From assembly GCA_963817915.1 (NCBI GenBank), contig CAWFQL010000016.1, positions 192,001 through 256,000 of the forward strand: 64,000 bases of DNA, read 5' to 3'. Positions 1 to 64,000 of this stretch are shown here, piece by piece (the first letter of the stretch is position 1; every line of letters begins with the position of its first letter). The translations under genes and the position numbers were made by a program. A model generated the notes under the pieces. It did not search any database. It was not told where the DNA came from and was given only the letters and a program-made list of their open reading frames with translations. The stretch is from an uncultured candidate division Zixibacteria bacterium. Its GTDB lineage: Bacteria; Zixibacteria; MSB-5A5; UBA10806.

Positions 1-2
1 AA

Positions 3-1196
3 CAGGTATCCGAGACATCGATCGCGACAGCGTTCATGGCCGGCGATATTCATCGAAGCATGGGATTGGATTGCTCGGACTGTCACGGCGGCGATCCCAA
101 GATCGGGTTTGTCGAAAAAGATATGTCGATTTCCATGGATGAGGCAAAAGGATATAAGGCACCACCGGATAAAACATCGATTCCTGAATTCTGCGCCCGA
201 TGCCACTCGGATATTGAGTATATGAAGAAGTACAATCCGAGATTGCCCGCCGACCAGTTGCAGCTTTATAAAACATCAATTCATGGCAAGCTGCTTTACG
301 GCAATAAAGATACCAAGGTGGCGGTCTGCACCGATTGTCATGGCGCTCATGGTATCCTGCCCGCTTCGGATTCGCGCAGCAGTGTTTATCATAACAACGT
401 GCCCATGACCTGCAAGAAATGTCATTCGGACGCTTCTTACATGAAGGGGTATATGGTCAACGGCAGGCAGATCCCCACAAATCAATTTGATAATTACACG
501 AAATCTATTCATGGCGAACTGGTTCTGCAAAAGGGCGATAAATCTGCCCCGGCCTGCAACAATTGCCATGGCAATCACGGCGCGGCACCGCCATCATTGG
601 TGTCGGTATCGGCCGCTTGCGGAGAATGTCATGCTACCAATCGCGATTTTTTCAATGGCTCGCCCCACAAGGACGCCTGGAAGATACTGGGCTATCCCGA
701 ATGCGAGCAGTGTCATGGCAATCACCTTATCGTGGCAACATCGGATTCGCTATTGGGAGTGGATAAGGGAACCCTATGTATCAAATGTCATGAGCCCGGC
801 TCAGATGGATATAATGTAGCTTCAAGGTTGAAATTGTCAATCGACTCCCTGAAAATGGCTTTGGATAAAGCAGAATTAACCGTGAAAACAGCCGAGCAAA
901 AAGGTGTCGAAAGCGGACAAGCAAGCTTTGATTTAGGTCCCGCCAAGGACAATCTGACTCGTGTTCGTTCGGTGACGCATACGGTTGACACTACTCAGGT
1001 GGCGGAATTGACTGGCGACGGTATCAAAACCGCTGACAAGGTTGAGGCGACCGCTATCGCGGCATTGGGCGATATAAAAACTCGCCAGATCGGATTAGCG
1101 GTATCGCTGATTTTGGTATTATTTATGGCGTTTGCGCTCTGGCGAAAAATCCGCAAGGTCGATAGCGAAACAGATTTTGAAGTGAAGAGCAAGTAG
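3..1196 (+). CDS. Membrane-anchored multiheme c-type cytochrome (5' partial)
   Basis: Eight CxxCH motifs (CSDCH, CARCH, CTDCH, CKKCH, CNNCH, CGECH, CEQCH, CIKCH), a helical region, then a C-terminal TM helix (IGLAVSLILVLFMAFALW). The frame is open back to the window edge. Confidence 0.9.
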   Translation, partial: QVSETSIATAFMAGDIHRSMGLDCSDCHGGDPKIGFVEKDMSISMDEAKGYKAPPDKTSIPEFCARCHSDIEYMKKYNPRLPADQLQLYKTSIHGKLLYGNKDTKVAVCTDCHGAHGILPASDSRSSVYHNNVPMTCKKCHSDASYMKGYMVNGRQIPTNQFDNYTKSIHGELVLQKGDKSAPACNNCHGNHGAAPPSLVSVSAACGECHATNRDFFNGSPHKDAWKILGYPECEQCHGNHLIVATSDSLLGVDKGTLCIKCHEPGSDGYNVASRLKLSIDSLKMALDKAELTVKTAEQKGVESGQASFDLGPAKDNLTRVRSVTHTVDTTQVAELTGDGIKTADKVEATAIAALGDIKTRQIGLAVSLILVLFMAFALWRKIRKVDSETDFEVKSK

Positions 1197-1220
1197 GGCC
1201 AAATTTAATTGGCATCTAAG

Positions 1221-1249
1221 AGGCGGCGATTTCGATTGCCGCCTTTTTT
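1221..1249 (+). terminator. Intrinsic terminator of the cytochrome gene
   Basis: AGGCGGCGAT-TTCG-ATTGCCGCCT followed by a T tract. Confidence 0.85.
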
Positions 1250-1265
1250 ATTTGCAGGGCGTTTT

Positions 1266-1444
1266 GCCGGGTCGTAGTCCCGACATGAAATGTCGGGGCG
1301 TGAACCATTCGGCCAGAAAATTCAGCAAATAACATCTGTAACGAAATTTTACCATTAAGCAATGTCCGTTGTTCTAATATCATCAGGTTCACGCCCGTCA
1401 AGGTTCGGATTCTCAATCCGAACTTTGACGGACTACGACCCGGC
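1266..1444. repeat. REP-doublet/REPIN-like element, family 2, copy A
   Basis: Two inverted units with scaffold GCCGGGTCGTAGTCC-[hairpin]-GGGCGTGAACC (1266-1306 on +, 1386-1444 on -); a related copy lies at 37148-37271. Confidence 0.8.
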
Positions 1445-1567
1445 TCAATAAAAATTTGCGAATATATACATCGGATTTAGATTTCTCCCGTATATAATTT
1501 TAGGCATAATTCCCTTGCTCTCGGTATTGTGGCAGGCGATACTACTGTAAACTGAAAGGAGACAATA

Positions 1568-2071
1568 ATGATAATTTCGATTAATGATTTCAAACAGACA
1601 TGGGGGCGGGAGCTTGAAAACACATCGAAAATGATGGCCGAGCTCACCGACAAATCTCTCAGTCAATCAATCGCCAATGACCACCGGACCCTGGGACGTA
1701 TCGCCTGGCATCTGACAACCGCAATTCCAGAGATGATGGAGCGAACAGGACTAAAGATAGAGGGCGTCAAAGCCGATGCGCCGCTTCCCAAAACAGCCGC
1801 GGAAATAAAAAATGGTTACGATCAGGCATCCAAATCGCTTTTGGAGCAGGTAATCAAGAACTGGAAAGATGAAACACTAATGGTCATCGACGAAATGTAT
1901 GGCATGAAATGGCCCAAAGGTTTGACTCTTAGAATCCTCATGGATCATGAAATTCATCATCGCGGCCAGATGACTGTCTTGATGCGTCAAGCGGGCCTGA
2001 AGGTACCGGGAGTTTATGGACCATCGAAAGATGAATGGGTCAATTACGGAGCCAACCCGCCGCAGATTTGA
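1568..2071 (+). CDS. DinB/YfiT-like superfamily protein
   Basis: RTLGRIAWHL and HEIHHRGQMTVLMRQAG motifs; GAAAGGA RBS. Confidence 0.9.
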   Translation: MIISINDFKQTWGRELENTSKMMAELTDKSLSQSIANDHRTLGRIAWHLTTAIPEMMERTGLKIEGVKADAPLPKTAAEIKNGYDQASKSLLEQVIKNWKDETLMVIDEMYGMKWPKGLTLRILMDHEIHHRGQMTVLMRQAGLKVPGVYGPSKDEWVNYGANPPQI

Positions 2072-2126
2072 CAAAGAAACGCTTGGTTTGATAAATCAAA
2101 CCGCTACCCCTGTAATAAGAAATAAT

Positions 2127-2154
2127 AAAGGCGAGGAAGATCATCCTCGCCTTT
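2127..2154. terminator. Probable bidirectional terminator between convergent genes
   Basis: AAAGGCGAGGA-AGATCA-TCCTCGCCTTT. Confidence 0.75.
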
Positions 2155-2176
2155 CACTTTTCAAATATGACGAAAT

Positions 2177-4450
2177 CTACTTCATCAAAATCATCTTCTT
2201 GGTTTCGCTTCTATCGCCTGCCGTGAGCCGATAGAAATATATTCCCGATGATAATTCGCTGCCATTCCAAACTACATCGTTTTGCCCGGCCTTCATATAA
2301 CCATCATGAAGCGTAGCGACCTTCTGCCCGAGCATATTGAATATTTCAAGGCGGATATTACCCGGTTCCGCAAGGCGAAATTCGATTACGGTGGTGGGAT
2401 TGAACGGGTTGGGATAATTTCCAATCAGCGAGAAATTCGATGGGACAGGATTATTATCAACGACACCGGTCTGGTTTTGAATATTTACTGTAAAGTCCTG
2501 ATCATCAGTTTGATGAGGGCTGGAAGAATCAGTCGCCCTTATCGTAAATGAATAATCGCCAATCGTTGTAGGCGCGCCGCTTAATTCGCCGGTATTAGCA
2601 TCCAGTGTAAGTCCCGGAGGAAGGGTTCCCGCCTGAAGTGAGAATGTATACGGGCCGGTACCGCCTCTGGCTTCGATCGTATCATCGAATACAAGGCCGA
2701 CATAACCGCCAGGCAAAGACGTGGTTACTATATTTAGCCTGTATTGTTCGCTTCTGGAATCCCTGAGAATGTAGGTGTATTTATCGAATGCAACTGTAGT
2801 TGGATTGCCATTAACGAGAAAGCGATAATCGCCGATTCGAGAATTGTTAAATACGGTTACCATAGTATCGACGCCGCTGATTCTCGGATATATCCTGATT
2901 GGCATGGTGAAGACATTAGGTGCAGGTGTAGTCTGGGTTTGACGGATATGCAGAAATACTTCATACTGCCCGTTGCCCTTATCTTCTTTCATCCAGGAAT
3001 AACTATACGACGGACGATTCATACCCCAAACCCATTCATCGAAGAACCAGCCCAAGTCGCCGCCGTAAAACGGCTCCATCGCATGCTGAAAACCGCGGGT
3101 CGTAATTGTGCCATACATGAAATTGGGATTGTTCGCATAGGCGCGCATGCCATTGAAAAAGGCGCTATCGCCCATGACTCCCCGGAGCTGATGCAGAACC
3201 CATGCACCCTTATTATATACTGTATTGCCATCAAAAAGCGGGTCGGGATTATAAATCGGACCGCTGGGATCATAGACGCCGTTACTGGAAGTCATGTAGT
3301 TGATATAGGCTGTATGGCCACTAATACTTTCCGTATAAAGAGCCTCGCAATACGACGCAAATCCCTCGTTCATCCAGATATCAGGCCAGATATCGCAAGT
3401 AATCATATCGCCGAACCACATATGTGAAAGCTCGTGGACTAATATCCAATCATACGAATGATTTCCAGTGATCAGGCTGGAACCATAGCTGGTATTAGTC
3501 TGATGCTCCATGGCGCCGCCCCAGGGGAATATCGAATGACCGTATTTTTCGCGAATAAACGGATACTCTCCAAATAATCCGGCATAAATCCCTATAGCCG
3601 CGGGAGTGATATTCAGATCTTCAACGGCCTGATTGTAATGCTCCGGATAGACATAGTTTGTGACGGGCATCGAATCGCCGCCGATACTGCTATGATACCA
3701 ATCAGTAAAGCTTTGATAATTGGTTATTGAAACGCATATAAGATAGGTCGTGATCGGATAAGAAACATGCCAATGGAAAGTGCGCGTATTGTTGCCATTG
3801 TCCTGGTTGCTGACCAAAAGGCCATTGGATGTGGCGGTTTGATTCAACGGGACAGTGATATAGACGTCAGAAGAATCGGCTTTATCGTGGGGTTGGTCTT
3901 TGCATGGCCACCATTCGCGGGCGCCTTCCGGCTCGGAAAGACTCGATATGATCGGCTGTCCATTATGCGTATTCCAAGTGAACGAACCAAAACCGCTTCC
4001 GGGCGGAGTGCCATGATAATACACCACCGTGGTGAACGCTTCGCCGCTGTTATACGTCCTATCGAGCGTGACAGTGAGAATATGGCCAACATGACTGAGC
4101 GGGGCAACCTGCCCATTGATTCGGGCTGAATCAGCAATCATATCGGAATGAAAATTATAATCGACCGTCGAGACACCATTCACAACCGCCTGAGATGTCA
4201 TCGTAACTTTGCCGGATATGACTTGGCTCGTCATATTCGTAATATAGATTCTTAATTCCCAGTATTTGACATCGAAATCGGTTTGATCGAGAATGGTGCC
4301 CGGCGAAGTTCGAGCCTTCAGCATTTCATAGTATTTCGACTTCATCTGAAATTCTTCATTTCTGAATTGCTGCTGGTTCAGCTCCTGAGCGAATATCGCA
4401 CTCGCCATCAACACCAAGCACGCCATAATCAATAGAGATTTAAACTTCAT
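2177..4450 (-). CDS. Secreted M1-family zinc aminopeptidase with Ig-like domain and T9SS-type C-terminal sorting domain
   Basis: Signal peptide; GAMEH, HELSH and NEGFASY motifs; Ig-like GTLPPGLTLD..TGELSG segment; C-terminal NYPNPFNP...SGIYFYRL..KKMILMK. Confidence 0.9.
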   Translation of the reverse strand: MKFKSLLIMACLVLMASAIFAQELNQQQFRNEEFQMKSKYYEMLKARTSPGTILDQTDFDVKYWELRIYITNMTSQVISGKVTMTSQAVVNGVSTVDYNFHSDMIADSARINGQVAPLSHVGHILTVTLDRTYNSGEAFTTVVYYHGTPPGSGFGSFTWNTHNGQPIISSLSEPEGAREWWPCKDQPHDKADSSDVYITVPLNQTATSNGLLVSNQDNGNNTRTFHWHVSYPITTYLICVSITNYQSFTDWYHSSIGGDSMPVTNYVYPEHYNQAVEDLNITPAAIGIYAGLFGEYPFIREKYGHSIFPWGGAMEHQTNTSYGSSLITGNHSYDWILVHELSHMWFGDMITCDIWPDIWMNEGFASYCEALYTESISGHTAYINYMTSSNGVYDPSGPIYNPDPLFDGNTVYNKGAWVLHQLRGVMGDSAFFNGMRAYANNPNFMYGTITTRGFQHAMEPFYGGDLGWFFDEWVWGMNRPSYSYSWMKEDKGNGQYEVFLHIRQTQTTPAPNVFTMPIRIYPRISGVDTMVTVFNNSRIGDYRFLVNGNPTTVAFDKYTYILRDSRSEQYRLNIVTTSLPGGYVGLVFDDTIEARGGTGPYTFSLQAGTLPPGLTLDANTGELSGAPTTIGDYSFTIRATDSSSPHQTDDQDFTVNIQNQTGVVDNNPVPSNFSLIGNYPNPFNPTTVIEFRLAEPGNIRLEIFNMLGQKVATLHDGYMKAGQNDVVWNGSELSSGIYFYRLTAGDRSETKKMILMK

Positions 4451-4728
4451 TTTTTACCTCTTTTTGAAGACAATTATTCTATGGTATTTCATACTATATG
4501 TAAGGTAATCATGACAGGAAATTTGTCAATTGCTATTTTCATACAATATGTGGAATTAATGACGAAAACTTGCAGCCTAAACCATTGAAAGATAACGAAA
4601 TAAGTGAATTCCAGTCGTCGCCATCCCAGCGCACTATGCTTTTTATCAGAAAAAGCGGTGAAAAAGGATGATTCCACCATATTGAAGCCAAAGAAATCAA
4701 GAAATGGCATTTCCATAATATGAATAAC

Positions 4729-4770
4729 AAAAAAAAGAATCGCAGGGATTCAAAATTTTAAATCCCCGCG
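4729..4770 (-). terminator. Intrinsic terminator of the ABC exporter operon
   Basis: Minus strand CGCGGGGATT...AATCCCTGCG followed by ATTCTTTTTTTT. Confidence 0.7.
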
Positions 4771-4857
4771 TGAAATAGTTCAATAAAATCTTATTTCAGA
4801 TCCCGGATGAGTCAATTTTGGAAACCGCCATCGAGAAGTGTCAAAAGGCACGCAATA

Positions 4858-6657
4858 TTAATTCTCAACTACCTGCTCTTCCAAGCGATACTTGCTGTAA
4901 ATCCTGCCATAGACTCCCTGTTGCGCGATCAAATCCTGATGTGAACCCGATTCTACTATTTTGCCATTATCCAAAACATAGATTGTATCGACGTGTTCGA
5001 GAGTATCAGGCCGATGCGTAATAATTATCGCCGTCAATCCGGGCATGACCTCCTCCAATCTTCTCCAAAGCGCCGCTTCGGTACGTGAATCGAGCGCGGA
5101 CGTACAATCATCGAGAATCAGGATTTTCGGCTTACCAACCAAGGCCCGCGCCAGAGCTAATCGTTGTTTCTGACCTCCGGAAATAGACATACCGCGCGTT
5201 CCGATCAACGTATCAAGGCCCTTGGGGAATGATTCGATTTCGCCTTTAAGCTGGGCGACATCAATAGCCCATTCCATGAGTGAATCGGGAATATTATTTC
5301 TCCCGAATAAAATATTATTGCGAATAGTATCGCTGAAAAGCGCCGGCTCCTGAGGAACATATCCAATAACACTCCTGAGGTCTTTCAGACGATAGTTTCG
5401 CAGATCGATTCCGTCGAGCGTTATCGAACCTGATGTAGGATCTACCAATCTGGGGATCATATTGATTAGCCAGCTTTTCCCGGAGCCGATCTTGCCAACT
5501 ATGGCGATAGTCTTTCCTTTCGGTATTTCAAATGAGATGTTATCGATAATTTTCCTAGATGAGCCGAAGAACGACAAATCGACATTTCGAAAGGCGATTT
5601 GGCCGGTAAATTCCTTATCGATAGAAATATTGCCCTCGTCTTTAATCATAGGCGCCACCTTTTCAAGCTCTACGAGCCTACCTATTGAGACGGCCGATTG
5701 CCTCGATTTTACCAGAAACTGGCCGATATCGAACATCGGGAATACTAGATATATCACGTAGTAAATGAAGGCTATCATCTTGCCCAATGAAAGATTCGAC
5801 TTGATCACCATATATCCGCCGGCGAGAAGCACGATTATGATTCCGACCTGCCAGATATACATGTAAAGCCCGTCGACAATTGTCCCGGTTTTTACTGCCG
5901 ATATTTCAGCTTCGCGCCTTGCCTCAATTGCTTTCTTGAATTTCCCTTTTTGGATCGCCTCTTTGACATACGCCTTGACCACCCTGATTCCGGAAAAGCA
6001 GGATTCCATAACGTCGTTGAAATTGGAAATACTTACCTGCAAATGATCATATCGTTTTTCCAATAGCGTAGAGCTCTTGAAAAAAATGATTATCAAGAAA
6101 GGCAACGGCCCCACTGAGAGAAGAGTAAGAACAGGATCAATTGAGATCATCATCGCAATAGTGAAAATCACCAATATCATGGCCTCATAGAATCTGAATA
6201 TACCCGAGCAGGCAAACCACGAGAGCTTTTCGGCAACATCGTCTGTCATTCTGGTAACAAGATCACCGGTCCGGAAACGATTGAAAAAATCGGGCCCTTT
6301 GAGTGTAATTCCATCGAATGCGGCCTGCCTGAAGAGCCATTCCAATTTCAGATTCATCCAGGCGCGATGAGATTGCACATAGGCATACAGCGCGAACGCG
6401 AATAGTCCCATTACGACGATAGTAAGCGTAAATGTCGCGGGCGCGGAAAGCCCGAAACTTTCGCCGATTTTACTGAGCGGAATCGCGTAGCTATCATCCG
6501 CCACAACTCCAGTCTTAACATAGTCGATAGTGAATTCTATCAGCCGCGGTAGCGATATGAACAATATCGCCTGAACCGGAGTCAGCAGAATCAGGACTGC
6601 CAGGACATATGGATATTTTTTATAGTACTGCCAAAACCATTTTATCTTATCACGCAT
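4858..6657 (-). CDS. Heterodimeric ABC exporter subunit 2 (TMD+NBD, degenerate Walker B)
   Basis: GKIGSGKS, ISGGQKQ, ILILDD (Asp in place of the catalytic Glu). Likely start is ATG 6657, overlapping the upstream stop, with a GGAG RBS. Confidence 0.9.
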   Translation of the reverse strand: MRDKIKWFWQYYKKYPYVLAVLILLTPVQAILFISLPRLIEFTIDYVKTGVVADDSYAIPLSKIGESFGLSAPATFTLTIVVMGLFAFALYAYVQSHRAWMNLKLEWLFRQAAFDGITLKGPDFFNRFRTGDLVTRMTDDVAEKLSWFACSGIFRFYEAMILVIFTIAMMISIDPVLTLLSVGPLPFLIIIFFKSSTLLEKRYDHLQVSISNFNDVMESCFSGIRVVKAYVKEAIQKGKFKKAIEARREAEISAVKTGTIVDGLYMYIWQVGIIIVLLAGGYMVIKSNLSLGKMIAFIYYVIYLVFPMFDIGQFLVKSRQSAVSIGRLVELEKVAPMIKDEGNISIDKEFTGQIAFRNVDLSFFGSSRKIIDNISFEIPKGKTIAIVGKIGSGKSWLINMIPRLVDPTSGSITLDGIDLRNYRLKDLRSVIGYVPQEPALFSDTIRNNILFGRNNIPDSLMEWAIDVAQLKGEIESFPKGLDTLIGTRGMSISGGQKQRLALARALVGKPKILILDDCTSALDSRTEAALWRRLEEVMPGLTAIIITHRPDTLEHVDTIYVLDNGKIVESGSHQDLIAQQGVYGRIYSKYRLEEQVVEN

Positions 6658-8458
6658 AATTTGCAACTCCATTTCTATTTTTAAATTGGAGGTGGAAAAG
6701 CTTCGAGTAGTATCCATTTTGCAGGATCAACTCTGTGTGAGTGCCTTTTTCGACAATCTCGCCTTTCCTGATTACGAGAATTTCATCGACATCGAGTATA
6801 GTTGAAAGTCGATGAGCAATGACTAATGATGTCCTGCCTTCCATCATCTTCTTCAATGACGATTGAATCGACCTTTCGGTCTCGGGGTCGACCGAACTCG
6901 TGGCTTCATCCAATACAAGGACATCAGGATTTATCACCAGAGCCCTAGCGAATGACAATAATTGCCGTTCGCCGCGGCTGAGATTGGCGCCTTTTTCGGA
7001 TATCTGAGTTTTATATCCTTCCGGCAGCCTTCGGATAAATTTATCGGCATCCACCGTGGTTGAGGCGGAAACGATGCTGCTATCGCTGATATCATTTGAT
7101 TCCAAAGCTATATTGGAATTGAAATCTCCCGGGAATAAAATAATGTCCTGCAGAACCAACGCGAAACGTTGCCTGATATCGGCCTGAGATATTTCGCGGA
7201 TATCAATCCCATCGATAGTTATTCTTCCTCTTTGCGGATCATAGAATCTGAGCATGAGATTAATCACAGTGGATTTCCCTCCACCGGTTACTCCTGCCAG
7301 GGCGACCCGCTTGCCCAAGGGAATATCAAAACTCACATTCTTCAGCACATAGTTGCCGTCATTGTCGTACGAGAACCAGACATTCTCGAATTTTATCCCT
7401 TTTTCAAGTTTTTTCCATCTTACAGGCACGGCAGCATCGATCAATTTTGACTCATTAGAAAGCAATGCAAATATTCGTTTGGCGCCCGCGAATGACTTCT
7501 GGATTGTCGCCAACTGATCGGATAAGCGATAAAGCGGCTCGAATACGCGCCAAATCAAAACAAGAAACATGCTGATAATGCCTACGGTAATTACTCCCGA
7601 ACCTATCCAAATTGCGCCAAAATACAGGGTGGTCGCGATCATTATGTATTGCAGGAAAAATATCGAGTTGAAAAACAGGCAGACGACTATTTCCGCGTAG
7701 GACGCGTCTTTGAATTTGAGGGCGTTGGCGTGATTGACTCTTTCACGGGCATACTCTCCTCGATGAAATATCTGGACAATCGATATTCCCTGCAAAAACT
7801 CAGTCAGCGATGCCGTAATATCGGCCGTTTTTTTTCTGATCTCGAAAAACCTTGACGCGGTTTGCTTCTGAAAAATGTATGTTAAAAAAACAACCACCGG
7901 TATCATGCACAATAGTATCGATGCCAATCGCCAGCTGTAATAATACATCACTCCAAATACTCCGACGATAAGAATCAGATCGCCGATCAGGAGTACGATT
8001 GCATTGGTAAAAAGCATCCTTAGAGATTCAGTATCGGATTCGATTCGCGACATGAGTCTTCCGACCGGATTTTTATCGAAAAACGAGATATCAAGAGAAA
8101 GCAGATGATCAAATAGCTTCGACTTCAGATCGACCATTACGTCCTGCCCGATCATTTCGAGCTTTATTCTCTGAATATATTGAAGTATAACGGTCGCTAC
8201 CTGAATCAGCGCAATTCCCGCGACTGTAAATATCAGGCCATTGAGGTCGCCGTTTTTAATATTAACATCCAAAGCTCTTTTGAGCAGAATCGGCCAAACC
8301 AAAGAAAGCACGGTTGCCGCTGATAATAATACCAGGCAGAATATCAGTCCGAAGCGATGGCTCTTGAGAAAAGGCAGGAGGCCCTTGAACGCCTGGCTGG
8401 CACTGACAGACTCAGATTCAATTTTTATTGTTTCTTTTTCGATAATTTCGCTGCTCAT
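6650..8458 (-). CDS. Heterodimeric ABC exporter subunit 1 (multidrug/lipid exporter type, BmrCD/TM287-288-like)
   Basis: N-terminal TM domain; GVTGGGKS, LSRGERQ, VLVLDEATS, IAHRLST. Confidence 0.9.
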   Translation of the reverse strand: MSSEIIEKETIKIESESVSASQAFKGLLPFLKSHRFGLIFCLVLLSAATVLSLVWPILLKRALDVNIKNGDLNGLIFTVAGIALIQVATVILQYIQRIKLEMIGQDVMVDLKSKLFDHLLSLDISFFDKNPVGRLMSRIESDTESLRMLFTNAIVLLIGDLILIVGVFGVMYYYSWRLASILLCMIPVVVFLTYIFQKQTASRFFEIRKKTADITASLTEFLQGISIVQIFHRGEYARERVNHANALKFKDASYAEIVVCLFFNSIFFLQYIMIATTLYFGAIWIGSGVITVGIISMFLVLIWRVFEPLYRLSDQLATIQKSFAGAKRIFALLSNESKLIDAAVPVRWKKLEKGIKFENVWFSYDNDGNYVLKNVSFDIPLGKRVALAGVTGGGKSTVINLMLRFYDPQRGRITIDGIDIREISQADIRQRFALVLQDIILFPGDFNSNIALESNDISDSSIVSASTTVDADKFIRRLPEGYKTQISEKGANLSRGERQLLSFARALVINPDVLVLDEATSSVDPETERSIQSSLKKMMEGRTSLVIAHRLSTILDVDEILVIRKGEIVEKGTHTELILQNGYYSKLFHLQFKNRNGVANYA

Positions 8459-8511
8459 AATATTACTTTCCGAAAACGGTTATTGGGCTGTGTTTCCATC
8501 ATCGGACAGGC

Positions 8512-8548
8512 AAATAAAAACCCGCCGAGTCTTTTCGATGCGGCGGGT
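8512..8548 (-). terminator. Attenuator terminator in the ABC exporter leader
   Basis: Minus strand ACCCGCCG-13 nt-CGGCGGGT-TTTTATTT, lying between the leader ORF and the ABC start. Confidence 0.8.
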
Positions 8549-8570
8549 GTCAGTTCCATTTTAATTTATG

Positions 8571-8648
8571 TCAGATAATAGACAGACTACTCCCGCCGGG
8601 GAAATTGCCATTTGCGGCAACCGGTAATTTTATATTTGAATTAATCAT
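8571..8648 (-). CDS. Putative 25-aa leader peptide MINSNIKLPVAANGNFPGGSSLSII
   Basis: GAGGAG RBS; ATG at 8648, TGA at 8573-8571. Contains CGGCGGG (8592-8598), complementary to the 5' arm of the downstream terminator. Confidence 0.6.
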   Translation of the reverse strand: MINSNIKLPVAANGNFPGGSSLSII

Positions 8649-8787
8649 TTTCCCAATTCTCCTCGGCTCAATAGTCCTGAAAGAAATACGATAATTTCTT
8701 TTGCTGGTTTCAAGATATTTTTAATAATTTTAAATGTCAACAAAAATAATTGCGGCTTTTCCCAAAAACATTTCTCTTTAGCAAGCA

Positions 8788-8820
8788 AAATGAAAGGCCG
8801 TCGTTTACAGCGACGGCCTT
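8788..8820 (-). terminator. Intrinsic terminator of the C25 peptidase gene
   Basis: Minus strand AAGGCCGTCG-CTGTAAA-CGACGGCCTT-TCATTT. Confidence 0.75.
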
Positions 8821-8869
8821 CAAGAGAATTAACTTTTGATAATGATTATCAGTTAACCTGGGAATTCGA

Positions 8870-10474
8870 CTATTCGGCATTCCCCGTGTTCTTTTTAATT
8901 TCCTTGGTAATGATTACTGGTGATGTAGGTTTTCTCCGACCGGGAGATGACAAGTTAGTTGGAGGACAGTCGGCGCAGAATCTAAAATCTGGCCCACCCT
9001 TGTAATAGTTTACCATGTAGGTGACGTCAATACCATTCCTTGCGCAATCACCATTAACATCGCAGGCAACATACAGCCATTCCGGCGGACGGCACTGACA
9101 ACTATCTGGCGGCGGAGCTCCGCCTTTGAAGAAGTTTACCAGATAAATTACATCAAGGCCGTTAGCGCTGCCGCTACCATTGGCATCACCGATCACATAA
9201 TGACAACCACCAGAGTATTGACCGACCCATAGAGTCACGGGAATATCCGTGGTCGGGGTCGCGGGATCATTGGCGGCGATTATTATATGACCTGTATACT
9301 GGCTATCCGCAAGGTCTGTCGCATTGAAAAGAACCGAAACCGTATCAGTGGCGCCGGGCTCGACTGTGCCGGAATTAGGATCGGCTTCAAGCCATTCATC
9401 CGAGGAAATCTTTATCGCGAGATTATCATGCATGTAAGCCGCATTAAAGACAACCGGTAACCCGATTGTGCCATCAATATTTTCGATTCCTACCGTCGAT
9501 CCATTTAGACCGTCGGTATCCTGACCGGGATCCATTGTGCCATACTGCAAAATCAATTTACCGTTTGGATATAAGATCGCCTGGAATGATAAGGCTCCCG
9601 TGCCGCCGCCGCTAGCGTAATAATTCGCGACACCCACGAAGCTTACTATAAATCTGCCATTGGCGGAATCATTATAGTAATAAACATTTCCACCCGCGCC
9701 GGGATTTAAATCGTCCCACCATAGGGCGATTAAATCATTGGGAGTGGATGATGTCGGCAGGTTAGTATTGGCCAAAGAGCTGGAGCCCGAGCCGAATGTC
9801 AGAACACCGTTGGAGCCTACAAATATATCGCCGTAAGTGTTGCCATAGAATGGGAAATTGAAGCCTATCGAGAATGGTCCGCCGTAGGAGTCATCCGCCA
9901 ATGTGACTTGAGTCCCACTGCCGGAGATATCTATCCAGCCAAATACAGGGCCGCCGGGCTCATCGGAATCGATCCATTTGTTTCCAAAAGCATCGGGGCC
10001 GCCTCTATTCTGAATAACGGGCGGATATATTGGCTCTCTGTTCGCGGTTTTATCCTGATCCGCAATCTTATAGCCGATTGGCTTCGTTAACGATAAGGGC
10101 TTTATTGTATTTGATGAACTCTTGCCTGCGAGGCTTAAACTACCATCCACCTGAGTATCTACGCCGTAAATCAACCTGCCCGCGCCGGTATTTCGAATAA
10201 TCAAGGGCACCGACGATTGTTGGCCGCCAACAAGAGTATCGGCTATACTCGATTGCGTAAAATTAATGTCAGGCGAATAGATGAAAATGGTCGCTGGAAT
10301 ATTGCCTGATGGATGATCAGTGTCATTTGAAGTGTAGTTGATGTTGCCCGCGTGGCTGCCAGGATTTAAGATTTGTGCAATTAACATTGACCGCGAAATC
10401 GACACTGTCCAGCGGATCAATTGAACGTTGACCAGGCTCAAATTCGAGCCAGGTATCGGTAGTGCTAAGCGCAA
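8870..10474 (-). CDS. C-terminal part of the C25 peptidase (Ig-like, nidogen-like and dockerin-like domains); joined to 10323-13913 by a +1 frameshift at about 10366
   Basis: GGPDAFG..WIDSDEPGGP, FPFYG...WDDL, and duplicated GDANG/CDVNG...D(V)xY(L/M)VN(F/Y)xKGG motifs. Removing one base restores ...NCTNLNPGSHAG. Confidence 0.8.
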   Translation of the reverse strand: MRLALPIPGSNLSLVNVQLIRWTVSISRSMLIAQILNPGSHAGNINYTSNDTDHPSGNIPATIFIYSPDINFTQSSIADTLVGGQQSSVPLIIRNTGAGRLIYGVDTQVDGSLSLAGKSSSNTIKPLSLTKPIGYKIADQDKTANREPIYPPVIQNRGGPDAFGNKWIDSDEPGGPVFGWIDISGSGTQVTLADDSYGGPFSIGFNFPFYGNTYGDIFVGSNGVLTFGSGSSSLANTNLPTSSTPNDLIALWWDDLNPGAGGNVYYYNDSANGRFIVSFVGVANYYASGGGTGALSFQAILYPNGKLILQYGTMDPGQDTDGLNGSTVGIENIDGTIGLPVVFNAAYMHDNLAIKISSDEWLEADPNSGTVEPGATDTVSVLFNATDLADSQYTGHIIIAANDPATPTTDIPVTLWVGQYSGGCHYVIGDANGSGSANGLDVIYLVNFFKGGAPPPDSCQCRPPEWLYVACDVNGDCARNGIDVTYMVNYYKGGPDFRFCADCPPTNLSSPGRRKPTSPVIITKEIKKNTGNAE

Positions 10475-13400
10475 CTCTTAGGATGGCGTCACCGGTATTA
10501 TGAATTCTTATTGTCTTTTGAATTTGATCACCCTGAGACAAACTGTCCGCTATATTTCCGGGGATAAATGACATGTGCGGGTTGCCCGACGAGCCCTGAT
10601 TATATCCACGCAGAGAAATATCATCGATATTCCAGCCGCAGTACACCACTGATCCGTCTGTCCTTCCAAGTCCAAACCGAATCTTGAAATTCGCATTATT
10701 ATCGGCGGCGGCGGAAAGATCATATTCAGAGCCATTCCAGGATTGTTCATCAAGTGAGGAGCTGGGATTTTCGTAAAGCCGAATCCAGGCCGTCCCGTTG
10801 AATACCTCCAAATAAGCATGGTCATAGGAATTGGATTCAACGCCGAGCCAGTGGTAATAATTTAAAATAACTCCGGTGTAATTCGAGCAGTCGATTGTTG
10901 GCGATGTAATCCACTGAGTAGCGGAAATATTATTGGCGTAATCGCATGACGCGTTAAGATTATTTCCCATTACTCGATTGTCCGTGGACGGGCTATGATC
11001 TTGTGCGGGATCAGGGCCATGAGATCCAGTTCCGCCTATCGCCGGCCCTATCGTCCATTGCGCAGTACCACCAAGTCCGGTCCAACCCAGGTTTGTGGAA
11101 AAATCATCGCTGAAGAAGACGACACGATCACCCACAATAATATCAAAATTCAAGCCTGTTGAATATGTCCCGCCGCCATTTACTTCCATATGGAAAGTCA
11201 TTGAATGACCCATCGGACATGTCGGATCCGCGGAGACCGCAAACCTGTCGGCGTCGTTATTTCCGCTGCCGGCTGGTGCTATATTCCCAAACGATCCATT
11301 AGCATCGCTAATATTAACAAAGGCGTCATTTTCGGAAAGCACGGCGGTGACCGAATTGGCCTGTCCCGAGCCGCCATTATTCAGTGTGACTACCATTGTC
11401 GCACTTTCGCCGGGATCGAGTACGCCATTATTATTTCCGCCGGCATCATATATAGAGACTGATGCGAATGATAAAATAGGCGCGTGAGCAGGCAGGCTGA
11501 AATTGCTAACCCAGGTATCGAGAGCGGTTCCATTTGTTGTCAGCGTAAAATTAATATTATGGCCGTCCGGTATCCTTGACGATACGCTGAACGCGAAAGC
11601 ATTCGACCTGTTTACGACTCCATTATTTCCCGCGATTGTGCCATAATTTTCGGTACTGTCGGTAATTACAATGAATGTATCAGGGCTCGAAAGAATCGCG
11701 GAAACATTGTTGGCGGTATTGGGGCCGACATTCATAAGCTGAAGACTTAGCAGAATATTTTCTCCGCAATCTATCAATCCGTTGTTATTTCCCGAGACGT
11801 CATTTACGGTGCATGTATCGTAGACGACATATGGGCCCGTGGGAGTTATAATTTGAATAGTCGAAACGTATGGAATCTTGTTTTGTGCGGTAACTATAAT
11901 ATCGGCGACGCCCGGAGATGAAAAAGGCGTTAATGGAACTTCAACGGTTCCGCTTTGATCGACATAAGCGGCGCCATGCAAAACTCCATTGACTGTGATG
12001 CCAACATACGAAGCTGGTGTTGCCTGAATTGAAACCGATGTTGCGGTAATCATGATTACCGGTGGATGAGTTACGTTATTGACAGACGGAACTCCCATGA
12101 AAGTGGAAAGCGAAGGATCGCCAAACACATGATAAATTTCCCAATAATAATTGGTCAGACTGCTTCCTGATTCTGTTACTGCCAGGTTACCGCAGTAATT
12201 CATAGCTTCATTGGTGACATAATGCTCTGAGACTTGCTCGCCGTGGTCGTGGAATGTACCATCGTAAGCGCCGATGCCATTTTGTTCATAAGTTGGATTA
12301 CTGTTTACAGGTCCGAATCCGATACCCCACCAATAGTCTTCATTCCAATAGGAGGAATTAGAGCCGCCGATATATCCAACAGCTCCCTTATTGGCAGCCT
12401 GCAACCAAGCTTCGCCCACGCAGGGTGTACTATAATCGGTTCCGAAGGTCGAAGTCAGACAGCAATTACCCACAGCGGTGGTATATTTATGAATATTGGT
12501 CAGACTATTGACATTGGATGTAGAAAATGACGGGTCGGCCCAGCCGTCATGCGAACCATGAGCGGTATAATTGATATATCCAACGCCATTATTAACGGTC
12601 TGGATTATCGCGGCCGAAGCGCCGGGATTGGCCGATTGCGGATATAGCCATGTGTTCGAAGTTATGCCGTGAGCCGCATTAAAATAAAGATTGGTCCCGT
12701 AGTTTATTTGTCCGTTGCCATAAGTGGGCGCATAATTGGCATCAACGCCGGCAATCATTGTAACCCGGCCAAGGTAGCTTGGGTCAGGCATTAGGTATTG
12801 TTCATATTCCAGTGTTTTGTCTATCTGCGGCTGCAATTGGCCTGTAGTTTGCGCCGACCAACGACCATAATATATCTCAGGAATATGGTCGCCCGTAAAT
12901 TCGCAGAAGCTCAAATCGGAGATATGACCTGAAAATTGGAATGGCGGTATCTGCTGAGCATCGCCGACCAAAAGCACAAAAGACGGAGCCGGATCGTCGG
13001 GAGTTCCCTGATTATAGATGGCTTGGATATAATTCTTTATTGCCGTATTAGTCGTGCCGATTGAATCAGTATAGGCCGTGATAACTTTAAAACCCTGCTT
13101 TGTTTTCCATTCGATATATGGTTGTAACTGCGCCTGAAACATCCTATGCGAAATGATCAAGAACTTTACCGGATATCTCGTAATATCTTCCAGAATTATG
13201 GAAGAAGACCCTTCATAATTGATTATCTGCGAATAAGCCGGTTCGAAGAATGGAGAGTAATAACGCTGCTGCATGGATTCTGTTAAGGAATAATCCGGAT
13301 GAAGATAGGTAACCTTAACAGTCATTTTCTTATATACTCTAAGAGTCTTGGTTCCGGGATTATATTCGACTGGAGAGATCGAGACCAGTCCGAGATTCAC

Positions 13401-13913
13401 AGAGCGCATTATGCCGATGATTTGCGAACCGCTCAGCGGCAATTGGTAATAGCCTGCCTTTTGGTATACATCCTGTTTGTATTCGAAACGGACGGTTGAG
13501 GGATCCTGAGACTTGGAGAGCGACGGCTGTACCGGTATGATCGGATCGGTAATCCCAAGGTCCGAGAGAGAGATTTCCTGAATTTCATAGTTCAACACTT
13601 CAGTTTGCATATCAGCATTGAATGGGATTGATATCAGCCTATTGGCCAACGGTAGGTCAGGTTCGCCGATTTTTTGCGAACGAGTAAAACCATCGATGCT
13701 CATCAATGTGAAATTTCCCCGGGAAGTGGAAACGGGGTAAAAATCTATTTTGCCGATTTCCATTTGGAGTGTCAGTCCGGCCTGATCCTGTCTTACAAGA
13801 GTGACGCCGGATGCTGAGCTGCTTAGTTGAATTGATTGACTCGCAAGCGTATTTCCAAAGAGCAGTACGCAAGCGAAAACGGTCAACACCAAACATTGAA
13901 CCAATTTCTTCAT
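10323..13913 (-). CDS. Gingipain-like C25 cysteine peptidase (signal peptide, C25 propeptide, catalytic domain, Ig-like repeats), N-terminal part
   Basis: GEPDLP propeptide motif; YIEWKTKQG, FVLLVGD, IYYGRWS; catalytic His (YTAHGS) and Cys (GNCCLT); GDPS; GGAGG RBS. Confidence 0.9.
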   Translation of the reverse strand: MKKLVQCLVLTVFACVLLFGNTLASQSIQLSSSASGVTLVRQDQAGLTLQMEIGKIDFYPVSTSRGNFTLMSIDGFTRSQKIGEPDLPLANRLISIPFNADMQTEVLNYEIQEISLSDLGITDPIIPVQPSLSKSQDPSTVRFEYKQDVYQKAGYYQLPLSGSQIIGIMRSVNLGLVSISPVEYNPGTKTLRVYKKMTVKVTYLHPDYSLTESMQQRYYSPFFEPAYSQIINYEGSSSIILEDITRYPVKFLIISHRMFQAQLQPYIEWKTKQGFKVITAYTDSIGTTNTAIKNYIQAIYNQGTPDDPAPSFVLLVGDAQQIPPFQFSGHISDLSFCEFTGDHIPEIYYGRWSAQTTGQLQPQIDKTLEYEQYLMPDPSYLGRVTMIAGVDANYAPTYGNGQINYGTNLYFNAAHGITSNTWLYPQSANPGASAAIIQTVNNGVGYINYTAHGSHDGWADPSFSTSNVNSLTNIHKYTTAVGNCCLTSTFGTDYSTPCVGEAWLQAANKGAVGYIGGSNSSYWNEDYWWGIGFGPVNSNPTYEQNGIGAYDGTFHDHGEQVSEHYVTNEAMNYCGNLAVTESGSSLTNYYWEIYHVFGDPSLSTFMGVPSVNNVTHPPVIMITATSVSIQATPASYVGITVNGVLHGAAYVDQSGTVEVPLTPFSSPGVADIIVTAQNKIPYVSTIQIITPTGPYVVYDTCTVNDVSGNNNGLIDCGENILLSLQLMNVGPNTANNVSAILSSPDTFIVITDSTENYGTIAGNNGVVNRSNAFAFSVSSRIPDGHNINFTLTTNGTALDTWVSNFSLPAHAPILSFASVSIYDAGGNNNGVLDPGESATMVVTLNNGGSGQANSVTAVLSENDAFVNISDANGSFGNIAPAGSGNNDADRFAVSADPTCPMGHSMTFHMEVNGGGTYSTGLNFDIIVGDRVVFFSDDFSTNLGWTGLGGTAQWTIGPAIGGTGSHGPDPAQDHSPSTDNRVMGNNLNASCDYANNISATQWITSPTIDCSNYTGVILNYYHWLGVESNSYDHAYLEVFNGTAWIRLYENPSSSLDEQSWNGSEYDLSAAADNNANFKIRFGLGRTDGSVVYCGWNIDDISLRGYNQGSSGNPHMSFIPGNIADSLSQGDQIQKTIRIHNTGDAILRVALSTTDTWLEFEPGQRSIDPLDSVDFAVNVNCTNLKSWQPRGQHQLHFK

Positions 13914-14387
13914 AGAACCTCCGATTTATTGAACCAATTATTCATCGACATAGACCGAGCCTGGAGTCTTTGCTTCTCTTTCCCCCAAACTGTCATTGCC
14001 GGACAGGTTACGAAGATATAACCATCGACTTTTTAGTATAAACAACGTTCCCGTAAAAATAAAGAAAAATTTCACAATTTCCCTGTTCGACTTGCCTCTA
14101 AAACATTAAATACAAGCACGACATTATTTTAAATATCGTCATTTTGGGCAATATTTTAATCATGCCGATTTTCTTTATTTTGTCTGATTTAAAGGCTCAT
14201 TCCGCCTGTCATATCGGGCGGTTTTCGCTTTGCAAAGTTTGGCAGTTAAAAATGCTCTTTGTTTCAAAATGAAAAATGTCGGCCGATCGCTTTTGGGATT
14301 CATATTATTGGGAAAAATGACGAATAGTAAATTAGGAGCCATTGTCCACGAGTTAGATGATGAGCTCTAAAATATGAAAGGTTCGTT

Positions 14388-15248
14388 ATGCTGGCAATAA
14401 TAGGGATTGTTGTTGTAATAGTGGCGGTTGTCGGTGGCTATCTCATGGAAGGCGGCAATCTGTTGGTCCTCTTCCAACCGGCGGAGTTTTTGATTATCGG
14501 AGGCGCCGCTTTAGGTTCGATCTTGATCGCGTTGCCGGTCAAGGTTGTTAAAGACCTCATCTCCCAATTAACAGGCATATTAAAGCCGACTCCCGGCAAG
14601 CAAACTTATACTAACATGCTTGTCATGCTATATGAGATATTTCAAGTGGCCCGAAAAGACGGACTTGTAGCCCTTGAGACACATATTGAAAAGCCGGAAG
14701 AGAGTAAGATTCTGACAAAGTACCCTGAATTCCTTTCTAATCATCATCTGGTCGCATTTTTCGCGGACACCATGAGGATAATAATGTCAGGTTCGGTTCC
14801 ATCATACGACCTCGAAGCATTAATAGATGCGGACCTCAGCACTCATCATACTGAAACCGCTCTTCCACCGGCAGCCTTAAATAGAGTTGGCGATTCATTG
14901 CCGGGACTTGGAATCGTGGCGGCGGTTCTTGGTGTAGTCATTACCATGGGCGCGATAGGCGGCCCGCCTGAGCAAATCGGCGAAAAAGTAGGCGCCGCCC
15001 TGGTAGGAACATTTTTGGGTATTTTGCTATCGTATGGTTTTGTGCAGCCATTGGCCGCTAATATAGAGACAACAAATAATAACAAATCGCAATTCTACAA
15101 TCTTATCAAATCCGCGTTATTGGGTTTCCAAAAGGGAATGGCGCCTTCTATCGCAGTCGAGTTCGCGCGTCGTTCTATACCCTCTGATGTGCGCCCTGGA
15201 TTTGTCGAACTTGAAGAGGCATGCCGCGCTTCAAGAGATAAGGCGTAA
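14388..15248 (+). CDS. motA: Flagellar motor stator protein MotA
   Basis: GGYLMEGG..LFQPAEFLIIGGAA, ARKDGLVALE, LPGLGIVAAVLG, ALVGTFLGILLSYG. Confidence 0.95.
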   Translation: MLAIIGIVVVIVAVVGGYLMEGGNLLVLFQPAEFLIIGGAALGSILIALPVKVVKDLISQLTGILKPTPGKQTYTNMLVMLYEIFQVARKDGLVALETHIEKPEESKILTKYPEFLSNHHLVAFFADTMRIIMSGSVPSYDLEALIDADLSTHHTETALPPAALNRVGDSLPGLGIVAAVLGVVITMGAIGGPPEQIGEKVGAALVGTFLGILLSYGFVQPLAANIETTNNNKSQFYNLIKSALLGFQKGMAPSIAVEFARRSIPSDVRPGFVELEEACRASRDKA

Positions 15249-15251
15249 ATC

Positions 15252-16127
15252 ATGCCTGAAGATACTGGCGACCAGCAACAGATTATAGTCGTCAAGAAAG
15301 GTACTGCCCATGCCGGACATCACGGCGGCGCGTGGAAGGTTGCCTATGCCGATTTTGTGACCGCTATGATGGCATTCTTCCTCGTGATGTGGCTGGTCAA
15401 CCAGAGCCAGGTAATTAAGGATAATGTCGCCGGCTACTTCAATGACCCGGCTGGTTATATGAAAAGCGGCGGTAAATCGATTCTCAAGGGTGGCGGTTCA
15501 ATGCTTAAAGCCCCCGTGGCTCCCAAAGTACAATCAAAGGGAAGCGAGGAAGGCGAGAAAATGCAGAAGCAGCTCGAAGAAGCCGGCGAGAGGATTAAGG
15601 AAGCATTGAGCAAGATGCCTAATTTTGAAGCGCTCAAAAACAATATCGAAATTCGAATGACCCCTGAAGGCTTGAGGATTCAGCTTATTGAAGCGTCGAG
15701 CACCAATGATGATTCGTCTTATTTCTTTGATTTGGGGAGCTCGCATCTTTCCAAGTATGGATCGAATGTTCTCCTGGAGATCGCCAAAGAGCTGGGGCAT
15801 CTTGATAATCGCATAGTAATCGAGGGGCATACGGACAGCCGACAATTTGTCTATGAGAAGAAATATTCCAATTGGGAGCTTTCAGCGGATCGCGCCAACA
15901 GCGCGAGAAAGCTTATGGAGACTCAGGGCCTATGGAAAGATCAGGTGGCTGAAATCAGAGGATATGCGGCGAATTTGCCCCGTATTGCAGAGAATCCACT
16001 GGACGCTAGAAATCGGCGAATCGCAATTATAGTTCTCAAGGAGTTCAAGCCAAAAGATGTAGCCCAGGTGGACAGCGTTTCGACAGTCAGCCTGATTGAA
16101 AAACCAGATGTTATTGGAAAACCATAA
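15252..16127 (+). CDS. motB: Flagellar motor stator protein MotB
   Basis: HGGAWKVAYADFVTAMMAFFLVMWL (conserved Asp); OmpA-like domain EGHTD..NWELSADRA..NRRI. Confidence 0.95.
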   Translation: MPEDTGDQQQIIVVKKGTAHAGHHGGAWKVAYADFVTAMMAFFLVMWLVNQSQVIKDNVAGYFNDPAGYMKSGGKSILKGGGSMLKAPVAPKVQSKGSEEGEKMQKQLEEAGERIKEALSKMPNFEALKNNIEIRMTPEGLRIQLIEASSTNDDSSYFFDLGSSHLSKYGSNVLLEIAKELGHLDNRIVIEGHTDSRQFVYEKKYSNWELSADRANSARKLMETQGLWKDQVAEIRGYAANLPRIAENPLDARNRRIAIIVLKEFKPKDVAQVDSVSTVSLIEKPDVIGKP

Positions 16128-16182
16128 ATCCAATATTTAATAAACTCGCCCGATTCAATATGCCAAATTAGGGATAATAGTC

Positions 16183-16211
16183 TTGACAAGTATACTCATA
16201 TAAAATATTGT
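16183..16211 (+). promoter_or_regulatory. sigma70-type promoter
   Basis: TTGACA-17-TATTGT, 13 nt before ATG 16225. Confidence 0.55.
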
Positions 16212-16224
16212 TTATCAGTATATT

Positions 16225-17007
16225 ATGACAATATCGAGGCTTAAATTATTCGCCGCCATCGTAGTTGCCTTGCTGGATTTTTCTGTACTGCAGGCCGGCA
16301 CAAAATTCACGATTGAAGGTGCATCCGGTTTCAGCTCACCGAATCTGCCATTTTCTGAGAATTGGAATGGCAGAGTGACTAACGAGGGCCTACTGTATCG
16401 CGAATTCGCGCTCAGGGGAACTGCCAAGATTAATTCCCTAATTTCCTTGAGTTTTATGGTCGGGTGGCTCAGGGAAAGAGAGGATTTGCGAGGCATGATT
16501 ATCTCTTATGGAATAGACCACGGTAAGACATCTTTTTTTCCCCCATATTATTCGCTTTTTTCGAGGGAAATCGTATACTATGTCCCATCGATAAGACTAT
16601 CCTCGCAGATAGTCAGACTAGATTTGGGAACGATAATTTATCAAGTTTTCAGGGAAAGCCCTTATAGCCATTTTGAATATCCATTCGATGGTGAACACGA
16701 TTTTAAGCCGGTGTTTGGCGTGGAATTTGGGGAGCCGGGATTTTATGTTTTGGCCAAATATTTTGATGAATTTCCTCTCTATTCGGGCGGCGGGAATTTC
16801 GAAATCGGCCTGGGGGGCAGGTATAACGAAAAGTTCGAGCATAAAATATTTTTCTCGAGAGCTTCGTATGATTATGTGGGAATTGGCTATAGAGGCGAAT
16901 TCGGCCTGTATAAGAATTTTGCGCTGCTTCTGGGACTGACAGCAGGTGGAATAGAAAACAAAAGCCAATACTCCGGCATGATTGGTGTAAGAACTACTTT
17001 AAGATAG
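16225..17007 (+). CDS. Exported hypothetical protein, possibly an outer-membrane beta-barrel
   Basis: Signal peptide (..VLQA); Gly/aromatic-rich amphipathic beta-strand pattern. Confidence 0.6.
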   Translation: MTISRLKLFAAIVVALLDFSVLQAGTKFTIEGASGFSSPNLPFSENWNGRVTNEGLLYREFALRGTAKINSLISLSFMVGWLREREDLRGMIISYGIDHGKTSFFPPYYSLFSREIVYYVPSIRLSSQIVRLDLGTIIYQVFRESPYSHFEYPFDGEHDFKPVFGVEFGEPGFYVLAKYFDEFPLYSGGGNFEIGLGGRYNEKFEHKIFFSRASYDYVGIGYRGEFGLYKNFALLLGLTAGGIENKSQYSGMIGVRTTLR

Positions 17008-17036
17008 ATCAAACAATTATCAATTATTCGAATAAT

Positions 17037-18116
17037 TTGAAAGACATAAATAAATCAAAGCCGCTTTCCTTGGGAATATGGTGGGCAGTTTTTTCTGCGC
17101 TGCTATTCGGCCTGGTCACGCCAATTTCAAAATTATTCCTGTCATATGTCAATCCGATAGGGCTTGCCGGATTATTTTATCTCGGTTCCGGTATTGGGCT
17201 CGGGATAATCTACTTAGGGAATAGAATTTTCCGGTCCGATGATAATACCTCGGAAATTTTATTTACCAAACACAATCTCCCGTGGCTGGCAGGAGCAATA
17301 TTAGCGGGAGGAGTGGCGGCACCGATACTTCTCATGACCGGTATTAACCTTTCGACCGCGTCGTCGTCATCACTGATGCTAAATATGGAAAGCGTGTTCA
17401 CGATTATAATAGCATCGCTTTTGTTTAATGAACGTCTTGAAAAAAAGGGGCTTGTTGGAATCGGCATAATTATCTTGGGAGGAATTCTTCTTTCATGGCC
17501 GGAAAAAATGGAATTCGGATCATTGCAGGGACCGATTTTTATAGCATTCGCCTGTCTGGCATGGGGGATAGACAATAATTTGACAAGGCAATTATCGGCT
17601 GGTGACCCTGTCCAGATAGCTTCGATAAAAGGAATGTCGGCAGGAATTACGAATATTGTTCTATCGTTTATCGTGGGTCTATCGTTCCCTTCGATTGCTG
17701 TAGCGTCCGGTATCGCCGCGGTCGGTCTTTTGGGTTATGGATTCAGTATCGTATTCTTTATAATTTCACTCAGGCATCTTGGCAGCGCCAGAACATCGGC
17801 ATTCTTTTCAGTGGCTCCATTTATAGGCGCGTTGGCTTCATTTTTAATATTAGGCGAACCGTTGACATTAAAATTTACCGGCTCATTCATATTTATGGGA
17901 ATTGGAATTTATCTGCTATTTCTTGAGAAACATCAACATGTACATATTCATGATACTCTGACTCACAGTCATTTGCATGAGCATGACGAGCATCACAAAC
18001 ATGCCCATCCCGATGAAGTCGAGAACGATACTAAACATAGCCACGAACATATCCATGAAAATTTGATGCATTCTCATCCTCATTATCCGGACATACATCA
18101 TCGCCATATTCATTGA
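17037..18116 (+). CDS. EamA/DMT family transporter with His-rich C-terminal tail
   Basis: Two EamA repeats, WGIDNNLT motif; tail HQHVHIH...HSHPHYPDIHHRHIH. Confidence 0.9.
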   Translation: MKDINKSKPLSLGIWWAVFSALLFGLVTPISKLFLSYVNPIGLAGLFYLGSGIGLGIIYLGNRIFRSDDNTSEILFTKHNLPWLAGAILAGGVAAPILLMTGINLSTASSSSLMLNMESVFTIIIASLLFNERLEKKGLVGIGIIILGGILLSWPEKMEFGSLQGPIFIAFACLAWGIDNNLTRQLSAGDPVQIASIKGMSAGITNIVLSFIVGLSFPSIAVASGIAAVGLLGYGFSIVFFIISLRHLGSARTSAFFSVAPFIGALASFLILGEPLTLKFTGSFIFMGIGIYLLFLEKHQHVHIHDTLTHSHLHEHDEHHKHAHPDEVENDTKHSHEHIHENLMHSHPHYPDIHHRHIH

Positions 18117-18136
18117 CAGGCCTGTCAGGTTTGTTG

Positions 18137-18165
18137 TTGCCGGATACGATTATGTTGCATATAAT
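18137..18165 (+). promoter_or_regulatory. sigma70-type promoter of a probably leaderless gene
   Basis: TTGCCG-17-TATAAT, 6 nt before ATG 18172, no SD. Confidence 0.6.
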
Positions 18166-18171
18166 TACTAA

Positions 18172-20352
18172 ATGAATAAAGAGAAACAACGCGATCTGCT
18201 TTTATTTGGCATACCATTCATACTGACATTCTCAACATATTTACAAACAGTATGCCCGACAATTTATACCGGCGATTCGGGCGAGCTGGCATTCGCAATT
18301 AGCTCAATGGGGATCGCGCATCCGCCCGGCTACCCTTTGCTGACATTGATAGGCAAATTCTTTACTATTTTTATTCCGGGGAATCCAGCATATATTTTAA
18401 ATATTCTTTCATCGTTGCTGGCGGCAAGTTCGGCTGGAATAGCGGCATTTCTATTGCGCAATATTTTCTACAAACCACCGCAACGAAATGACATTCAGCC
18501 CATAATTATCTCAATGGCGTTAGCCACTATTTGGGGATTTTCGAATTCGCTTTGGGCAACGGCAGTTGGTATCGAAGTTTATTCGCTGGGGATTTTGCTC
18601 GCGATATTATCATTACTCTCCTTGATCGCATTTATCGAGCGAAATGATTTCAAATATTTTTTAGCTACGACTTATCTTCTATCGCTCGGATTAGCAAACC
18701 ATTTATCAATTGCCGCATTATTTATTCCGATAGTATATGTCGCCATCTCATCCAGGCTCGGTGTAAAGCAAATCGCATTTCTCATATTGGCCATGATTTT
18801 GGGATTGACTGTTTATTTATATCTGCCGATCAGGTCATCTCTAAATCCCATAGCCGATTGGGATCATCCCGCCGGTTTGGCTTCATTAATCAATCACATA
18901 ACCGCGCGTCGTTACGCGGGATATATATCGGGAATCAGATTTGACAATTACTTCGTGAATTTATGGCGTTCGATAAAAATACTCGCAAGCCAATTTCCGG
19001 GATACGCGTCAATCTTTGGACTGATTGGACTTATCGTTTTGAGAAATATCCCGTCAAAAATAAAAACAATTCTCCTGATGATTTTTGCATTCAACTTGTT
19101 AACTGTTCCCCTCTACGATATACCGGATATCGACCAGTATTATCTGCCTACGATCTTTATTTCAGTGATAGGCCTTTTGATGATATTCCTTTGGATTAAA
19201 GAATTAGTAATTGGCAAATGGGGAGCGATCGCTGTTTCGGCCATGATCGTATTTTTGCTCGGCGGAGCCGCAGGCCGCAATTTCGCCAAAAACAACCAAT
19301 CTGAAAACAGGCTGGCATATATTTACGGCATGAATATTCTAAATTCAACTCCGCAGAATTCGAAATTGATCTCTGTCGGCGACAATTCTAATTCCTCACT
19401 CTATTATCTTCGCTATATAGAAAAAATCAGGCCCGATCTTGAAATATATGATCCGGTCATCACAATTGAGAGATTAAAAGACAAGCTTAATCTTAATGGA
19501 TCCAATCGAAATCGTCCTGGAAATGATATTTGTATGGATTTTATAAAGGCCGATCCTGAAAACTCAAGCATTGTCAAAGAGCATGTGCTGATTCGCGGGA
19601 GAGCGTTCAGGTATTCCGAGACGCGGCTGACTCCTCATGGGATGACATATCAATTGGGCACGAATCAACCCGATATGGCGGTCTGGCAAAATATCACCAT
19701 GCCATCAATAGATGACTATCAGGCACATCTGGATTTTAAGGGAATGACAATGCTTTGCAATATTTATCTTAGCCGTGGGGAAGATTTGTATTGGGCTAAG
19801 GATAGTACCGCTGCTGTACAAGCGTTCTCGGAGGCTCGCCGAATCGCGGCGGATATCGGGGAAGCCTCGGTGCACAACAGTCTTGGCGTCTTTTTCAGAC
19901 GGATTGGATGGAGATTAGTTTCAGAATCCGAATATTTGCTCGCCTTGAAAGCATCGCATCTCACCGCATTCGAGAAGGCAAATATTTTTGTCAACCTCGG
20001 CAACCTCAAAAAAGACGAGGGATACTATAAGGAATCGATTGATTATTACAATAAGGCCCTGGCAATTAATAAAGATAATCGAGATGCCTCCTATAATATG
20101 TATCTGGCGCAAGCCTATAACAGCCTCAATCAGGGGGCTACCGCCGACGCTGTAAAATATTTCGAGGAGGCCTTAGTTCAGCCGGGTGCGGATGGCCGAC
20201 TTTGTTTCAATATCGGAGCGTTATATGATAACAGCCTCAAGGACACTGTTAAGGCCATATTTTATTATAAGCAATATGTTCAGTCCAATCCAACAGGGAC
20301 TCAAGTCGAGAATGCCAGGAAAAGAATCAGCGAACTGACAAAGCAGAATTAA
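18172..20352 (+). CDS. DUF2723 / TMEM260-like membrane glycosyltransferase (GT-C) with C-terminal TPRs
   Basis: GDSGEL...GIAHPPGYPL, EVYSL, LGLANH, YLYLPIRS motifs; C-terminal TPR repeats. Confidence 0.85.
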   Translation: MNKEKQRDLLLFGIPFILTFSTYLQTVCPTIYTGDSGELAFAISSMGIAHPPGYPLLTLIGKFFTIFIPGNPAYILNILSSLLAASSAGIAAFLLRNIFYKPPQRNDIQPIIISMALATIWGFSNSLWATAVGIEVYSLGILLAILSLLSLIAFIERNDFKYFLATTYLLSLGLANHLSIAALFIPIVYVAISSRLGVKQIAFLILAMILGLTVYLYLPIRSSLNPIADWDHPAGLASLINHITARRYAGYISGIRFDNYFVNLWRSIKILASQFPGYASIFGLIGLIVLRNIPSKIKTILLMIFAFNLLTVPLYDIPDIDQYYLPTIFISVIGLLMIFLWIKELVIGKWGAIAVSAMIVFLLGGAAGRNFAKNNQSENRLAYIYGMNILNSTPQNSKLISVGDNSNSSLYYLRYIEKIRPDLEIYDPVITIERLKDKLNLNGSNRNRPGNDICMDFIKADPENSSIVKEHVLIRGRAFRYSETRLTPHGMTYQLGTNQPDMAVWQNITMPSIDDYQAHLDFKGMTMLCNIYLSRGEDLYWAKDSTAAVQAFSEARRIAADIGEASVHNSLGVFFRRIGWRLVSESEYLLALKASHLTAFEKANIFVNLGNLKKDEGYYKESIDYYNKALAINKDNRDASYNMYLAQAYNSLNQGATADAVKYFEEALVQPGADGRLCFNIGALYDNSLKDTVKAIFYYKQYVQSNPTGTQVENARKRISELTKQN

Positions 20353-20548
20353 AACCTAAAACTCCTACTATAAACAAACCGATATAACTAACCATTTTTA
20401 TCTTGACATCAATATCGTTATGTTATTTATTTTCTTCTGCAAGAATTAGCTTTTAGTTTGACAGATTTTGTTTGATCAAAAATACTTATAGGAATTATTA
20501 GGTATAATTTCATCAATTGATACGAATTTATTAGAAGGAGGTTGAACA

Positions 20549-20929
20549 ATGAAGTCGAAAATAACTTTCGGTGTACTGATTCTCATCTTAATAACAGTTT
20601 CCGGCTATTCGCAAAGTCCCTGTGACAACCCCTCGCCAGGCAATTGCATGATTCCGGACACATGCTGTGTAGTACCCGAAAATGAATGTCCCTGGCATAT
20701 CACAGGCTTGGATTTGACTTATATGATAAATTACTTTAAAGGCGGCGCGGCTCCGCAAAATTATGGCAGGTTTGATGTTAACTGCAGCTGTCGCTTCAAC
20801 GGTCTCGATGTAATCTATCTCGTAAATTTTGCCAAAGGTCGAGGACCGGCGCCGCTGTGCTGTTTCTACATCTGCCCCGATTTACAAAAACAAAATCAGA
20901 GCATCAAACCCACAGAGAAAAAACAATAA
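20549..20929 (+). CDS. Small secreted Cys-rich stand-alone dockerin-like protein
   Basis: GGAGG RBS, signal peptide, 10 Cys; two repeats GLDLTYMINYFKGG and DVNCSCRFNGLDVIYLVNFAKG matching the C25 tail. Confidence 0.75.
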   Translation: MKSKITFGVLILILITVSGYSQSPCDNPSPGNCMIPDTCCVVPENECPWHITGLDLTYMINYFKGGAAPQNYGRFDVNCSCRFNGLDVIYLVNFAKGRGPAPLCCFYICPDLQKQNQSIKPTEKKQ

Positions 20930-20948
20930 ATTCGAGATATTATAAATT

Positions 20949-20982
20949 AATCCCTCAAGGCAATTTTGTCCTGAGGGATTTT
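20949..20982. terminator. Probable bidirectional terminator
   Basis: AATCCCTCA...TGAGGGATT between convergent genes. Confidence 0.65.
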
Positions 20983-21007
20983 CTTATTTCAGTATAGTAA
21001 TATCGAA

Positions 21008-22906
21008 TTAGCTTATCTTCGCGCCGGGAGGGATATCGCTATCGGTAGTGAGCAAGACCAGACTCTTCCCGGATTTTGCGGCTAATAGCATACCGTTGGA
21101 TTCGACACCCTTTATCTTCGCGGGCTGCAAATTCGCCACGACGATCAATGTCTTTCCAACCATCTGCTCAGGCGTATAAAATTGAGCGACACCTGCAACG
21201 ATCTGCCGTTTTTCTGTGCCTAAATCTATCTGCAGTTTTAAGAGTTTGTCTGCTCCCTCTACTCTTTCGGCCGCCAGTACCTTTGCGGTTCGCAGTTCGG
21301 TCTTGGCGAAATCATCGTAGGCGAGAAGATTGGAGGCTTCAGATGTGGATTTAGCGCCAGCTGCCTCAGCGGCTACTGGTTTTTGGAGCCGAGGGAAAAG
21401 CGGATCGCCCTGTTGAATTTTAGTTCCCGAAACAAGCACGCCCCATTTGGCGCGTGTAGTTTGATCTTTATCTCCGGCGATTCCAATTTGTCTTTGAATT
21501 TCCCGGCACTTTTCCGGCATCACCGGAGAAAGCAGAACTGAAACCAGGCGCAAAGACTCGGCGGCATTATAGAGCACACCGCTTAGTCTATCGGTCTGAC
21601 TGTTTTTGGCTAGTTCCCAGGGCTTATTATGTTCGACATAACGATTGGTTGCCCGCACCAATTCCAAAATATCTTCGACAGCCTGATTTAGCTTAAAAGA
21701 CTCTATTTTGCCCTTAATAGAACCAACCAGATCAAGTGCCTTTTTTAATAGCTCTCTATCTGATTCGCTGGCGTCGCTGCCCTTTGGCGGTAATGGTATC
21801 GAGCCATTAAAATATGTCCCGACCATTTTGGTGACCCTGGACAGAAGATTGCCAAGATCATTGGCGAGATCGGAATTATAACGCAGTACGAATGAGTCTT
21901 CAGAGTAGCTTGAATCCTGCCCCAATGTCATATCGCGCACCAAAAAATACCGAAAGGGATCGATGCCGTATTTATCCGCCAGATCCAACGGCTTGACAAC
22001 ATTCCCGACCGATTTAGACATTTTGGCATCGCCGGCGAGCCACCAGCCATGAGCGAATATTGTTTTCGGCTGTTCAATCCCCATCGCCTTCAGCATGCAG
22101 GGCCAATAGACGGCGTGAGTAGTCAGAATATCTTTTCCGATTAGATGAACCGCGGGCCAACGACGATCGAACTGCTTTTGATCTTTCAAATATCCAATGG
22201 CCGAAATATAGTTTATCAAGGCATCGAACCAGACATAGCAGACATAATCCTTATCGAAGGGCAATTCAATTCCCCACGATAGACGCGATTTGGGACGGGA
22301 AATGCAGAGGTCGCCGAGGGGCTGTTTGAGGAATCCGAGAATTTCGTTGCGTCTGAAATCGGGCAGAATAAAATCGGGATGACTATTGATATATTCGATC
22401 AGCCAATTCTGATATTTGGACATTTTGAAAAAATAATTTTTCTCAGTGATCTTGATCACCGGTCGATTGCAGTCGGGACAGTTCCCGTCTTTTAAGTCTT
22501 TTTCGGTCCAAAATCGTTCGTCAGGGATGCAATACCAACCTTCATAATCGGCGGAATATATTTCGCCTTTATCATAGATGTCCTGGAGTATTTCCTGAAC
22601 TATTTTTATATGGCGATTTTCGGTAGTCCTGATAAAATCATCATTGCTGATATTCAGTTTTTTCCAGGTATCCTGAAAACGAACAACCATTTCATTGCAA
22701 TATTCAAGAGGCGAAATATTTTTCTTTTTAGCCGCTTCCTGGAGTTTTTGTCCGTGCTCATCGGTACCTGTCAGAAAATAGACATCCTCGCCGAAAATGC
22801 GATGATACCCCGCCAGAACATCGGCAAGAATAGTCGTGTAGGCGTGCCCGATATGCGGTTCGTCATTTACGTAATAGATAGGAGTAGTGACATAGAATTT
22901 ATCCAT
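21008..22906 (-). CDS. metG: Methionyl-tRNA synthetase
   Basis: FYVTTPIYYVN, PHIGH, KMSKS, zinc knuckle, C-terminal tRNA-binding OB domain. Confidence 0.97.
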   Translation of the reverse strand: MDKFYVTTPIYYVNDEPHIGHAYTTILADVLAGYHRIFGEDVYFLTGTDEHGQKLQEAAKKKNISPLEYCNEMVVRFQDTWKKLNISNDDFIRTTENRHIKIVQEILQDIYDKGEIYSADYEGWYCIPDERFWTEKDLKDGNCPDCNRPVIKITEKNYFFKMSKYQNWLIEYINSHPDFILPDFRRNEILGFLKQPLGDLCISRPKSRLSWGIELPFDKDYVCYVWFDALINYISAIGYLKDQKQFDRRWPAVHLIGKDILTTHAVYWPCMLKAMGIEQPKTIFAHGWWLAGDAKMSKSVGNVVKPLDLADKYGIDPFRYFLVRDMTLGQDSSYSEDSFVLRYNSDLANDLGNLLSRVTKMVGTYFNGSIPLPPKGSDASESDRELLKKALDLVGSIKGKIESFKLNQAVEDILELVRATNRYVEHNKPWELAKNSQTDRLSGVLYNAAESLRLVSVLLSPVMPEKCREIQRQIGIAGDKDQTTRAKWGVLVSGTKIQQGDPLFPRLQKPVAAEAAGAKSTSEASNLLAYDDFAKTELRTAKVLAAERVEGADKLLKLQIDLGTEKRQIVAGVAQFYTPEQMVGKTLIVVANLQPAKIKGVESNGMLLAAKSGKSLVLLTTDSDIPPGAKIS

Positions 22907-23048
22907 TGTATCCTCTTGCTGATATACTTTTCGCTAAACGGTAAAATAGCTGCGTCAAATGCCGCGCATCAACGGCTTTGTTTTGCCGGGCAAGAATTTA
23001 GGAAAATCGGGAGCCATATTTATCTTATCGTCATTAGCAAAAATTACA

Positions 23049-23924
23049 TTATCCCTGCAGATCGTCCAGTTCCTTATTGTTTACATCACTTTGCCTGCCG
23101 GGAGCATCGAGAACTTTAAAGTGGTCCCTGCTGATAGCTCTTTTTAATTCCGCCAGGCTCATTTTAAATTCCCCTCCCTCATTCAAGAGGATGCTAATCT
23201 GCTCATTGAAAATATCGACTTTGATGATCTTCCCATCGCCGCGTTTGGTGGAACAGCGGGCTCCGGCCGGAGGATAAAGAGGAGCCACCTCTTCATAGAA
23301 ATTCATTTCGTATTTCAAACAGCAAAGTAGACGCCCGCAATTCCCGCTCAGTTTTTGCGGATTTAGAGCCAGATTCTGAGAACGAGCCATTTGTGTCGTA
23401 ATTGTAGAAAAATCCTGAAGCCAACCGGCACAGCATTGTCTTTTGCCGCAAATTCCATAGCCATCTTTTCGCTTGGCCTCGTCGCGGACTCCTATTTGGC
23501 GCAGTTCAATTCTTGTTCGATATGTAGCCGCCAGGTCTTTCACCAATTCACGGAAATCGACTCGTTTTTCGGCGGTGAAGTAAAATGTGATTTTATTGCA
23601 ATCGAATTGGTACTCGACATCGACCAGCTTCATCTTGAGATTATGCTTGGCAATAAATTTTAGACATTCATCATAGGTTTCTTCTTCTTTTTGCCTATTG
23701 AATATCATGCGATCATAATCAAAATCGGTTCCCAATCTTAGAATCTTCGGCAGTTCACCTTTCCGTTCGCATTCGGCGGAACCGGTTTTGCGAATAATCT
23801 TGCCATAGTCTTCGCCTCGTTCCGCCTGCACCACAACCTGGCTTCCCTTGGCGACCGGGAGATCGCTGAAATTGATGTAGCAATCTTTGCGATTGCCCTT
23901 AAATGCAACTATGTATGAATCCAT
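23049..23924 (-). CDS. ricT: PSP1-domain protein RicT/YaaT
   Basis: FYFTAEKRVDFRELVKDL, RIELRQIGVRDEA, CGRLLCCLKYE; conserved holB-yaaT-metG order. Confidence 0.9.
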   Translation of the reverse strand: MDSYIVAFKGNRKDCYINFSDLPVAKGSQVVVQAERGEDYGKIIRKTGSAECERKGELPKILRLGTDFDYDRMIFNRQKEEETYDECLKFIAKHNLKMKLVDVEYQFDCNKITFYFTAEKRVDFRELVKDLAATYRTRIELRQIGVRDEAKRKDGYGICGKRQCCAGWLQDFSTITTQMARSQNLALNPQKLSGNCGRLLCCLKYEMNFYEEVAPLYPPAGARCSTKRGDGKIIKVDIFNEQISILLNEGGEFKMSLAELKRAISRDHFKVLDAPGRQSDVNNKELDDLQG

Positions 23925-23985
23925 AAATTAATTCCTTTATGAAACTCCGGCGATAAAATCCTTCTAATTACTTCGGCCTTTTAGA

Positions 23986-25173
23986 TTAAGGCAATTTATA
24001 CTTTGGCATGGTCAGGTCTCGCATCGCCTGCGCGAATGATAAGTATAAAAACACCATTGCGCTATTCGCGGCGACATTATTCACAAGACAAGCCCTGCTG
24101 GTTTCGGCATTGCAGCTGCTCCAGATATCAAGAACTTCTCGCTCCGGGCGGTTCAGCCGCTTCAAGTTACCTGCAATATCGGTATTAATAAGATGATTTT
24201 CAAGGCCATTTTCGCCAATTAGATAAATGTCATGGATTATGGATTCAATTATTTCGAAATCCATCTTGATTTCATCGAATCCGATCTTGATCCCGGCCTT
24301 AAGGTTGCCTGTATACGCGTTGTTAATATCGTATATAAGGGCATTCATAGGCGCACCGGAGAGCAATCGCGCAAAGAAGCCCACGATTTTGTCTCGACGA
24401 TCCTTGATGTCGCTTTCGTGAAGACGGACAGACATGCCCAACGACCCACCGGAAGCACGGGCCAGGTATGACGCGTAATCATCCTGTACACCCAATTTTT
24501 CGATTAGGCTTTTTACCAGGATATCTTGGGGAACCGGCGGGACAGTTATTCGATGAGTACGCGAAAGCAATGTTGGAAATAGTAAATCCGGACGAGATGT
24601 CGTTAGAAGCAGATGAGTGTTTTCGGGCGGCTCTTCGACAGTTTTTAAAAACAGATCGGCGGCGCCAAATGCCATCTTATCGATATCAAGTATCGCCACC
24701 ACCCTCCTGCCGCCTCGAAATGGCCGTCGGGTAAGGGCATGAATGAGATCTTTAATTACTTCGACCGGGATATTCTCTTTTTTCTCGAAATCGAGTATGG
24801 CGTAGGGGTTTTCAAGTTTACTTTTTTTGAATAATTCTACTTCATCGCGGGTGTCCTCGGAATAGCGGGCGTTAGAGGAAACAGGATCGGAGAATGAGAA
24901 TATGGTTACTTTTTTCGATTCGGGGCGAATATTCGGGAATGGAAACGCGAAAAGGAAATCGGGATGATAGAATCGAATCACATCTTTGCATGATTGGCAA
25001 TTTCCACAGGCCGAATGGTCATTCTCGCAAAGCAGGGCCTTGGTGAGCTCCATTATCAATGCGAACTTCCCGATTCCTTCAGGACCAATCAGGAGTATTG
25101 ATTGGCTCAGGCTGCCTTTTTGGGCAGAAGATATAAGATTGGCCGACAATTTATTCAGGTGGTCGAAAAGCAT
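23986..25173 (-). CDS. holB: DNA polymerase III subunit delta'
   Basis: GPEGIGK, C..CGNCQSC zinc module, HPD, LKTVEEPP, TLLSR. Confidence 0.88.
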   Translation of the reverse strand: MLFDHLNKLSANLISSAQKGSLSQSILLIGPEGIGKFALIMELTKALLCENDHSACGNCQSCKDVIRFYHPDFLFAFPFPNIRPESKKVTIFSFSDPVSSNARYSEDTRDEVELFKKSKLENPYAILDFEKKENIPVEVIKDLIHALTRRPFRGGRRVVAILDIDKMAFGAADLFLKTVEEPPENTHLLLTTSRPDLLFPTLLSRTHRITVPPVPQDILVKSLIEKLGVQDDYASYLARASGGSLGMSVRLHESDIKDRRDKIVGFFARLLSGAPMNALIYDINNAYTGNLKAGIKIGFDEIKMDFEIIESIIHDIYLIGENGLENHLINTDIAGNLKRLNRPEREVLDIWSSCNAETSRACLVNNVAANSAMVFLYLSFAQAMRDLTMPKYKLP

Positions 25174-25174
25174 T

Positions 25175-26320
25175 TTATCGGAGCCATTCTCTGGGGTTTA
25201 ATTGTTCTTTTTTATGGCGCACCTCGAAATGAAGCTTCGAGCCTTCAAGAGAACCGGAATCACCGGCCTCGGCTATTATATCCCCCGCATTCACCCTATC
25301 GCCGACTTCGAATAGCACTTCGGACAAATTAGCGTAAAGGGTATAATACCCGTCCCCATGATCAAGAATTATAAATTGCCCATAACCCCGAAGCGAGCTG
25401 ACATAAATTACAATCCCGTTGGCGGCGGCCCTGACATTAGCGCCATAATCTGCCTTGATATCGATACCGGGATTGGAAAGCTCGATGCCCCGTTTATCCT
25501 TAATTGTTCCGAAATCTTTTAGAATACCGCCTTCCACCGGCCATATTAACTTGCCTTTGCTTTCAGCAAGTCCCGGCAGGCCGGTGATATTAACATCCTG
25601 CTCGCTGGCATTCTGGAGATTTTCTATGATTCCTTCGATCTCCTTGGCATCCTCTTCAAGACGGGATATCGACCTTTGCACTTCATTTTTATCTTTTCTG
25701 AGTTTATCAATCAATTTTTTTCGGGATTGTAATGATTGCTTTCTTAATTCCAATTCATTTTCGTTTTCGAGACGCATTTTCTCGAGAAGCGCGGCATTCT
25801 GCTCCATTTGCGAAAGACCGGACTTAATTGATTTAGATAAATTAATATAATTCAGCATTAGCATCTTATCATATTGAATTAGAGCCATAAAATTTTTATA
25901 AGCGACCAAAGCCGATGACGCATCTTGAGAAGTTAGAATCTGAAGCCAATCCTGTTCCTCGCCATTTTTATAAATATATCTCAGTCTGGCATTCAGAATA
26001 TTTTTTTTCTCCATCCTGGTTTTTTCGGCGGACGACAATTCGACTTTTTGAGTTTCGATATTTCCGGAGACACGATCGATTTCGCGATTCAATTTCAAGA
26101 GTAATTGGCCGGACAATGTCATTTCCTGTTCGATATCGCGGAGCCGGCCGACCTCATCCTTTTCCTTATTCCCGAGTTTACTAAATTCCGTCCTTTTGGC
26201 ATCGAGCTCAGCTTTAATAGTCTCCAACTGCTCCTGACGATCTTTGACTTCGGTCGCGCTAACAGTGTCAAATACCAATAGCAAGGTTGATAGCAATAGA
26301 ATTGGATATAGACGAGCCAT
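25175..26320 (-). CDS. envC: Murein hydrolase activator EnvC (coiled coil + degenerate M23)
   Basis: Signal peptide, long coiled coil, M23 domain lacking the usual His ligands (NPGID, YANL); downstream of ftsEX. Confidence 0.85.
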   Translation of the reverse strand: MARLYPILLLSTLLLVFDTVSATEVKDRQEQLETIKAELDAKRTEFSKLGNKEKDEVGRLRDIEQEMTLSGQLLLKLNREIDRVSGNIETQKVELSSAEKTRMEKKNILNARLRYIYKNGEEQDWLQILTSQDASSALVAYKNFMALIQYDKMLMLNYINLSKSIKSGLSQMEQNAALLEKMRLENENELELRKQSLQSRKKLIDKLRKDKNEVQRSISRLEEDAKEIEGIIENLQNASEQDVNITGLPGLAESKGKLIWPVEGGILKDFGTIKDKRGIELSNPGIDIKADYGANVRAAANGIVIYVSSLRGYGQFIILDHGDGYYTLYANLSEVLFEVGDRVNAGDIIAEAGDSGSLEGSKLHFEVRHKKEQLNPREWLR

Positions 26321-26322
26321 AA

Positions 26323-26931
26323 TTAGATTTTCATGTATCGTTTCGAGGCCACCATAGCCCCCAGCATTCCTAACAATAAACCTATTAGCAGAAATGCTAT
26401 CACCTCATTGATTTCGAGAAACACGAGGTCTATCAAATTTTTGGAAATATACGCGATTGAATATTTGAGAAAGACAATTGCCAAAATCGAACCCAGCAGA
26501 CCGACAATCCCGCCGAGCGACACAAATGGTGTCAAAATATAACTTCGCGTCGCGCCAACCAATTGCATCATTTCAACAGTTTTTCGCCGATCTGTAATCG
26601 CAATTCTGACAGTATTGGCTACAATAAATATCGCCGAGAATGCCACAATAATAGCTATTGAAAGACCCAATTTTTCAATCGATTTCATTATGGAATTCAA
26701 GCGATTGACCATTTTATTGGCAAAAACAACATCCTCGACTTCGGGCATTTTTTTTATTGTCGCAATCAATGAGTCTGAGTTGCCCGGTTCGAAAATATAA
26801 TCGCTGACCCGTATTTCGAATGATGACGGAAGCGGGTTTTCCTCAAGTCCCTGTATCATTTCTGATCCGAATCGTTCCCTGATCTTGAATAGCGCATCCT
26901 CTTTTGAAATAAATCGAACATCCCTTAACAC
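26323..26931 (-). CDS. ftsX: FtsX, C-terminal part (frameshifted)
   Basis: VRFISKEDAL, ENPLPSSF, NTVRIAI..R..VEMMQLVGAT..YI..PF. Confidence 0.85.
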   Translation of the reverse strand: MLRDVRFISKEDALFKIRERFGSEMIQGLEENPLPSSFEIRVSDYIFEPGNSDSLIATIKKMPEVEDVVFANKMVNRLNSIMKSIEKLGLSIAIIVAFSAIFIVANTVRIAITDRRKTVEMMQLVGATRSYILTPFVSLGGIVGLLGSILAIVFLKYSIAYISKNLIDLVFLEINEVIAFLLIGLLLGMLGAMVASKRYMKI

Positions 26932-27181
26932 CCTTAAATCCAGCCAACTGAGTTTGCATCGTCTGAATCATTTCGGGTGGTGGATTCCCAGCCAGGAAAA
27001 CATCCATGGTCAGGCTGTTTTTAAGATCATCGATTGTTTTGGTTAAATTTTTCGATGCTATCCAAAGTATTCCAGGGATCATCATCGCTAAAAAGACTGT
27101 AAGCAATGTGCCAAATGACGATAACAACTCGAATCGAATTGCCCTTATAATTTCTGAAAAGACCCGCATCATGGATCTCAT
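26843..27181 (-). CDS. ftsX: FtsX, N-terminal part; +1 frameshift near 26922-26926 (intact gene would be 26323-27181, 285 aa)
   Basis: ATGA overlap with the ftsE stop; TM1 and periplasmic start. Deleting one base gives ...GFKGV(K/R)DVRFISK. Confidence 0.8.
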   Translation of the reverse strand: MRSMMRVFSEIIRAIRFELLSSFGTLLTVFLAMMIPGILWIASKNLTKTIDDLKNSLTMDVFLAGNPPPEMIQTMQTQLAGFKGVKGCSIYFKRGCAIQDQGTIRIRNDTGT

Positions 27182-27840
27182 TTGGCCTCCTGCTCCAACA
27201 TGCCTGATACCAAATGCAATCGCCGATGTCCGAACTCAGTTGCCATCGCTACCTGATGAGTCGCAATTATAACTGTAGCGCCTCGGGTGTTAATTTCTTT
27301 AAAGAGACTGAATAAAGCTCGCGAGTTTTGCTCATCCAAATTGCCAGTCGGCTCATCAGCCAATAACAGCAATGGTTCATTGACAATCGCCCTCGCAAGC
27401 GCGACTCGCTGAGCCTCTCCACCGGAAAGCTGATGAGGATAGTTATTTCGCTTTGGCCAGACCCCCGCCAATTTCAAGGCATCATCGGTCTTCTTTTTTA
27501 TCTCCTTGATCGGCCGTCCGACAACCTCGAGCGCCAGCGAAACATTCTCGAATGCATTCCGTTCGGGAATCAGCCGAAAATCCTGAAATACTATTCCCAG
27601 GCGTCGCCTCAATCTCGGTATTTGCCTTTTTTTAATTTTATCAAAATCAAATTTATCGAGAATAATATTGCCCTCGGTTGGCCGTTCCTCAAAATAAAGC
27701 AGTCTCAGTAATGTCGATTTCCCTGCTCCCGATGGTCCGGTTAGGAAAACCATCTCGCCTTTTTTAATAGAAAATGTGATTTTGGAAAGCGCAGCTAACC
27801 GTTCACCATAAATCTTGCTCACATTCCCAACATTCAACAT
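27178..27840 (-). CDS. ftsE: Cell division ABC ATPase FtsE
   Basis: GPSGAGKST, GIVFQDFRL, LSGGE, ADEPTGNLD; likely ATG at 27840. Confidence 0.93.
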   Translation of the reverse strand: MLNVGNVSKIYGERLAALSKITFSIKKGEMVFLTGPSGAGKSTLLRLLYFEERPTEGNIILDKFDFDKIKKRQIPRLRRRLGIVFQDFRLIPERNAFENVSLALEVVGRPIKEIKKKTDDALKLAGVWPKRNNYPHQLSGGEAQRVALARAIVNEPLLLLADEPTGNLDEQNSRALFSLFKEINTRGATVIIATHQVAMATEFGHRRLHLVSGMLEQEAK

Positions 27841-27848
27841 GATTTTTG

Positions 27849-27877
27849 AAGTTAAAGCATCCGGTCTCAAGCGTCAA
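27849..27877 (-). promoter_or_regulatory. sigma70-type promoter of the ftsE operon
   Basis: Minus strand TTGACG-17-TAACTT, 8 nt before the ATG. Confidence 0.6.
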
Positions 27878-27904
27878 GTGAATGTTTGAAGCAGCATCGT
27901 TCAA

Positions 27905-28036
27905 CGGGCGGCGTGTTTTATTTGACATGGAATGTCAAATTCAGCATGTAATACGGATCGTAAATTTGTGATTTGGCACGGATGGTTTTTCCGTATTGCA
28001 TGCTTACCCGCCGAAGGCGGGAAAACACGCCGCCCG
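27905..28036. repeat. REP-doublet-like four-way-junction element, family 3
   Basis: Outer 15-bp IR CGGGCGGCGTGTTTT/AAAACACGCCGCCCG; inner 15-bp IR AGCATGTAATACGGA/TCCGTATTGCATGCT; side hairpins ATTTGACAT-GGA-ATGTCAAAT and CCCGCC-GAA-GGCGGG. Confidence 0.75.
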
Positions 28037-28056
28037 CCAGCCCTGCATTAATGCGA

Positions 28057-28085
28057 TTGACTTGTTTTGCAGGTCGATATAACTT
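28057..28085 (+). promoter_or_regulatory. sigma70-type promoter of ilvC (probably leaderless)
   Basis: TTGACT-17-TAACTT, 5 nt before ATG 28091. Confidence 0.55.
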
Positions 28086-28090
28086 TATAA

Positions 28091-29077
28091 ATGACTATGG
28101 CGGAAAGATCTAAAACGTTAATAAAATTTTTGAAGACAAAAAAAATAGCCATAATCGGCTACGGCTCTCAGGGACGAGCGCAGGCCTTGAATTTGCGCGA
28201 TTCGGGAGTAATACCGATTATTGGCCTGCCAGCATCGAGCAAATCCAGAAAAATAGCAAAGAAAGATGGATTAGAAGTAATTTCGCCTCGGGAGGCGATT
28301 GAGATCGCAAATATTGCTGTAATTCTTATCCCCGATCATAAACATCAAGAACTTTTTGAAGACTTGAAAAGGCCTGGCAAGTTGGCTGGCAAGGCTTTGA
28401 TATTCGCGCATGGCTTTTCGGTAACATTCAAAACAGTCAGGCTTCCTCGAGAATGCGATATTATTCTGGTCGCTCCTCATGGCCCGGGATTAAGACTTCG
28501 AGAAAAGTATCTGGATAGCGAACCATTCACAGCTTTTGTCGGAATTTATCAGAATTATTCGGGCGAGGCATTGAAGATTGCAAGGGCGTACGCGGCAGCT
28601 ATCGGGATTCCGGCAAAATTCTTATTCAAATCATCATTCAAGGATGAAGCCATCGGAGATATATTCGGCGAACAGGCCGTTCTTTGCGGAGGGCTGGTTG
28701 GGTTGATGGAATCCGGGGTTGAGACACTTATAAAAAAGGGGCTGTCTTCCGAATCCGCCTACCTCGAATGCATATATCAACTCGATTTGATAGTCGATCT
28801 AATTAAAAAATATGGTCCCGCAGGCATGTTCGAGCGAATCAGTAAGACCGCGGCATTCGGATCATTGAAAAACAAGAATAGACTATTCGACAGACAGATG
28901 AAACAAAAAATGGAAGTGCTCTACTCCGAAATAAAATCGGGCAAATTCGCAAAAGCCCTTTCATCCGAAAGCAAAAAAGGGATGAAAAACTTTAATCGCG
29001 ATTTAAATAATTATAAAAAATCGGTACTTCAAAAAACTCATATACTATTGACCAAAAAGCTTAAAAACCGGGATTGA
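28091..29077 (+). CDS. ilvC: Ketol-acid reductoisomerase (class I)
   Basis: IAIIGYGSQGRAQALNLRDSG, FAHGF, DIFGEQAVLCGG, AYLEC. Confidence 0.9.
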   Translation: MTMAERSKTLIKFLKTKKIAIIGYGSQGRAQALNLRDSGVIPIIGLPASSKSRKIAKKDGLEVISPREAIEIANIAVILIPDHKHQELFEDLKRPGKLAGKALIFAHGFSVTFKTVRLPRECDIILVAPHGPGLRLREKYLDSEPFTAFVGIYQNYSGEALKIARAYAAAIGIPAKFLFKSSFKDEAIGDIFGEQAVLCGGLVGLMESGVETLIKKGLSSESAYLECIYQLDLIVDLIKKYGPAGMFERISKTAAFGSLKNKNRLFDRQMKQKMEVLYSEIKSGKFAKALSSESKKGMKNFNRDLNNYKKSVLQKTHILLTKKLKNRD

Positions 29078-29261
29078 TACTATTATTATCCGGAAGTTTA
29101 TGCGGATGATGGCCGCCCGATAATCTGGCATTTTGTACAACCTGTGAATATCCTGCAAGATCCATCAAGCAATGCTGGCATAGCGGCAATGGATCTGTTT
29201 CCTTGTAGGGTGTCCCGCAATTGGAACATATTCTTTTTACACGATCATGTTTTAACGCCAT
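29061..29261 (-). CDS. Small zinc-finger-like protein (CSNC...CQHC)
   Basis: TGGAG RBS; overlaps the upstream micro-ORF by 10 nt; two CxxC pairs. Confidence 0.6.
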   Translation of the reverse strand: MALKHDRVKRICSNCGTPYKETDPLPLCQHCLMDLAGYSQVVQNARLSGGHHPHKLPDNNSINPGF

Positions 29262-29413
29262 ATTCTACTCCAATCATCGCCCGTCCACTGCGGACGAATC
29301 TGCGTATCCCCGACTAATTTTGTACCGCAGTCAGGACAATGATAATACTTTTTTTCCTTTATCATTTCCTGGCCACAGGCGGGGCATTTCTTTTTATTTT
29401 TCCTAAGTCTCAT
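29252..29413 (-). CDS. 53-aa zinc-ribbon microprotein MRLRKNKKKCPACGQEMIKEKKYYHCPDCGTKLVGDTQIRPQWTGDDWSRIWR (absent from the ORF track)
   Basis: Translated by hand; CPAC-12-CPDC ribbon; ATG 1 nt after the stop of the upstream gene. Confidence 0.65.
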   Translation of the reverse strand: MRLRKNKKKCPACGQEMIKEKKYYHCPDCGTKLVGDTQIRPQWTGDDWSRIWR

Positions 29414-29414
29414 A

Positions 29415-29744
29415 TCACGAATCCATTTGAAATTTATGCGAAAACAATACTATCGCTACTCCGAGCCCTGTGAATGGCAAAAGCCCCCAAAATGAGAATG
29501 ATGTGAAATAGGCAACTATTCCAGCCACAATAGCAGCTCCTGCCGCTATTGTAATCGACCATTTAATGAGGGGCTTAATTATCACCAGTACTAAAAGGAA
29601 CATGATCCCGATAAAAACCCATTCGAGCTGATTCTCGGCCAAATTCTGCACGTAAGGAATTTGCCTTAAAAGCCAGATAATCATCTTCTTGAATTTCTCG
29701 AATTGCTCTATTGCGACATTAAGCAGCCAGGAGTACCGTTCCAT
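29415..29744 (-). CDS. Small membrane protein (about 3 TM)
   Basis: GGAGGA RBS; hydrophobic helices; 5 nt after the upstream stop. Confidence 0.7.
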   Translation of the reverse strand: MERYSWLLNVAIEQFEKFKKMIIWLLRQIPYVQNLAENQLEWVFIGIMFLLVLVIIKPLIKWSITIAAGAAIVAGIVAYFTSFSFWGLLPFTGLGVAIVLFSHKFQMDS

Positions 29745-29749
29745 GGTTT

Positions 29750-29965
29750 TCAGTCCTCCACCGGCTCTATTGTCAGGCTTGATTCGCCGACCTTGCTCAG
29801 GCCAGTCATCTTATCTGTCAGGAAAGTCTGCGAGGAAATCCATTGCTGTGACATTTCAAGAACCTGATCCTGGCTAACCTCGTCGACCCAGTCTAAGATC
29901 ATGTTGTCAATTGAGTTACCATTGACAATGAGGTCTTCCATGCTCAACGTGAATCTCATCTTCAT
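29750..29965 (-). CDS. 71-aa acidic hypothetical protein
   Basis: AAGGGGGA RBS before ATG 29965 (MKMRFTLSMEDL...TIEPVED). Confidence 0.7.
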   Translation of the reverse strand: MKMRFTLSMEDLIVNGNSIDNMILDWVDEVSQDQVLEMSQQWISSQTFLTDKMTGLSKVGESSLTIEPVED

Positions 29966-30040
29966 ACTTCCCCCTTCGTTTGAGTTCTGCCCTAATGAAA
30001 ACAAAGGGTATGCCTCGCCCTGACATGGCCACAAAAACGT

Positions 30041-30056
30041 TGCAGGAAACCGGCCA
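30041..30056 (-). promoter_or_regulatory. sigma54 (-24/-12) promoter
   Basis: Minus strand TGGCCGGTTTCCTGCA: GG-N10-GC with TGGC and TGCA, 75 nt upstream of ATG 29965. Confidence 0.6.
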
Positions 30057-30336
30057 TTTTGTTGTTATGCAACGACTTACGATTGAAACATGGCTGTGAC
30101 AGGCATCATCTGCTGTTCAAAAAATGGTCAATTAATATTGGGGGTATCCCATTAAGTGATGGAATAACTCAAGTATTTTTGTCGATATTAATTGGGAGGC
30201 GAATATTATTCCTAAAATATGCCAAATAGGAATTATTAGTTTTGATTGTGCAGGTAACTATATTATATTAATTTTCAGCGAGTGGTGAGCTCAAGCTAAA
30301 CAAGCTTCTTGAGGGAAAAAAATAAATTTTAATAAA

Positions 30337-32433
30337 ATGAGAAGAAATATTATTACGGCAATATCAATTGCCTTCAGCATTATAGTTTTAGCATCCCCGG
30401 TAAGGGCATTTGATCCCTCCGGACTTCTGGAAATCCGCTACATTAATGTTGGATGGGGCAGTTCGATCCTTGTAATTGGACCTGACGGCACTACTATTCT
30501 TATGGACGGCGGAAGTGATGGCAAAGGAAATTCCAGAATTATCCCATATCTGCAATCAATCGGTCTTACGCCATCGGATGATCTTGACTATATGATCGCA
30601 AGCCATCAGCATTCGGACCATATAGGCGGCCTGGATGAAGTAATTTACGGCGGTTACGATGTCCTCAACGCGGTCTATTACAACGGCAGCAATTATAGCA
30701 ATAGCTACGTCACGGCATTCAGAAACGCCGCGGCGACAACAACGGCAGGGCCAATACGCATATTCCCCCTGGGCTCATCGATTCAGCTGGGCGACAGCGC
30801 CACTGCTACCTGTGTCTGCCAGGATGGTACTGTTATCGGTCATGGTCTCGTGCCGGGCTCAAGAACAGATGAAAACGATCGCTCATTGGCTATTCTGATA
30901 AAATATAAAAACTTCGAATATCTTTTTGCGGGAGATATGGGCGGCGGCAATACTGACCAGTCATGCACCGGCAGATCCACCAGCCAAGCCAATGTTGAAA
31001 CTCCATTAGCCCAGGCAATCACTCCGGGCGGGGAATTCCCACTGCTCACAAGTAATGGAGTCGAAGTCCTTCATGTCAACCATCACGCCAGCGAAAGCTC
31101 TACAAATAGCGATTACATGAATCTTTTAAAACCGGCGGTCGCCTGTATTTCAGTAGGCGCAGGTCAATCTCCTGACTATATGTTCCCCAGACATGATGTA
31201 GTCGATAATGTTCTGCGGGCCGAAGCATATTGTATTACTGCCGATCCCGCTATCGTGCTTCAAAATGAAGAAGGATATCCGGCGGGAAGCCTGACCAGTT
31301 ATTCGGGATATTGTGTTGGTAATATAATTATCAAAACCGCAGGTGTTAGTACTTTTATAATTGATGGTGACGGCGCTGTAACGGAAGGCCCCGACGAGAG
31401 AGCCGCCCTCGGAATGCCGCGGACAATTCCTCTCGACGGCACGACAGGTGACACGATCCCGCCGGCAGTGACTGTCAATTCTCCCAATGGCAGCGAACAA
31501 TGGTTGGTTGGCTCTCAGCACCCAATCCTCTGGACTGCGACAGATGCCGGTGGCGTCGCTCAATACGGAGTCGAATATACCACGAATTCCGGTTCCAACT
31601 GGCTTTCACTGAGAACTTTCGGCCCCGGAAACCCCGGTATCTTCAATTGGACAATACCATCGACACCATCTGTGAATTGCAAGGTTCGCGTGACATGTGC
31701 CGATTCATCTGGAAATTCCACTAATGATATTTCCGATGCCGCTTTTACAATATATGCCTCGCAGGATACGGCTTATCCAGTAGTCAATGTTGTCTTCCCA
31801 AATGGCGGAGAAATATTGAGTCCCGGAGATATCGATACTATCATGTGGACCGCCACCGATGACGCAGGTGTCGACTCATACGCTCTAAGTTATACAATTA
31901 ATGGAGGCAGTTCTTGGATTACTATAATTTCCAGGACGGCTGGCAATCCTCAGGTTTACGCCTGGACTATCCCAAGTGTCAATTCGGCCAACTGTAAAGT
32001 CAGGGTGATGGTGTGGGATACTGCCCAGCATATATCATTGGATGTTTCCAACGCCGTATTTTCAATCACGCCGGTCGATCACCGGCCACCGCTTGTCAAT
32101 ATTTCCTCGCCTAATGGAGGTGAAAGCTTCTTTGTTGGCGGCAATCATTCGATCAATTGGACAGCTACCGACTCGGTTGGTGTTGATTCGATTTCGATAC
32201 AATATTCGATCGATAATGGCGCAAGCTGGACTATAATTCAGCCATTCACCCATAGCAATCCTGGAAGCTATAGCTGGAATGTGCCTGAGACTCCGTCTCG
32301 TGTCGCATTGATCAGAATTAGCGCAAAGGATCCTTCGGGTAATATTGGAACCGATAATTCTAATTCAACATTTTATATCCGCAAATCGCGAGAGGATATA
32401 AAAGAGATGAAGACTATTCATCCTGCGCGATAG
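30337..32433 (+). CDS. Secreted ComEC/Rec2-like metallo-beta-lactamase-fold hydrolase with three Ig-like PNG(G/S)E repeats
   Basis: Signal peptide; NVGWG, HQHSDHIGG, ENDRS, FAGD, HH motifs; three ~105-aa repeats (D..P.V.V..PNG.E...W.ATD) at about 31450-32380. Confidence 0.85.
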   Translation: MRRNIITAISIAFSIIVLASPVRAFDPSGLLEIRYINVGWGSSILVIGPDGTTILMDGGSDGKGNSRIIPYLQSIGLTPSDDLDYMIASHQHSDHIGGLDEVIYGGYDVLNAVYYNGSNYSNSYVTAFRNAAATTTAGPIRIFPLGSSIQLGDSATATCVCQDGTVIGHGLVPGSRTDENDRSLAILIKYKNFEYLFAGDMGGGNTDQSCTGRSTSQANVETPLAQAITPGGEFPLLTSNGVEVLHVNHHASESSTNSDYMNLLKPAVACISVGAGQSPDYMFPRHDVVDNVLRAEAYCITADPAIVLQNEEGYPAGSLTSYSGYCVGNIIIKTAGVSTFIIDGDGAVTEGPDERAALGMPRTIPLDGTTGDTIPPAVTVNSPNGSEQWLVGSQHPILWTATDAGGVAQYGVEYTTNSGSNWLSLRTFGPGNPGIFNWTIPSTPSVNCKVRVTCADSSGNSTNDISDAAFTIYASQDTAYPVVNVVFPNGGEILSPGDIDTIMWTATDDAGVDSYALSYTINGGSSWITIISRTAGNPQVYAWTIPSVNSANCKVRVMVWDTAQHISLDVSNAVFSITPVDHRPPLVNISSPNGGESFFVGGNHSINWTATDSVGVDSISIQYSIDNGASWTIIQPFTHSNPGSYSWNVPETPSRVALIRISAKDPSGNIGTDNSNSTFYIRKSREDIKEMKTIHPAR

Positions 32434-32550
32434 ACGCTCAATTATTTATCTTTTAATAGAACCATAATTCCCTAAATAAATTTCGTTGAACTATTATAAA
32501 TTTGTATCTTCTTTTGTGATTTCATTGTATAAATACTCAAGAAGATAGAT

Positions 32551-33315
32551 ATGCAAGGACATCCATCAAATATTCCAAAAACCGGGAGGCACCCGGCACA
32601 TATACCCAAGGGGCCTGTAAGACCTCTATCCACCAAAAAAGAGGTTATTACCATGATACCTTTTTTTGAGAGCCTCGGTCCGGCAGAAATAGCGAATATA
32701 GAGCCCCATTTTCACGAATATAAATTCGACCGAAACCAATATCTATTTCAGGAAGGCGACGCGGCTTCACTCCTTTATGTCATCAAGTCCGGCAGGGTCC
32801 GTTTGCTGAAGGCAGCGGCGTCGGGCAAGGAAATGGTATTCGAAGTTATGGTGCCGGGTCAGATTTGCGGCGGAGATACTTTATTCAATGACCTGCACAG
32901 AAATGGGGCACAGGCGGTTGATTCTACTGTCACATATGGGTTATCCAGGGGCGACTACGATGAGCTATTATCGAAATATCCTAAAATCGCAATGGGCATC
33001 ATCAAATTTTTGGGCGGAAAATTAATGGACGCGCACGATGTCATTATATCTTTGGTGTCATCGAAAGTGGAGAATAGAATCGCCTCGGTAATTGTCCGTC
33101 TGGCCGAGAATCACGGGACTCATACCGATAAGGGAATAATGATTAATATCCGCCTGACGCGGAGTGAAATTGCCGATATTGTCGGCGCTACTGTTGAAAC
33201 TACCATTCGCAGTATAAGCCGTTTCCAGAAAAAGGGGCTTATTTCTACTGTCGCTGGCAGATTGCTTGTCAAAGACATCGCCGCTTTCAGGGAAATGATG
33301 CAGTCCAAGAAGTAA
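32551..33315 (+). CDS. Crp/Fnr family transcriptional regulator
   Basis: cNMP-binding barrel (LFQEGD..LYVIKSGRV) and HTH LTRSEIADIVGATVETTIR; alternative start at 32653. Confidence 0.9.
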   Translation: MQGHPSNIPKTGRHPAHIPKGPVRPLSTKKEVITMIPFFESLGPAEIANIEPHFHEYKFDRNQYLFQEGDAASLLYVIKSGRVRLLKAAASGKEMVFEVMVPGQICGGDTLFNDLHRNGAQAVDSTVTYGLSRGDYDELLSKYPKIAMGIIKFLGGKLMDAHDVIISLVSSKVENRIASVIVRLAENHGTHTDKGIMINIRLTRSEIADIVGATVETTIRSISRFQKKGLISTVAGRLLVKDIAAFREMMQSKK

Positions 33316-33490
33316 TTCCAATCCATATAGTAGTCAATTATTGGCATTTAAAATCATTATATTTGACAATTATCCAATAGCACATTTATATAGTATCGGT
33401 GTGTGATTTTGATGTCCGAAAAGGCTCAATTTTTTTTTATATTAGTCGATGATTCATTGGTAGATCAGTTTGTGAGATGAAGGAGCAATA

Positions 33491-35485
33491 ATGAATGGTC
33501 CCCTGGACATAACGCCAGTCGGTCTTGAAAAGATAGTATTTATAATAGCGTTTATCGCGGGTCTGGCAGTATTCGCATATATAATACAATTTTATATTCG
33601 TCTGCTCAAGTCGATGAAACCCGAAAATCGTTTCGATCAGATCGGCAAACGGTTCAAACGATTATTAGTTTTCGTATTCGGCCAGCGAAGATTGTTAGAT
33701 CAATTGGCTATGGGATCGGCCCATTTTATGATATTCTGGGGATTTATTATTGTATCATTGGCGACAATTAAATTCTTCGGCAAGGGTTTTTCGTCCGGTT
33801 TTGAATTGCCATTGTTGGGGACATTATTGCGCCAACCTTTTTTATTCCTGGTTGATCTTTTTAGCATACTAGTCTTACTTGGAATTCTAATAGCGGTCTT
33901 TAAACGATATGTCATGCGTTCGGCCAGAATGCCGCGAGGCATGGAAGCGGCGACTATTCTGCTTTTGATCGCCGGTCTGATGATTTTCGATCTGCTATCG
34001 GATGGCTGTAATATGGCGGCGCAAGGAACATTTGAGCCGGCGTCATTTGTAGGGACTTATCTGGCAGGCGTATTTGCCGGATCGGGCATACCTTCTCTAA
34101 CATTGAATATCTACGCTCATATATTCTGGTGGCTACATTTTGTATTTTTCATGATCATGATCAATTATGTTCCGATATCGAAACACATGCATGTTTTTTC
34201 ATCATTGCCGAATGTCTTCTTTTCGAGTCTCAAGTCGAATGGCAGACTGACCAAACCAAATCTCGAAGAGTCCGAGGATTTCGGTGTTACGAAAGTTGAA
34301 CAATATAGTTGGAAACAGCTTCTAGATGGTTATTCTTGCACCGAATGCGGCCGTTGCCAGGACCAATGCCCGGCATTCAATACTCAAAAGCCTTTATCTC
34401 CCAAAAAGGTCGTCATGCAGCTTCGAGAACATGCCGAAAAGAAGGGGCCGCTTTTATTCGCAGGCAAAGGCGATGAATTCAAAGAAAGATTCATCGAGGA
34501 TGTGATTACGGAAGAAGCCATCTGGGATTGCACGACCTGCTATGCCTGCATGAGAGCCTGCCCGCTTATTATCGAACATATCCCATTGCTGATGGAATTG
34601 CGCCGTTCGCTGGTGCTCAACGAAGGCCGAATCGGCTCCGAGGGAGCGTTGGCTCTGAAGAATATCGAAAAATCCGGCGATCCCTGGGGAATGGGACAAA
34701 AGGCCCGCTCCGATTGGTATAAGGGGCTCGACGTAAAACATATCAATGACAAGCCCGATGCCGAATATCTTTTCTGGGTTGGGTGCGCCGGTGCGCTCGA
34801 TGCCCGCAATGTCAAAGTCAGCCAGGCTACTGTTCGTCTGATGAACAAGGCTGGCGTATCATTCGCGATACTTGGCGAGGATGAAATCTGCAATGGCGAC
34901 CCGGCCCGCAGGCTGGGTGAGGAATATCTCTTTCAGACTCAAGCGCAGGCCGTGGTTGAATTGATAAATTCCACCGGAGTCAAAAAGATATTCTCGAATT
35001 GCCCGCATTGCTTTAATACATTGAAAAATGAATATCCCGATTTCGGCGGCAGCTGGCAGGTTTATCATACCCATGAATTGCTTGCTCATTTAATCGCCGA
35101 TGGCAAGCTCAAGCTCTCCGGCAATCCGCTTGGCGAGATAACATTCCATGACTCCTGCTATCTTGGACGGCACAACCATCTCTATGAGCCTGCGCGCAAG
35201 ATTATCGATGCGATTCCCGGCGCCAAACGGATCGAGATGGATCGTTCCAAAGAATGGTCATTCTGCTGTGGCGCGGGCGGGGGACGGATGTTCCTCGAAG
35301 AGACCCGCGGCACACGTATCAACGAAGACCGCACTAAGGAAGCATTGGCAACCGGCGCGAAGACTATCGGGACCGCCTGCCCATTCTGCATGACTATGCT
35401 TACCGACGGCCTCAAGACATTCGATAAAATCGATACCCATCAGGTAAAAGAGCTGACAGAACTGATCGCCGAACGGGCAGTCTAG
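33491..35485 (+). CDS. Membrane-bound heterodisulfide-reductase-like Fe-S oxidoreductase (HdrF/FadF-like: TM domain, 2x[4Fe-4S], 2 CCG domains)
   Basis: SKHMH, CTECGRCQDQCP, CTTCYACMRACP, WVGC, CPHC, HDSCYLGR, CCGAGGG, ACPFC; AGGAG RBS. Confidence 0.92.
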   Translation: MNGPLDITPVGLEKIVFIIAFIAGLAVFAYIIQFYIRLLKSMKPENRFDQIGKRFKRLLVFVFGQRRLLDQLAMGSAHFMIFWGFIIVSLATIKFFGKGFSSGFELPLLGTLLRQPFLFLVDLFSILVLLGILIAVFKRYVMRSARMPRGMEAATILLLIAGLMIFDLLSDGCNMAAQGTFEPASFVGTYLAGVFAGSGIPSLTLNIYAHIFWWLHFVFFMIMINYVPISKHMHVFSSLPNVFFSSLKSNGRLTKPNLEESEDFGVTKVEQYSWKQLLDGYSCTECGRCQDQCPAFNTQKPLSPKKVVMQLREHAEKKGPLLFAGKGDEFKERFIEDVITEEAIWDCTTCYACMRACPLIIEHIPLLMELRRSLVLNEGRIGSEGALALKNIEKSGDPWGMGQKARSDWYKGLDVKHINDKPDAEYLFWVGCAGALDARNVKVSQATVRLMNKAGVSFAILGEDEICNGDPARRLGEEYLFQTQAQAVVELINSTGVKKIFSNCPHCFNTLKNEYPDFGGSWQVYHTHELLAHLIADGKLKLSGNPLGEITFHDSCYLGRHNHLYEPARKIIDAIPGAKRIEMDRSKEWSFCCGAGGGRMFLEETRGTRINEDRTKEALATGAKTIGTACPFCMTMLTDGLKTFDKIDTHQVKELTELIAERAV

Positions 35486-35512
35486 CGAGTTATATTTATC
35501 TAGATTTCCCCT

Positions 35513-35623
35513 ATGAAAAAGCCTCGCCGACGGATACCATTGCCCAAGAAGACGGAGAAGGTCATTCCCGATAAAACCCTCTATACCCGCAGGCCAAAAC
35601 ATAAGAAGAAGAACGCGGTGTAG
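35513..35623 (+). CDS. 36-aa basic microprotein MKKPRRRIPLPKKTEKVIPDKTLYTRRPKHKKKNAV, ArfA/BrfA-like candidate (absent from the ORF track)
   Basis: Translated by hand; very basic; YxRxxKH motif as in the ArfA C-terminal tail; TAGATT 6 nt before the ATG. Confidence 0.55.
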   Translation: MKKPRRRIPLPKKTEKVIPDKTLYTRRPKHKKKNAV

Positions 35624-35771
35624 ATATACTCCCGGCAGGGCTTGGGATCCCTTCCTGACCCTTCCATGCTATGATGCTGTAAGGAAAGGATTCCTGACAG
35701 CGCGATGAAATTGATCTTGCTGATTTAATTAAAAATATATTCCCAAAATTCACTTTTCCGCATTAATTACT

Positions 35772-35834
35772 GTAGGGGCCGACCTATGTGTCGGCCCGGG
35801 CAAGGCGGGCGTCCGCCGCGGCGGACGCCCCTAC
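35772..35834. repeat. GTAG REP doublet (family 1) upstream of the RAYT
   Basis: GTAGGGGCCGACCTATGTGTCGGCCCG plus inverted unit CGGGCGTCCGCCGCGGCGGACGCCCCTAC. Confidence 0.85.
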
Positions 35835-35853
35835 CAGGAGAGAATGAATAATA

Positions 35854-36393
35854 TTGCCGCAAGACCCTTCAAAATATTTGCCTAAACGCAAACAAACTCG
35901 TTTGAGGGAATATGATTATTCGAATCCAGTCGCATATTTCATTACGATTTGCTCGCAAGGTAGGAAATGCATTTTCGGCGAAATTGCGGGCGAGAAGATG
36001 AACCTAAATCATTTGGGACAGTTGATTCAAGAATGGTGGCTTGAATTGTCCCGCAAATTCCCGGAGATTAAGACGGACGAATGCGTCATTATGCCCAACC
36101 ATTTTCATGGCATCATAATTATTGTAGGGGCCGACCTATGTGTCGGCCCGATCATGACGGGCGCACGCGCAGGTGCGCCCCTACAGAAAATTGTTCAATG
36201 GTTCAAAACAATGACGACAAACAGTATTTTCCGCGAAATGAAGAAGGAAAAAAAGCAAATTAAATTGTGGCAACGCTGCTATTATGAGCATGTAATCCGC
36301 AATGAAAACGAGCTAAATGCCATCAGAGAATATATCATCAATAATCCATTAAAATGGGCGCTCGATGCCGATAATCCCGCAAATTTAATCTAA
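35854..36393 (+). mobile_element. REP-associated tyrosine transposase (RAYT, Y1 HUH / IS200-like)
   Basis: RLREYDYS..YFITIC, HUH motif MPNHFHG, WQRCYYEHVIR, catalytic YIINNP; adjacent GTAG REPs. Start uncertain: the SD-linked ATG at 35844 is out of frame. Confidence 0.9.
36124..36184. repeat. GTAG REP doublet (family 1) inside the RAYT coding sequence
   Basis: 27-nt exact copy of 35772-35798 plus inverted CGGGCGCACGCGCAGGTGCGCCCCTAC; read in frame as VGADLCVGPIMTGARAGAPL. Confidence 0.85.
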
Positions 36394-36551
36394 CTTGTCG
36401 GCTGTTGTAATTTAAACTATAATCAATTCAAATAATTCGTTTTTTCCATTTCTCCCATCCGGCGGAAACTATATATATTAACCGCATGTTGTGTTTGTTG
36501 GGGTAGGGGTGGGATATTATTATTTTGAATAATCTACAAAAGGAGAATACA

Positions 36552-37091
36552 ATGGGCCCGATAGAAAAACTCGTGGCTGAGCATGAGATTATTTTGCGCG
36601 GGATCGATCTTCTGGAAAAAGGCGCCGACCGTTTGCAGGACGGCGAGACTGTCGCTCCCGAATATTTCAGCAAGCTTGTCGATTTTATCCGCAATTATGC
36701 CGACAAATATCATCACGCCAAAGAAGAGGATATACTTTTTCTCGAAATGAATAAGGTCGGATTTTCATCCGAGGGCGGGCCGATTGCTGTCATGCTTTAC
36801 GACCATACACAGGGCAGAGATTTTGTCGCCAGAATGGAAAAGGCAAATGATCGTTATGCCAGCGGTGATAAAAATGCCATACCGATTATCATTACCAATG
36901 CCCGTAATTACGCGACTTTATTGAAGATGCATATCCAGAAGGAGAATGTCGTCCTGTATCCGATGGCTGAAAATGCTATGGGTGTGGCGGGAATCGCAAA
37001 AATGCAACCGGCATTCGATAAGGTCGAACAGGAAAAGGCCACCACCGAAAAGAAATATTTGGCAATTTTGAATGAATTGGAATCGATGTAG
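36552..37091 (+). CDS. Hemerythrin/HHE cation-binding domain protein
   Basis: EH, HHAKEEDILF, DHTQGR, HIQKENVVLYP; AAGGAG RBS before ATG 36552. Confidence 0.9.
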   Translation: MGPIEKLVAEHEIILRGIDLLEKGADRLQDGETVAPEYFSKLVDFIRNYADKYHHAKEEDILFLEMNKVGFSSEGGPIAVMLYDHTQGRDFVARMEKANDRYASGDKNAIPIIITNARNYATLLKMHIQKENVVLYPMAENAMGVAGIAKMQPAFDKVEQEKATTEKKYLAILNELESM

Positions 37092-37147
37092 GATTCAGCT
37101 TGAGATTGACATTAATTCAGTAAAGCATTATTTATATTACAAGTTCA

Positions 37148-37271
37148 GCCGGTTCGTAGACTCGACATGAAATGTCGGGGCGTGAACTTGCTGTGAGGAA
37201 GTACAAATGGCGCCAGGTCACGTCCGCGGTAGCGGATTGCAAATCCGGCTTTTGACGGACTACGACCCGGC
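37148..37271. repeat. REP-doublet/REPIN-like element, family 2, copy B (more degenerate)
   Basis: GCCGGTTCGTAGACTCGACATGAAATGTCGGGGCGTGAAC ... TTTGACGGACTACGACCCGGC, matching both ends of 1266-1444 with an unrelated, shorter spacer. Confidence 0.8.
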
Positions 37272-37282
37272 GCAACCGAGAA

Positions 37283-37774
37283 ATGATGGATATCAAAGAC
37301 ACAATAATACTGGATTTTGCCAAGCTTTGGCTGGCGCATGACGGCCTCTGGTTTCAGGCAGTCGAAAATGAATATGGTCTCGAGGCCGCTATCATGCTCG
37401 ATGCCATCGCCTGGAGCAAGTTTTCGCCGTTGGAAGCACAGCGGATTCTCGAACGGCTTGGCAAAAAGCCGGGCGGCGGACTTGATCTGCTGGCGGAAGC
37501 GCTAGACCAAAGGCTCTATGCCCATTTGAATAAGCAGCGGGTGGTCGAACAAACCGATGGTAAATTGATTTTCGAAATGAATAGCTGTCGAGTTCAGGAT
37601 GCTCGCCATCGCAAGCAATTGGCGCCATTCCCGTGCAAGGAAGTCGGAATAGTGGAATATTCGACATTCGCCAAGGCGATTGATCCGAGAATCGAAACTC
37701 GCTGCCTGCATTGCCCGCCGGATGAGTACAATGGCGAATACTGGTGCCGGTGGGAATTTTCGATTTCCAAGTAG
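37283..37774 (+). CDS. DUF6125-type protein (V4R/ATC-hydrolase-like fold)
   Basis: WLAHDGLWFQAVE, CRVQDAR..FPCK, CLHCPPD...WCRWEF. Confidence 0.75.
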   Translation: MMDIKDTIILDFAKLWLAHDGLWFQAVENEYGLEAAIMLDAIAWSKFSPLEAQRILERLGKKPGGGLDLLAEALDQRLYAHLNKQRVVEQTDGKLIFEMNSCRVQDARHRKQLAPFPCKEVGIVEYSTFAKAIDPRIETRCLHCPPDEYNGEYWCRWEFSISK

Positions 37775-38004
37775 GAATTTCATCCATAAAATATCATATT
37801 ACTATCCTATTATTTTAATGTTAAATCTTTCTTGACAAGCCAATATATTAAGTTTTACTTGCCGAAAAATACGCAGAGTTCGGAGATATTTTCTCGAACA
37901 TATTAGCGAATTTTTCTTTGGCAAGTTAAGAAGTGGCATCAAGAGACCGATTCTAAGAAAAATGGATATAAGTCGTATTATTCAAAAGATATGGAGGAAC
38001 AGGG

Positions 38005-38187
38005 TTGGCTTACAAAATTACTGAGGAATGCATCATGTGCGATGCCTGTCTGCCCGAATGCCCTCAAGAGGCAATAACGTTAGGCAATCCCAAATACAAG
38101 GTCAATGTCGAGCTCTGCGATGACTGCGGAAGTTGCGCCGAGGTTTGCCCTATCGAAGCTTGTCTCCCTATAGATGATGACGATTAA
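38005..38187 (+). CDS. 2[4Fe-4S] ferredoxin
   Basis: CIMCDACLPECP and CDDCGSCAEVCP; GGAGG RBS, TTG start. Confidence 0.92.
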   Translation: MAYKITEECIMCDACLPECPQEAITLGNPKYKVNVELCDDCGSCAEVCPIEACLPIDDDD

Positions 38188-38220
38188 CGCCTGAAACTGG
38201 CATCTCAGCATATAGAAAAT

Positions 38221-38258
38221 AATACCGGAGGACACTTGAGTTCTTCGGTATTTATTTA
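38221..38258 (+). terminator. Intrinsic terminator of the ferredoxin gene
   Basis: AATACCGGAGGAC-ACTTGA-GTTCTTCGGTATT-TATTT. Confidence 0.65.
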
Positions 38259-38341
38259 TAATATACACTGATGATAGAAATTAATAATGTTCGTAATCTG
38301 ATTGTTGATATTTGGGCCGCGAAATCGAGCGATAAAGTAAA

Positions 38342-40216
38342 ATGATTGTTGCCGGTTTTTCTTCTATCCTTAAATCATACCAGGGAAAAGTGATTCTCAG
38401 GGGCGCGTCAGGCGCGGTGAAAGAGGGCGAACGAATCGCGCTTTTGGGAGTCAATGGCAGTGGCAAGACAACCCTGCTCGATATCCTGGCAGGCCTTATA
38501 GATTGTGATTCGGGTAGTGTCGATATCCCCAACGCGGTTAGAAAAGGCTATCTCCCGCAGACTATCGAAATCACAAGCGGCGGGCCATTGTTCAATTATG
38601 TCCTCGAAGGATTGGGGGATTTAATTTCAATGCATAGTAGGCTGGACGAGTTGCACAACCTTCTCGAAGTACGGCATGATGAACCGTTATTGCTGAAAGA
38701 GCTTGGGAATCTTCAGGATAAATTCGATAAGGCGGGCGGGTATGACATGGAAACCAAGGCGCATGAGGTGCTGAATGGCCTTGGATTCGATCCGGAAGAC
38801 CATCAGATGGATATCCGTACGCTATCTGGGGGCCAGCGCAACAGGGCCGCGTTGGCAAGAACTCTGATAGGCAAACCGGACTTATTGCTTTTGGATGAGC
38901 CGACCAACCACCTCGATATATCCGGATTAGAATTTTTGGAAAATCATTTAAATTCGTTTCGCGGCGGAGTCATTTTTGTCTCACACGATAGAGCGTTTAT
39001 TCATAAAGCCGCCACCACGATTTGGGAAATGGTCGCCGGTAGAATAATTTCTTATCCTGGCACTTACGAAAATTATCTGACAGAACGAGAAAAACGTCTG
39101 GAATCGATGCATAAAGCATTCGAGTCTCAAAAAGAATTCATAGAAAAAACCGAAGATTTCATCCGGCGGAATATCGCCGGCCAGAAAACCAAACAAGCCC
39201 AATCGCGCCGTCAGATGCTGAAAAAAATCGAACGACTCGAAAGACCCGGCGGCACAGATGAGATCAATGGTATCCGTTTCGCTGGCGCCGAGCGAAGCGC
39301 GCGGATTGTCATCAAATGCAAGCAAACGGATTTCTCCTATGATGGAACTCCATTTCTAAAAAATCTCGATTTCGAAATCGAGCGCGGTGACAGAATCGGA
39401 TTAGTCGGCCCCAATGGAAGCGGCAAGACGACAATTATCAGACTTATCATGGGGCAATTGGAACCGACCATTGGGCAAGTATATCTTGGGAAAAAACTGA
39501 CCACGGGATATTACGATCAGTTGGCCGAAAATCTAAAACAGGATTCAACCCCCCTCGCCACAATTTACGATATCAAGCGCGAATGGAACGAAGGGCAGGT
39601 TCGAGGATATCTTGCGAAATTTCTCTTCAGAGGCGATGACGTATTTCGTCGAATAGATTCATTCTCAGGCGGCGAACAATCCCGTCTGGCGCTGGCAAAA
39701 TTGATAGTCGGTGAGCCAAATTTTCTGGTACTCGATGAGCCGACCAATCATCTCGATATCCAGTCGCGTGAGGCATTGGAAGAAGCCTTATCGACATACA
39801 GCGGTACCGTGCTCTGCGTATCGCATGATAGATATTTCCTCGATGTTTTCGCCGACAAAATATTTGCATTGGAAAATGACGAGGTGAAAATATATCTCGG
39901 CAACTACTCGGAATACCGGGAAAAATATCTCCAGTTAAACCAGCAGCCAGCACCCACTGTTCGGAGGATCAAATCAACCCCACTGCCTCCTCCTCGAAAA
40001 AAAGATAAGCGAACTAACCCACAGGTAATCGAAAAACTCGAAAGCGATATTTCGCGTATCGAAATCAATCTCAATGAAATAGAAAATACTCTGGCCAATA
40101 CCGAAAATTCATCCGACTGGCAGAAGCTTTCCAGCCTCCTCAACGAGCGAGACAGGCTTTATGCCGAGTTGGAAGAGCTTTATCAAAAGCGGCAGGATAT
40201 CGATTTGCCTCAATAA
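38342..40216 (+). CDS. ABC-F family ribosome-associated ATPase
   Basis: Two NBDs (GVNGSGKT/LSGGQ/DEPTNHLD; GPNGSGKT/FSGGE/DEPTNHLD), inter-domain linker, C-terminal coiled coil, no TM. Confidence 0.93.
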   Translation: MIVAGFSSILKSYQGKVILRGASGAVKEGERIALLGVNGSGKTTLLDILAGLIDCDSGSVDIPNAVRKGYLPQTIEITSGGPLFNYVLEGLGDLISMHSRLDELHNLLEVRHDEPLLLKELGNLQDKFDKAGGYDMETKAHEVLNGLGFDPEDHQMDIRTLSGGQRNRAALARTLIGKPDLLLLDEPTNHLDISGLEFLENHLNSFRGGVIFVSHDRAFIHKAATTIWEMVAGRIISYPGTYENYLTEREKRLESMHKAFESQKEFIEKTEDFIRRNIAGQKTKQAQSRRQMLKKIERLERPGGTDEINGIRFAGAERSARIVIKCKQTDFSYDGTPFLKNLDFEIERGDRIGLVGPNGSGKTTIIRLIMGQLEPTIGQVYLGKKLTTGYYDQLAENLKQDSTPLATIYDIKREWNEGQVRGYLAKFLFRGDDVFRRIDSFSGGEQSRLALAKLIVGEPNFLVLDEPTNHLDIQSREALEEALSTYSGTVLCVSHDRYFLDVFADKIFALENDEVKIYLGNYSEYREKYLQLNQQPAPTVRRIKSTPLPPPRKKDKRTNPQVIEKLESDISRIEINLNEIENTLANTENSSDWQKLSSLLNERDRLYAELEELYQKRQDIDLPQ

Positions 40217-40311
40217 AATTAAGCAAATTCAATATCTATAGTTTATTTTCAGGCCCGAATTTATTATATAGTCCTTGTTGACAACATGTCTTTCGGAGAA
40301 ATGGAGATATT

Positions 40312-41415
40312 ATGCTTGACCCTCGAATTGAAAAATATGCAGACGTCCTTTTGAATTACTGCATAAAATTGAAAAAAGGAGAAATAGCGATTTTGGCCGC
40401 TACTCCTCTGGCGACTGATTTGGTGAAGGAGCTATTCAGGCAATCGCTTCTAATAGGAGCGTATCCTACCACGAGGATAGTCCTGGAAGGTATCGACGAA
40501 ATATTCTTTAAGAATGCCTCAAAAGAGCAATTGGAATTTGTGTCGCCTATAAGAAAATTCGAAATAGAAAAAGTTGATGCTTTGGTTTCTATTATGTCGA
40601 GCTACAATACGAAAGCCCTTTCAAATATCGATCCCAAAAAACAAGCCCTGAACCAAAAATCAAATTCCGGTATTATGAGAAGACTGATGGAGAGAACCGC
40701 CAAGGAAGAATGCACCTGGGTTGGATGTCTTTATCCAACATTCGCGTCGGCACAGGATGCCGGGATGTCACTTGTCGATTACGAGAATTTTGTTTTCGGC
40801 GCCTGCATGCTTGATAAAAAAGACCCGGTCGCGGAATGGCGTAAGGTCTCTAAATATAATTCCAGCTTGATAAAATATCTTTCCCGCAAAAAGAGTATCC
40901 GAGTTGTCGCACCCGATACTGATCTGACTTACAAGGTAACCGGCCGCAAATGGTTGAATTGCGATGGCTCTAATAATTTCCCGGATGGAGAGGTATTTAC
41001 GGGACCATTAGAGGATTCCGCCAACGGTCATATAAGATTCTCGTTCCCTGCAATCTACGCCGGGAGAGAAGTCGAAGATGTGCGGATCGAATTTAAGGAT
41101 GGAAAAGCGATAAAGGCCACTGCGGTCAAGGGCGAGAAATTTCTCAATACTATGCTCGACATGGATAAGGGAGCGCGGTATCTGGGCGAAGTTGCTATCG
41201 GTACCAATCATGGTATCCAGAAATTCACCAGGAATATACTTTTCGATGAAAAAATCGGCGGCACAGTCCATATGGCATTGGGACAATCATACCCCGAAAG
41301 CGGCGGCAAAAATAAATCAGGGCTTCATTGGGACTTGTTATGCGATTTACGCAAATCCGGCGAGTTATATGCCGATGGCGAACTGTTTTTCAAAAATGGA
41401 AAATTTCTGAAATAA
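40312..41415 (+). CDS. M29 aminopeptidase (AmpS/aminopeptidase T-like)
   Basis: NFPDGEVFT, GEVAIG, ILFDEKIGGTVHMALG, SGLHWD. Confidence 0.93.
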   Translation: MLDPRIEKYADVLLNYCIKLKKGEIAILAATPLATDLVKELFRQSLLIGAYPTTRIVLEGIDEIFFKNASKEQLEFVSPIRKFEIEKVDALVSIMSSYNTKALSNIDPKKQALNQKSNSGIMRRLMERTAKEECTWVGCLYPTFASAQDAGMSLVDYENFVFGACMLDKKDPVAEWRKVSKYNSSLIKYLSRKKSIRVVAPDTDLTYKVTGRKWLNCDGSNNFPDGEVFTGPLEDSANGHIRFSFPAIYAGREVEDVRIEFKDGKAIKATAVKGEKFLNTMLDMDKGARYLGEVAIGTNHGIQKFTRNILFDEKIGGTVHMALGQSYPESGGKNKSGLHWDLLCDLRKSGELYADGELFFKNGKFLK

Positions 41416-41454
41416 TTATAAATATTCGTCTAAGCTGATTTGCCATTGCGCATC

Positions 41455-42909
41455 TTAATCTATCGGCAATGTAAATTCCACGACGGCGCCATTGTCGTTG
41501 TAGAATTTAATCTGGCCGCCATGTTCTTTGATTATTTTTTCGATTATGACCAGTCCCAGACCAGTGCCTCGTTTTTTCGATGTAATATAAGGCTGATCGA
41601 TCTTTTCAAGCTTTTCCCTGGGAAATCCCGGACCGTTGTCCTTGAAAATTATATTTATATTGTTTGACTGTTTGCTGACATCTATAGTGGCTTCAATATC
41701 TTTTTGCGATGCTTCGATACTGTTTTTTAGGAGATTATTGAATACTCGTGTAATCATTTGCTGATCGATACTTATTGATGGCAGGTTGTCGGGAATATTA
41801 ATTTTAATTGAGATCCTCTGGGACCCCGAATAAGACTGCGCGCAATTTTCGATTAGCTGCTTCAGAGAGCATTTCGATTTTTTTAACTCAGGCTCCCTGG
41901 CAAATGTAGCAAATTGATCGGCCAAATCCTGAAGAATCGTAATTTGATTTTGAATTGAATTCAAAGCCTGTTCGGTCTTTTCACCAGTTACCTTTTGGAT
42001 ATCGCCGCAAATTTCCCGAAGCCTGTATATTTCGATATTAATCGGAGTCAAAGGATTTCTGATTTCGTGGGCAATTCTCCGAGCTACCTCGCGCCAAGCG
42101 ACTAACCTCTGCATCTCCATCATCTTCTTCTGGTTTTCGCTGATTTCTAACGCCATCTTATTGAATGAATCAGCTAAATTAGAAAATTCGTCATCGCCGG
42201 CGAGTTCTACCTTGAAATCGAGGTTGCCTGCTCCTATCTGACGGGCGCCATTGCCGAGCACGACGAGCGGTTTCGATAGCTGCTTGCTGACAACGGCCGA
42301 CACTGCCAGGCCCGCAAATACGACCAGCCCCATGGCCATCAGAGTGGACAAGCCAAGCAGCTTCAATGATAGCTTACGATACATTTCAAGACCGCTGGAG
42401 GCCGCTACCGCCAGGGCCAATCTCTGCCCGCTCTCCGCATATCCAGCGGGCATAAGAATGGCGCATCCAATTTCAGATAAAGAATCTCCACGGGCCGCCG
42501 CAAGAAAGAAACGGCCATCGATATTCAAATGAAAGAAGCCTGATTTGCCCTTCAATTCCAACCAGAGGGAATTGGCATCAATTTGGATTGAATCGTTTAA
42601 TGCAAATAGAGTGTCGGCATTGCTTATTCTGAATGCCAGATCGACATTGTTTTCATGCGCCCATTTTAAAAGGCCGGAATTATCGGATATCGCAAAGCCC
42701 GGCTGCAATTTATCAACCAATACAGCAGATAACCTATTTTGCGATTGCTCTATCATCTGTTCGGCGTTTTCGAGGTTTTTCTCCAACGCTCCCGCGCCTA
42801 CTTTATTCAAAGTCGAATTGAGAAGGCTAAACGATAATGCCATTATCAAAATTACCGGAATCAGACCCACCGATAATATGATGATGAATATCCGCCTGCG
42901 AAATGACAT
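41455..42909 (-). CDS. Membrane sensor histidine kinase (HAMP, NtrY-like), no adjacent response regulator
   Basis: Two TMs, HAMP, AWREVARRIAHEIRNPLTPI, NLLKNS, DNGPG, GTGLGL. Confidence 0.9.
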   Translation of the reverse strand: MSFRRRIFIIILSVGLIPVILIMALSFSLLNSTLNKVGAGALEKNLENAEQMIEQSQNRLSAVLVDKLQPGFAISDNSGLLKWAHENNVDLAFRISNADTLFALNDSIQIDANSLWLELKGKSGFFHLNIDGRFFLAAARGDSLSEIGCAILMPAGYAESGQRLALAVAASSGLEMYRKLSLKLLGLSTLMAMGLVVFAGLAVSAVVSKQLSKPLVVLGNGARQIGAGNLDFKVELAGDDEFSNLADSFNKMALEISENQKKMMEMQRLVAWREVARRIAHEIRNPLTPINIEIYRLREICGDIQKVTGEKTEQALNSIQNQITILQDLADQFATFAREPELKKSKCSLKQLIENCAQSYSGSQRISIKINIPDNLPSISIDQQMITRVFNNLLKNSIEASQKDIEATIDVSKQSNNINIIFKDNGPGFPREKLEKIDQPYITSKKRGTGLGLVIIEKIIKEHGGQIKFYNDNGAVVEFTLPID

Positions 42910-42999
42910 AAGTATTAATTAGCCTTTAATTCCGTGCGATGTCAATCCTGAATTGATAGTTGGTATTAGTAAGGAAGATAAGACTGGGTGCCGATCAAT

Positions 43000-45900
43000 T
43001 TAATAAATCTTGTATATGGCTGAAAATGCCCAATAATACGGCAGGCCATTATAAATGCCATAATTATATGAATTTGCCTCGCCGACAGCCTTGGTCAATT
43101 CTATGCCATCCCGCAGATCAGTAAGCAATTTCCAAAAATAGTATGACAATGATTGTTCCGGAATTGACCAAAGAGGTTTAAGATATGAATCGAATCCATC
43201 TCTGCCAGCCAGCATTATTTCCAAGGCAATTTCCTTGCTTTTAGTCATTGAGTCTCGCGGAATTTCGCTTATAATCGAATTTGACCGGTTAATATTTTCT
43301 CCGGCAATATTTAGATATGAGCGACCGCTGATAATAATCTTTCCATAATGTTCATTACATTTACCGACCGCCTCCGCGATTCCCATAATCGCCAGCGTGG
43401 CATTATCGCTTGACGCGCTGGTGTCAATAAAGCAAGGCATGGTTTTTAAGCTTTTTCGAGTTACCGTCTTGCCGGGAAGTCCAATGGCTCTTGTTATTGA
43501 ATACATATCGGCCAGGTATGCGGCTCCGGGCCTCTTTAACGCCTCAAACGGAAATGCCATCCACTCGAAATCAGGACAAATTATCAAATCGGTTTTTTGC
43601 TCCAATTGCTTTTCGAATGGCAAAATCAGAACATTATACCAGTATTCCAACGCTGAATCAGCGCGACTCTGATATTTCATAACTTCTGAAAAAGAACCAA
43701 TATCCCTATTTATCGAAGCAGTATCTTTCGACACGCTGCTATGTATCAATGTATCCTCGTCAATGTAAAACAACTCAAGCTCAGTCGGTGTTTGATAAAG
43801 CCTTATTACCGCATTATTGCCGTTCAATTTTGTTTGCAGATCACTCAGGCTTCCGCCATACCCGGCCCAGAGCGCGATTCTACTGTTATTTTCTCCACCG
43901 GATTTTGTAAGATAATTCGAGTAATTTCCTGATGAATCATTTTCAAATAATTTTATGCTTTTGTCCAGGATCGATTCATCGACACTATCATACCTGCCAA
44001 TCAAAATATTTTCCTCTGCCAGCTCGCGCACGAAGCCGACTTCAAAATAAGCCAATGACGAAGATAGATCGCGAATTTCAATTTTATATGCAGCATAATC
44101 ATCATAAAATTGCGCGATGTTGCCATCGAGAAAATATTTATTCCTGAAGTAACCTGATTCAGTCGGAATTATCCTAACAATCGAATCAGCGCTCGCCAAG
44201 TATTTTTCTAATTGCGGTCCCTTAAGCGATTTCCCCATGTGGTAATATGCACGCCATTTCAAAAAGCGTGTAACGGCAGGGTTATTATGTTCGGCCGCGG
44301 CCAAAAATAATTCGTTCGCTTTGTTTTGATCGCCGCGCTTTTCATTTAGTAAGGCCAATTGATATTGACAGAGAGAGCGCATGAATTCGTCCGATGTGGA
44401 ATCTGATATACTCTGAAAAAGCGAATCGGCTTTCTCGCCAAGGCTCGCACGAGTAGCTGCCTGCTTAAACTCTAAAATATAGTCCTTTTCAGCCAGCGAA
44501 TCGGATTTGATATATTCCAACGCTAATCTGTATTGTTCGAGCGCACTTTTGTAATCGTTCTTCTGGCGGAGAATATCGCCGATTTGCTCATAGATACTAT
44601 GGTATGTTGGCCTCGAATCGCCGGTAGCCGTTGCCAACGCCTTTTGGGCATAAAACCAAGCCGAATCCGTCTTATCAAACCATTGATATATTTCACTCCT
44701 CTCAAGACTGCCCTGAATACCATAATATTTACTATCCGGCAGGCCTTCCAATTGAGTCAGAGCTTTTCGCGGATTGCTATTCAATAGATAAGAATGGCTC
44801 AAGAGCAGTCTGCTTCTAAAAACCGAGAATGAGTCTCCAGAAGTTTGCGAATATTTGTAAGCGTCCTGCAAAATTGTATTTTCTCGACCATAATAATAAA
44901 GAGCATTATATATTTTCGATATTGCGGACGAGACACGATAGGCATTGCGATAATCATTATTATCCAGATATGGCTGCAATGATTTCGAATAATTCGCCCC
45001 GGCTTCAGCATAATTATTCTCCATATAAAATGACTGACCGAGCGTGAAATAGGAAGCCGCCTTTAATGTATCATCATTCGCCCCCTCGGCCAAATTTACT
45101 GCCAGAATTGCATACTTTTTCATATCGTCAGGCTTTTTTAAGTCACTATAATATCGAGCGAAATCCAAATATCCTCTAACTACGATACTGGAATCACCTG
45201 ATTTAATACCGATATCGATCGATTTATTAAGCGCCAAGTATTCGTCATCGTACAGTTTCGCGTTGCGCGCGATTCGCGCGTAATCCTGCCACATTTTCGC
45301 CTGTGTATTCAATGGCCAAAACAAACCGTTTATCATTTCTTTTTGGCTGCTAAGGGCTTTGCGGGAATTGCCCGCTCTAAGATAGACTCCGACTGCGCGA
45401 TCCATCACGCTGTATTTGTCTGAAACCGATATTCCCGACCCTTGCCACTGAGCTAGCCCCGAATCATATAATCGTGCCGCCTTATTCCAATCTTTCAATG
45501 CGGCCGCGCTATCCGCTCTCGCGATCGCTTGTTTATACCATAAAGCTTTTATCGTTTGTTTGTCTTTCGAATTCCAGCCGTTATTTCCATAAAAACAGGC
45601 CTTTTCACTTTTAAAATTATTCAGGCCGGTCAATTTATAAGAAGTGTTAAATCCCTCAGCCGGACTCTGGGATTTTATTTTATCGAAAAAACTTAATAAA
45701 AATTCATTATATTGATTTTTCGAAAGGGAATCTGATAATGTTATTATGGCTCCGATACCGTTGGCCGAAAGTGATTTAAGTATCAGCCATTTATCGGCAG
45801 CTCTATTGATTTCGGGGAAGCCGGTAATAATCAATCCAAATCCATCGGTCGAGAATTTGATAATATCTTTCACATAGAATCTTTGTCTACTACTATCCGA

Positions 45901-46380
45901 ACCATCCAGCGAATATTCCCAAAATGATAGCAGCGGATTTTCGCTATCATAATTTAGATGACCATCGATGACGATCCATCCAATGCCATTTATACTATTG
46001 CCGGCTATCAAAGTATCAGGGGCTATTTCTACTGAATTCAATGAATTGAGCTCGGCAGAATCCAATATTGAATCGTCGAATTTAATATGGCATATATTTT
46101 CGAGCGAGTAATTATTCCGGTTCTGCCACTCGAGGCAATCATTAATTGAATAGGCGCTTTTTATTGTCTTTTGCGGATAATATTTATACAGCAGGTTTCG
46201 TAGATATCCGCCGAAATTCCCTAACGATGAAACTATAACCGTTTGCTTTTTCTCTAATATTTTGGCTGCTGATGTTGGCAACGAATCGTTTGACCGATTT
46301 ACGACAAACGAATTGATGCTATCGTGATCGATGGCCAGGACTTTGATGCTATCGTTATAATCCACGGGGAGAAGATACAA
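43000..46380 (-). CDS. Fragment 4 of the giant TolB/TPR/CHAT protein: degenerate CHAT-like region, TPRs, C-terminal degenerate CHAT
   Basis: LSDLQTKL..AVIRLY, LIICPDFEWMAFPFEAL, YLADMYSI, LWSI, PYYWAF; frame open upstream to about 46440. Confidence 0.75.
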   Translation of the reverse strand: MYLLPVDYNDSIKVLAIDHDSINSFVVNRSNDSLPTSAAKILEKKQTVIVSSLGNFGGYLRNLLYKYYPQKTIKSAYSINDCLEWQNRNNYSLENICHIKFDDSILDSAELNSLNSVEIAPDTLIAGNSINGIGWIVIDGHLNYDSENPLLSFWEYSLDGSDSSRQRFYVKDIIKFSTDGFGLIITGFPEINRAADKWLILKSLSANGIGAIITLSDSLSKNQYNEFLLSFFDKIKSQSPAEGFNTSYKLTGLNNFKSEKACFYGNNGWNSKDKQTIKALWYKQAIARADSAAALKDWNKAARLYDSGLAQWQGSGISVSDKYSVMDRAVGVYLRAGNSRKALSSQKEMINGLFWPLNTQAKMWQDYARIARNAKLYDDEYLALNKSIDIGIKSGDSSIVVRGYLDFARYYSDLKKPDDMKKYAILAVNLAEGANDDTLKAASYFTLGQSFYMENNYAEAGANYSKSLQPYLDNNDYRNAYRVSSAISKIYNALYYYGRENTILQDAYKYSQTSGDSFSVFRSRLLLSHSYLLNSNPRKALTQLEGLPDSKYYGIQGSLERSEIYQWFDKTDSAWFYAQKALATATGDSRPTYHSIYEQIGDILRQKNDYKSALEQYRLALEYIKSDSLAEKDYILEFKQAATRASLGEKADSLFQSISDSTSDEFMRSLCQYQLALLNEKRGDQNKANELFLAAAEHNNPAVTRFLKWRAYYHMGKSLKGPQLEKYLASADSIVRIIPTESGYFRNKYFLDGNIAQFYDDYAAYKIEIRDLSSSLAYFEVGFVRELAEENILIGRYDSVDESILDKSIKLFENDSSGNYSNYLTKSGGENNSRIALWAGYGGSLSDLQTKLNGNNAVIRLYQTPTELELFYIDEDTLIHSSVSKDTASINRDIGSFSEVMKYQSRADSALEYWYNVLILPFEKQLEQKTDLIICPDFEWMAFPFEALKRPGAAYLADMYSITRAIGLPGKTVTRKSLKTMPCFIDTSASSDNATLAIMGIAEAVGKCNEHYGKIIISGRSYLNIAGENINRSNSIISEIPRDSMTKSKEIALEIMLAGRDGFDSYLKPLWSIPEQSLSYYFWKLLTDLRDGIELTKAVGEANSYNYGIYNGLPYYWAFSAIYKIY

Positions 46381-46387
46381 TTCATCA

Positions 46388-46750
46388 TTAGATATATTTT
46401 TCTGCAGTGAAATTGGAGATTCGGTTTCGAAATAGCAGGAAGGAGGCCAAGTTGGTATCGGCCGCGATCGCCTTATTCCTCATATCAGCAAGTCTTTGAT
46501 ATTGATGGGACAACTGATCACTGGTCTTTTTCAGTTCGATTTGCCCCTGGCTTCCAAGGTGTTCGAGCCGGCGTTTGGCCGATTTTAATTCGGTCAAACT
46601 ATTCGTATAATCCTTAACCTGATTGATATAGACCGAAAACAGTTTGCTTCTTGAGTCCTGTAGAGGATACAAATCGGCCCTCGCCAGTAAATTATATTTG
46701 CACTGCCTTTCGATATAAGACAATGCATCGATCAAATTATCCTTTTGCAT
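46388..46750 (-). CDS. Fragment 3 of the giant TolB/TPR/CHAT protein
   Basis: Frame open upstream to about 47000 (..SLYDRAFLISMQKDNLIDALSYIER, a pre-CHAT helical motif). Confidence 0.65.
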   Translation of the reverse strand: MQKDNLIDALSYIERQCKYNLLARADLYPLQDSRSKLFSVYINQVKDYTNSLTELKSAKRRLEHLGSQGQIELKKTSDQLSHQYQRLADMRNKAIAADTNLASFLLFRNRISNFTAEKYI

Positions 46751-46868
46751 GGATATTAGAAACGCCCGGTCGTAAAGGCTATTGACGAATTGAATATCGT
46801 CCTGAATAATTTTCGAAGGGATAATGCTCTCGTAGGAATTTATGGCATCGTTGATAGAAGTGATTGAA

Positions 46869-49328
46869 CTATCCTGGCTGAAAAATAGCCCTGATATTCC
46901 CTCGAATTTCGAATAGATATTTTCCGATAACGACTGATTTGCTGCATGTAGCGGCAGAAGACATATCTGAATTGGCTGTCGGGATATCTGAAAGAGCCAA
47001 TGATGCTATCGAATGATTGGCAAGAAGCACGGTCATCATTGACTGCTCTCTTCCGTAGGGTATATCAGCCATAGCGTCTTGAAATAGTTTGCGGCTTTCC
47101 TGTAGCAGAGCGGTTGCGTTTGATCCCAGATTATTTAAGTCATTTATCCATTGCTCCAGATTAGCGCCATTGGGAAGTGTTTGAATTTCCATAATTTGAA
47201 TAGCCCGATAGAATGCTATAACTCCCATGATGTTTTTCAGATTAGCCCTGGCTGTATAAAATGTCGGTTGAATATTCTTAAGTAATTTCGAAATTTCATT
47301 CTTTAACTTATCAAGTTCCGCTGGATAGTTTTTACTTTTGATCATGTAGCTTGATGAAAGAACGATTTGCGACCAATTAACGAGATCGGTATACGCGCTA
47401 ATATAGTCCGCCTTTTTTACAGATATGTCATAGGCATGCTCAAAGCAGGACTGCGCCGAGTCCAGCATCCCTATCTCAAAGTAATCTCTGCCCACTTGAC
47501 TCCATGCGGAGGCTAATTTGGGCCATTCGGAATTTTTTTCTAGAATTTGGAGTATTATTCTCGATGAGCCAATGGAGATCAAACGGTTGTTTGAATCTTC
47601 TGCGACTGATAATAAAAACGCGTGATTCGCTGGTTTTGTAAAACCATCGGGGTAAAGAGATCCGCCAAATGTAAACGGAGGCAATTTTATTGTCGGAATA
47701 CTAATTTTCAGAAATGTTATTATAAATCTGACACGGTCATCCTCAGTGATTCCCCCGTTTTTGGCCAGGCCTAATTCCTTAATACCCCGAAGTGCCATGT
47801 CCGATGCCCGGGTCTTATCTCCGATTGCTTGAAAACAAATAGCCTCGCCCTTGCATATATTAGCCAACATAATATGGTCTCTAATAGAATCGAAATATAC
47901 GAGCGCTACTTCATAATATTTAAGCGCAGTATCATAATCATTAAGCAATTGATAAATCATACCCAGCTTAATCGCGAATTTTGCTTTGCTCTTATTGTCG
48001 GATATTTCGACCGCCATTGAATAAAGCGTTGAAAAACAAGCTCTTGCTATATTAAGACTATCTACTTGAAATGCCGATTCACCGTAATGCATCAAATATG
48101 GTATCGTGTTCTCCCGCCTGATAATACTGGAATCGGTTTTGATCGCCGTCAGATAATTCTCGAACGCTTTTTGATACTGCGCGATCCCGAAATAACCTTC
48201 GGCGGCATTGAGATAAAATCCGGCTCTCATAAAGGGATATTGGGATGATAGCGCGATTCCGGTCAGGGAGAGATCTATGGTCTCTTCATACAATCCCAAA
48301 GGCTTTTTCGATGTTTGTTCAAGCAGGCAATTGACATATCCCAGTGATAGATAGCTCGCGGGGTTTTTAAAATCCAACTCTCTGGCGGACAATAATTCTT
48401 TGCGAGCCTTACCCAGATATCCGGTAGATTTTTCACTTTCAAAGCGCGCGACAGATTCCAGCGCGTCAAAATATTTTCGGACAGGCTGTTTATCGATAAT
48501 GCCGGCTGTTTTTTCCCATTTATTCCAATCCTTGGTGATTTCTATGCATTTCGCCGCGCCCCATAATGTCCTGATATTGGAATGATCCAATTCAAGCGCG
48601 TTCGAAAAATAGTCATAGGCGGTTTTGGCGTCCTGTGATAAGATATTTTCGCCCATCGATACTAACAGCGATACCATACTTTCCCGATAGGACCGTCGGT
48701 CCGCCTCGCTGTCGACAATTTGAATGTAGTTTCCCGATGAATCATAATAGACTTTAGCGAGTAGATAGTCATTTCGCTTTCTGGCAAGGTCTCCAAGCCG
48801 TTCGTATGAATAAAACATGATGTCTTTTTCATTCGGATAGTTCGAAAGTATCTCATTGTATTTCCATTCGGCGGTCAGGCTTTGCCCGGAATAGTAGAAT
48901 CTATTGGCTTGTTCCAGGACCGCAAACGCCGATAATCTTTTGTATTCCGAAAAACTGTTTCGAATAGACTCCAACATTCCGGTGGCGATATCCGTCGGTT
49001 CTTTCCGTGTAATATTAATTATATCCCCAATCGCCGAGTCGCCCCAGGCGGCATCTTTTCCGAAATTATCGATATAATTTACATAGATGACGACCAGGTC
49101 CAATGGATCTCCGGTAAAGCTTGAAACCATATTTCGCAATTTTAGAAGCTGCAGATAGGAGACAAAGCCGCTGTCGGAAGGGTACCGTTGTATCCCTTGC
49201 GTAATAAGACTATCGCTGATGTCGATATTCCCGATAATATTCCCGGCAATGACACAATGGATATAAGCCTTCTTTACAATTTCAGATGAGAGACTCGCAT
49301 CGTTAACCAACTTACGTGTCAAATTCAA
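46869..49328 (-). CDS. Fragment 2 of the giant TolB/TPR/CHAT protein (TPR array)
   Basis: Many TPR-like helical repeats; frame open upstream to about 49427. Confidence 0.75.
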   Translation of the reverse strand: MNLTRKLVNDASLSSEIVKKAYIHCVIAGNIIGNIDISDSLITQGIQRYPSDSGFVSYLQLLKLRNMVSSFTGDPLDLVVIYVNYIDNFGKDAAWGDSAIGDIINITRKEPTDIATGMLESIRNSFSEYKRLSAFAVLEQANRFYYSGQSLTAEWKYNEILSNYPNEKDIMFYSYERLGDLARKRNDYLLAKVYYDSSGNYIQIVDSEADRRSYRESMVSLLVSMGENILSQDAKTAYDYFSNALELDHSNIRTLWGAAKCIEITKDWNKWEKTAGIIDKQPVRKYFDALESVARFESEKSTGYLGKARKELLSARELDFKNPASYLSLGYVNCLLEQTSKKPLGLYEETIDLSLTGIALSSQYPFMRAGFYLNAAEGYFGIAQYQKAFENYLTAIKTDSSIIRRENTIPYLMHYGESAFQVDSLNIARACFSTLYSMAVEISDNKSKAKFAIKLGMIYQLLNDYDTALKYYEVALVYFDSIRDHIMLANICKGEAICFQAIGDKTRASDMALRGIKELGLAKNGGITEDDRVRFIITFLKISIPTIKLPPFTFGGSLYPDGFTKPANHAFLLSVAEDSNNRLISIGSSRIILQILEKNSEWPKLASAWSQVGRDYFEIGMLDSAQSCFEHAYDISVKKADYISAYTDLVNWSQIVLSSSYMIKSKNYPAELDKLKNEISKLLKNIQPTFYTARANLKNIMGVIAFYRAIQIMEIQTLPNGANLEQWINDLNNLGSNATALLQESRKLFQDAMADIPYGREQSMMTVLLANHSIASLALSDIPTANSDMSSAATCSKSVVIGKYLFEIRGNIRAIFQPG

Positions 49329-49419
49329 GAGGGAATCCCATCCGGTGGTCTGCAGATTCTCCAGGCCATCCTGAAAATCCAGCCAGGCTAAGTCTAATTT
49401 GATATCTGCCCGAAAATTA

Positions 49420-50538
49420 TTATCGGTCGGTAGACAACGCCGGCGATAATTCCATCCGAGCCAGTTCTCGCAGATCCAGATTGCCGTAAATTTCTGCTGA
49501 TTTAATTAGGGAAGATTTGCAGGAATCCGGGAAATATTTATAAGCCGAATAATAAGCATCTGCCAGAACAATCGAATCTTTATAATTTAATGAAAATCGT
49601 AATATAGAGTCGGCGAATAGCTGTTGTTCCCGAAACGTCTTAAGCCTTGGTGTCAGGCCATCGATATTAAGCGAATAGATATCACCATCGCTACCGACCG
49701 CGGCCAGGCTTCGTTCCCGAGAAATCGCGGGCTGGTCGAAACCATACCCATAATATAGGTAGGTGACAGTATTATCATTTAATCTCAGGGTCGCTATATT
49801 GGGAATATCATCGAGATTGATTTTGTCATTATTGTCAGTATCCCGGTTTCTATTAGAATAAATAATCTCCGAGCCATCAGGAGTATAAACGGGATGTGTG
49901 GCGATCCCATCTCCGGTATTGAGCAAAATCTGAACGGAATTACTGACATCATAAGTCGCCAGTCGCATTAATCCTGACGAATCGACAGTTACATATACGA
50001 TACTTTCGCCTGAAGGCGCGAATGACGGTTCTTTTCCGGATGGGCCTTTAACGGAATTTTTGACTTTAGTATCATAAAAATAGATAACCGGCTGTTTTTC
50101 GTTATCGATATGAACATAGGCTATCTTCTTATTATTTGGTGAAATGACTGGGCTATCGAATGAGCCAGGGCCCCCGACTAATTTTTCCGTTTTTGTCCCT
50201 TTGATATCGCTTAAATAAATCTCGCCCCCGGCATTATCCTTGGTAGAAACATATAAAATCCGGTCATTCCCCCAGAACGACGGTGAGTATTCAGAGGATG
50301 TGTTTTTTGTGACCTGCCAGCCTTTTTTGGATTTGAGATCAACAACCCAAATATCCTCGTTCCCGCTTCGAGTCGATGTGTAGGCCAGATATCTTCCGTT
50401 AGGCGAAAACGAAGGATCATAGTCCGGAGCAAGGTGACTCGTAATCGGCGTCGGTAGATTTAATTCAGATGCGACCAGCCCTCCGCCAAGAATCAGTGAG
50501 GCGATTGCTATAATTTTGAAAATTCTGCCTATAGCCAT
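49420..50538 (-). CDS. Fragment 1 of the giant protein: signal peptide + TolB-like (PD40) beta-propeller
   Basis: PSFSPNGRYLAYTS, PVISPNNKKIAY, PSFAPSG, PVYTPDG repeats; DTDNNDKINLDD Ca-binding-like loop; ATG abuts the upstream stop (TAGATG). Confidence 0.8.
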   Translation of the reverse strand: MAIGRIFKIIAIASLILGGGLVASELNLPTPITSHLAPDYDPSFSPNGRYLAYTSTRSGNEDIWVVDLKSKKGWQVTKNTSSEYSPSFWGNDRILYVSTKDNAGGEIYLSDIKGTKTEKLVGGPGSFDSPVISPNNKKIAYVHIDNEKQPVIYFYDTKVKNSVKGPSGKEPSFAPSGESIVYVTVDSSGLMRLATYDVSNSVQILLNTGDGIATHPVYTPDGSEIIYSNRNRDTDNNDKINLDDIPNIATLRLNDNTVTYLYYGYGFDQPAISRERSLAAVGSDGDIYSLNIDGLTPRLKTFREQQLFADSILRFSLNYKDSIVLADAYYSAYKYFPDSCKSSLIKSAEIYGNLDLRELARMELSPALSTDR

Positions 50539-51111
50539 CTACTTCCTTTGCCATTTGCCGGATGATTCTTCAATCCACGAGCCGCTGGGAGAAGAGCGAG
50601 CCATAAGGCCGGCGAAATCCTGTCCCGCGATTTTCAAACTGTCTTGCGATGTTATCCCGCGCGAACTGGCGTAAAATTCCAATATGATTTTGCGATCATG
50701 ATTTTCGGCCTCGACCAGATTATTTACGGCATCGATCCCCTGAATTGTATCCGACATCACGCGTACTGTCCCATCGATTTTTTCGCCCACATATCCCTGT
50801 TTTTTCAATTCATTCAGGTCGCCCGAAATTGTCTGGCGGCGAATTTGGGCCAGAATCAATTCTCGTCTCGAGTTTCTATCGGATATTATGGAAGTATCCG
50901 CGGGAATTTTGAATTGATCCTGGAAAAATGTTCCCCCAGACCATACCGCGGCAACCATCAAGGGGTCTTGAGATAGCCGTTCTTGTTTTCCAAGGAGCTG
51001 ATTTTCAAGGGCGGTTTTATCGGATGTAATCTTCATCTCAGGCGGTTTTATAGTGCATCCTAATGATAAGATTAATCCTGCCAATACCATATTGCGAAGG
51101 TTTATTGCCAT
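50539..51111 (-). CDS. YdbL/DUF1318-family lipoprotein with YnbE-like N-terminus
   Basis: Lipobox SLGC; LKKQGYVGE..DG, LVEAENHDR, GSWIE...GKWQRK. Confidence 0.8.
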   Translation of the reverse strand: MAINLRNMVLAGLILSLGCTIKPPEMKITSDKTALENQLLGKQERLSQDPLMVAAVWSGGTFFQDQFKIPADTSIISDRNSRRELILAQIRRQTISGDLNELKKQGYVGEKIDGTVRVMSDTIQGIDAVNNLVEAENHDRKIILEFYASSRGITSQDSLKIAGQDFAGLMARSSPSGSWIEESSGKWQRK

Positions 51112-54100
51112 CCTGCCTCCTTCAAATTATCAATTATCGTCTTTATTGGTATGCGGCCATACCTTATTGGCATCGGAATCCTCAAAATCGGGATCGCCTC
51201 CGCAAAAAATGGCTGATCCATATAAATTTCCGGATACGCGGCGCCATGTTCTATCTTAAATGAGAAACTTTTCGGTCTGTAACTTAGGTCGATTATTTTG
51301 AGAAATTTTCTGTTCAATAGAGCTCGTGTTTGAGCTACGCCGGGATTCTGATTTTGAGGATCGATGACATCCAGAACCCTATTTGCTACCTGCGGCCCCA
51401 TTTCGGTTATATTAAATACGCCATCGAGCGTATAATCGGCGCCGGGCGCTATAAGGCCTCTGCCCCTAAATGAAAAATCAGCCGAGAAAAGAGCCGAACT
51501 CTCCTGAGGTCCGAACGATCCAACAAGCTGGTTGAAATCAAGACTGGCTAATTCGAGCGACATTTCATATCCCAGCCTATCGAAATTAGGAAATTCGCGC
51601 ATCATGTTTATTTCGCTAATATCGAAACTGGATTTTCCTACGAAATTCCCACCGAGAATATTGCCGGTGATCAATGGCATCATCAGGACACCATCGCGGA
51701 ACGATAAATCGACCGAAATATTATCTACATTGATATCGGGCGCGCGTACGCTGCCAATCGTAATATTCCCGAACTTCCCTTCGGAGATCATTCCCTGTCG
51801 GTCGCGCCTGTAAGTCGATATAGGAAACATGCTCCCGACAGGTTTCTTGACGAATAACGAATCGTACATATTCATCGTACCGGTTATTGGCGCATTTCCG
51901 GTTATACCACTGCACGATATCCCCGCTGGCCCGACAATTCCGAGGCTATCGAGATTAAATTGGCCGCCGAATTTCAGCGTATCGCCAAGCTGATCGGTTT
52001 CAAAATCACAATTTAACGCTCCGTAAATCGAAATCATGCTGTTTAACGCTGAAGTATCCGGCGAATCGCGCTTAATTGAGTATTTGATATTGGAAAATGG
52101 GATATCTTTTACCGAACCAAATTCGCCGGCGCAGACAATACTTGTTCTCAATGATGGGATAAGGGCAGTCAAGTTTCCCAGTTTCCAGATTGAATCTGAA
52201 CCATAGTCCAGGCGCGCGCTTATAGGAATATTTTCAAATGCGATATCGGAGTAATTCTCGGCGTAAAGAGCGCCAACAGTATCATGAGATTCGATCGACA
52301 TTTCAAGTCCATGCAGGCTAATCTCAGATAACCCGGTAAATTGGCGGATAAGTATTTTATAATCTTCCAAAAGCACATCGGTTGGCTCGATAACAATTGA
52401 AATTGCCCCACTCGGATTAATACTGTCAGTTGGGCTGGATATATTTCCATTAATTTTAGTGAAACCCGAGATGTCCATCGGCCCCAATATCTCTGTCAGA
52501 TTTTTCGGGAAAAACGCGGGCAGTTGAGCATCGTCGATATTAAGATAAAATCTGGCGCTGATGCTGTCTTTGCTTGACTTCGATAACGGATAATTCGCGG
52601 ACAGATTACCATCGAAAACATTATCCAATTTATAATTTGCATCGGCCCTGATTCTATCTTTATCAATCATGGCATTTCCCTGAAGGTCAAATTTCCGGTC
52701 GCCCAATGAAAGAGTGTCATTTCCCGAAACAATTGACATGCCCATCCCGGCGATATCAGATTTAAACGCGACCGAGTCCCTGTGTCCCGAAAGAGAGGTA
52801 GTCATATTGATTTTGCCGTTTGCCGACATCTCGCCATTTGTCATCAGACGATTCGATAAATTCGATAGATCGAGATTATTGGCCGCGATATTGAAATTAA
52901 CATTAGATTTTTCCAAGACTGCATTTATGACCATATCGCCGCCGAAGAAATCCGCGATCTTCCCATCTAAATCGAACGTGACAATATTATCATTGATACC
53001 GCCATTTCCTTCCAACGTTAAATTAGCAATCTTCAAAGCCTTATCTTTGGCCAATAGATACCTGACACTTTCCACAGACGAAGCAATAGTGCCATTGGCC
53101 GAGCCATTTGTCCCATCCACAAGAATGCTGCCGTTGAGACCGGCCACAAACGCTGTGTCGCTATAATTTATGGCCAGATTTGAAAGCTCCAGCCCAAGAT
53201 GGTAAACGAGGCTTTCCGTCGAAATGTTTATAAGGCCTTTATCGAGCGATATCGCCCCATCAAGCTTCAATGGCATGCCGGATTGTCGGATCAAACCTGA
53301 GAATTGTTCTAATTTCCAGATAACTGGATCCAATACTATCATTACGTTGGGATTTTTGTTGATCTGCACCATCCCACCGCCCGAAATCAACCGACTGTTA
53401 TTTAGAGAGATTCTCATCGAATCAATATCAACCGAATTGTCGTTGATATTCGTGGTGGAATTCAGGGAAGCATCTACATTTCCAATATCATACTTGTTCC
53501 CAAAAGTAGCTTCAATATTCGATATGCTTATATTGAAATTCTGTCTTGATTTATCAACGGTCGAAAATTTTCCCGAAGCCGCTATATCCAAATTGCATTC
53601 GATCCCGATTGTATCCTGCTCATAATGAATTTTGCCATCCTTGCCTTCTGCCTCATATGCAAACGAGAAATTCTTGATATTTGTGAAATTCAGCTTTGAT
53701 ATTGCCAGCTCAAGGTTCATATCAGCCTGAGGGCCAATCACCGCGAATGAGCTGACGACGCAGCTATCCATAATTACCCTGAATGGCAATTCGACTGTTT
53801 TAGGTTGGGATGTATCCGGAACGGCCGCCATTAGAGATTTGGGGATATTTCCGTAATCAAGCAAACCACCATCCACCAGGATATAACGGATCTTCAGCTT
53901 TTTCGATATTAATTCATTGGGGGATATTTTGATTCTTATGCTATCCACCGAAAACCATTTGGTGGAATCTTCAGAATTAAGAAGCGTTAATCCAATAATT
54001 TTTATTTGAAGCCAGTTGTCAATCTTGAGTGATTCTATTTGAACTTCGCTTGCAGTTGATTTTCTTAATGTCTCTGAAGCTAATGTCTTTAATCGATTAT

Positions 54101-54194
54101 CACTGAAATATAGCCTGGCTGAAATAATGGCAATAATCAGAAACGCGAATAGTCCACCGATTATTCGCAACGATATTCGTATCTCTTTGCGCAC
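51102..54194 (-). CDS. AsmA-like/YdbH-like bridge-type protein (inner-membrane anchor, long repeating beta structure)
   Basis: N-terminal TM plus AsmA-N-like segment (RLYFSDNRLKTLASETL..EVQIESLKI); ~1000 aa of alternating beta-strand pattern; directly upstream of a DUF1318 gene, as in ydbH-ynbE-ydbL. Confidence 0.7.
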   Translation of the reverse strand: MRKEIRISLRIIGGLFAFLIIAIISARLYFSDNRLKTLASETLRKSTASEVQIESLKIDNWLQIKIIGLTLLNSEDSTKWFSVDSIRIKISPNELISKKLKIRYILVDGGLLDYGNIPKSLMAAVPDTSQPKTVELPFRVIMDSCVVSSFAVIGPQADMNLELAISKLNFTNIKNFSFAYEAEGKDGKIHYEQDTIGIECNLDIAASGKFSTVDKSRQNFNISISNIEATFGNKYDIGNVDASLNSTTNINDNSVDIDSMRISLNNSRLISGGGMVQINKNPNVMIVLDPVIWKLEQFSGLIRQSGMPLKLDGAISLDKGLINISTESLVYHLGLELSNLAINYSDTAFVAGLNGSILVDGTNGSANGTIASSVESVRYLLAKDKALKIANLTLEGNGGINDNIVTFDLDGKIADFFGGDMVINAVLEKSNVNFNIAANNLDLSNLSNRLMTNGEMSANGKINMTTSLSGHRDSVAFKSDIAGMGMSIVSGNDTLSLGDRKFDLQGNAMIDKDRIRADANYKLDNVFDGNLSANYPLSKSSKDSISARFYLNIDDAQLPAFFPKNLTEILGPMDISGFTKINGNISSPTDSINPSGAISIVIEPTDVLLEDYKILIRQFTGLSEISLHGLEMSIESHDTVGALYAENYSDIAFENIPISARLDYGSDSIWKLGNLTALIPSLRTSIVCAGEFGSVKDIPFSNIKYSIKRDSPDTSALNSMISIYGALNCDFETDQLGDTLKFGGQFNLDSLGIVGPAGISCSGITGNAPITGTMNMYDSLFVKKPVGSMFPISTYRRDRQGMISEGKFGNITIGSVRAPDINVDNISVDLSFRDGVLMMPLITGNILGGNFVGKSSFDISEINMMREFPNFDRLGYEMSLELASLDFNQLVGSFGPQESSALFSADFSFRGRGLIAPGADYTLDGVFNITEMGPQVANRVLDVIDPQNQNPGVAQTRALLNRKFLKIIDLSYRPKSFSFKIEHGAAYPEIYMDQPFFAEAIPILRIPMPIRYGRIPIKTIIDNLKEAGWQ

Positions 54195-54351
54195 GCATAA
54201 TATTTATCGGTATATTTATGCGATGTCTATAAAAAAGAATGTGGCGAAGAGGAAATCTGCTTGATAAAACATCGGCTTATGACAGCCCCAACAATAGAAA
54301 ATTTTCGCGGGATCCATTAAATTTATTAAAATTGTTCAATCAGACGGAAGT

Positions 54352-57300
54352 TCAGATTGTTTTTGTCTCGGCTGCGGTAAGGATTTCACGAACCTTTTGT
54401 AGCAATTGACTCGTTTTAAATGGTTTTGCGATAAAATTGATCGTGGAATCGAGAGCGCCGTCCTTAATTATGGTCTTGTCGGTATGGCCCGACATAAATA
54501 GCACCTTGATATTGGGGAATGAGACAGAGACGCGATCATAAACTTGTTTGCCATTCATACCGGGCATAATGATATCAGTTATTATAAGCTGAATCGGTGA
54601 ATCATAGCTGCTGCAAATAGCTATTGCCTCGCCGGGGTGAGATGCCTGCAACACCTTATAGCCTGCCTTGGATAATATTCTGAATGCCAGATCTCTGACA
54701 ATATCTTCATCTTCTACCAAAAGTATAGTTTCCGTACCGCCTAAAACCAGGCTCTTATCTTTATCTTTGCTCGATTCATCAAATACCTCTTCCGAGCGTG
54801 GTAGAAATATACTAAATACCGTGCCGACACCCGCTTCGCTCTCGACCATAATCTGTCCGCCGCTCTGTTGTACAATACCATAAACCGTTGATAGCCCAAG
54901 GCCTGTACCTTTGCCGACATCCTTGGTCGTGAAAAATGGTTCGAAGATATGGCTTCGCGTCTTTTCATCCATCCCATATCCGGTATCGCTTACCGATAAC
55001 TTTATATATCTACCCTTGCTAATTTCCACCCCGTATACGGCTGGATTATCATCAAAATTAACATTAGATGTCTCTATTATGAGCTTTCCGCCATGAGGCA
55101 TGGCGTCGCGGGCATTGACGCTCAAATTCATTACGATCTGTTCAACCTGACTGATATCCGCTTTAATATTTCCCAAATCACCGGCTAAATTCAGCTTAAT
55201 ATCTATGTTTTCCCCCATTACCCTTTGCATCATCTTGTTCATATCGACAACTACCGAATTCAGGTTAAGCGTTTTGGGCTGCAGCATCTGGCGACGGCTG
55301 AAGGCGAGGAGTTGACGAGTTAGCGACGCGGCCCTTTCGCCTGCCTTCTTGATTTCCTCAACGTCCTGCTTCATAGGATCAGAATCATCGAGCCGTTCCA
55401 GGGTTAATTCGCTGTAACCATTAATTGCGGTCAGTAGATTATTGAAGTCATGGGCGATTCCGCCGGCCAATTGGCCGATTGCTTCGAGCTTCTGCGAGTG
55501 GCGGAGTTGGTTTTCGAGCGCAACCTCTTGTGTCACATCACGTTTGACCGACACATAGTTGATGATTTTCCCCGCGCCATCGCGAATTGGCGAGATCGTA
55601 GCATCTTCCTCGTATAATTCGCCGGATTTCTTTTTATTAATGATGTGACCCTTCCAGGTTTCGCCTCTTGTAATAGTGTCCCACATCTCTTTATAGAATT
55701 TCGCGTCATGTTTGTTGCTTCTCAAAATCCGTGGGTTTTGGCCGATCGCCTCACTGGATTTGTAACCGGTTATCTCCTCGAACGCGGGATTCACATATTG
55801 GATATTTCCTTGGGCGTCTGAAATAACAATAGCTTCCGCTGACTGTTCAACAGCGGTTCCAAGTCGGCGCAATGTTTCCTGCGCGTTTCTCAATTCGGTA
55901 ATATCTCTCGCGAACACAAAATGATATTCCTGACCGTTAAATTCCTGATAATTGATATTAACTTCGACCGGGATATGGCCGCCATCTTTCTTTCTGAAAT
56001 CGGACTCTGAAATGAAATTGCCGTGTAATTTGATTTTAGTCCATAGGCCCAACCAATTTTGAGGAGTGATAAATGTATCGATATCCATGATAGTCATAGA
56101 CTGCAGTTCGTCCTTTGTGAAGCCAAGCATCGTACTTGCAACTTCATTGACATTGATAAAGTGGCCATCTGGCGCAATCCAAAATATCAAGATATCTGAA
56201 TGATCGATACCATACTGAGTCAGCTTTAAGGCGTCTTCCATCTTTTTCCGTCCGGTTATATCGCGGGCCGCCGCAAAAATGCCAATCACCTGTCCCGCAT
56301 CGTCTCGATAAACCGAGGCGTTATACAAAACCGACATTACGCTTCCACTCTTGTGCCTCAAGTCAAGGGCATAGTCTATAACTTTCTCATCGTGGAATAC
56401 TTGGAGGAATCCCTCTCGCGCCTTTTCAGGATTCGTAAAATAGCCGGAAAAATCGGTTCCGATTAGTTGATTTCGATTAAATCCGGTTGCCTTTTCCGTA
56501 GCGGCATTAACGTCGGTTATCTTGCCGTTTGGTCCGATCGTGAACATCGGATCAAGGCTGGCTTCGATCAGACTGCGGTTATAGACTCCCGCCAAGGCCA
56601 ACGCTTCCTCGGCACGTTTATGATCCGTAATATCCTCTACCATCGCCAGCGTATATGAGTTATTTTTGCTATCCTCATTCAGCATTGCAACTGTCAAATT
56701 AGCCCATATATACTCGCCGTTTCTTTTAACATATCTCTTTCTAATGCTGTAGCTTTTTACGTCGTTGGTGAATATCCGGTGGGCTTTTTCAAGGCTTTCG
56801 TCCATATCTTCAGGGTGAGTTATGTCATTGATCGTCATATTCATTAATTCTTCTTCCGTATACCCTAACATATTACAGAACGATGAATTAACTTTCGTGA
56901 AACGGAGGTCGGAATCTACGATTACAATACCCAATGGCCCGTGCTCAAATATATTCCTATATCTTTCTTCGCTGGCTTTTAACGCATCTTCCGCCCTTTT
57001 CCGTTTGGATATATCCCTGGCGGCGCTAACAAATCCTATAATATTGTTATTATTATCCCTGAGATAAGAAGCTTTTATTTCCGCCCAGATTTTGCTCCCG
57101 TCTTTCCTGATATATTCAAGCTCAATCGTTCTGTATCTAAAGGGATCGCTACTATCAACTTTTTCCAGCTCAAGATCCTCTTTGAATTCCTGATTGAGTT
57201 TATTGAATGATTCGACAGTCAGATACCGATCGACGGTTAGTTCCATCGCTTCTTCGACAGTATAGCCCAGCATATTTTTTATTGAGGGACTTATATAAGT

Positions 57301-59796
57301 GAAACGGAAATTCAAATCCAACGTCCAGATGATGTCCAGTGAATTATCCGCCAATAATCGATATCTTTTTTCGCTCTCGCGCAACGCTTCCTCGGCCAAT
57401 CTGCGTTCAGTAATATCAGCAACAAATCCTTCAAGGGCTATGACAGCGCCATCGTTTGAAAATATACCCTGGCCTTTTTCCCAAACCCATTTCTCAGTAT
57501 TATCCGCCGTAATAATCCTATAAGTAGTTTCGAATGGCTCTTTCTTAATCAAAGCCTCCTGAACATCTTCGAATACGCGCATTTTATCGTCGGGATGAAT
57601 TATATCATTATAGGTGATATTAGATTTGGTGATAAATTCATCCGGCGTATACCCGGTCAATCCGTAACAACCTTCGCTTAAAAATTCCATCGTCCAGTCG
57701 ATATCATTCCGGCAACGATATGCCATGCCGGGGAGATTGCCCATCAGGGTAGTAAGCGCCCTTTGTTTTTCGCGCAATTCATCCGAAACACTTGCCGCAG
57801 TGAGGGAAAGAGCTGCTTCTGTGGAAATAGATTCAAGCTGGTCTGCCTGCTCGGGCCCAAACGCATTGTACTGATAGCTTTGAACACTCAAGACGCCTAC
57901 CAAACGCCCCTGGGTCTTTAATGGGAAATAAGTGAGTGAACATGATGGTCTAGTAGAACCATCAATAATCGGATAATTGCTTTTCTGCAATTTCTGAATC
58001 TCTTCCGGCGTCCTGTGAATTATGACCGGACGGCCCTGAGTCATGACATGATGGAGATTTTCTCCTAATTTATGATAATTGATAACTCGGTTGGTCTCAA
58101 TTATTTTGTCGCCGCTTGCTTCCGTATCAAACCTGTAAAGGATTTCAGATGATTCATTCGGCTCCGGCGAATTTAGGAGCGCGATAAAGCCGGCGTCACA
58201 CGGCATCAATGTAGAGATGAAATCGAAAGTAGTTCTGGCTATTTCAGTTATTTCTGATAACCCCACCAATGCTTCCAAAAAGCTAGCTCGGGCCTTTGCC
58301 GTCTTTTCATCTCTCCTCGGTTCGGATATATCGGTTATACTAATAAGTAGTTTGCGACCCGATTTTCCCGATGCTCCCGAGATGCCGATTATTTCGAAAC
58401 TTAGCGTCTGGATAATATCGCCGGTGCCCGATCTGCACAGCAAATCAATTTCAAATCCGACGGGTTGTTCATATCTTTTATTGAGATACTCCGTAAGCCG
58501 TTGTCTGATTGTACTGCATGTATCCAAATTATGCTGGGATTCCATTGTCGTGGCGTTTTTGATTGATTCGATAATGCTTTTGCCGACCATGGGTTCGCGA
58601 AAAGCATTGAATTTCTTGGTAAAACCGAAATTGACATATTCAATTATAAGCTTATCATTGATGATTGCCAAGGGCGAAGGGATCGATTCGACTATCATTC
58701 TGTTCAATTCGCTCAGGCGTTGGATTTCGGCAGATTTTTGCTTTTCTAATTCAAGCTTTAGGCGCGCCTTAATCGCCCATCTCGACGAGATTCCAAACAG
58801 TACAAATAATACCACGAGGAGCAGAATCATGAACGCCATCAGTAGATAATCTTTGTTTATGGGACTTGAAAGATCATCGCGGTTGCCTACAATCGCCGAG
58901 CTAAAATGACGATTAAGAATATTTATCTCTGTGAACGCAACCAGTTCTATGGTGCCGCCCGCCAAATTATTTTTGTATTCAATTGTCCCGGATTTCTCAT
59001 CCTGAATTCGCTTTCTTACGATATCTTCCATTTCTTCTTCTTCGGGATCTATACCGTTATGCTCCGCCCGATAATCTTCTTCGATTTCTGCCCAGGTTCT
59101 ATAGAGATATTCGGGATTGGGGTGATACAAAATTCTGCCGTTGTCATCGACTATCCATATTTCGCCGCCATTAGAAGCGCCTTCCCGAATGAACGATTGG
59201 GTCCAGAATTCCCTAAGATCAATTCCGGCCATAACTACGCCAATGAAATTCATGGACTTATCATATAGCGGTAAGCTTAAAAGCAGGGCTTTTTCTGTGC
59301 TATCATACGGGCATGTACTTATTCCGGTCAAATAGGCTTTACCAGTAATGCGAGGTTGGATGAAGCCTTCCTGATTCGAAATATCGGTACCCCTTGAACT
59401 GTCATGCCTGGGATATCCAAAGAGGAAATGACCCTTTGAATCGGTCATATAAATATTCTGAATTACGTTATCGTGTGAGGCATAAAATTGCCTTATTTCT
59501 TCCATGGCTTCGGAGGTAGCCTCATTTGCCCTTATTGAATATTTAATATGGGTCAAATCCGAGTAAATATCCTCAAATTTGGCTTCTACCGAATTCTTCA
59601 GATAATGGATTGTTGTCAACTGCTGTTTCTGATATGCATCTATTAAGGCTTTTTCGTTTTGAAGATGCTTCTTATTAACCAAAAATACCAGTACCGGTAT
59701 AATAATGGCCACCAAAACCAATAGTCTTTGATGTTTTATAAAATTCTTAATATAGATTGCGAACTGAGAGAATCTCTTAAAACCTGAATTAAACAA
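54352..59796 (-). CDS. Hybrid sensor histidine kinase (TM-Cache-TM, PAS, GAF, six further PAS, HisKA, HATPase, REC)
   Basis: [42 protein letters not shown]-terminal receiver (TDIIMPG, KPF). Confidence 0.92.
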
Positions 59797-59922
59797 AACG
59801 GATTACCCCCCGACAAATAATCACGGACATATTACCTCATCCCGGGCCAATATTTGCTTTCATTCTATTTAAGACGATATGGCCATATTTCATTCGTCAT
59901 ATCCCTATGTATGACATAGTAA

Positions 59923-59949
59923 ATATCGGCATTTGGCGTCGATACTTTA
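59923..59949 (-). promoter_or_regulatory. sigma28 (FliA) promoter
   Basis: Minus strand TAAAGTAT-N11-GCCGATAT, near-consensus. Confidence 0.75.
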
Positions 59950-60078
59950 TGATATTGGGACCCCGAAATTCGGTACAATTTCCGGCTGCGGAGTATTGAA
60001 TAAGATATCTTCAGCTTTCTGACTTAATTTGAATTTATATGGCCGTAATGGATGGGGCTGAGCTTATAAAAACGAGGT

Positions 60079-60549
60079 TTAATAGCTGCAGATAGTAATC
60101 ATATTTTTGAGTTCTTTGACTTGATCAAGAGCCTTATGCAGGTCTCGGCCTTTTTGTTTGAGGGTTGTCTCCAATTCCATAATTCTCTCACCGATCTTCA
60201 GGCGCGACTTTAGCTCATTTGAATCGAATGGCCTGAATACGTAGTCATCGGCGCCAGCTTCCAACCCTTCGGCTATATCATCTTTGCGATTCTTTGTGAT
60301 CAACATTAATATATAAATATGGTAATAGGTTTCGTGCTTTCTAATTATTTTGCAGAGCTCCGCGCCGCTCATGTCGGGCTGGCTAACATCTATTATTGCT
60401 AGCCTCGGGTATTCTTTAGACGTTAATATTTCCTTTGCCTCCTTGCCGGAGCAAGCCGCGGCTACTTCGTATCCCCAGTTGGACAAGGTTGCCTCAAGAA
60501 GTTTTCTCGATATTTCATCGGGCTCGGCCACCAATACTTTGAATTTCAT
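60079..60549 (-). CDS. Atypical response regulator (receiver + coiled coil), C-terminally truncated
   Basis: Receiver with AEPD and VFRPF deviations; ends ITICSY-stop. Confidence 0.75.
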   Translation of the reverse strand: MKFKVLVAEPDEISRKLLEATLSNWGYEVAAACSGKEAKEILTSKEYPRLAIIDVSQPDMSGAELCKIIRKHETYYHIYILMLITKNRKDDIAEGLEAGADDYVFRPFDSNELKSRLKIGERIMELETTLKQKGRDLHKALDQVKELKNMITICSY

Positions 60550-60603
60550 ATTTTATCCATGGATCGTAATATTTTTTTAGGATTTCACAAACCTTCAAAT
60601 ATA

Positions 60604-60630
60604 TTATCGACATAATTTCGTGCAGTTTCA
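60604..60630 (-). promoter_or_regulatory. Possible second sigma28 promoter
   Basis: Minus strand TGAA-N15-GTCGATAA upstream of ATG 60549. Confidence 0.45.
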
Positions 60631-60680
60631 ATTTTGCTAATTCATCTGCAGATATTTCCGAAAATATAGATTTTTTATTC

Positions 60681-60715
60681 AAAACGCAAAAGCCCCGAAA
60701 AAGATTCGGAGCCTT
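60681..60715 (-). terminator. Intrinsic terminator of the chemosensory operon
   Basis: Minus strand AAGGCTCCGAA-TCTTT-TTCGGGGCTTT-TGCGTTTT. Confidence 0.7.
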
Positions 60716-60819
60716 GACAGATATGCAAAATCTATTCGCATCGGCAAAAATCAAGAAGACAATGTGATTATTGCCTTTAATTAATTTTTATCTATTAATA
60801 AAATAGTATTCCTTTCATA

Positions 60820-61335
60820 TTAAACAGTCATGGAGGCCGGATCAGGAGCCTTAACTGCTGTTTCGCCAGTTCTCACTTTCATGCTGATCTCCATCACAAA
60901 ACTGCTGCCTTCCAATTTGAATGGCACGATAACAACCGGTGTGCCGGCCTTATGTGTAATGGTATGGGCATTACCCATGACGACTGTTGGGATTGAGATA
61001 TCGAATGACAGCCTCATTTCGGAATATTCCTTTTTAGCACCGCCGGCAACTATATTAGCCAGCTCGCCTACGATATCGCGAACGTCATCATTAATAGCGG
61101 TCAATGATTCATTCATCATTTTATTATAAATTTTGAGCGCCGTGGCAGTCGGAAAACTCAAAGCCACCGACCCGTAGATATTGCTGGCCGCGAATCCTAT
61201 GATTCCCGAAATATCGCCCTGCGGAATACTATCATTCTTTACCGTAGGCGCCATTCGCTCTGCGGGCATCCCCAACATCGTCTCGATAGCCGCCACAACC
61301 GAATTTATGAAAGGATTGATAAATTTAACGTCCAT
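60820..61335 (-). CDS. cheX: Chemotaxis phosphatase CheX
   Basis: INPFI, DISGIIG, GELANIVAG (ExxN), ISIPTVVMG. Confidence 0.9.
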   Translation of the reverse strand: MDVKFINPFINSVVAAIETMLGMPAERMAPTVKNDSIPQGDISGIIGFAASNIYGSVALSFPTATALKIYNKMMNESLTAINDDVRDIVGELANIVAGGAKKEYSEMRLSFDISIPTVVMGNAHTITHKAGTPVVIVPFKLEGSSFVMEISMKVRTGETAVKAPDPASMTV

Positions 61336-61359
61336 TTTATCCTCCAGCTTCCACCAAGG

Positions 61360-61719
61360 TTATTTTCCAAGTGTGGCTTTAACTTTTTCGACCAGTGTTT
61401 CGGGCGTGAATGGTTTTACTATATAGTTATTAACGCCTTGCTTAAGGGCTTCCATGACCTCGGTTTTGGCTCCTTCTGTTGTAATCATTATTATCGGAAC
61501 CTGCGCCAATTCGTTACGTTTTCTTATTTCTTTTACCAGAGTAAGCCCGTCCATAATCGGCATATTCCAATCTGTAAGCACCAGCTCGACGCCTTCGATA
61601 TTATTAATTGCTTCGGCGCCGTTGCTTGCTTCGACTATCTCGCTAAATCCGGCGGATTTTAGATTTCCTCCGATAATTCTTCGCATAATGGAGGAATCAT
61701 CGACTACCATGATCTTCAT
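61360..61719 (-). CDS. cheY: CheY-like single-domain response regulator
   Basis: VVDDS, TDWNMP, MITTE, YIVKPFT. Confidence 0.88.
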   Translation of the reverse strand: MKIMVVDDSSIMRRIIGGNLKSAGFSEIVEASNGAEAINNIEGVELVLTDWNMPIMDGLTLVKEIRKRNELAQVPIIMITTEGAKTEVMEALKQGVNNYIVKPFTPETLVEKVKATLGK

Positions 61720-62225
61720 TAAAAACCTCCCTGCATTGCAACATTATTTTTTCCAGCCATTTGGGGACTGCCTTCCGCCACGAAGGCTGTCAAGACTTGC
61801 CCGCCAACATCAAAGGAGAGAGAAAGTATTTTTTGGGGAACATTAGTCATCGCTCCCTTTCCGATTAGCGGAAGTCCGAGCTCGAAGCTTTTATCATGTG
61901 GCGTATATTCCTTCATAAAGACGCCGGCGATCGTATTCAGGATTTCAGCCAAGGCGTCACCGACAGATTCATCCGTCACATCTTCAGACACTTCTCCGTA
62001 TAACGCTTCGGTGACCAGTCTGGCATATCCGGCAGACACTTCAATACATATTTCACCCGCGAACGGCTGCAGGATTGCGAGCCGAGCCCATAAATTTTCT
62101 TCCGGTATCACAGGAGTAACCATATCGCATCCAAGGAATTCGACTTCCTCAAAAGCCATATCCTCCATCGTCTTCTTCAGAGCAGTCATCAAAGAGGTCT
62201 TAATTAGTTCTGTATTTTCAATCAT
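61719..62225 (-). CDS. CheX/CheC-like protein
   Basis: DALAEILNTIAG (ExxN), FELGLP; likely ATG at 62225. Confidence 0.75.
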   Translation of the reverse strand: MIENTELIKTSLMTALKKTMEDMAFEEVEFLGCDMVTPVIPEENLWARLAILQPFAGEICIEVSAGYARLVTEALYGEVSEDVTDESVGDALAEILNTIAGVFMKEYTPHDKSFELGLPLIGKGAMTNVPQKILSLSFDVGGQVLTAFVAEGSPQMAGKNNVAMQGGF

Positions 62226-62616
62226 TGCCTGCCCCTTTTGATTTATGGGATAATGGTTCAAGGGCTTTGGCCATTTCCTGAGGTGAAATCGGTTTATTCA
62301 ATACGGCGAACGCTCCAAGGCCTTTGAGCTCGGCGGACCTGACATCATTGTTGGCGCTGGTGATCACCAGAATAGGAAGATTGGTCAATGATGGAGTTGC
62401 CTTCATATGCATAAGAAGCGAACGTCCATCCATTTGCGGCATATTCAAGTCGGTAACGAGAAGGTCGACCTTGTTATTTTTGGCCAATTCCAGCGCCTCG
62501 GCGCCGTTTTTGGCATCAAGGAATTTAGCGTCGCTGCAACCGGCGATTTCCAGACATCTCTTTATGATCATCCTGGCAGTGGCAGAATCGTCAGCAACAA
62601 TAATATTTTGAATCAT
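62218..62616 (-). CDS. CheY-like single-domain response regulator
   Basis: VADDS, TDLNMP, ITS, NKP; ATGA overlap with the HDOD stop. Confidence 0.85.
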   Translation of the reverse strand: MIQNIIVADDSATARMIIKRCLEIAGCSDAKFLDAKNGAEALELAKNNKVDLLVTDLNMPQMDGRSLLMHMKATPSLTNLPILVITSANNDVRSAELKGLGAFAVLNKPISPQEMAKALEPLSHKSKGAGND

Positions 62617-63485
62617 GCCCATGCCTCCTCGTCGCCGGCAATAAATTTCTTGGTTTTCGAAAATTCAATTTGGACGGTCAAGAGCACTCGCGCCAAATCA
62701 TCCCTGCCAAATGTCAGGTATCGTTCGTAACCGTCGTCGATTTTGTAAGCCAGAACATCGGCGCCGGTTCCGCTTCCACCCATCATAGAAACTAAATCGG
62801 CAACATGGGTAACAAATATTAGCCCTTTATGCTTATCATCTGAATCTGCCGGTTTATGATGAAACTTTATTGCTTCAGCCAAAGACGCCGGAAGCTTCCA
62901 ATGCATTGCCAATTCATATCCTACGGCAGCGTGATTAGTGCCAATCAGTGTATCCTCGGCCGCCAGGAAATCGTTGGTCTTGCGTTCATCGCACCATTTA
63001 GTCAAAGTTTCGGTATTTCCAACCAAAAATTCGGATATAATCGCTTTCCCGATATCGTGCAGCAGACCGGCGGTGAAGGCCAGGTCCGACGATACGCCTG
63101 TACGCGCAAATTGCGAAATCTCGCGGGCAGCTATAGCTGTTTGCAGAGAATGATTCCATAAATCGCCGGCTCCGCTTTCGTATCCTTGGAGAGGCAGATT
63201 GAAAATCCTCGATGAACACGAACCGACTGCAATACCCGCCACAATCTTTTCACCAAGATGGATAATCGCACGCCCTAAAGTGGTCATGGGATATCCCGGC
63301 GAAAATGCCGCCGAATTTGCGACTCGAAGCACACGCGCTGTCAAATAGGGATCATTCTCGACAATTTTGACTACATCCTTCAGGGAATGATTGTCTTCGC
63401 CCGAAATGGCGAGGAGTCTCGACGCGACAACTGATAGCATCGGAACTTCATTGATTCTTTTTGAAACAGTTTCAAGTACGTTCAT
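62613..63485 (-). CDS. HDOD domain protein
   Basis: DPYLTARVLRVANSA, LWNHS, AGLLHDIGK, HWKLP..AIKFHH; ATGA overlap with the cheD stop. Confidence 0.9.
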   Translation of the reverse strand: MNVLETVSKRINEVPMLSVVASRLLAISGEDNHSLKDVVKIVENDPYLTARVLRVANSAAFSPGYPMTTLGRAIIHLGEKIVAGIAVGSCSSRIFNLPLQGYESGAGDLWNHSLQTAIAAREISQFARTGVSSDLAFTAGLLHDIGKAIISEFLVGNTETLTKWCDERKTNDFLAAEDTLIGTNHAAVGYELAMHWKLPASLAEAIKFHHKPADSDDKHKGLIFVTHVADLVSMMGGSGTGADVLAYKIDDGYERYLTFGRDDLARVLLTVQIEFSKTKKFIAGDEEAWA

Positions 63486-63967
63486 AATTCCCATTCACCC
63501 CTTCCAGGTGAAGACAGCATGACTTTGCCTGTGTCGACGAATACTGTTACGGTTCTGCTGATTGCATCGCCTACGTCTTCCGCAATTGGGCCAAGTTTAT
63601 ATTTCCATAATATTTTTCTCACAGCTAATACATTTCTTTTCCCGATGTTGAATGTATTATTCGGGTCCATTATGCTCGCGCCGCCCGCGAGCTTTACTAT
63701 TACCTTTCCGTTGACATCGCTTCCAAGCTTTTTCATCTCGCTGATCAATAAGGGTATTCCGGTGTCCGCGAACATACCGGGACGTTCGCTAACCCTGCTT
63801 TTATTGATCGACGAATCCGGCAAAGCCACGTGAAGCATTCCTACGACCATTACCCGCGGATCAAGCATTATTACCCCAACACAAGAGCCCAGAGCCATGG
63901 TTTTTACAATTTCGCCACCTGTTTTAGAGGCGGCTAATTCGCCAACACCGACGTATATCGTCCCCAC
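63482..63967 (-). CDS. cheD: Chemoreceptor glutamine deamidase CheD
   Basis: ALGSCVGV (catalytic Cys), GMLHVALP, KLAGGA, IGKRN, EDVG. Confidence 0.92.
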   Translation of the reverse strand: MGTIYVGVGELAASKTGGEIVKTMALGSCVGVIMLDPRVMVVGMLHVALPDSSINKSRVSERPGMFADTGIPLLISEMKKLGSDVNGKVIVKLAGGASIMDPNNTFNIGKRNVLAVRKILWKYKLGPIAEDVGDAISRTVTVFVDTGKVMLSSPGRGEWEL

Positions 63968-63999
63968 TATACCTTCTCCGCAAATAAATTCATCACTGT
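63967..63999 (-). CDS. 3' end of an upstream gene of the chemosensory operon (identity not determinable)
   Basis: TVMNLFAEKV-stop; the TAG overlaps the cheD GTG by 1 nt. Confidence 0.35.
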   Translation of the reverse strand, partial: TVMNLFAEKV

Positions 64000-64000
64000 C

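Follow-up and report, generated by a model that had tools for sequence, protein, structure and literature searches.

Three adjacent genes on the minus strand of a stretch of DNA from an uncultured Zixibacteria bacterium (64,000 nucleotides analysed, hereafter the window) raise the question of whether a predicted AsmA-like protein (g1), a small lipoprotein (g2) and a giant exported protein (g3) form a functional unit of the cell envelope and, if so, of what kind. An earlier note, made from the letters alone, had proposed a variant of the E. coli ydbH-ynbE-ydbL bridge partnered by a giant pseudo-caspase scaffold. The features on which the analysis turns, all on the minus strand, are as follows.

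51102..54194, minus: g1, 1030 aa, GTG start (ORF listing)
50539..51111, minus: g2, 190 aa (ORF listing)
43000..50538, minus: g3, one gene split by three +1 frame changes
49423..50538, minus: g3 piece 1, signal peptide and PD40 (TolB-type) β-propeller; frame 1, 372 aa, orthologue profile 6-376
49807..49842, minus: propeller loop DTDNNDKINLDD with a calcium-site-like DxDxDG motif, from the orthologue alignment
49446..49462, minus: frame change 1 (+1), best single-base site 49454
46872..49454, minus: g3 piece 2, TPR-rich; frame 2, Pfam TPR_12 E 1.1e-12, profile 375-1219
46943..46954, minus: frame change 2 (+1), best single-base sites 46943-46954
46436..46950, minus: g3 piece 3, helical linker; frame 0, profile 1216-1390
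46435..46436, minus: frame change 3 (+1), best single-base sites 46435-46436
45580..46383, minus: middle CHAT-like α/β domain of g3, piece 4 residues ~33-300, no His/Cys dyad
43828..45570, minus: second TPR solenoid of g3, piece 4 residues ~304-884; Pfam TPR_12, TPR_2
43000..43815, minus: C-terminal CHAT-like domain of g3 and stop codon, piece 4 residues ~889-1159; catalytic region deleted or degenerate

Gene coupling and the reading frame of g3

The stop of g1 and the start of g2 overlap by 10 nt at ATGGCAATAA, GGAGG lies 5 nt 5' of the g2 ATG, and the g2 stop and g3 start meet in TAGATG. The three genes form one operon, and the tight coupling proposed earlier holds both in these junctions and in their recurrence in other genomes.

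The earlier repair of three +1 shifts into a single g3 gene is likewise borne out. The four pieces, with open frames at 50538-49423, 49505-46872, 47005-46391 and 46479-43003, each +1 relative to the preceding one, tile a profile of 14 intact orthologues without gaps (6-376, 375-1219, 1216-1390 and 1382-2555) and run in the same order as in L011, an intact orthologue of 2518 aa; they therefore represent one gene with three frame changes. Frame changes turned up in four of about 12 conserved genes tested in the source genome, lptD among them; a flgE-like gene and a further conserved gene are also broken. All six changes run in the same direction, and half of them fall in g3. The frame changes in g3 are probably assembly errors rather than biology; the product in the organism is then probably an uninterrupted protein of ~2,500 aa.

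It is improbable that the locus is instead decaying, a reading in which g3 is a true pseudogene whose catalytic sites are dead and the trio, moved away from its ancestral place at lptD-ftsK, has lost its function. Such decay would fit the crowding of three frame changes into one 7.5-kb gene, none in a long homopolymer, the position of the trio, which differs from that in relatives, and the fact that most of the phylum dispenses with the module. Against it, none of the four pieces has an in-frame stop, together they still match the orthologue profile over its full length, and neither g1 nor g2 is damaged. Genes unlikely to be dispensable, lptD and the flgE-like gene, also carry +1 breaks in this assembly; with g3 left out, ~3 changes per 20 kb predict ~1 in g3. 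The catalytic dyad has, moreover, been lost from every Zixibacteria orthologue examined, and these genes are otherwise intact.

Predicted folds and domains of the three proteins

By its predicted fold, g1 is an inner-membrane-anchored AsmA/TamB-like protein. Its AlphaFold2 (AF2) model (mean pLDDT 79.9) has a helix at residues 2-29 followed by ~50 β-strands, in agreement with the N-terminal anchor and β-repeat described before, and the hydropathy alternation of the strands is 2.05 vs 1.42 in shuffled strands (30 of 46 strands). The model matches the TamB β-taco (VIA: 5vtg_B, Z 8.7, rmsd 3.6, 124/131 aligned, with TamB fragment 963-1138 superposing on g1 98-266; 9xdd_B, Z 9.2), with many outer-membrane barrels outranking TamB as fold match (Z up to 12.3 vs 8.7-9.2). 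The sole Pfam matches, the AsmA and DUF748 N-termini at E 1e-4, are below the cut-off. The label AsmA/YdbH-like can thus be kept for the fold and not for the sequence, as neither similarity to E. coli YdbH nor a YdbH family match was detected. We propose that a single helix anchors g1 in the inner membrane and that the remainder forms a long open β-sheet of the AsmA/TamB kind. Sheets of this kind in E. coli span the periplasm and are thought to carry phospholipids.

In g2, a lipobox (LGC at residues 17-19) is followed by the conserved N-terminal motif CTIKPPEV-ITSEKTALENQLLG and, beyond a variable linker, by a YdbL (DUF1318) domain at the C-terminus, residues 96-190 (Pfam E 2.5e-14, 54 bits vs a cut-off of 27), which hhalign aligns with E. 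coli YdbL 18-107 (probability 86%, E 4.9e-6); genome-wide, g2 alone matches DUF1318. The YdbL half of the earlier YnbE/YdbL assignment stands, as does the lipoprotein nature of g2, but no measurable similarity to YnbE and no YnbE family match were found. C19 and R140 are invariant among aligned relatives, R140 being kept in 9/9 and in 16/16. D139/R140 align with YdbL E60/R61, residues that shift upon binding of a YnbE peptide according to a preprint (bioRxiv 10.64898/2026.03.16.712125 = PMC13464000). The domain would accordingly keep the Asp/Glu-Arg pair with which E. coli YdbL grips the YnbE α-helix, and g2 itself would be a lipoprotein of the outer membrane.

The domain content attributed to g3 is confirmed in full: a signal peptide with no lipobox Cys, PD40 repeats (Pfam E 3.6e-20), a calcium-site-like loop, TPR arrays and two CHAT-like regions. 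The loop DTDNNDKINLDD aligns with the DTDxDGxLTxxDxP conserved among orthologues, with D233 and D244 invariant, and its DxDxDG motif makes it a candidate calcium site. The middle CHAT-like domain is an α/β segment in the AF2 model (piece 4 residues 33-298), and its orthologue alignment displays CHAT-type motifs and unconserved His and Cys columns. Helices occupy residues 304-884 of the same piece, a solenoid that matches the LGN TPR domain (VIA: 4wne_A, Z 22.7, 294 aligned). In the C-terminal domain the Pfam CHAT match (E 0.009) is limited to residues 915-964, and two CHAT stretches are recognised by Pfam in the orthologues L045, L062 and L082. The model of the C-terminal 1159 aa retrieved with Foldseek separase (7nj1_A, E 1.6e-9), DdvA (8rw5, E 1e-8) and Csx29 (8eex_B, E 7.5e-7). 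We picture g3 as exported to the periplasm, with a TolB-type propeller ahead of two TPR-plus-CHAT units that are of the separase/craspase/DdvA type.

Conservation, linkage and the CHAT active site

A g2 profile recovered g2 in 18 of 285 Zixibacteria genomes, and in all 18 g1 (1029-1091 aa) and an intact g3 (2448-2750 aa) adjoin it wherever the contig reaches. Order and tight spacing are kept across four Zixibacteria families and, amid differing flanks, in dozens of divergent contigs from metagenomes; across this material the g1 orthologues upstream of g2 measure 953-1125 aa. The linkage claimed for the window is thus strongly conserved, and its reappearance elsewhere with unchanged gene order places the layout beyond chance. 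In relatives the order is lptD-trio-ftsK; in the source genome, where the trio has moved as a unit, lptD and ftsK adjoin on another contig. That three unrelated envelope genes are neighbours by chance, their adjacency meaningless, is hardly credible: flanking genes do vary between genomes, and contacts among the three proteins are proposals, but four families, the divergent contigs and the joint move speak against it.

The metagenome set (80 loci, 64 clusters at 90% identity) also indicates where the linkage is tightest. A g3-like gene lies at most 1.5 kb downstream of g2 in 41 of 48 assessable clusters, and a g1-like gene upstream in 26 of 50, a count made with a profile of Zixibacteria sequences only, so that divergent copies may be missed. 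The 40 clusters assessable on both sides comprise 19 full trios, 14 with g2 and g3 without adjacent g1, one with g1 and g2 without g3, and six with g2 alone. The bridge-centred trio of the earlier note is accordingly found in full in nearly half of these clusters, but g2 and g3 are the core pair, and with no g1 adjacent to them in 14 of 40, the pair does not require the bridge as a neighbour. As the g2 profile did not find the module in 267 of 285 Zixibacteria genomes, and the source genome encodes a canonical TamB (1181 aa) besides g1, the module is accessory.

The term pseudo-caspase proved apt for this lineage only. Many metagenome relatives keep FACHG and SACETG together with a full Pfam CHAT match; the motifs (F/L)(A/S)CHG and SACETG are both present in 8 of 12 aligned metagenome relatives and in none of 8 Zixibacteria sequences, the window included, whose C-terminal domain lacks both when aligned with dyad-bearing relatives. 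The loss is common to all Zixibacteria orthologues examined, which points to one that is old and compatible with function. Where g3 keeps the caspase-type His and Cys, as in many other lineages, it probably works as a protease on proteins of the envelope; the Zixibacteria g3, having neither, can only bind, scaffold or sense.

A proposed envelope module and the systems it resembles

Many uncultured bacteria, then, carry an envelope operon of an AsmA-like protein, a YdbL-like protein and a dead-caspase giant, of which the literature searched holds no description, in keeping with the earlier suggestion that the trio is uncharacterised. Starting from what is observed, namely gene order, folds, domain content, dyad loss and conservation, we favour with moderate confidence a conserved three-protein envelope module in which g2 is an adaptor linking g3 and, where present, the g1 bridge. 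From its place at the outer membrane g2 would tether g3 and, with g1 present, join it to the bridge's far end; the location of g2, all contacts among the proteins and any lipid transport or regulatory role are what we infer.

A different division of labour, possible but less likely, makes g2-g3 a periplasmic sensor/protease unit of its own, DdvA-like and with a purpose other than lipid transport. Here g3 would read a protein signal with its propeller and TPR arrays, and g2, acting on g3 as chaperone or inhibitor, would hold one of the g3 helices in the way YdbL holds YnbE; g1 would be no more than a gene often found alongside, or else a factor dedicated to assembly that helps put the giant in place. 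The excess of g2-g3 pairs without adjacent g1 over g1-g2 pairs without g3 (14 vs 1 of 40) agrees with this, and DdvA, periplasmic according to PMC11506125, belongs to the best structural hits for the C-terminal half of g3 (8rw5, 8rot). Two histidine kinases flank the trio in the window, and regulators lie 3' of g3 at some loci, such as a receiver-PP2C gene in L118. Yet g3 lacks both a transmembrane segment and an anti-sigma domain, no adjacent gene encodes an ECF sigma factor, Zixibacteria g1 is always present and translationally coupled to g2, and the lost dyad makes a proteolytic signalling step impossible in this organism.

The favoured adaptor module resembles E. coli ydbH-ynbE-ydbL, which likewise has overlapping genes and starts with a large all-β protein of the AsmA superfamily anchored in the inner membrane; next come a small lipoprotein and a DUF1318/YdbL domain, whose helix-binding E60/R61 are retained as g2 D139/R140. 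Two reports (PMC11126948; bioRxiv 10.64898/2026.03.16.712125 = PMC13464000) describe YdbH-YnbE as an AsmA-like intermembrane bridge and YdbL as a periplasmic modulator. Because g1-YdbH and g2-YnbE similarities were not found, the analogy draws on the fold class and the YdbL domain only. Unlike in E. coli, lipoprotein and YdbL domain are one 190-aa protein, and a 2,500-aa PD40-TPR-CHAT protein is attached; in E. coli feaR comes after ydbL. TamB of the TAM machinery (PDB 5vtg, 9xdd) shares the N-terminal anchor and long β-taco predicted for g1, which differs in having no Pfam match to the TamB/DUF490 C-terminal domain and no adjacent TamA-type barrel gene. TolB of the Tol-Pal system is, like g3, a periplasmic PD40 β-propeller (TIGR02800, E 7.5e-29), but the 100.9 bits of g3 are far under the equivalog cut-off of 343, and its propeller directly follows the signal peptide with no separate TolB N-terminal domain. 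Myxococcus xanthus DdvA (PDB 8rot, 8rw5), according to PMC11506125 a single-pass transmembrane anti-sigma factor carrying a TPR-CHAT domain in the periplasm, a cytoplasmic zinc anti-sigma domain and a His-Cys dyad, resembles g3 in having a TPR-CHAT unit, of the separase/craspase type, outside the cytoplasm; g3, by contrast, is soluble and exported, combines a propeller with two such units, has here lost the dyad, and has AsmA-like and YdbL-like genes, not a sigma factor, as its linked partners. In separase and in Csx29, the type III-E CRISPR craspase TPR-CHAT protein (PDB 7nj1, 8eex, 7y84), helical repeats are joined to a caspase-like domain as in g3, but both are active proteases of the cytoplasm whose substrates are known, whereas g3 is exported and, in the Zixibacteria lineage, catalytically dead.

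Gene layout and the reading frames of g3

The three genes lie on the minus strand and encode an AsmA/TamB-like protein (g1), a YdbL-type (DUF1318) lipoprotein (g2) and an exported PD40-TPR-CHAT protein (g3), the last in four open frames.

51102-54194, minus strand: g1, 1030 aa (ORF listing)
50539-51111, minus strand: g2, 190 aa (ORF listing)
50538 down to 43000, minus strand: g3, four open frames
50538-49423, minus strand: g3 open frame 1
49505-46872, minus strand: g3 open frame 2, +1 relative to frame 1
47005-46391, minus strand: g3 open frame 3, +1 relative to frame 2
46479-43003, minus strand: g3 open frame 4, +1 relative to frame 3

The tight head-to-tail coupling described in the earlier note is evident from a 10-nt overlap between the g1 stop and the g2 start, which has GGAGG just upstream, and from a TAGATG junction that joins the g2 stop directly to the g3 ATG. 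A scan for promoters and terminators gave no clear operon boundary. The four pieces of g3 are collinear with one intact orthologue of 2518 aa and tile a profile built from 14 intact orthologues end to end (6-376, 375-1219, 1216-1390 and 1382-2555); g3 is therefore a single gene with three frame changes, in agreement with the three +1 frameshifts claimed previously. When each possible single-base removal was scored on the profile, the changes fell at 49454, 46943-46954 and 46435-46436, none of them within a long homopolymer. Programmed frameshifting was rejected as unlikely: the orthologues are read in one unbroken frame, and no motif common to the three sites was found.

The origin of the shifts was explored by comparing locus proteins of relatives, by tblastn, with the genome to which the window belongs (3.33 Mb, 22 contigs, 93.9% complete), using approximately 12 distinct conserved genes that have a clear single locus. 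Frame changes were found in 4 of these about 12 genes, six in total and all +1; three are in g3 and the others lie outside the window, on other contigs of the same genome (C17, C11 and C9).

C17 near 284281: lptD orthologue, one +1 frame change (tblastn)
C11 near 224760: flgE-like gene, one +1 frame change (tblastn)
C9 near 306445: conserved 471-aa gene, one +1 frame change (tblastn)

The first of these, lptD, is an essential gene in model Gram-negative bacteria. The shared +1 direction of all six changes, across g3, lptD, the flgE-like gene and the 471-aa gene, points to systematic insertion-type assembly errors. Without g3, the survey yields approximately 3 frame changes per 20 kb, so that about one would be expected in a 7.5-kb gene; a true pseudogene in the window's organism is the minority reading of the three found in g3. 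Assembly errors are the most likely explanation, since each piece of g3 is stop-free and still matches the orthologue profile. A genome-wide count of overlapping frames (325 at +1 versus 329 at -1) is uninformative, being dominated by ordinary neighbouring genes, and tblastn was used instead.

Folds and families of the three proteins

A single N-terminal membrane anchor is predicted for g1 from the hydrophobic stretch IIGGLFAFLIIAIISA and from an AlphaFold2 model made from 13 orthologues (mean pLDDT 79.9), in which a helix at residues 2-29 is followed by about 50 consecutive beta strands. Residues 1-113 match positions 1-116 of Pfam AsmA at E 1e-4, below the cut-off, and with both AsmA and DUF748 the match is confined to the first ~115 model positions (E 1e-4, below cut-off). 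Structure searches align the model with the TamB taco fragment 5vtg_B (Z 8.7, rmsd 3.6, 124/131 residues aligned) and with TamB 9xdd_B (Z 9.2). The anchor and the ~1000 aa of beta-repeat previously ascribed to g1 are thus present in the model, with the reservation that outer-membrane or closed barrels outscore TamB as structure matches (Z up to 12.3). In Foldseek, LPD-3 (9cap_A), a bridge-like lipid transfer protein of eukaryotes, ranks first (E 3.4e-8) with a very low TM-score. Hydropathy alternates along the predicted strands somewhat more than in shuffled strands (even/odd difference 2.05 versus 1.42, a pattern also found in barrels), with 30 of 46 strands above their own shuffled mean. An open groove is a likely form for the sheet. 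g1 does not match the YdbH family (PF11739): the profile has no match at E <= 1 in the window's whole genome, hhalign aligns g1 with E. coli YdbH at a probability of 0.1%, and the sole weak family match is that of the orthologue in one relative's genome, G025 (E 0.001, 18.5 bits where the cut-off is 26.3). The window's genome also encodes a separate canonical TamB of 1181 aa. The C-terminal 200 residues of g1 are conserved, the stretch 800-1030 more so than any other part, and a word-based homologue search returned nothing except g1 itself.

The lipoprotein character and DUF1318 domain attributed to g2 are confirmed by a lipobox with Cys19 and by a PF07027 match at residues 96-190 (E 2.5e-14, 54 bits against a cut-off of 27), the domain aligning with mature E. 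coli YdbL at an hhalign probability of 86%. At 190 aa, and with a conserved N-terminal extension of 75 aa, g2 differs from the soluble ~100-aa periplasmic form of YdbL. Its N-terminal motif, CTIKPPEV-ITSEKTALENQLLG, is nearly invariant among orthologues and is followed by a variable linker and then by DUF1318. In E. coli YdbL, E60 and R61 belong to the set of residues reported to respond when the C-terminal helix of YnbE binds (bioRxiv 10.64898/2026.03.16.712125). Their aligned counterparts in g2 are D139 and R140, the latter invariant, and two other interface residues of YdbL, L68 and N72, are replaced by Y147 and R151 in the hhalign alignment. The YnbE identity also suggested for g2 found no measurable similarity behind it: the best match of the YnbE profile (PF13617) in the window's genome has E 0.62 and is located elsewhere, and hhalign aligns g2 with E. 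coli YnbE at 4.8% probability over the lipobox alone. By inspection, the N-terminal order of lipobox, short strand and helix resembles YnbE, and by this analogy g2 might be conceived of as a YnbE-YdbL fusion.

The exported protein g3 opens with a signal peptide that lacks a lipobox, followed by a PD40 propeller, its most conserved part, and then by TPR arrays. The propeller loop DTDNNDKINLDD aligns with DTDxDGxLTxxDxP of the orthologues. TIGR02800 (TolB) matches the N-terminus of g3 with 100.9 bits against a cut-off of 343.15, over the propeller part alone, so that a two-domain TolB equivalog is not indicated. A model of the last 1159 aa, the fourth piece (pLDDT 78.8), resolves into three parts, numbered within that piece.

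Model residues 33-298: alpha/beta domain
Model residues 304-884: TPR solenoid
Model residues 889-1157: second alpha/beta domain

The best Foldseek matches of this model are separase, the periplasmic TPR-CHAT domain of DdvA, and Csx29, all at probability 1.00. Together with Pfam CHAT matches in relatives of g3, these identify a CHAT fold joined to helical repeats. These findings agree with the architecture read earlier from the sequence, namely a signal peptide, a PD40 propeller with a Ca-like loop, TPR arrays and two CHAT-like regions. A VIA search with the model is uninformative on the two alpha/beta domains, as its list is filled by TPR matches over residues 305-900; the ESM Atlas, queried with residues 1-2046 of g3, yielded CHAT/TPR clusters only (at 0.82), to be taken as a lead rather than as evidence.

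Neither CHAT-like domain of g3 has a conserved His or Cys at the catalytic columns, in the window or in the aligned Zixibacteria orthologues. The last 330 residues of 12 metagenome relatives and 8 Zixibacteria sequences were aligned; both dyad motifs, (F/L)(A/S)CHG and SACETG, are present in the C-terminal domain of 8 of the 12 metagenome relatives and in none of the 8 Zixibacteria sequences, and a deletion spans the CHAT His strand in the window's family. Among eight relatives scanned, four (from loci L045, L046, L062 and L082) match the full Pfam CHAT model at E 1e-63 to 1e-101 and the other four range from E 8e-36 down to no match, compared with E 0.009 over 50 residues for g3 of the window. 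With the dyad motifs missing and Pfam CHAT nearly absent, the g3 of the window is the dead representative of a family in which the other proteins have the look of active proteases. The term "pseudo-caspase" used in the earlier note consequently suits the window and the Zixibacteria, which lack the dyad, and not the relatives that keep both motifs.

Linkage across genomes and gene neighbourhood

A g2 profile matches 18 of 285 genomes of the Zixibacteria phylum, comprising the window's genome and 9/13 others of its own family, together with 1/10, 2/3 and 5/5 in three other families and none in the rest. In these 18 genomes, g2 is flanked by a g1 of 1029-1091 aa and a g3 of 2448-2750 aa wherever the contig reaches. 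One complete-looking record, the single contig of relative G013 (loci L014/L024), has g3 cut after 206 aa by 100 N, with the rest of the gene about 2.6 Mb away; this single-contig "chromosome" is probably mis-scaffolded at the gap. The gene order in relatives is lptD-g1-g2-g3-ftsK, the trio standing between lptD and ftsK in eight of them. The window's genome has lptD next to ftsK on contig C17 (281406-287519), and the trio is on contig C16 between two histidine-kinase genes; the three genes have therefore been relocated together, as a block. Neither of the new flanks is conserved in relatives.

54352-59796, minus strand: 1814-aa Cache-GAF-multi-PAS hybrid histidine kinase with receiver domain
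41455-42909, minus strand: 484-aa HAMP histidine kinase, starting 90 nt after the g3 stop

A 935-aa protein encoded upstream of lptD in one relative (L016:86-2893) has a last ~94 residues that match more than 100 open frames across the window's genome at 35-50% identity, probably a family of C-terminal sorting-tail domains.

A search extending outside the phylum, with a profile against 1.84 billion representatives, gave 255 g2-like proteins at E <= 1e-10; most are 180-210 aa long and align over their full length, and g2 belongs to this long-form DUF1318 subfamily. Relatives of g3 bear only database names such as "CHAT domain-containing protein", and their source taxa include candidate division KSB1, Calditrichaeota/Calditrichota and Desulfonema magnum. 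A contig pattern scan with g2 gave 10 loci, all in Zixibacteria-family records, and missed families f3 and f4, so that it is uninformative on range. Gene neighbourhoods were compared in 80 metagenome loci found by the g2-family motif, a motif-biased sample without taxonomy, which merge into 64 clusters at 90% identity. Downstream of g2, 41 of 48 assessable clusters have a g3-like gene within 1.5 kb; upstream, a g1-like gene is present in 26 of 50, a count that is possibly too low because the g1 profile derives from Zixibacteria only. Where both sides are assessable (40 clusters), the full trio is present in 19, g2 and g3 only in 14, g1 and g2 only in 1, and neither neighbour in 6. The linkage is thus conserved, both within the Zixibacteria and in the metagenome clusters. 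The 14:1 asymmetry between clusters with g2 and g3 only and those with g1 and g2 only is the best argument for the main rival to a lipid-bridge module, according to which g2 and g3 would form a periplasmic sensor of the DdvA kind with g1 as an accessory.

The sole g1-g2-only cluster has a CsgG-TPR-SH3 protein in the position of g3; at these loci (L084 and L094, 5189-12124), the order is a g1-like AsmA/YhdP-type protein of 1169 aa, an unknown protein of 452 aa, g2 and the CsgG-TPR-SH3 protein (455 aa). Three other loci (L100, L106 and L111) carry stand-alone genes for long-form DUF1318 lipoproteins, without g1 and g3, located after dapB and facing large Ser/Thr kinase-AAA genes. Directly after g3, an inositol-monophosphatase-family gene is found in two divergent loci (L062:13512-14330 and L082:18663-19460), putative ORFs of 267-272 aa occupy the same place in L090, L103 and L115, and L118 has a receiver-PP2C (SpoIIE) gene after g3 (18157-19368).

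A proposed module and its relation to known systems

For phospholipid transport to the Gram-negative outer membrane, and its control, TamB, YhdP and YdbH are the current AsmA-like candidates; to our knowledge, the partners of AsmA-like proteins are few (TamA, YnbE, YdbL). In many uncultured lineages, the present operon links an exported TPR-CHAT protein of 2,500 aa with an AsmA-like protein and a YdbL domain, an association that points to an unstudied partner class of AsmA-like proteins.

On the strength of the operon structure, the protein folds, the loss of the dyad and the conserved linkage, we infer a model in which g2 would be the adaptor of the module, tethered by its lipid to the outer membrane, with its YdbL pocket holding a helix of a partner; in most lineages, that helix would be given by g3. 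Where present, g1 would serve as an inner-membrane-anchored bridge whose conserved C-terminal region could meet both g2 and g3. The CHAT domain would cut envelope proteins where the dyad is kept, and the Zixibacteria g3 would be limited to binding or scaffolding. A complex prediction with g1 800-1030, g2 19-190 and g3 25-372 scored 0.00 in two runs, which counts neither way. In its most specific form, which we consider improbable, the proposal is that g2 and g3 make up a caspase-like machine of the periplasm, tethered to the outer membrane, which docks on an AsmA-like intermembrane lipid bridge and controls it, by proteolysis where the dyad is kept and as a dead scaffold or gate in Zixibacteria. 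If true, bulk lipid flow to the outer membrane would for the first time be seen to have a regulator of the protease type, and bacteria would offer an example of an enzyme that became a pseudoenzyme inside a conserved complex. The dyad-keeping relatives point to periplasmic caspase-like proteolysis, for which DdvA is the sole characterised example found, and dyad-bearing and dyad-less copies offer a natural contrast for separating scaffold from protease functions.

No paper describing the combination of an AsmA-like protein, YdbL and a giant TPR-CHAT protein was found in the full-text literature, and DUF1318 and CHAT occur together in one paper within the same scope, an unrelated soil survey; to that extent, the view of the trio as an uncharacterised system holds. 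We conclude that the trio is a module of the AsmA-like/YdbL kind whose giant TPR-CHAT partner is so far undescribed, the window's copy being a further, degenerate and catalytically dead member in an assembly with frame errors. The closest system is ydbH-ynbE-ydbL of E. coli, which has in common with the trio the class of its first gene and the YdbL domain; in contrast to that system, the trio is without the YdbH and YnbE families and possesses the giant partner g3, which is absent from E. coli.
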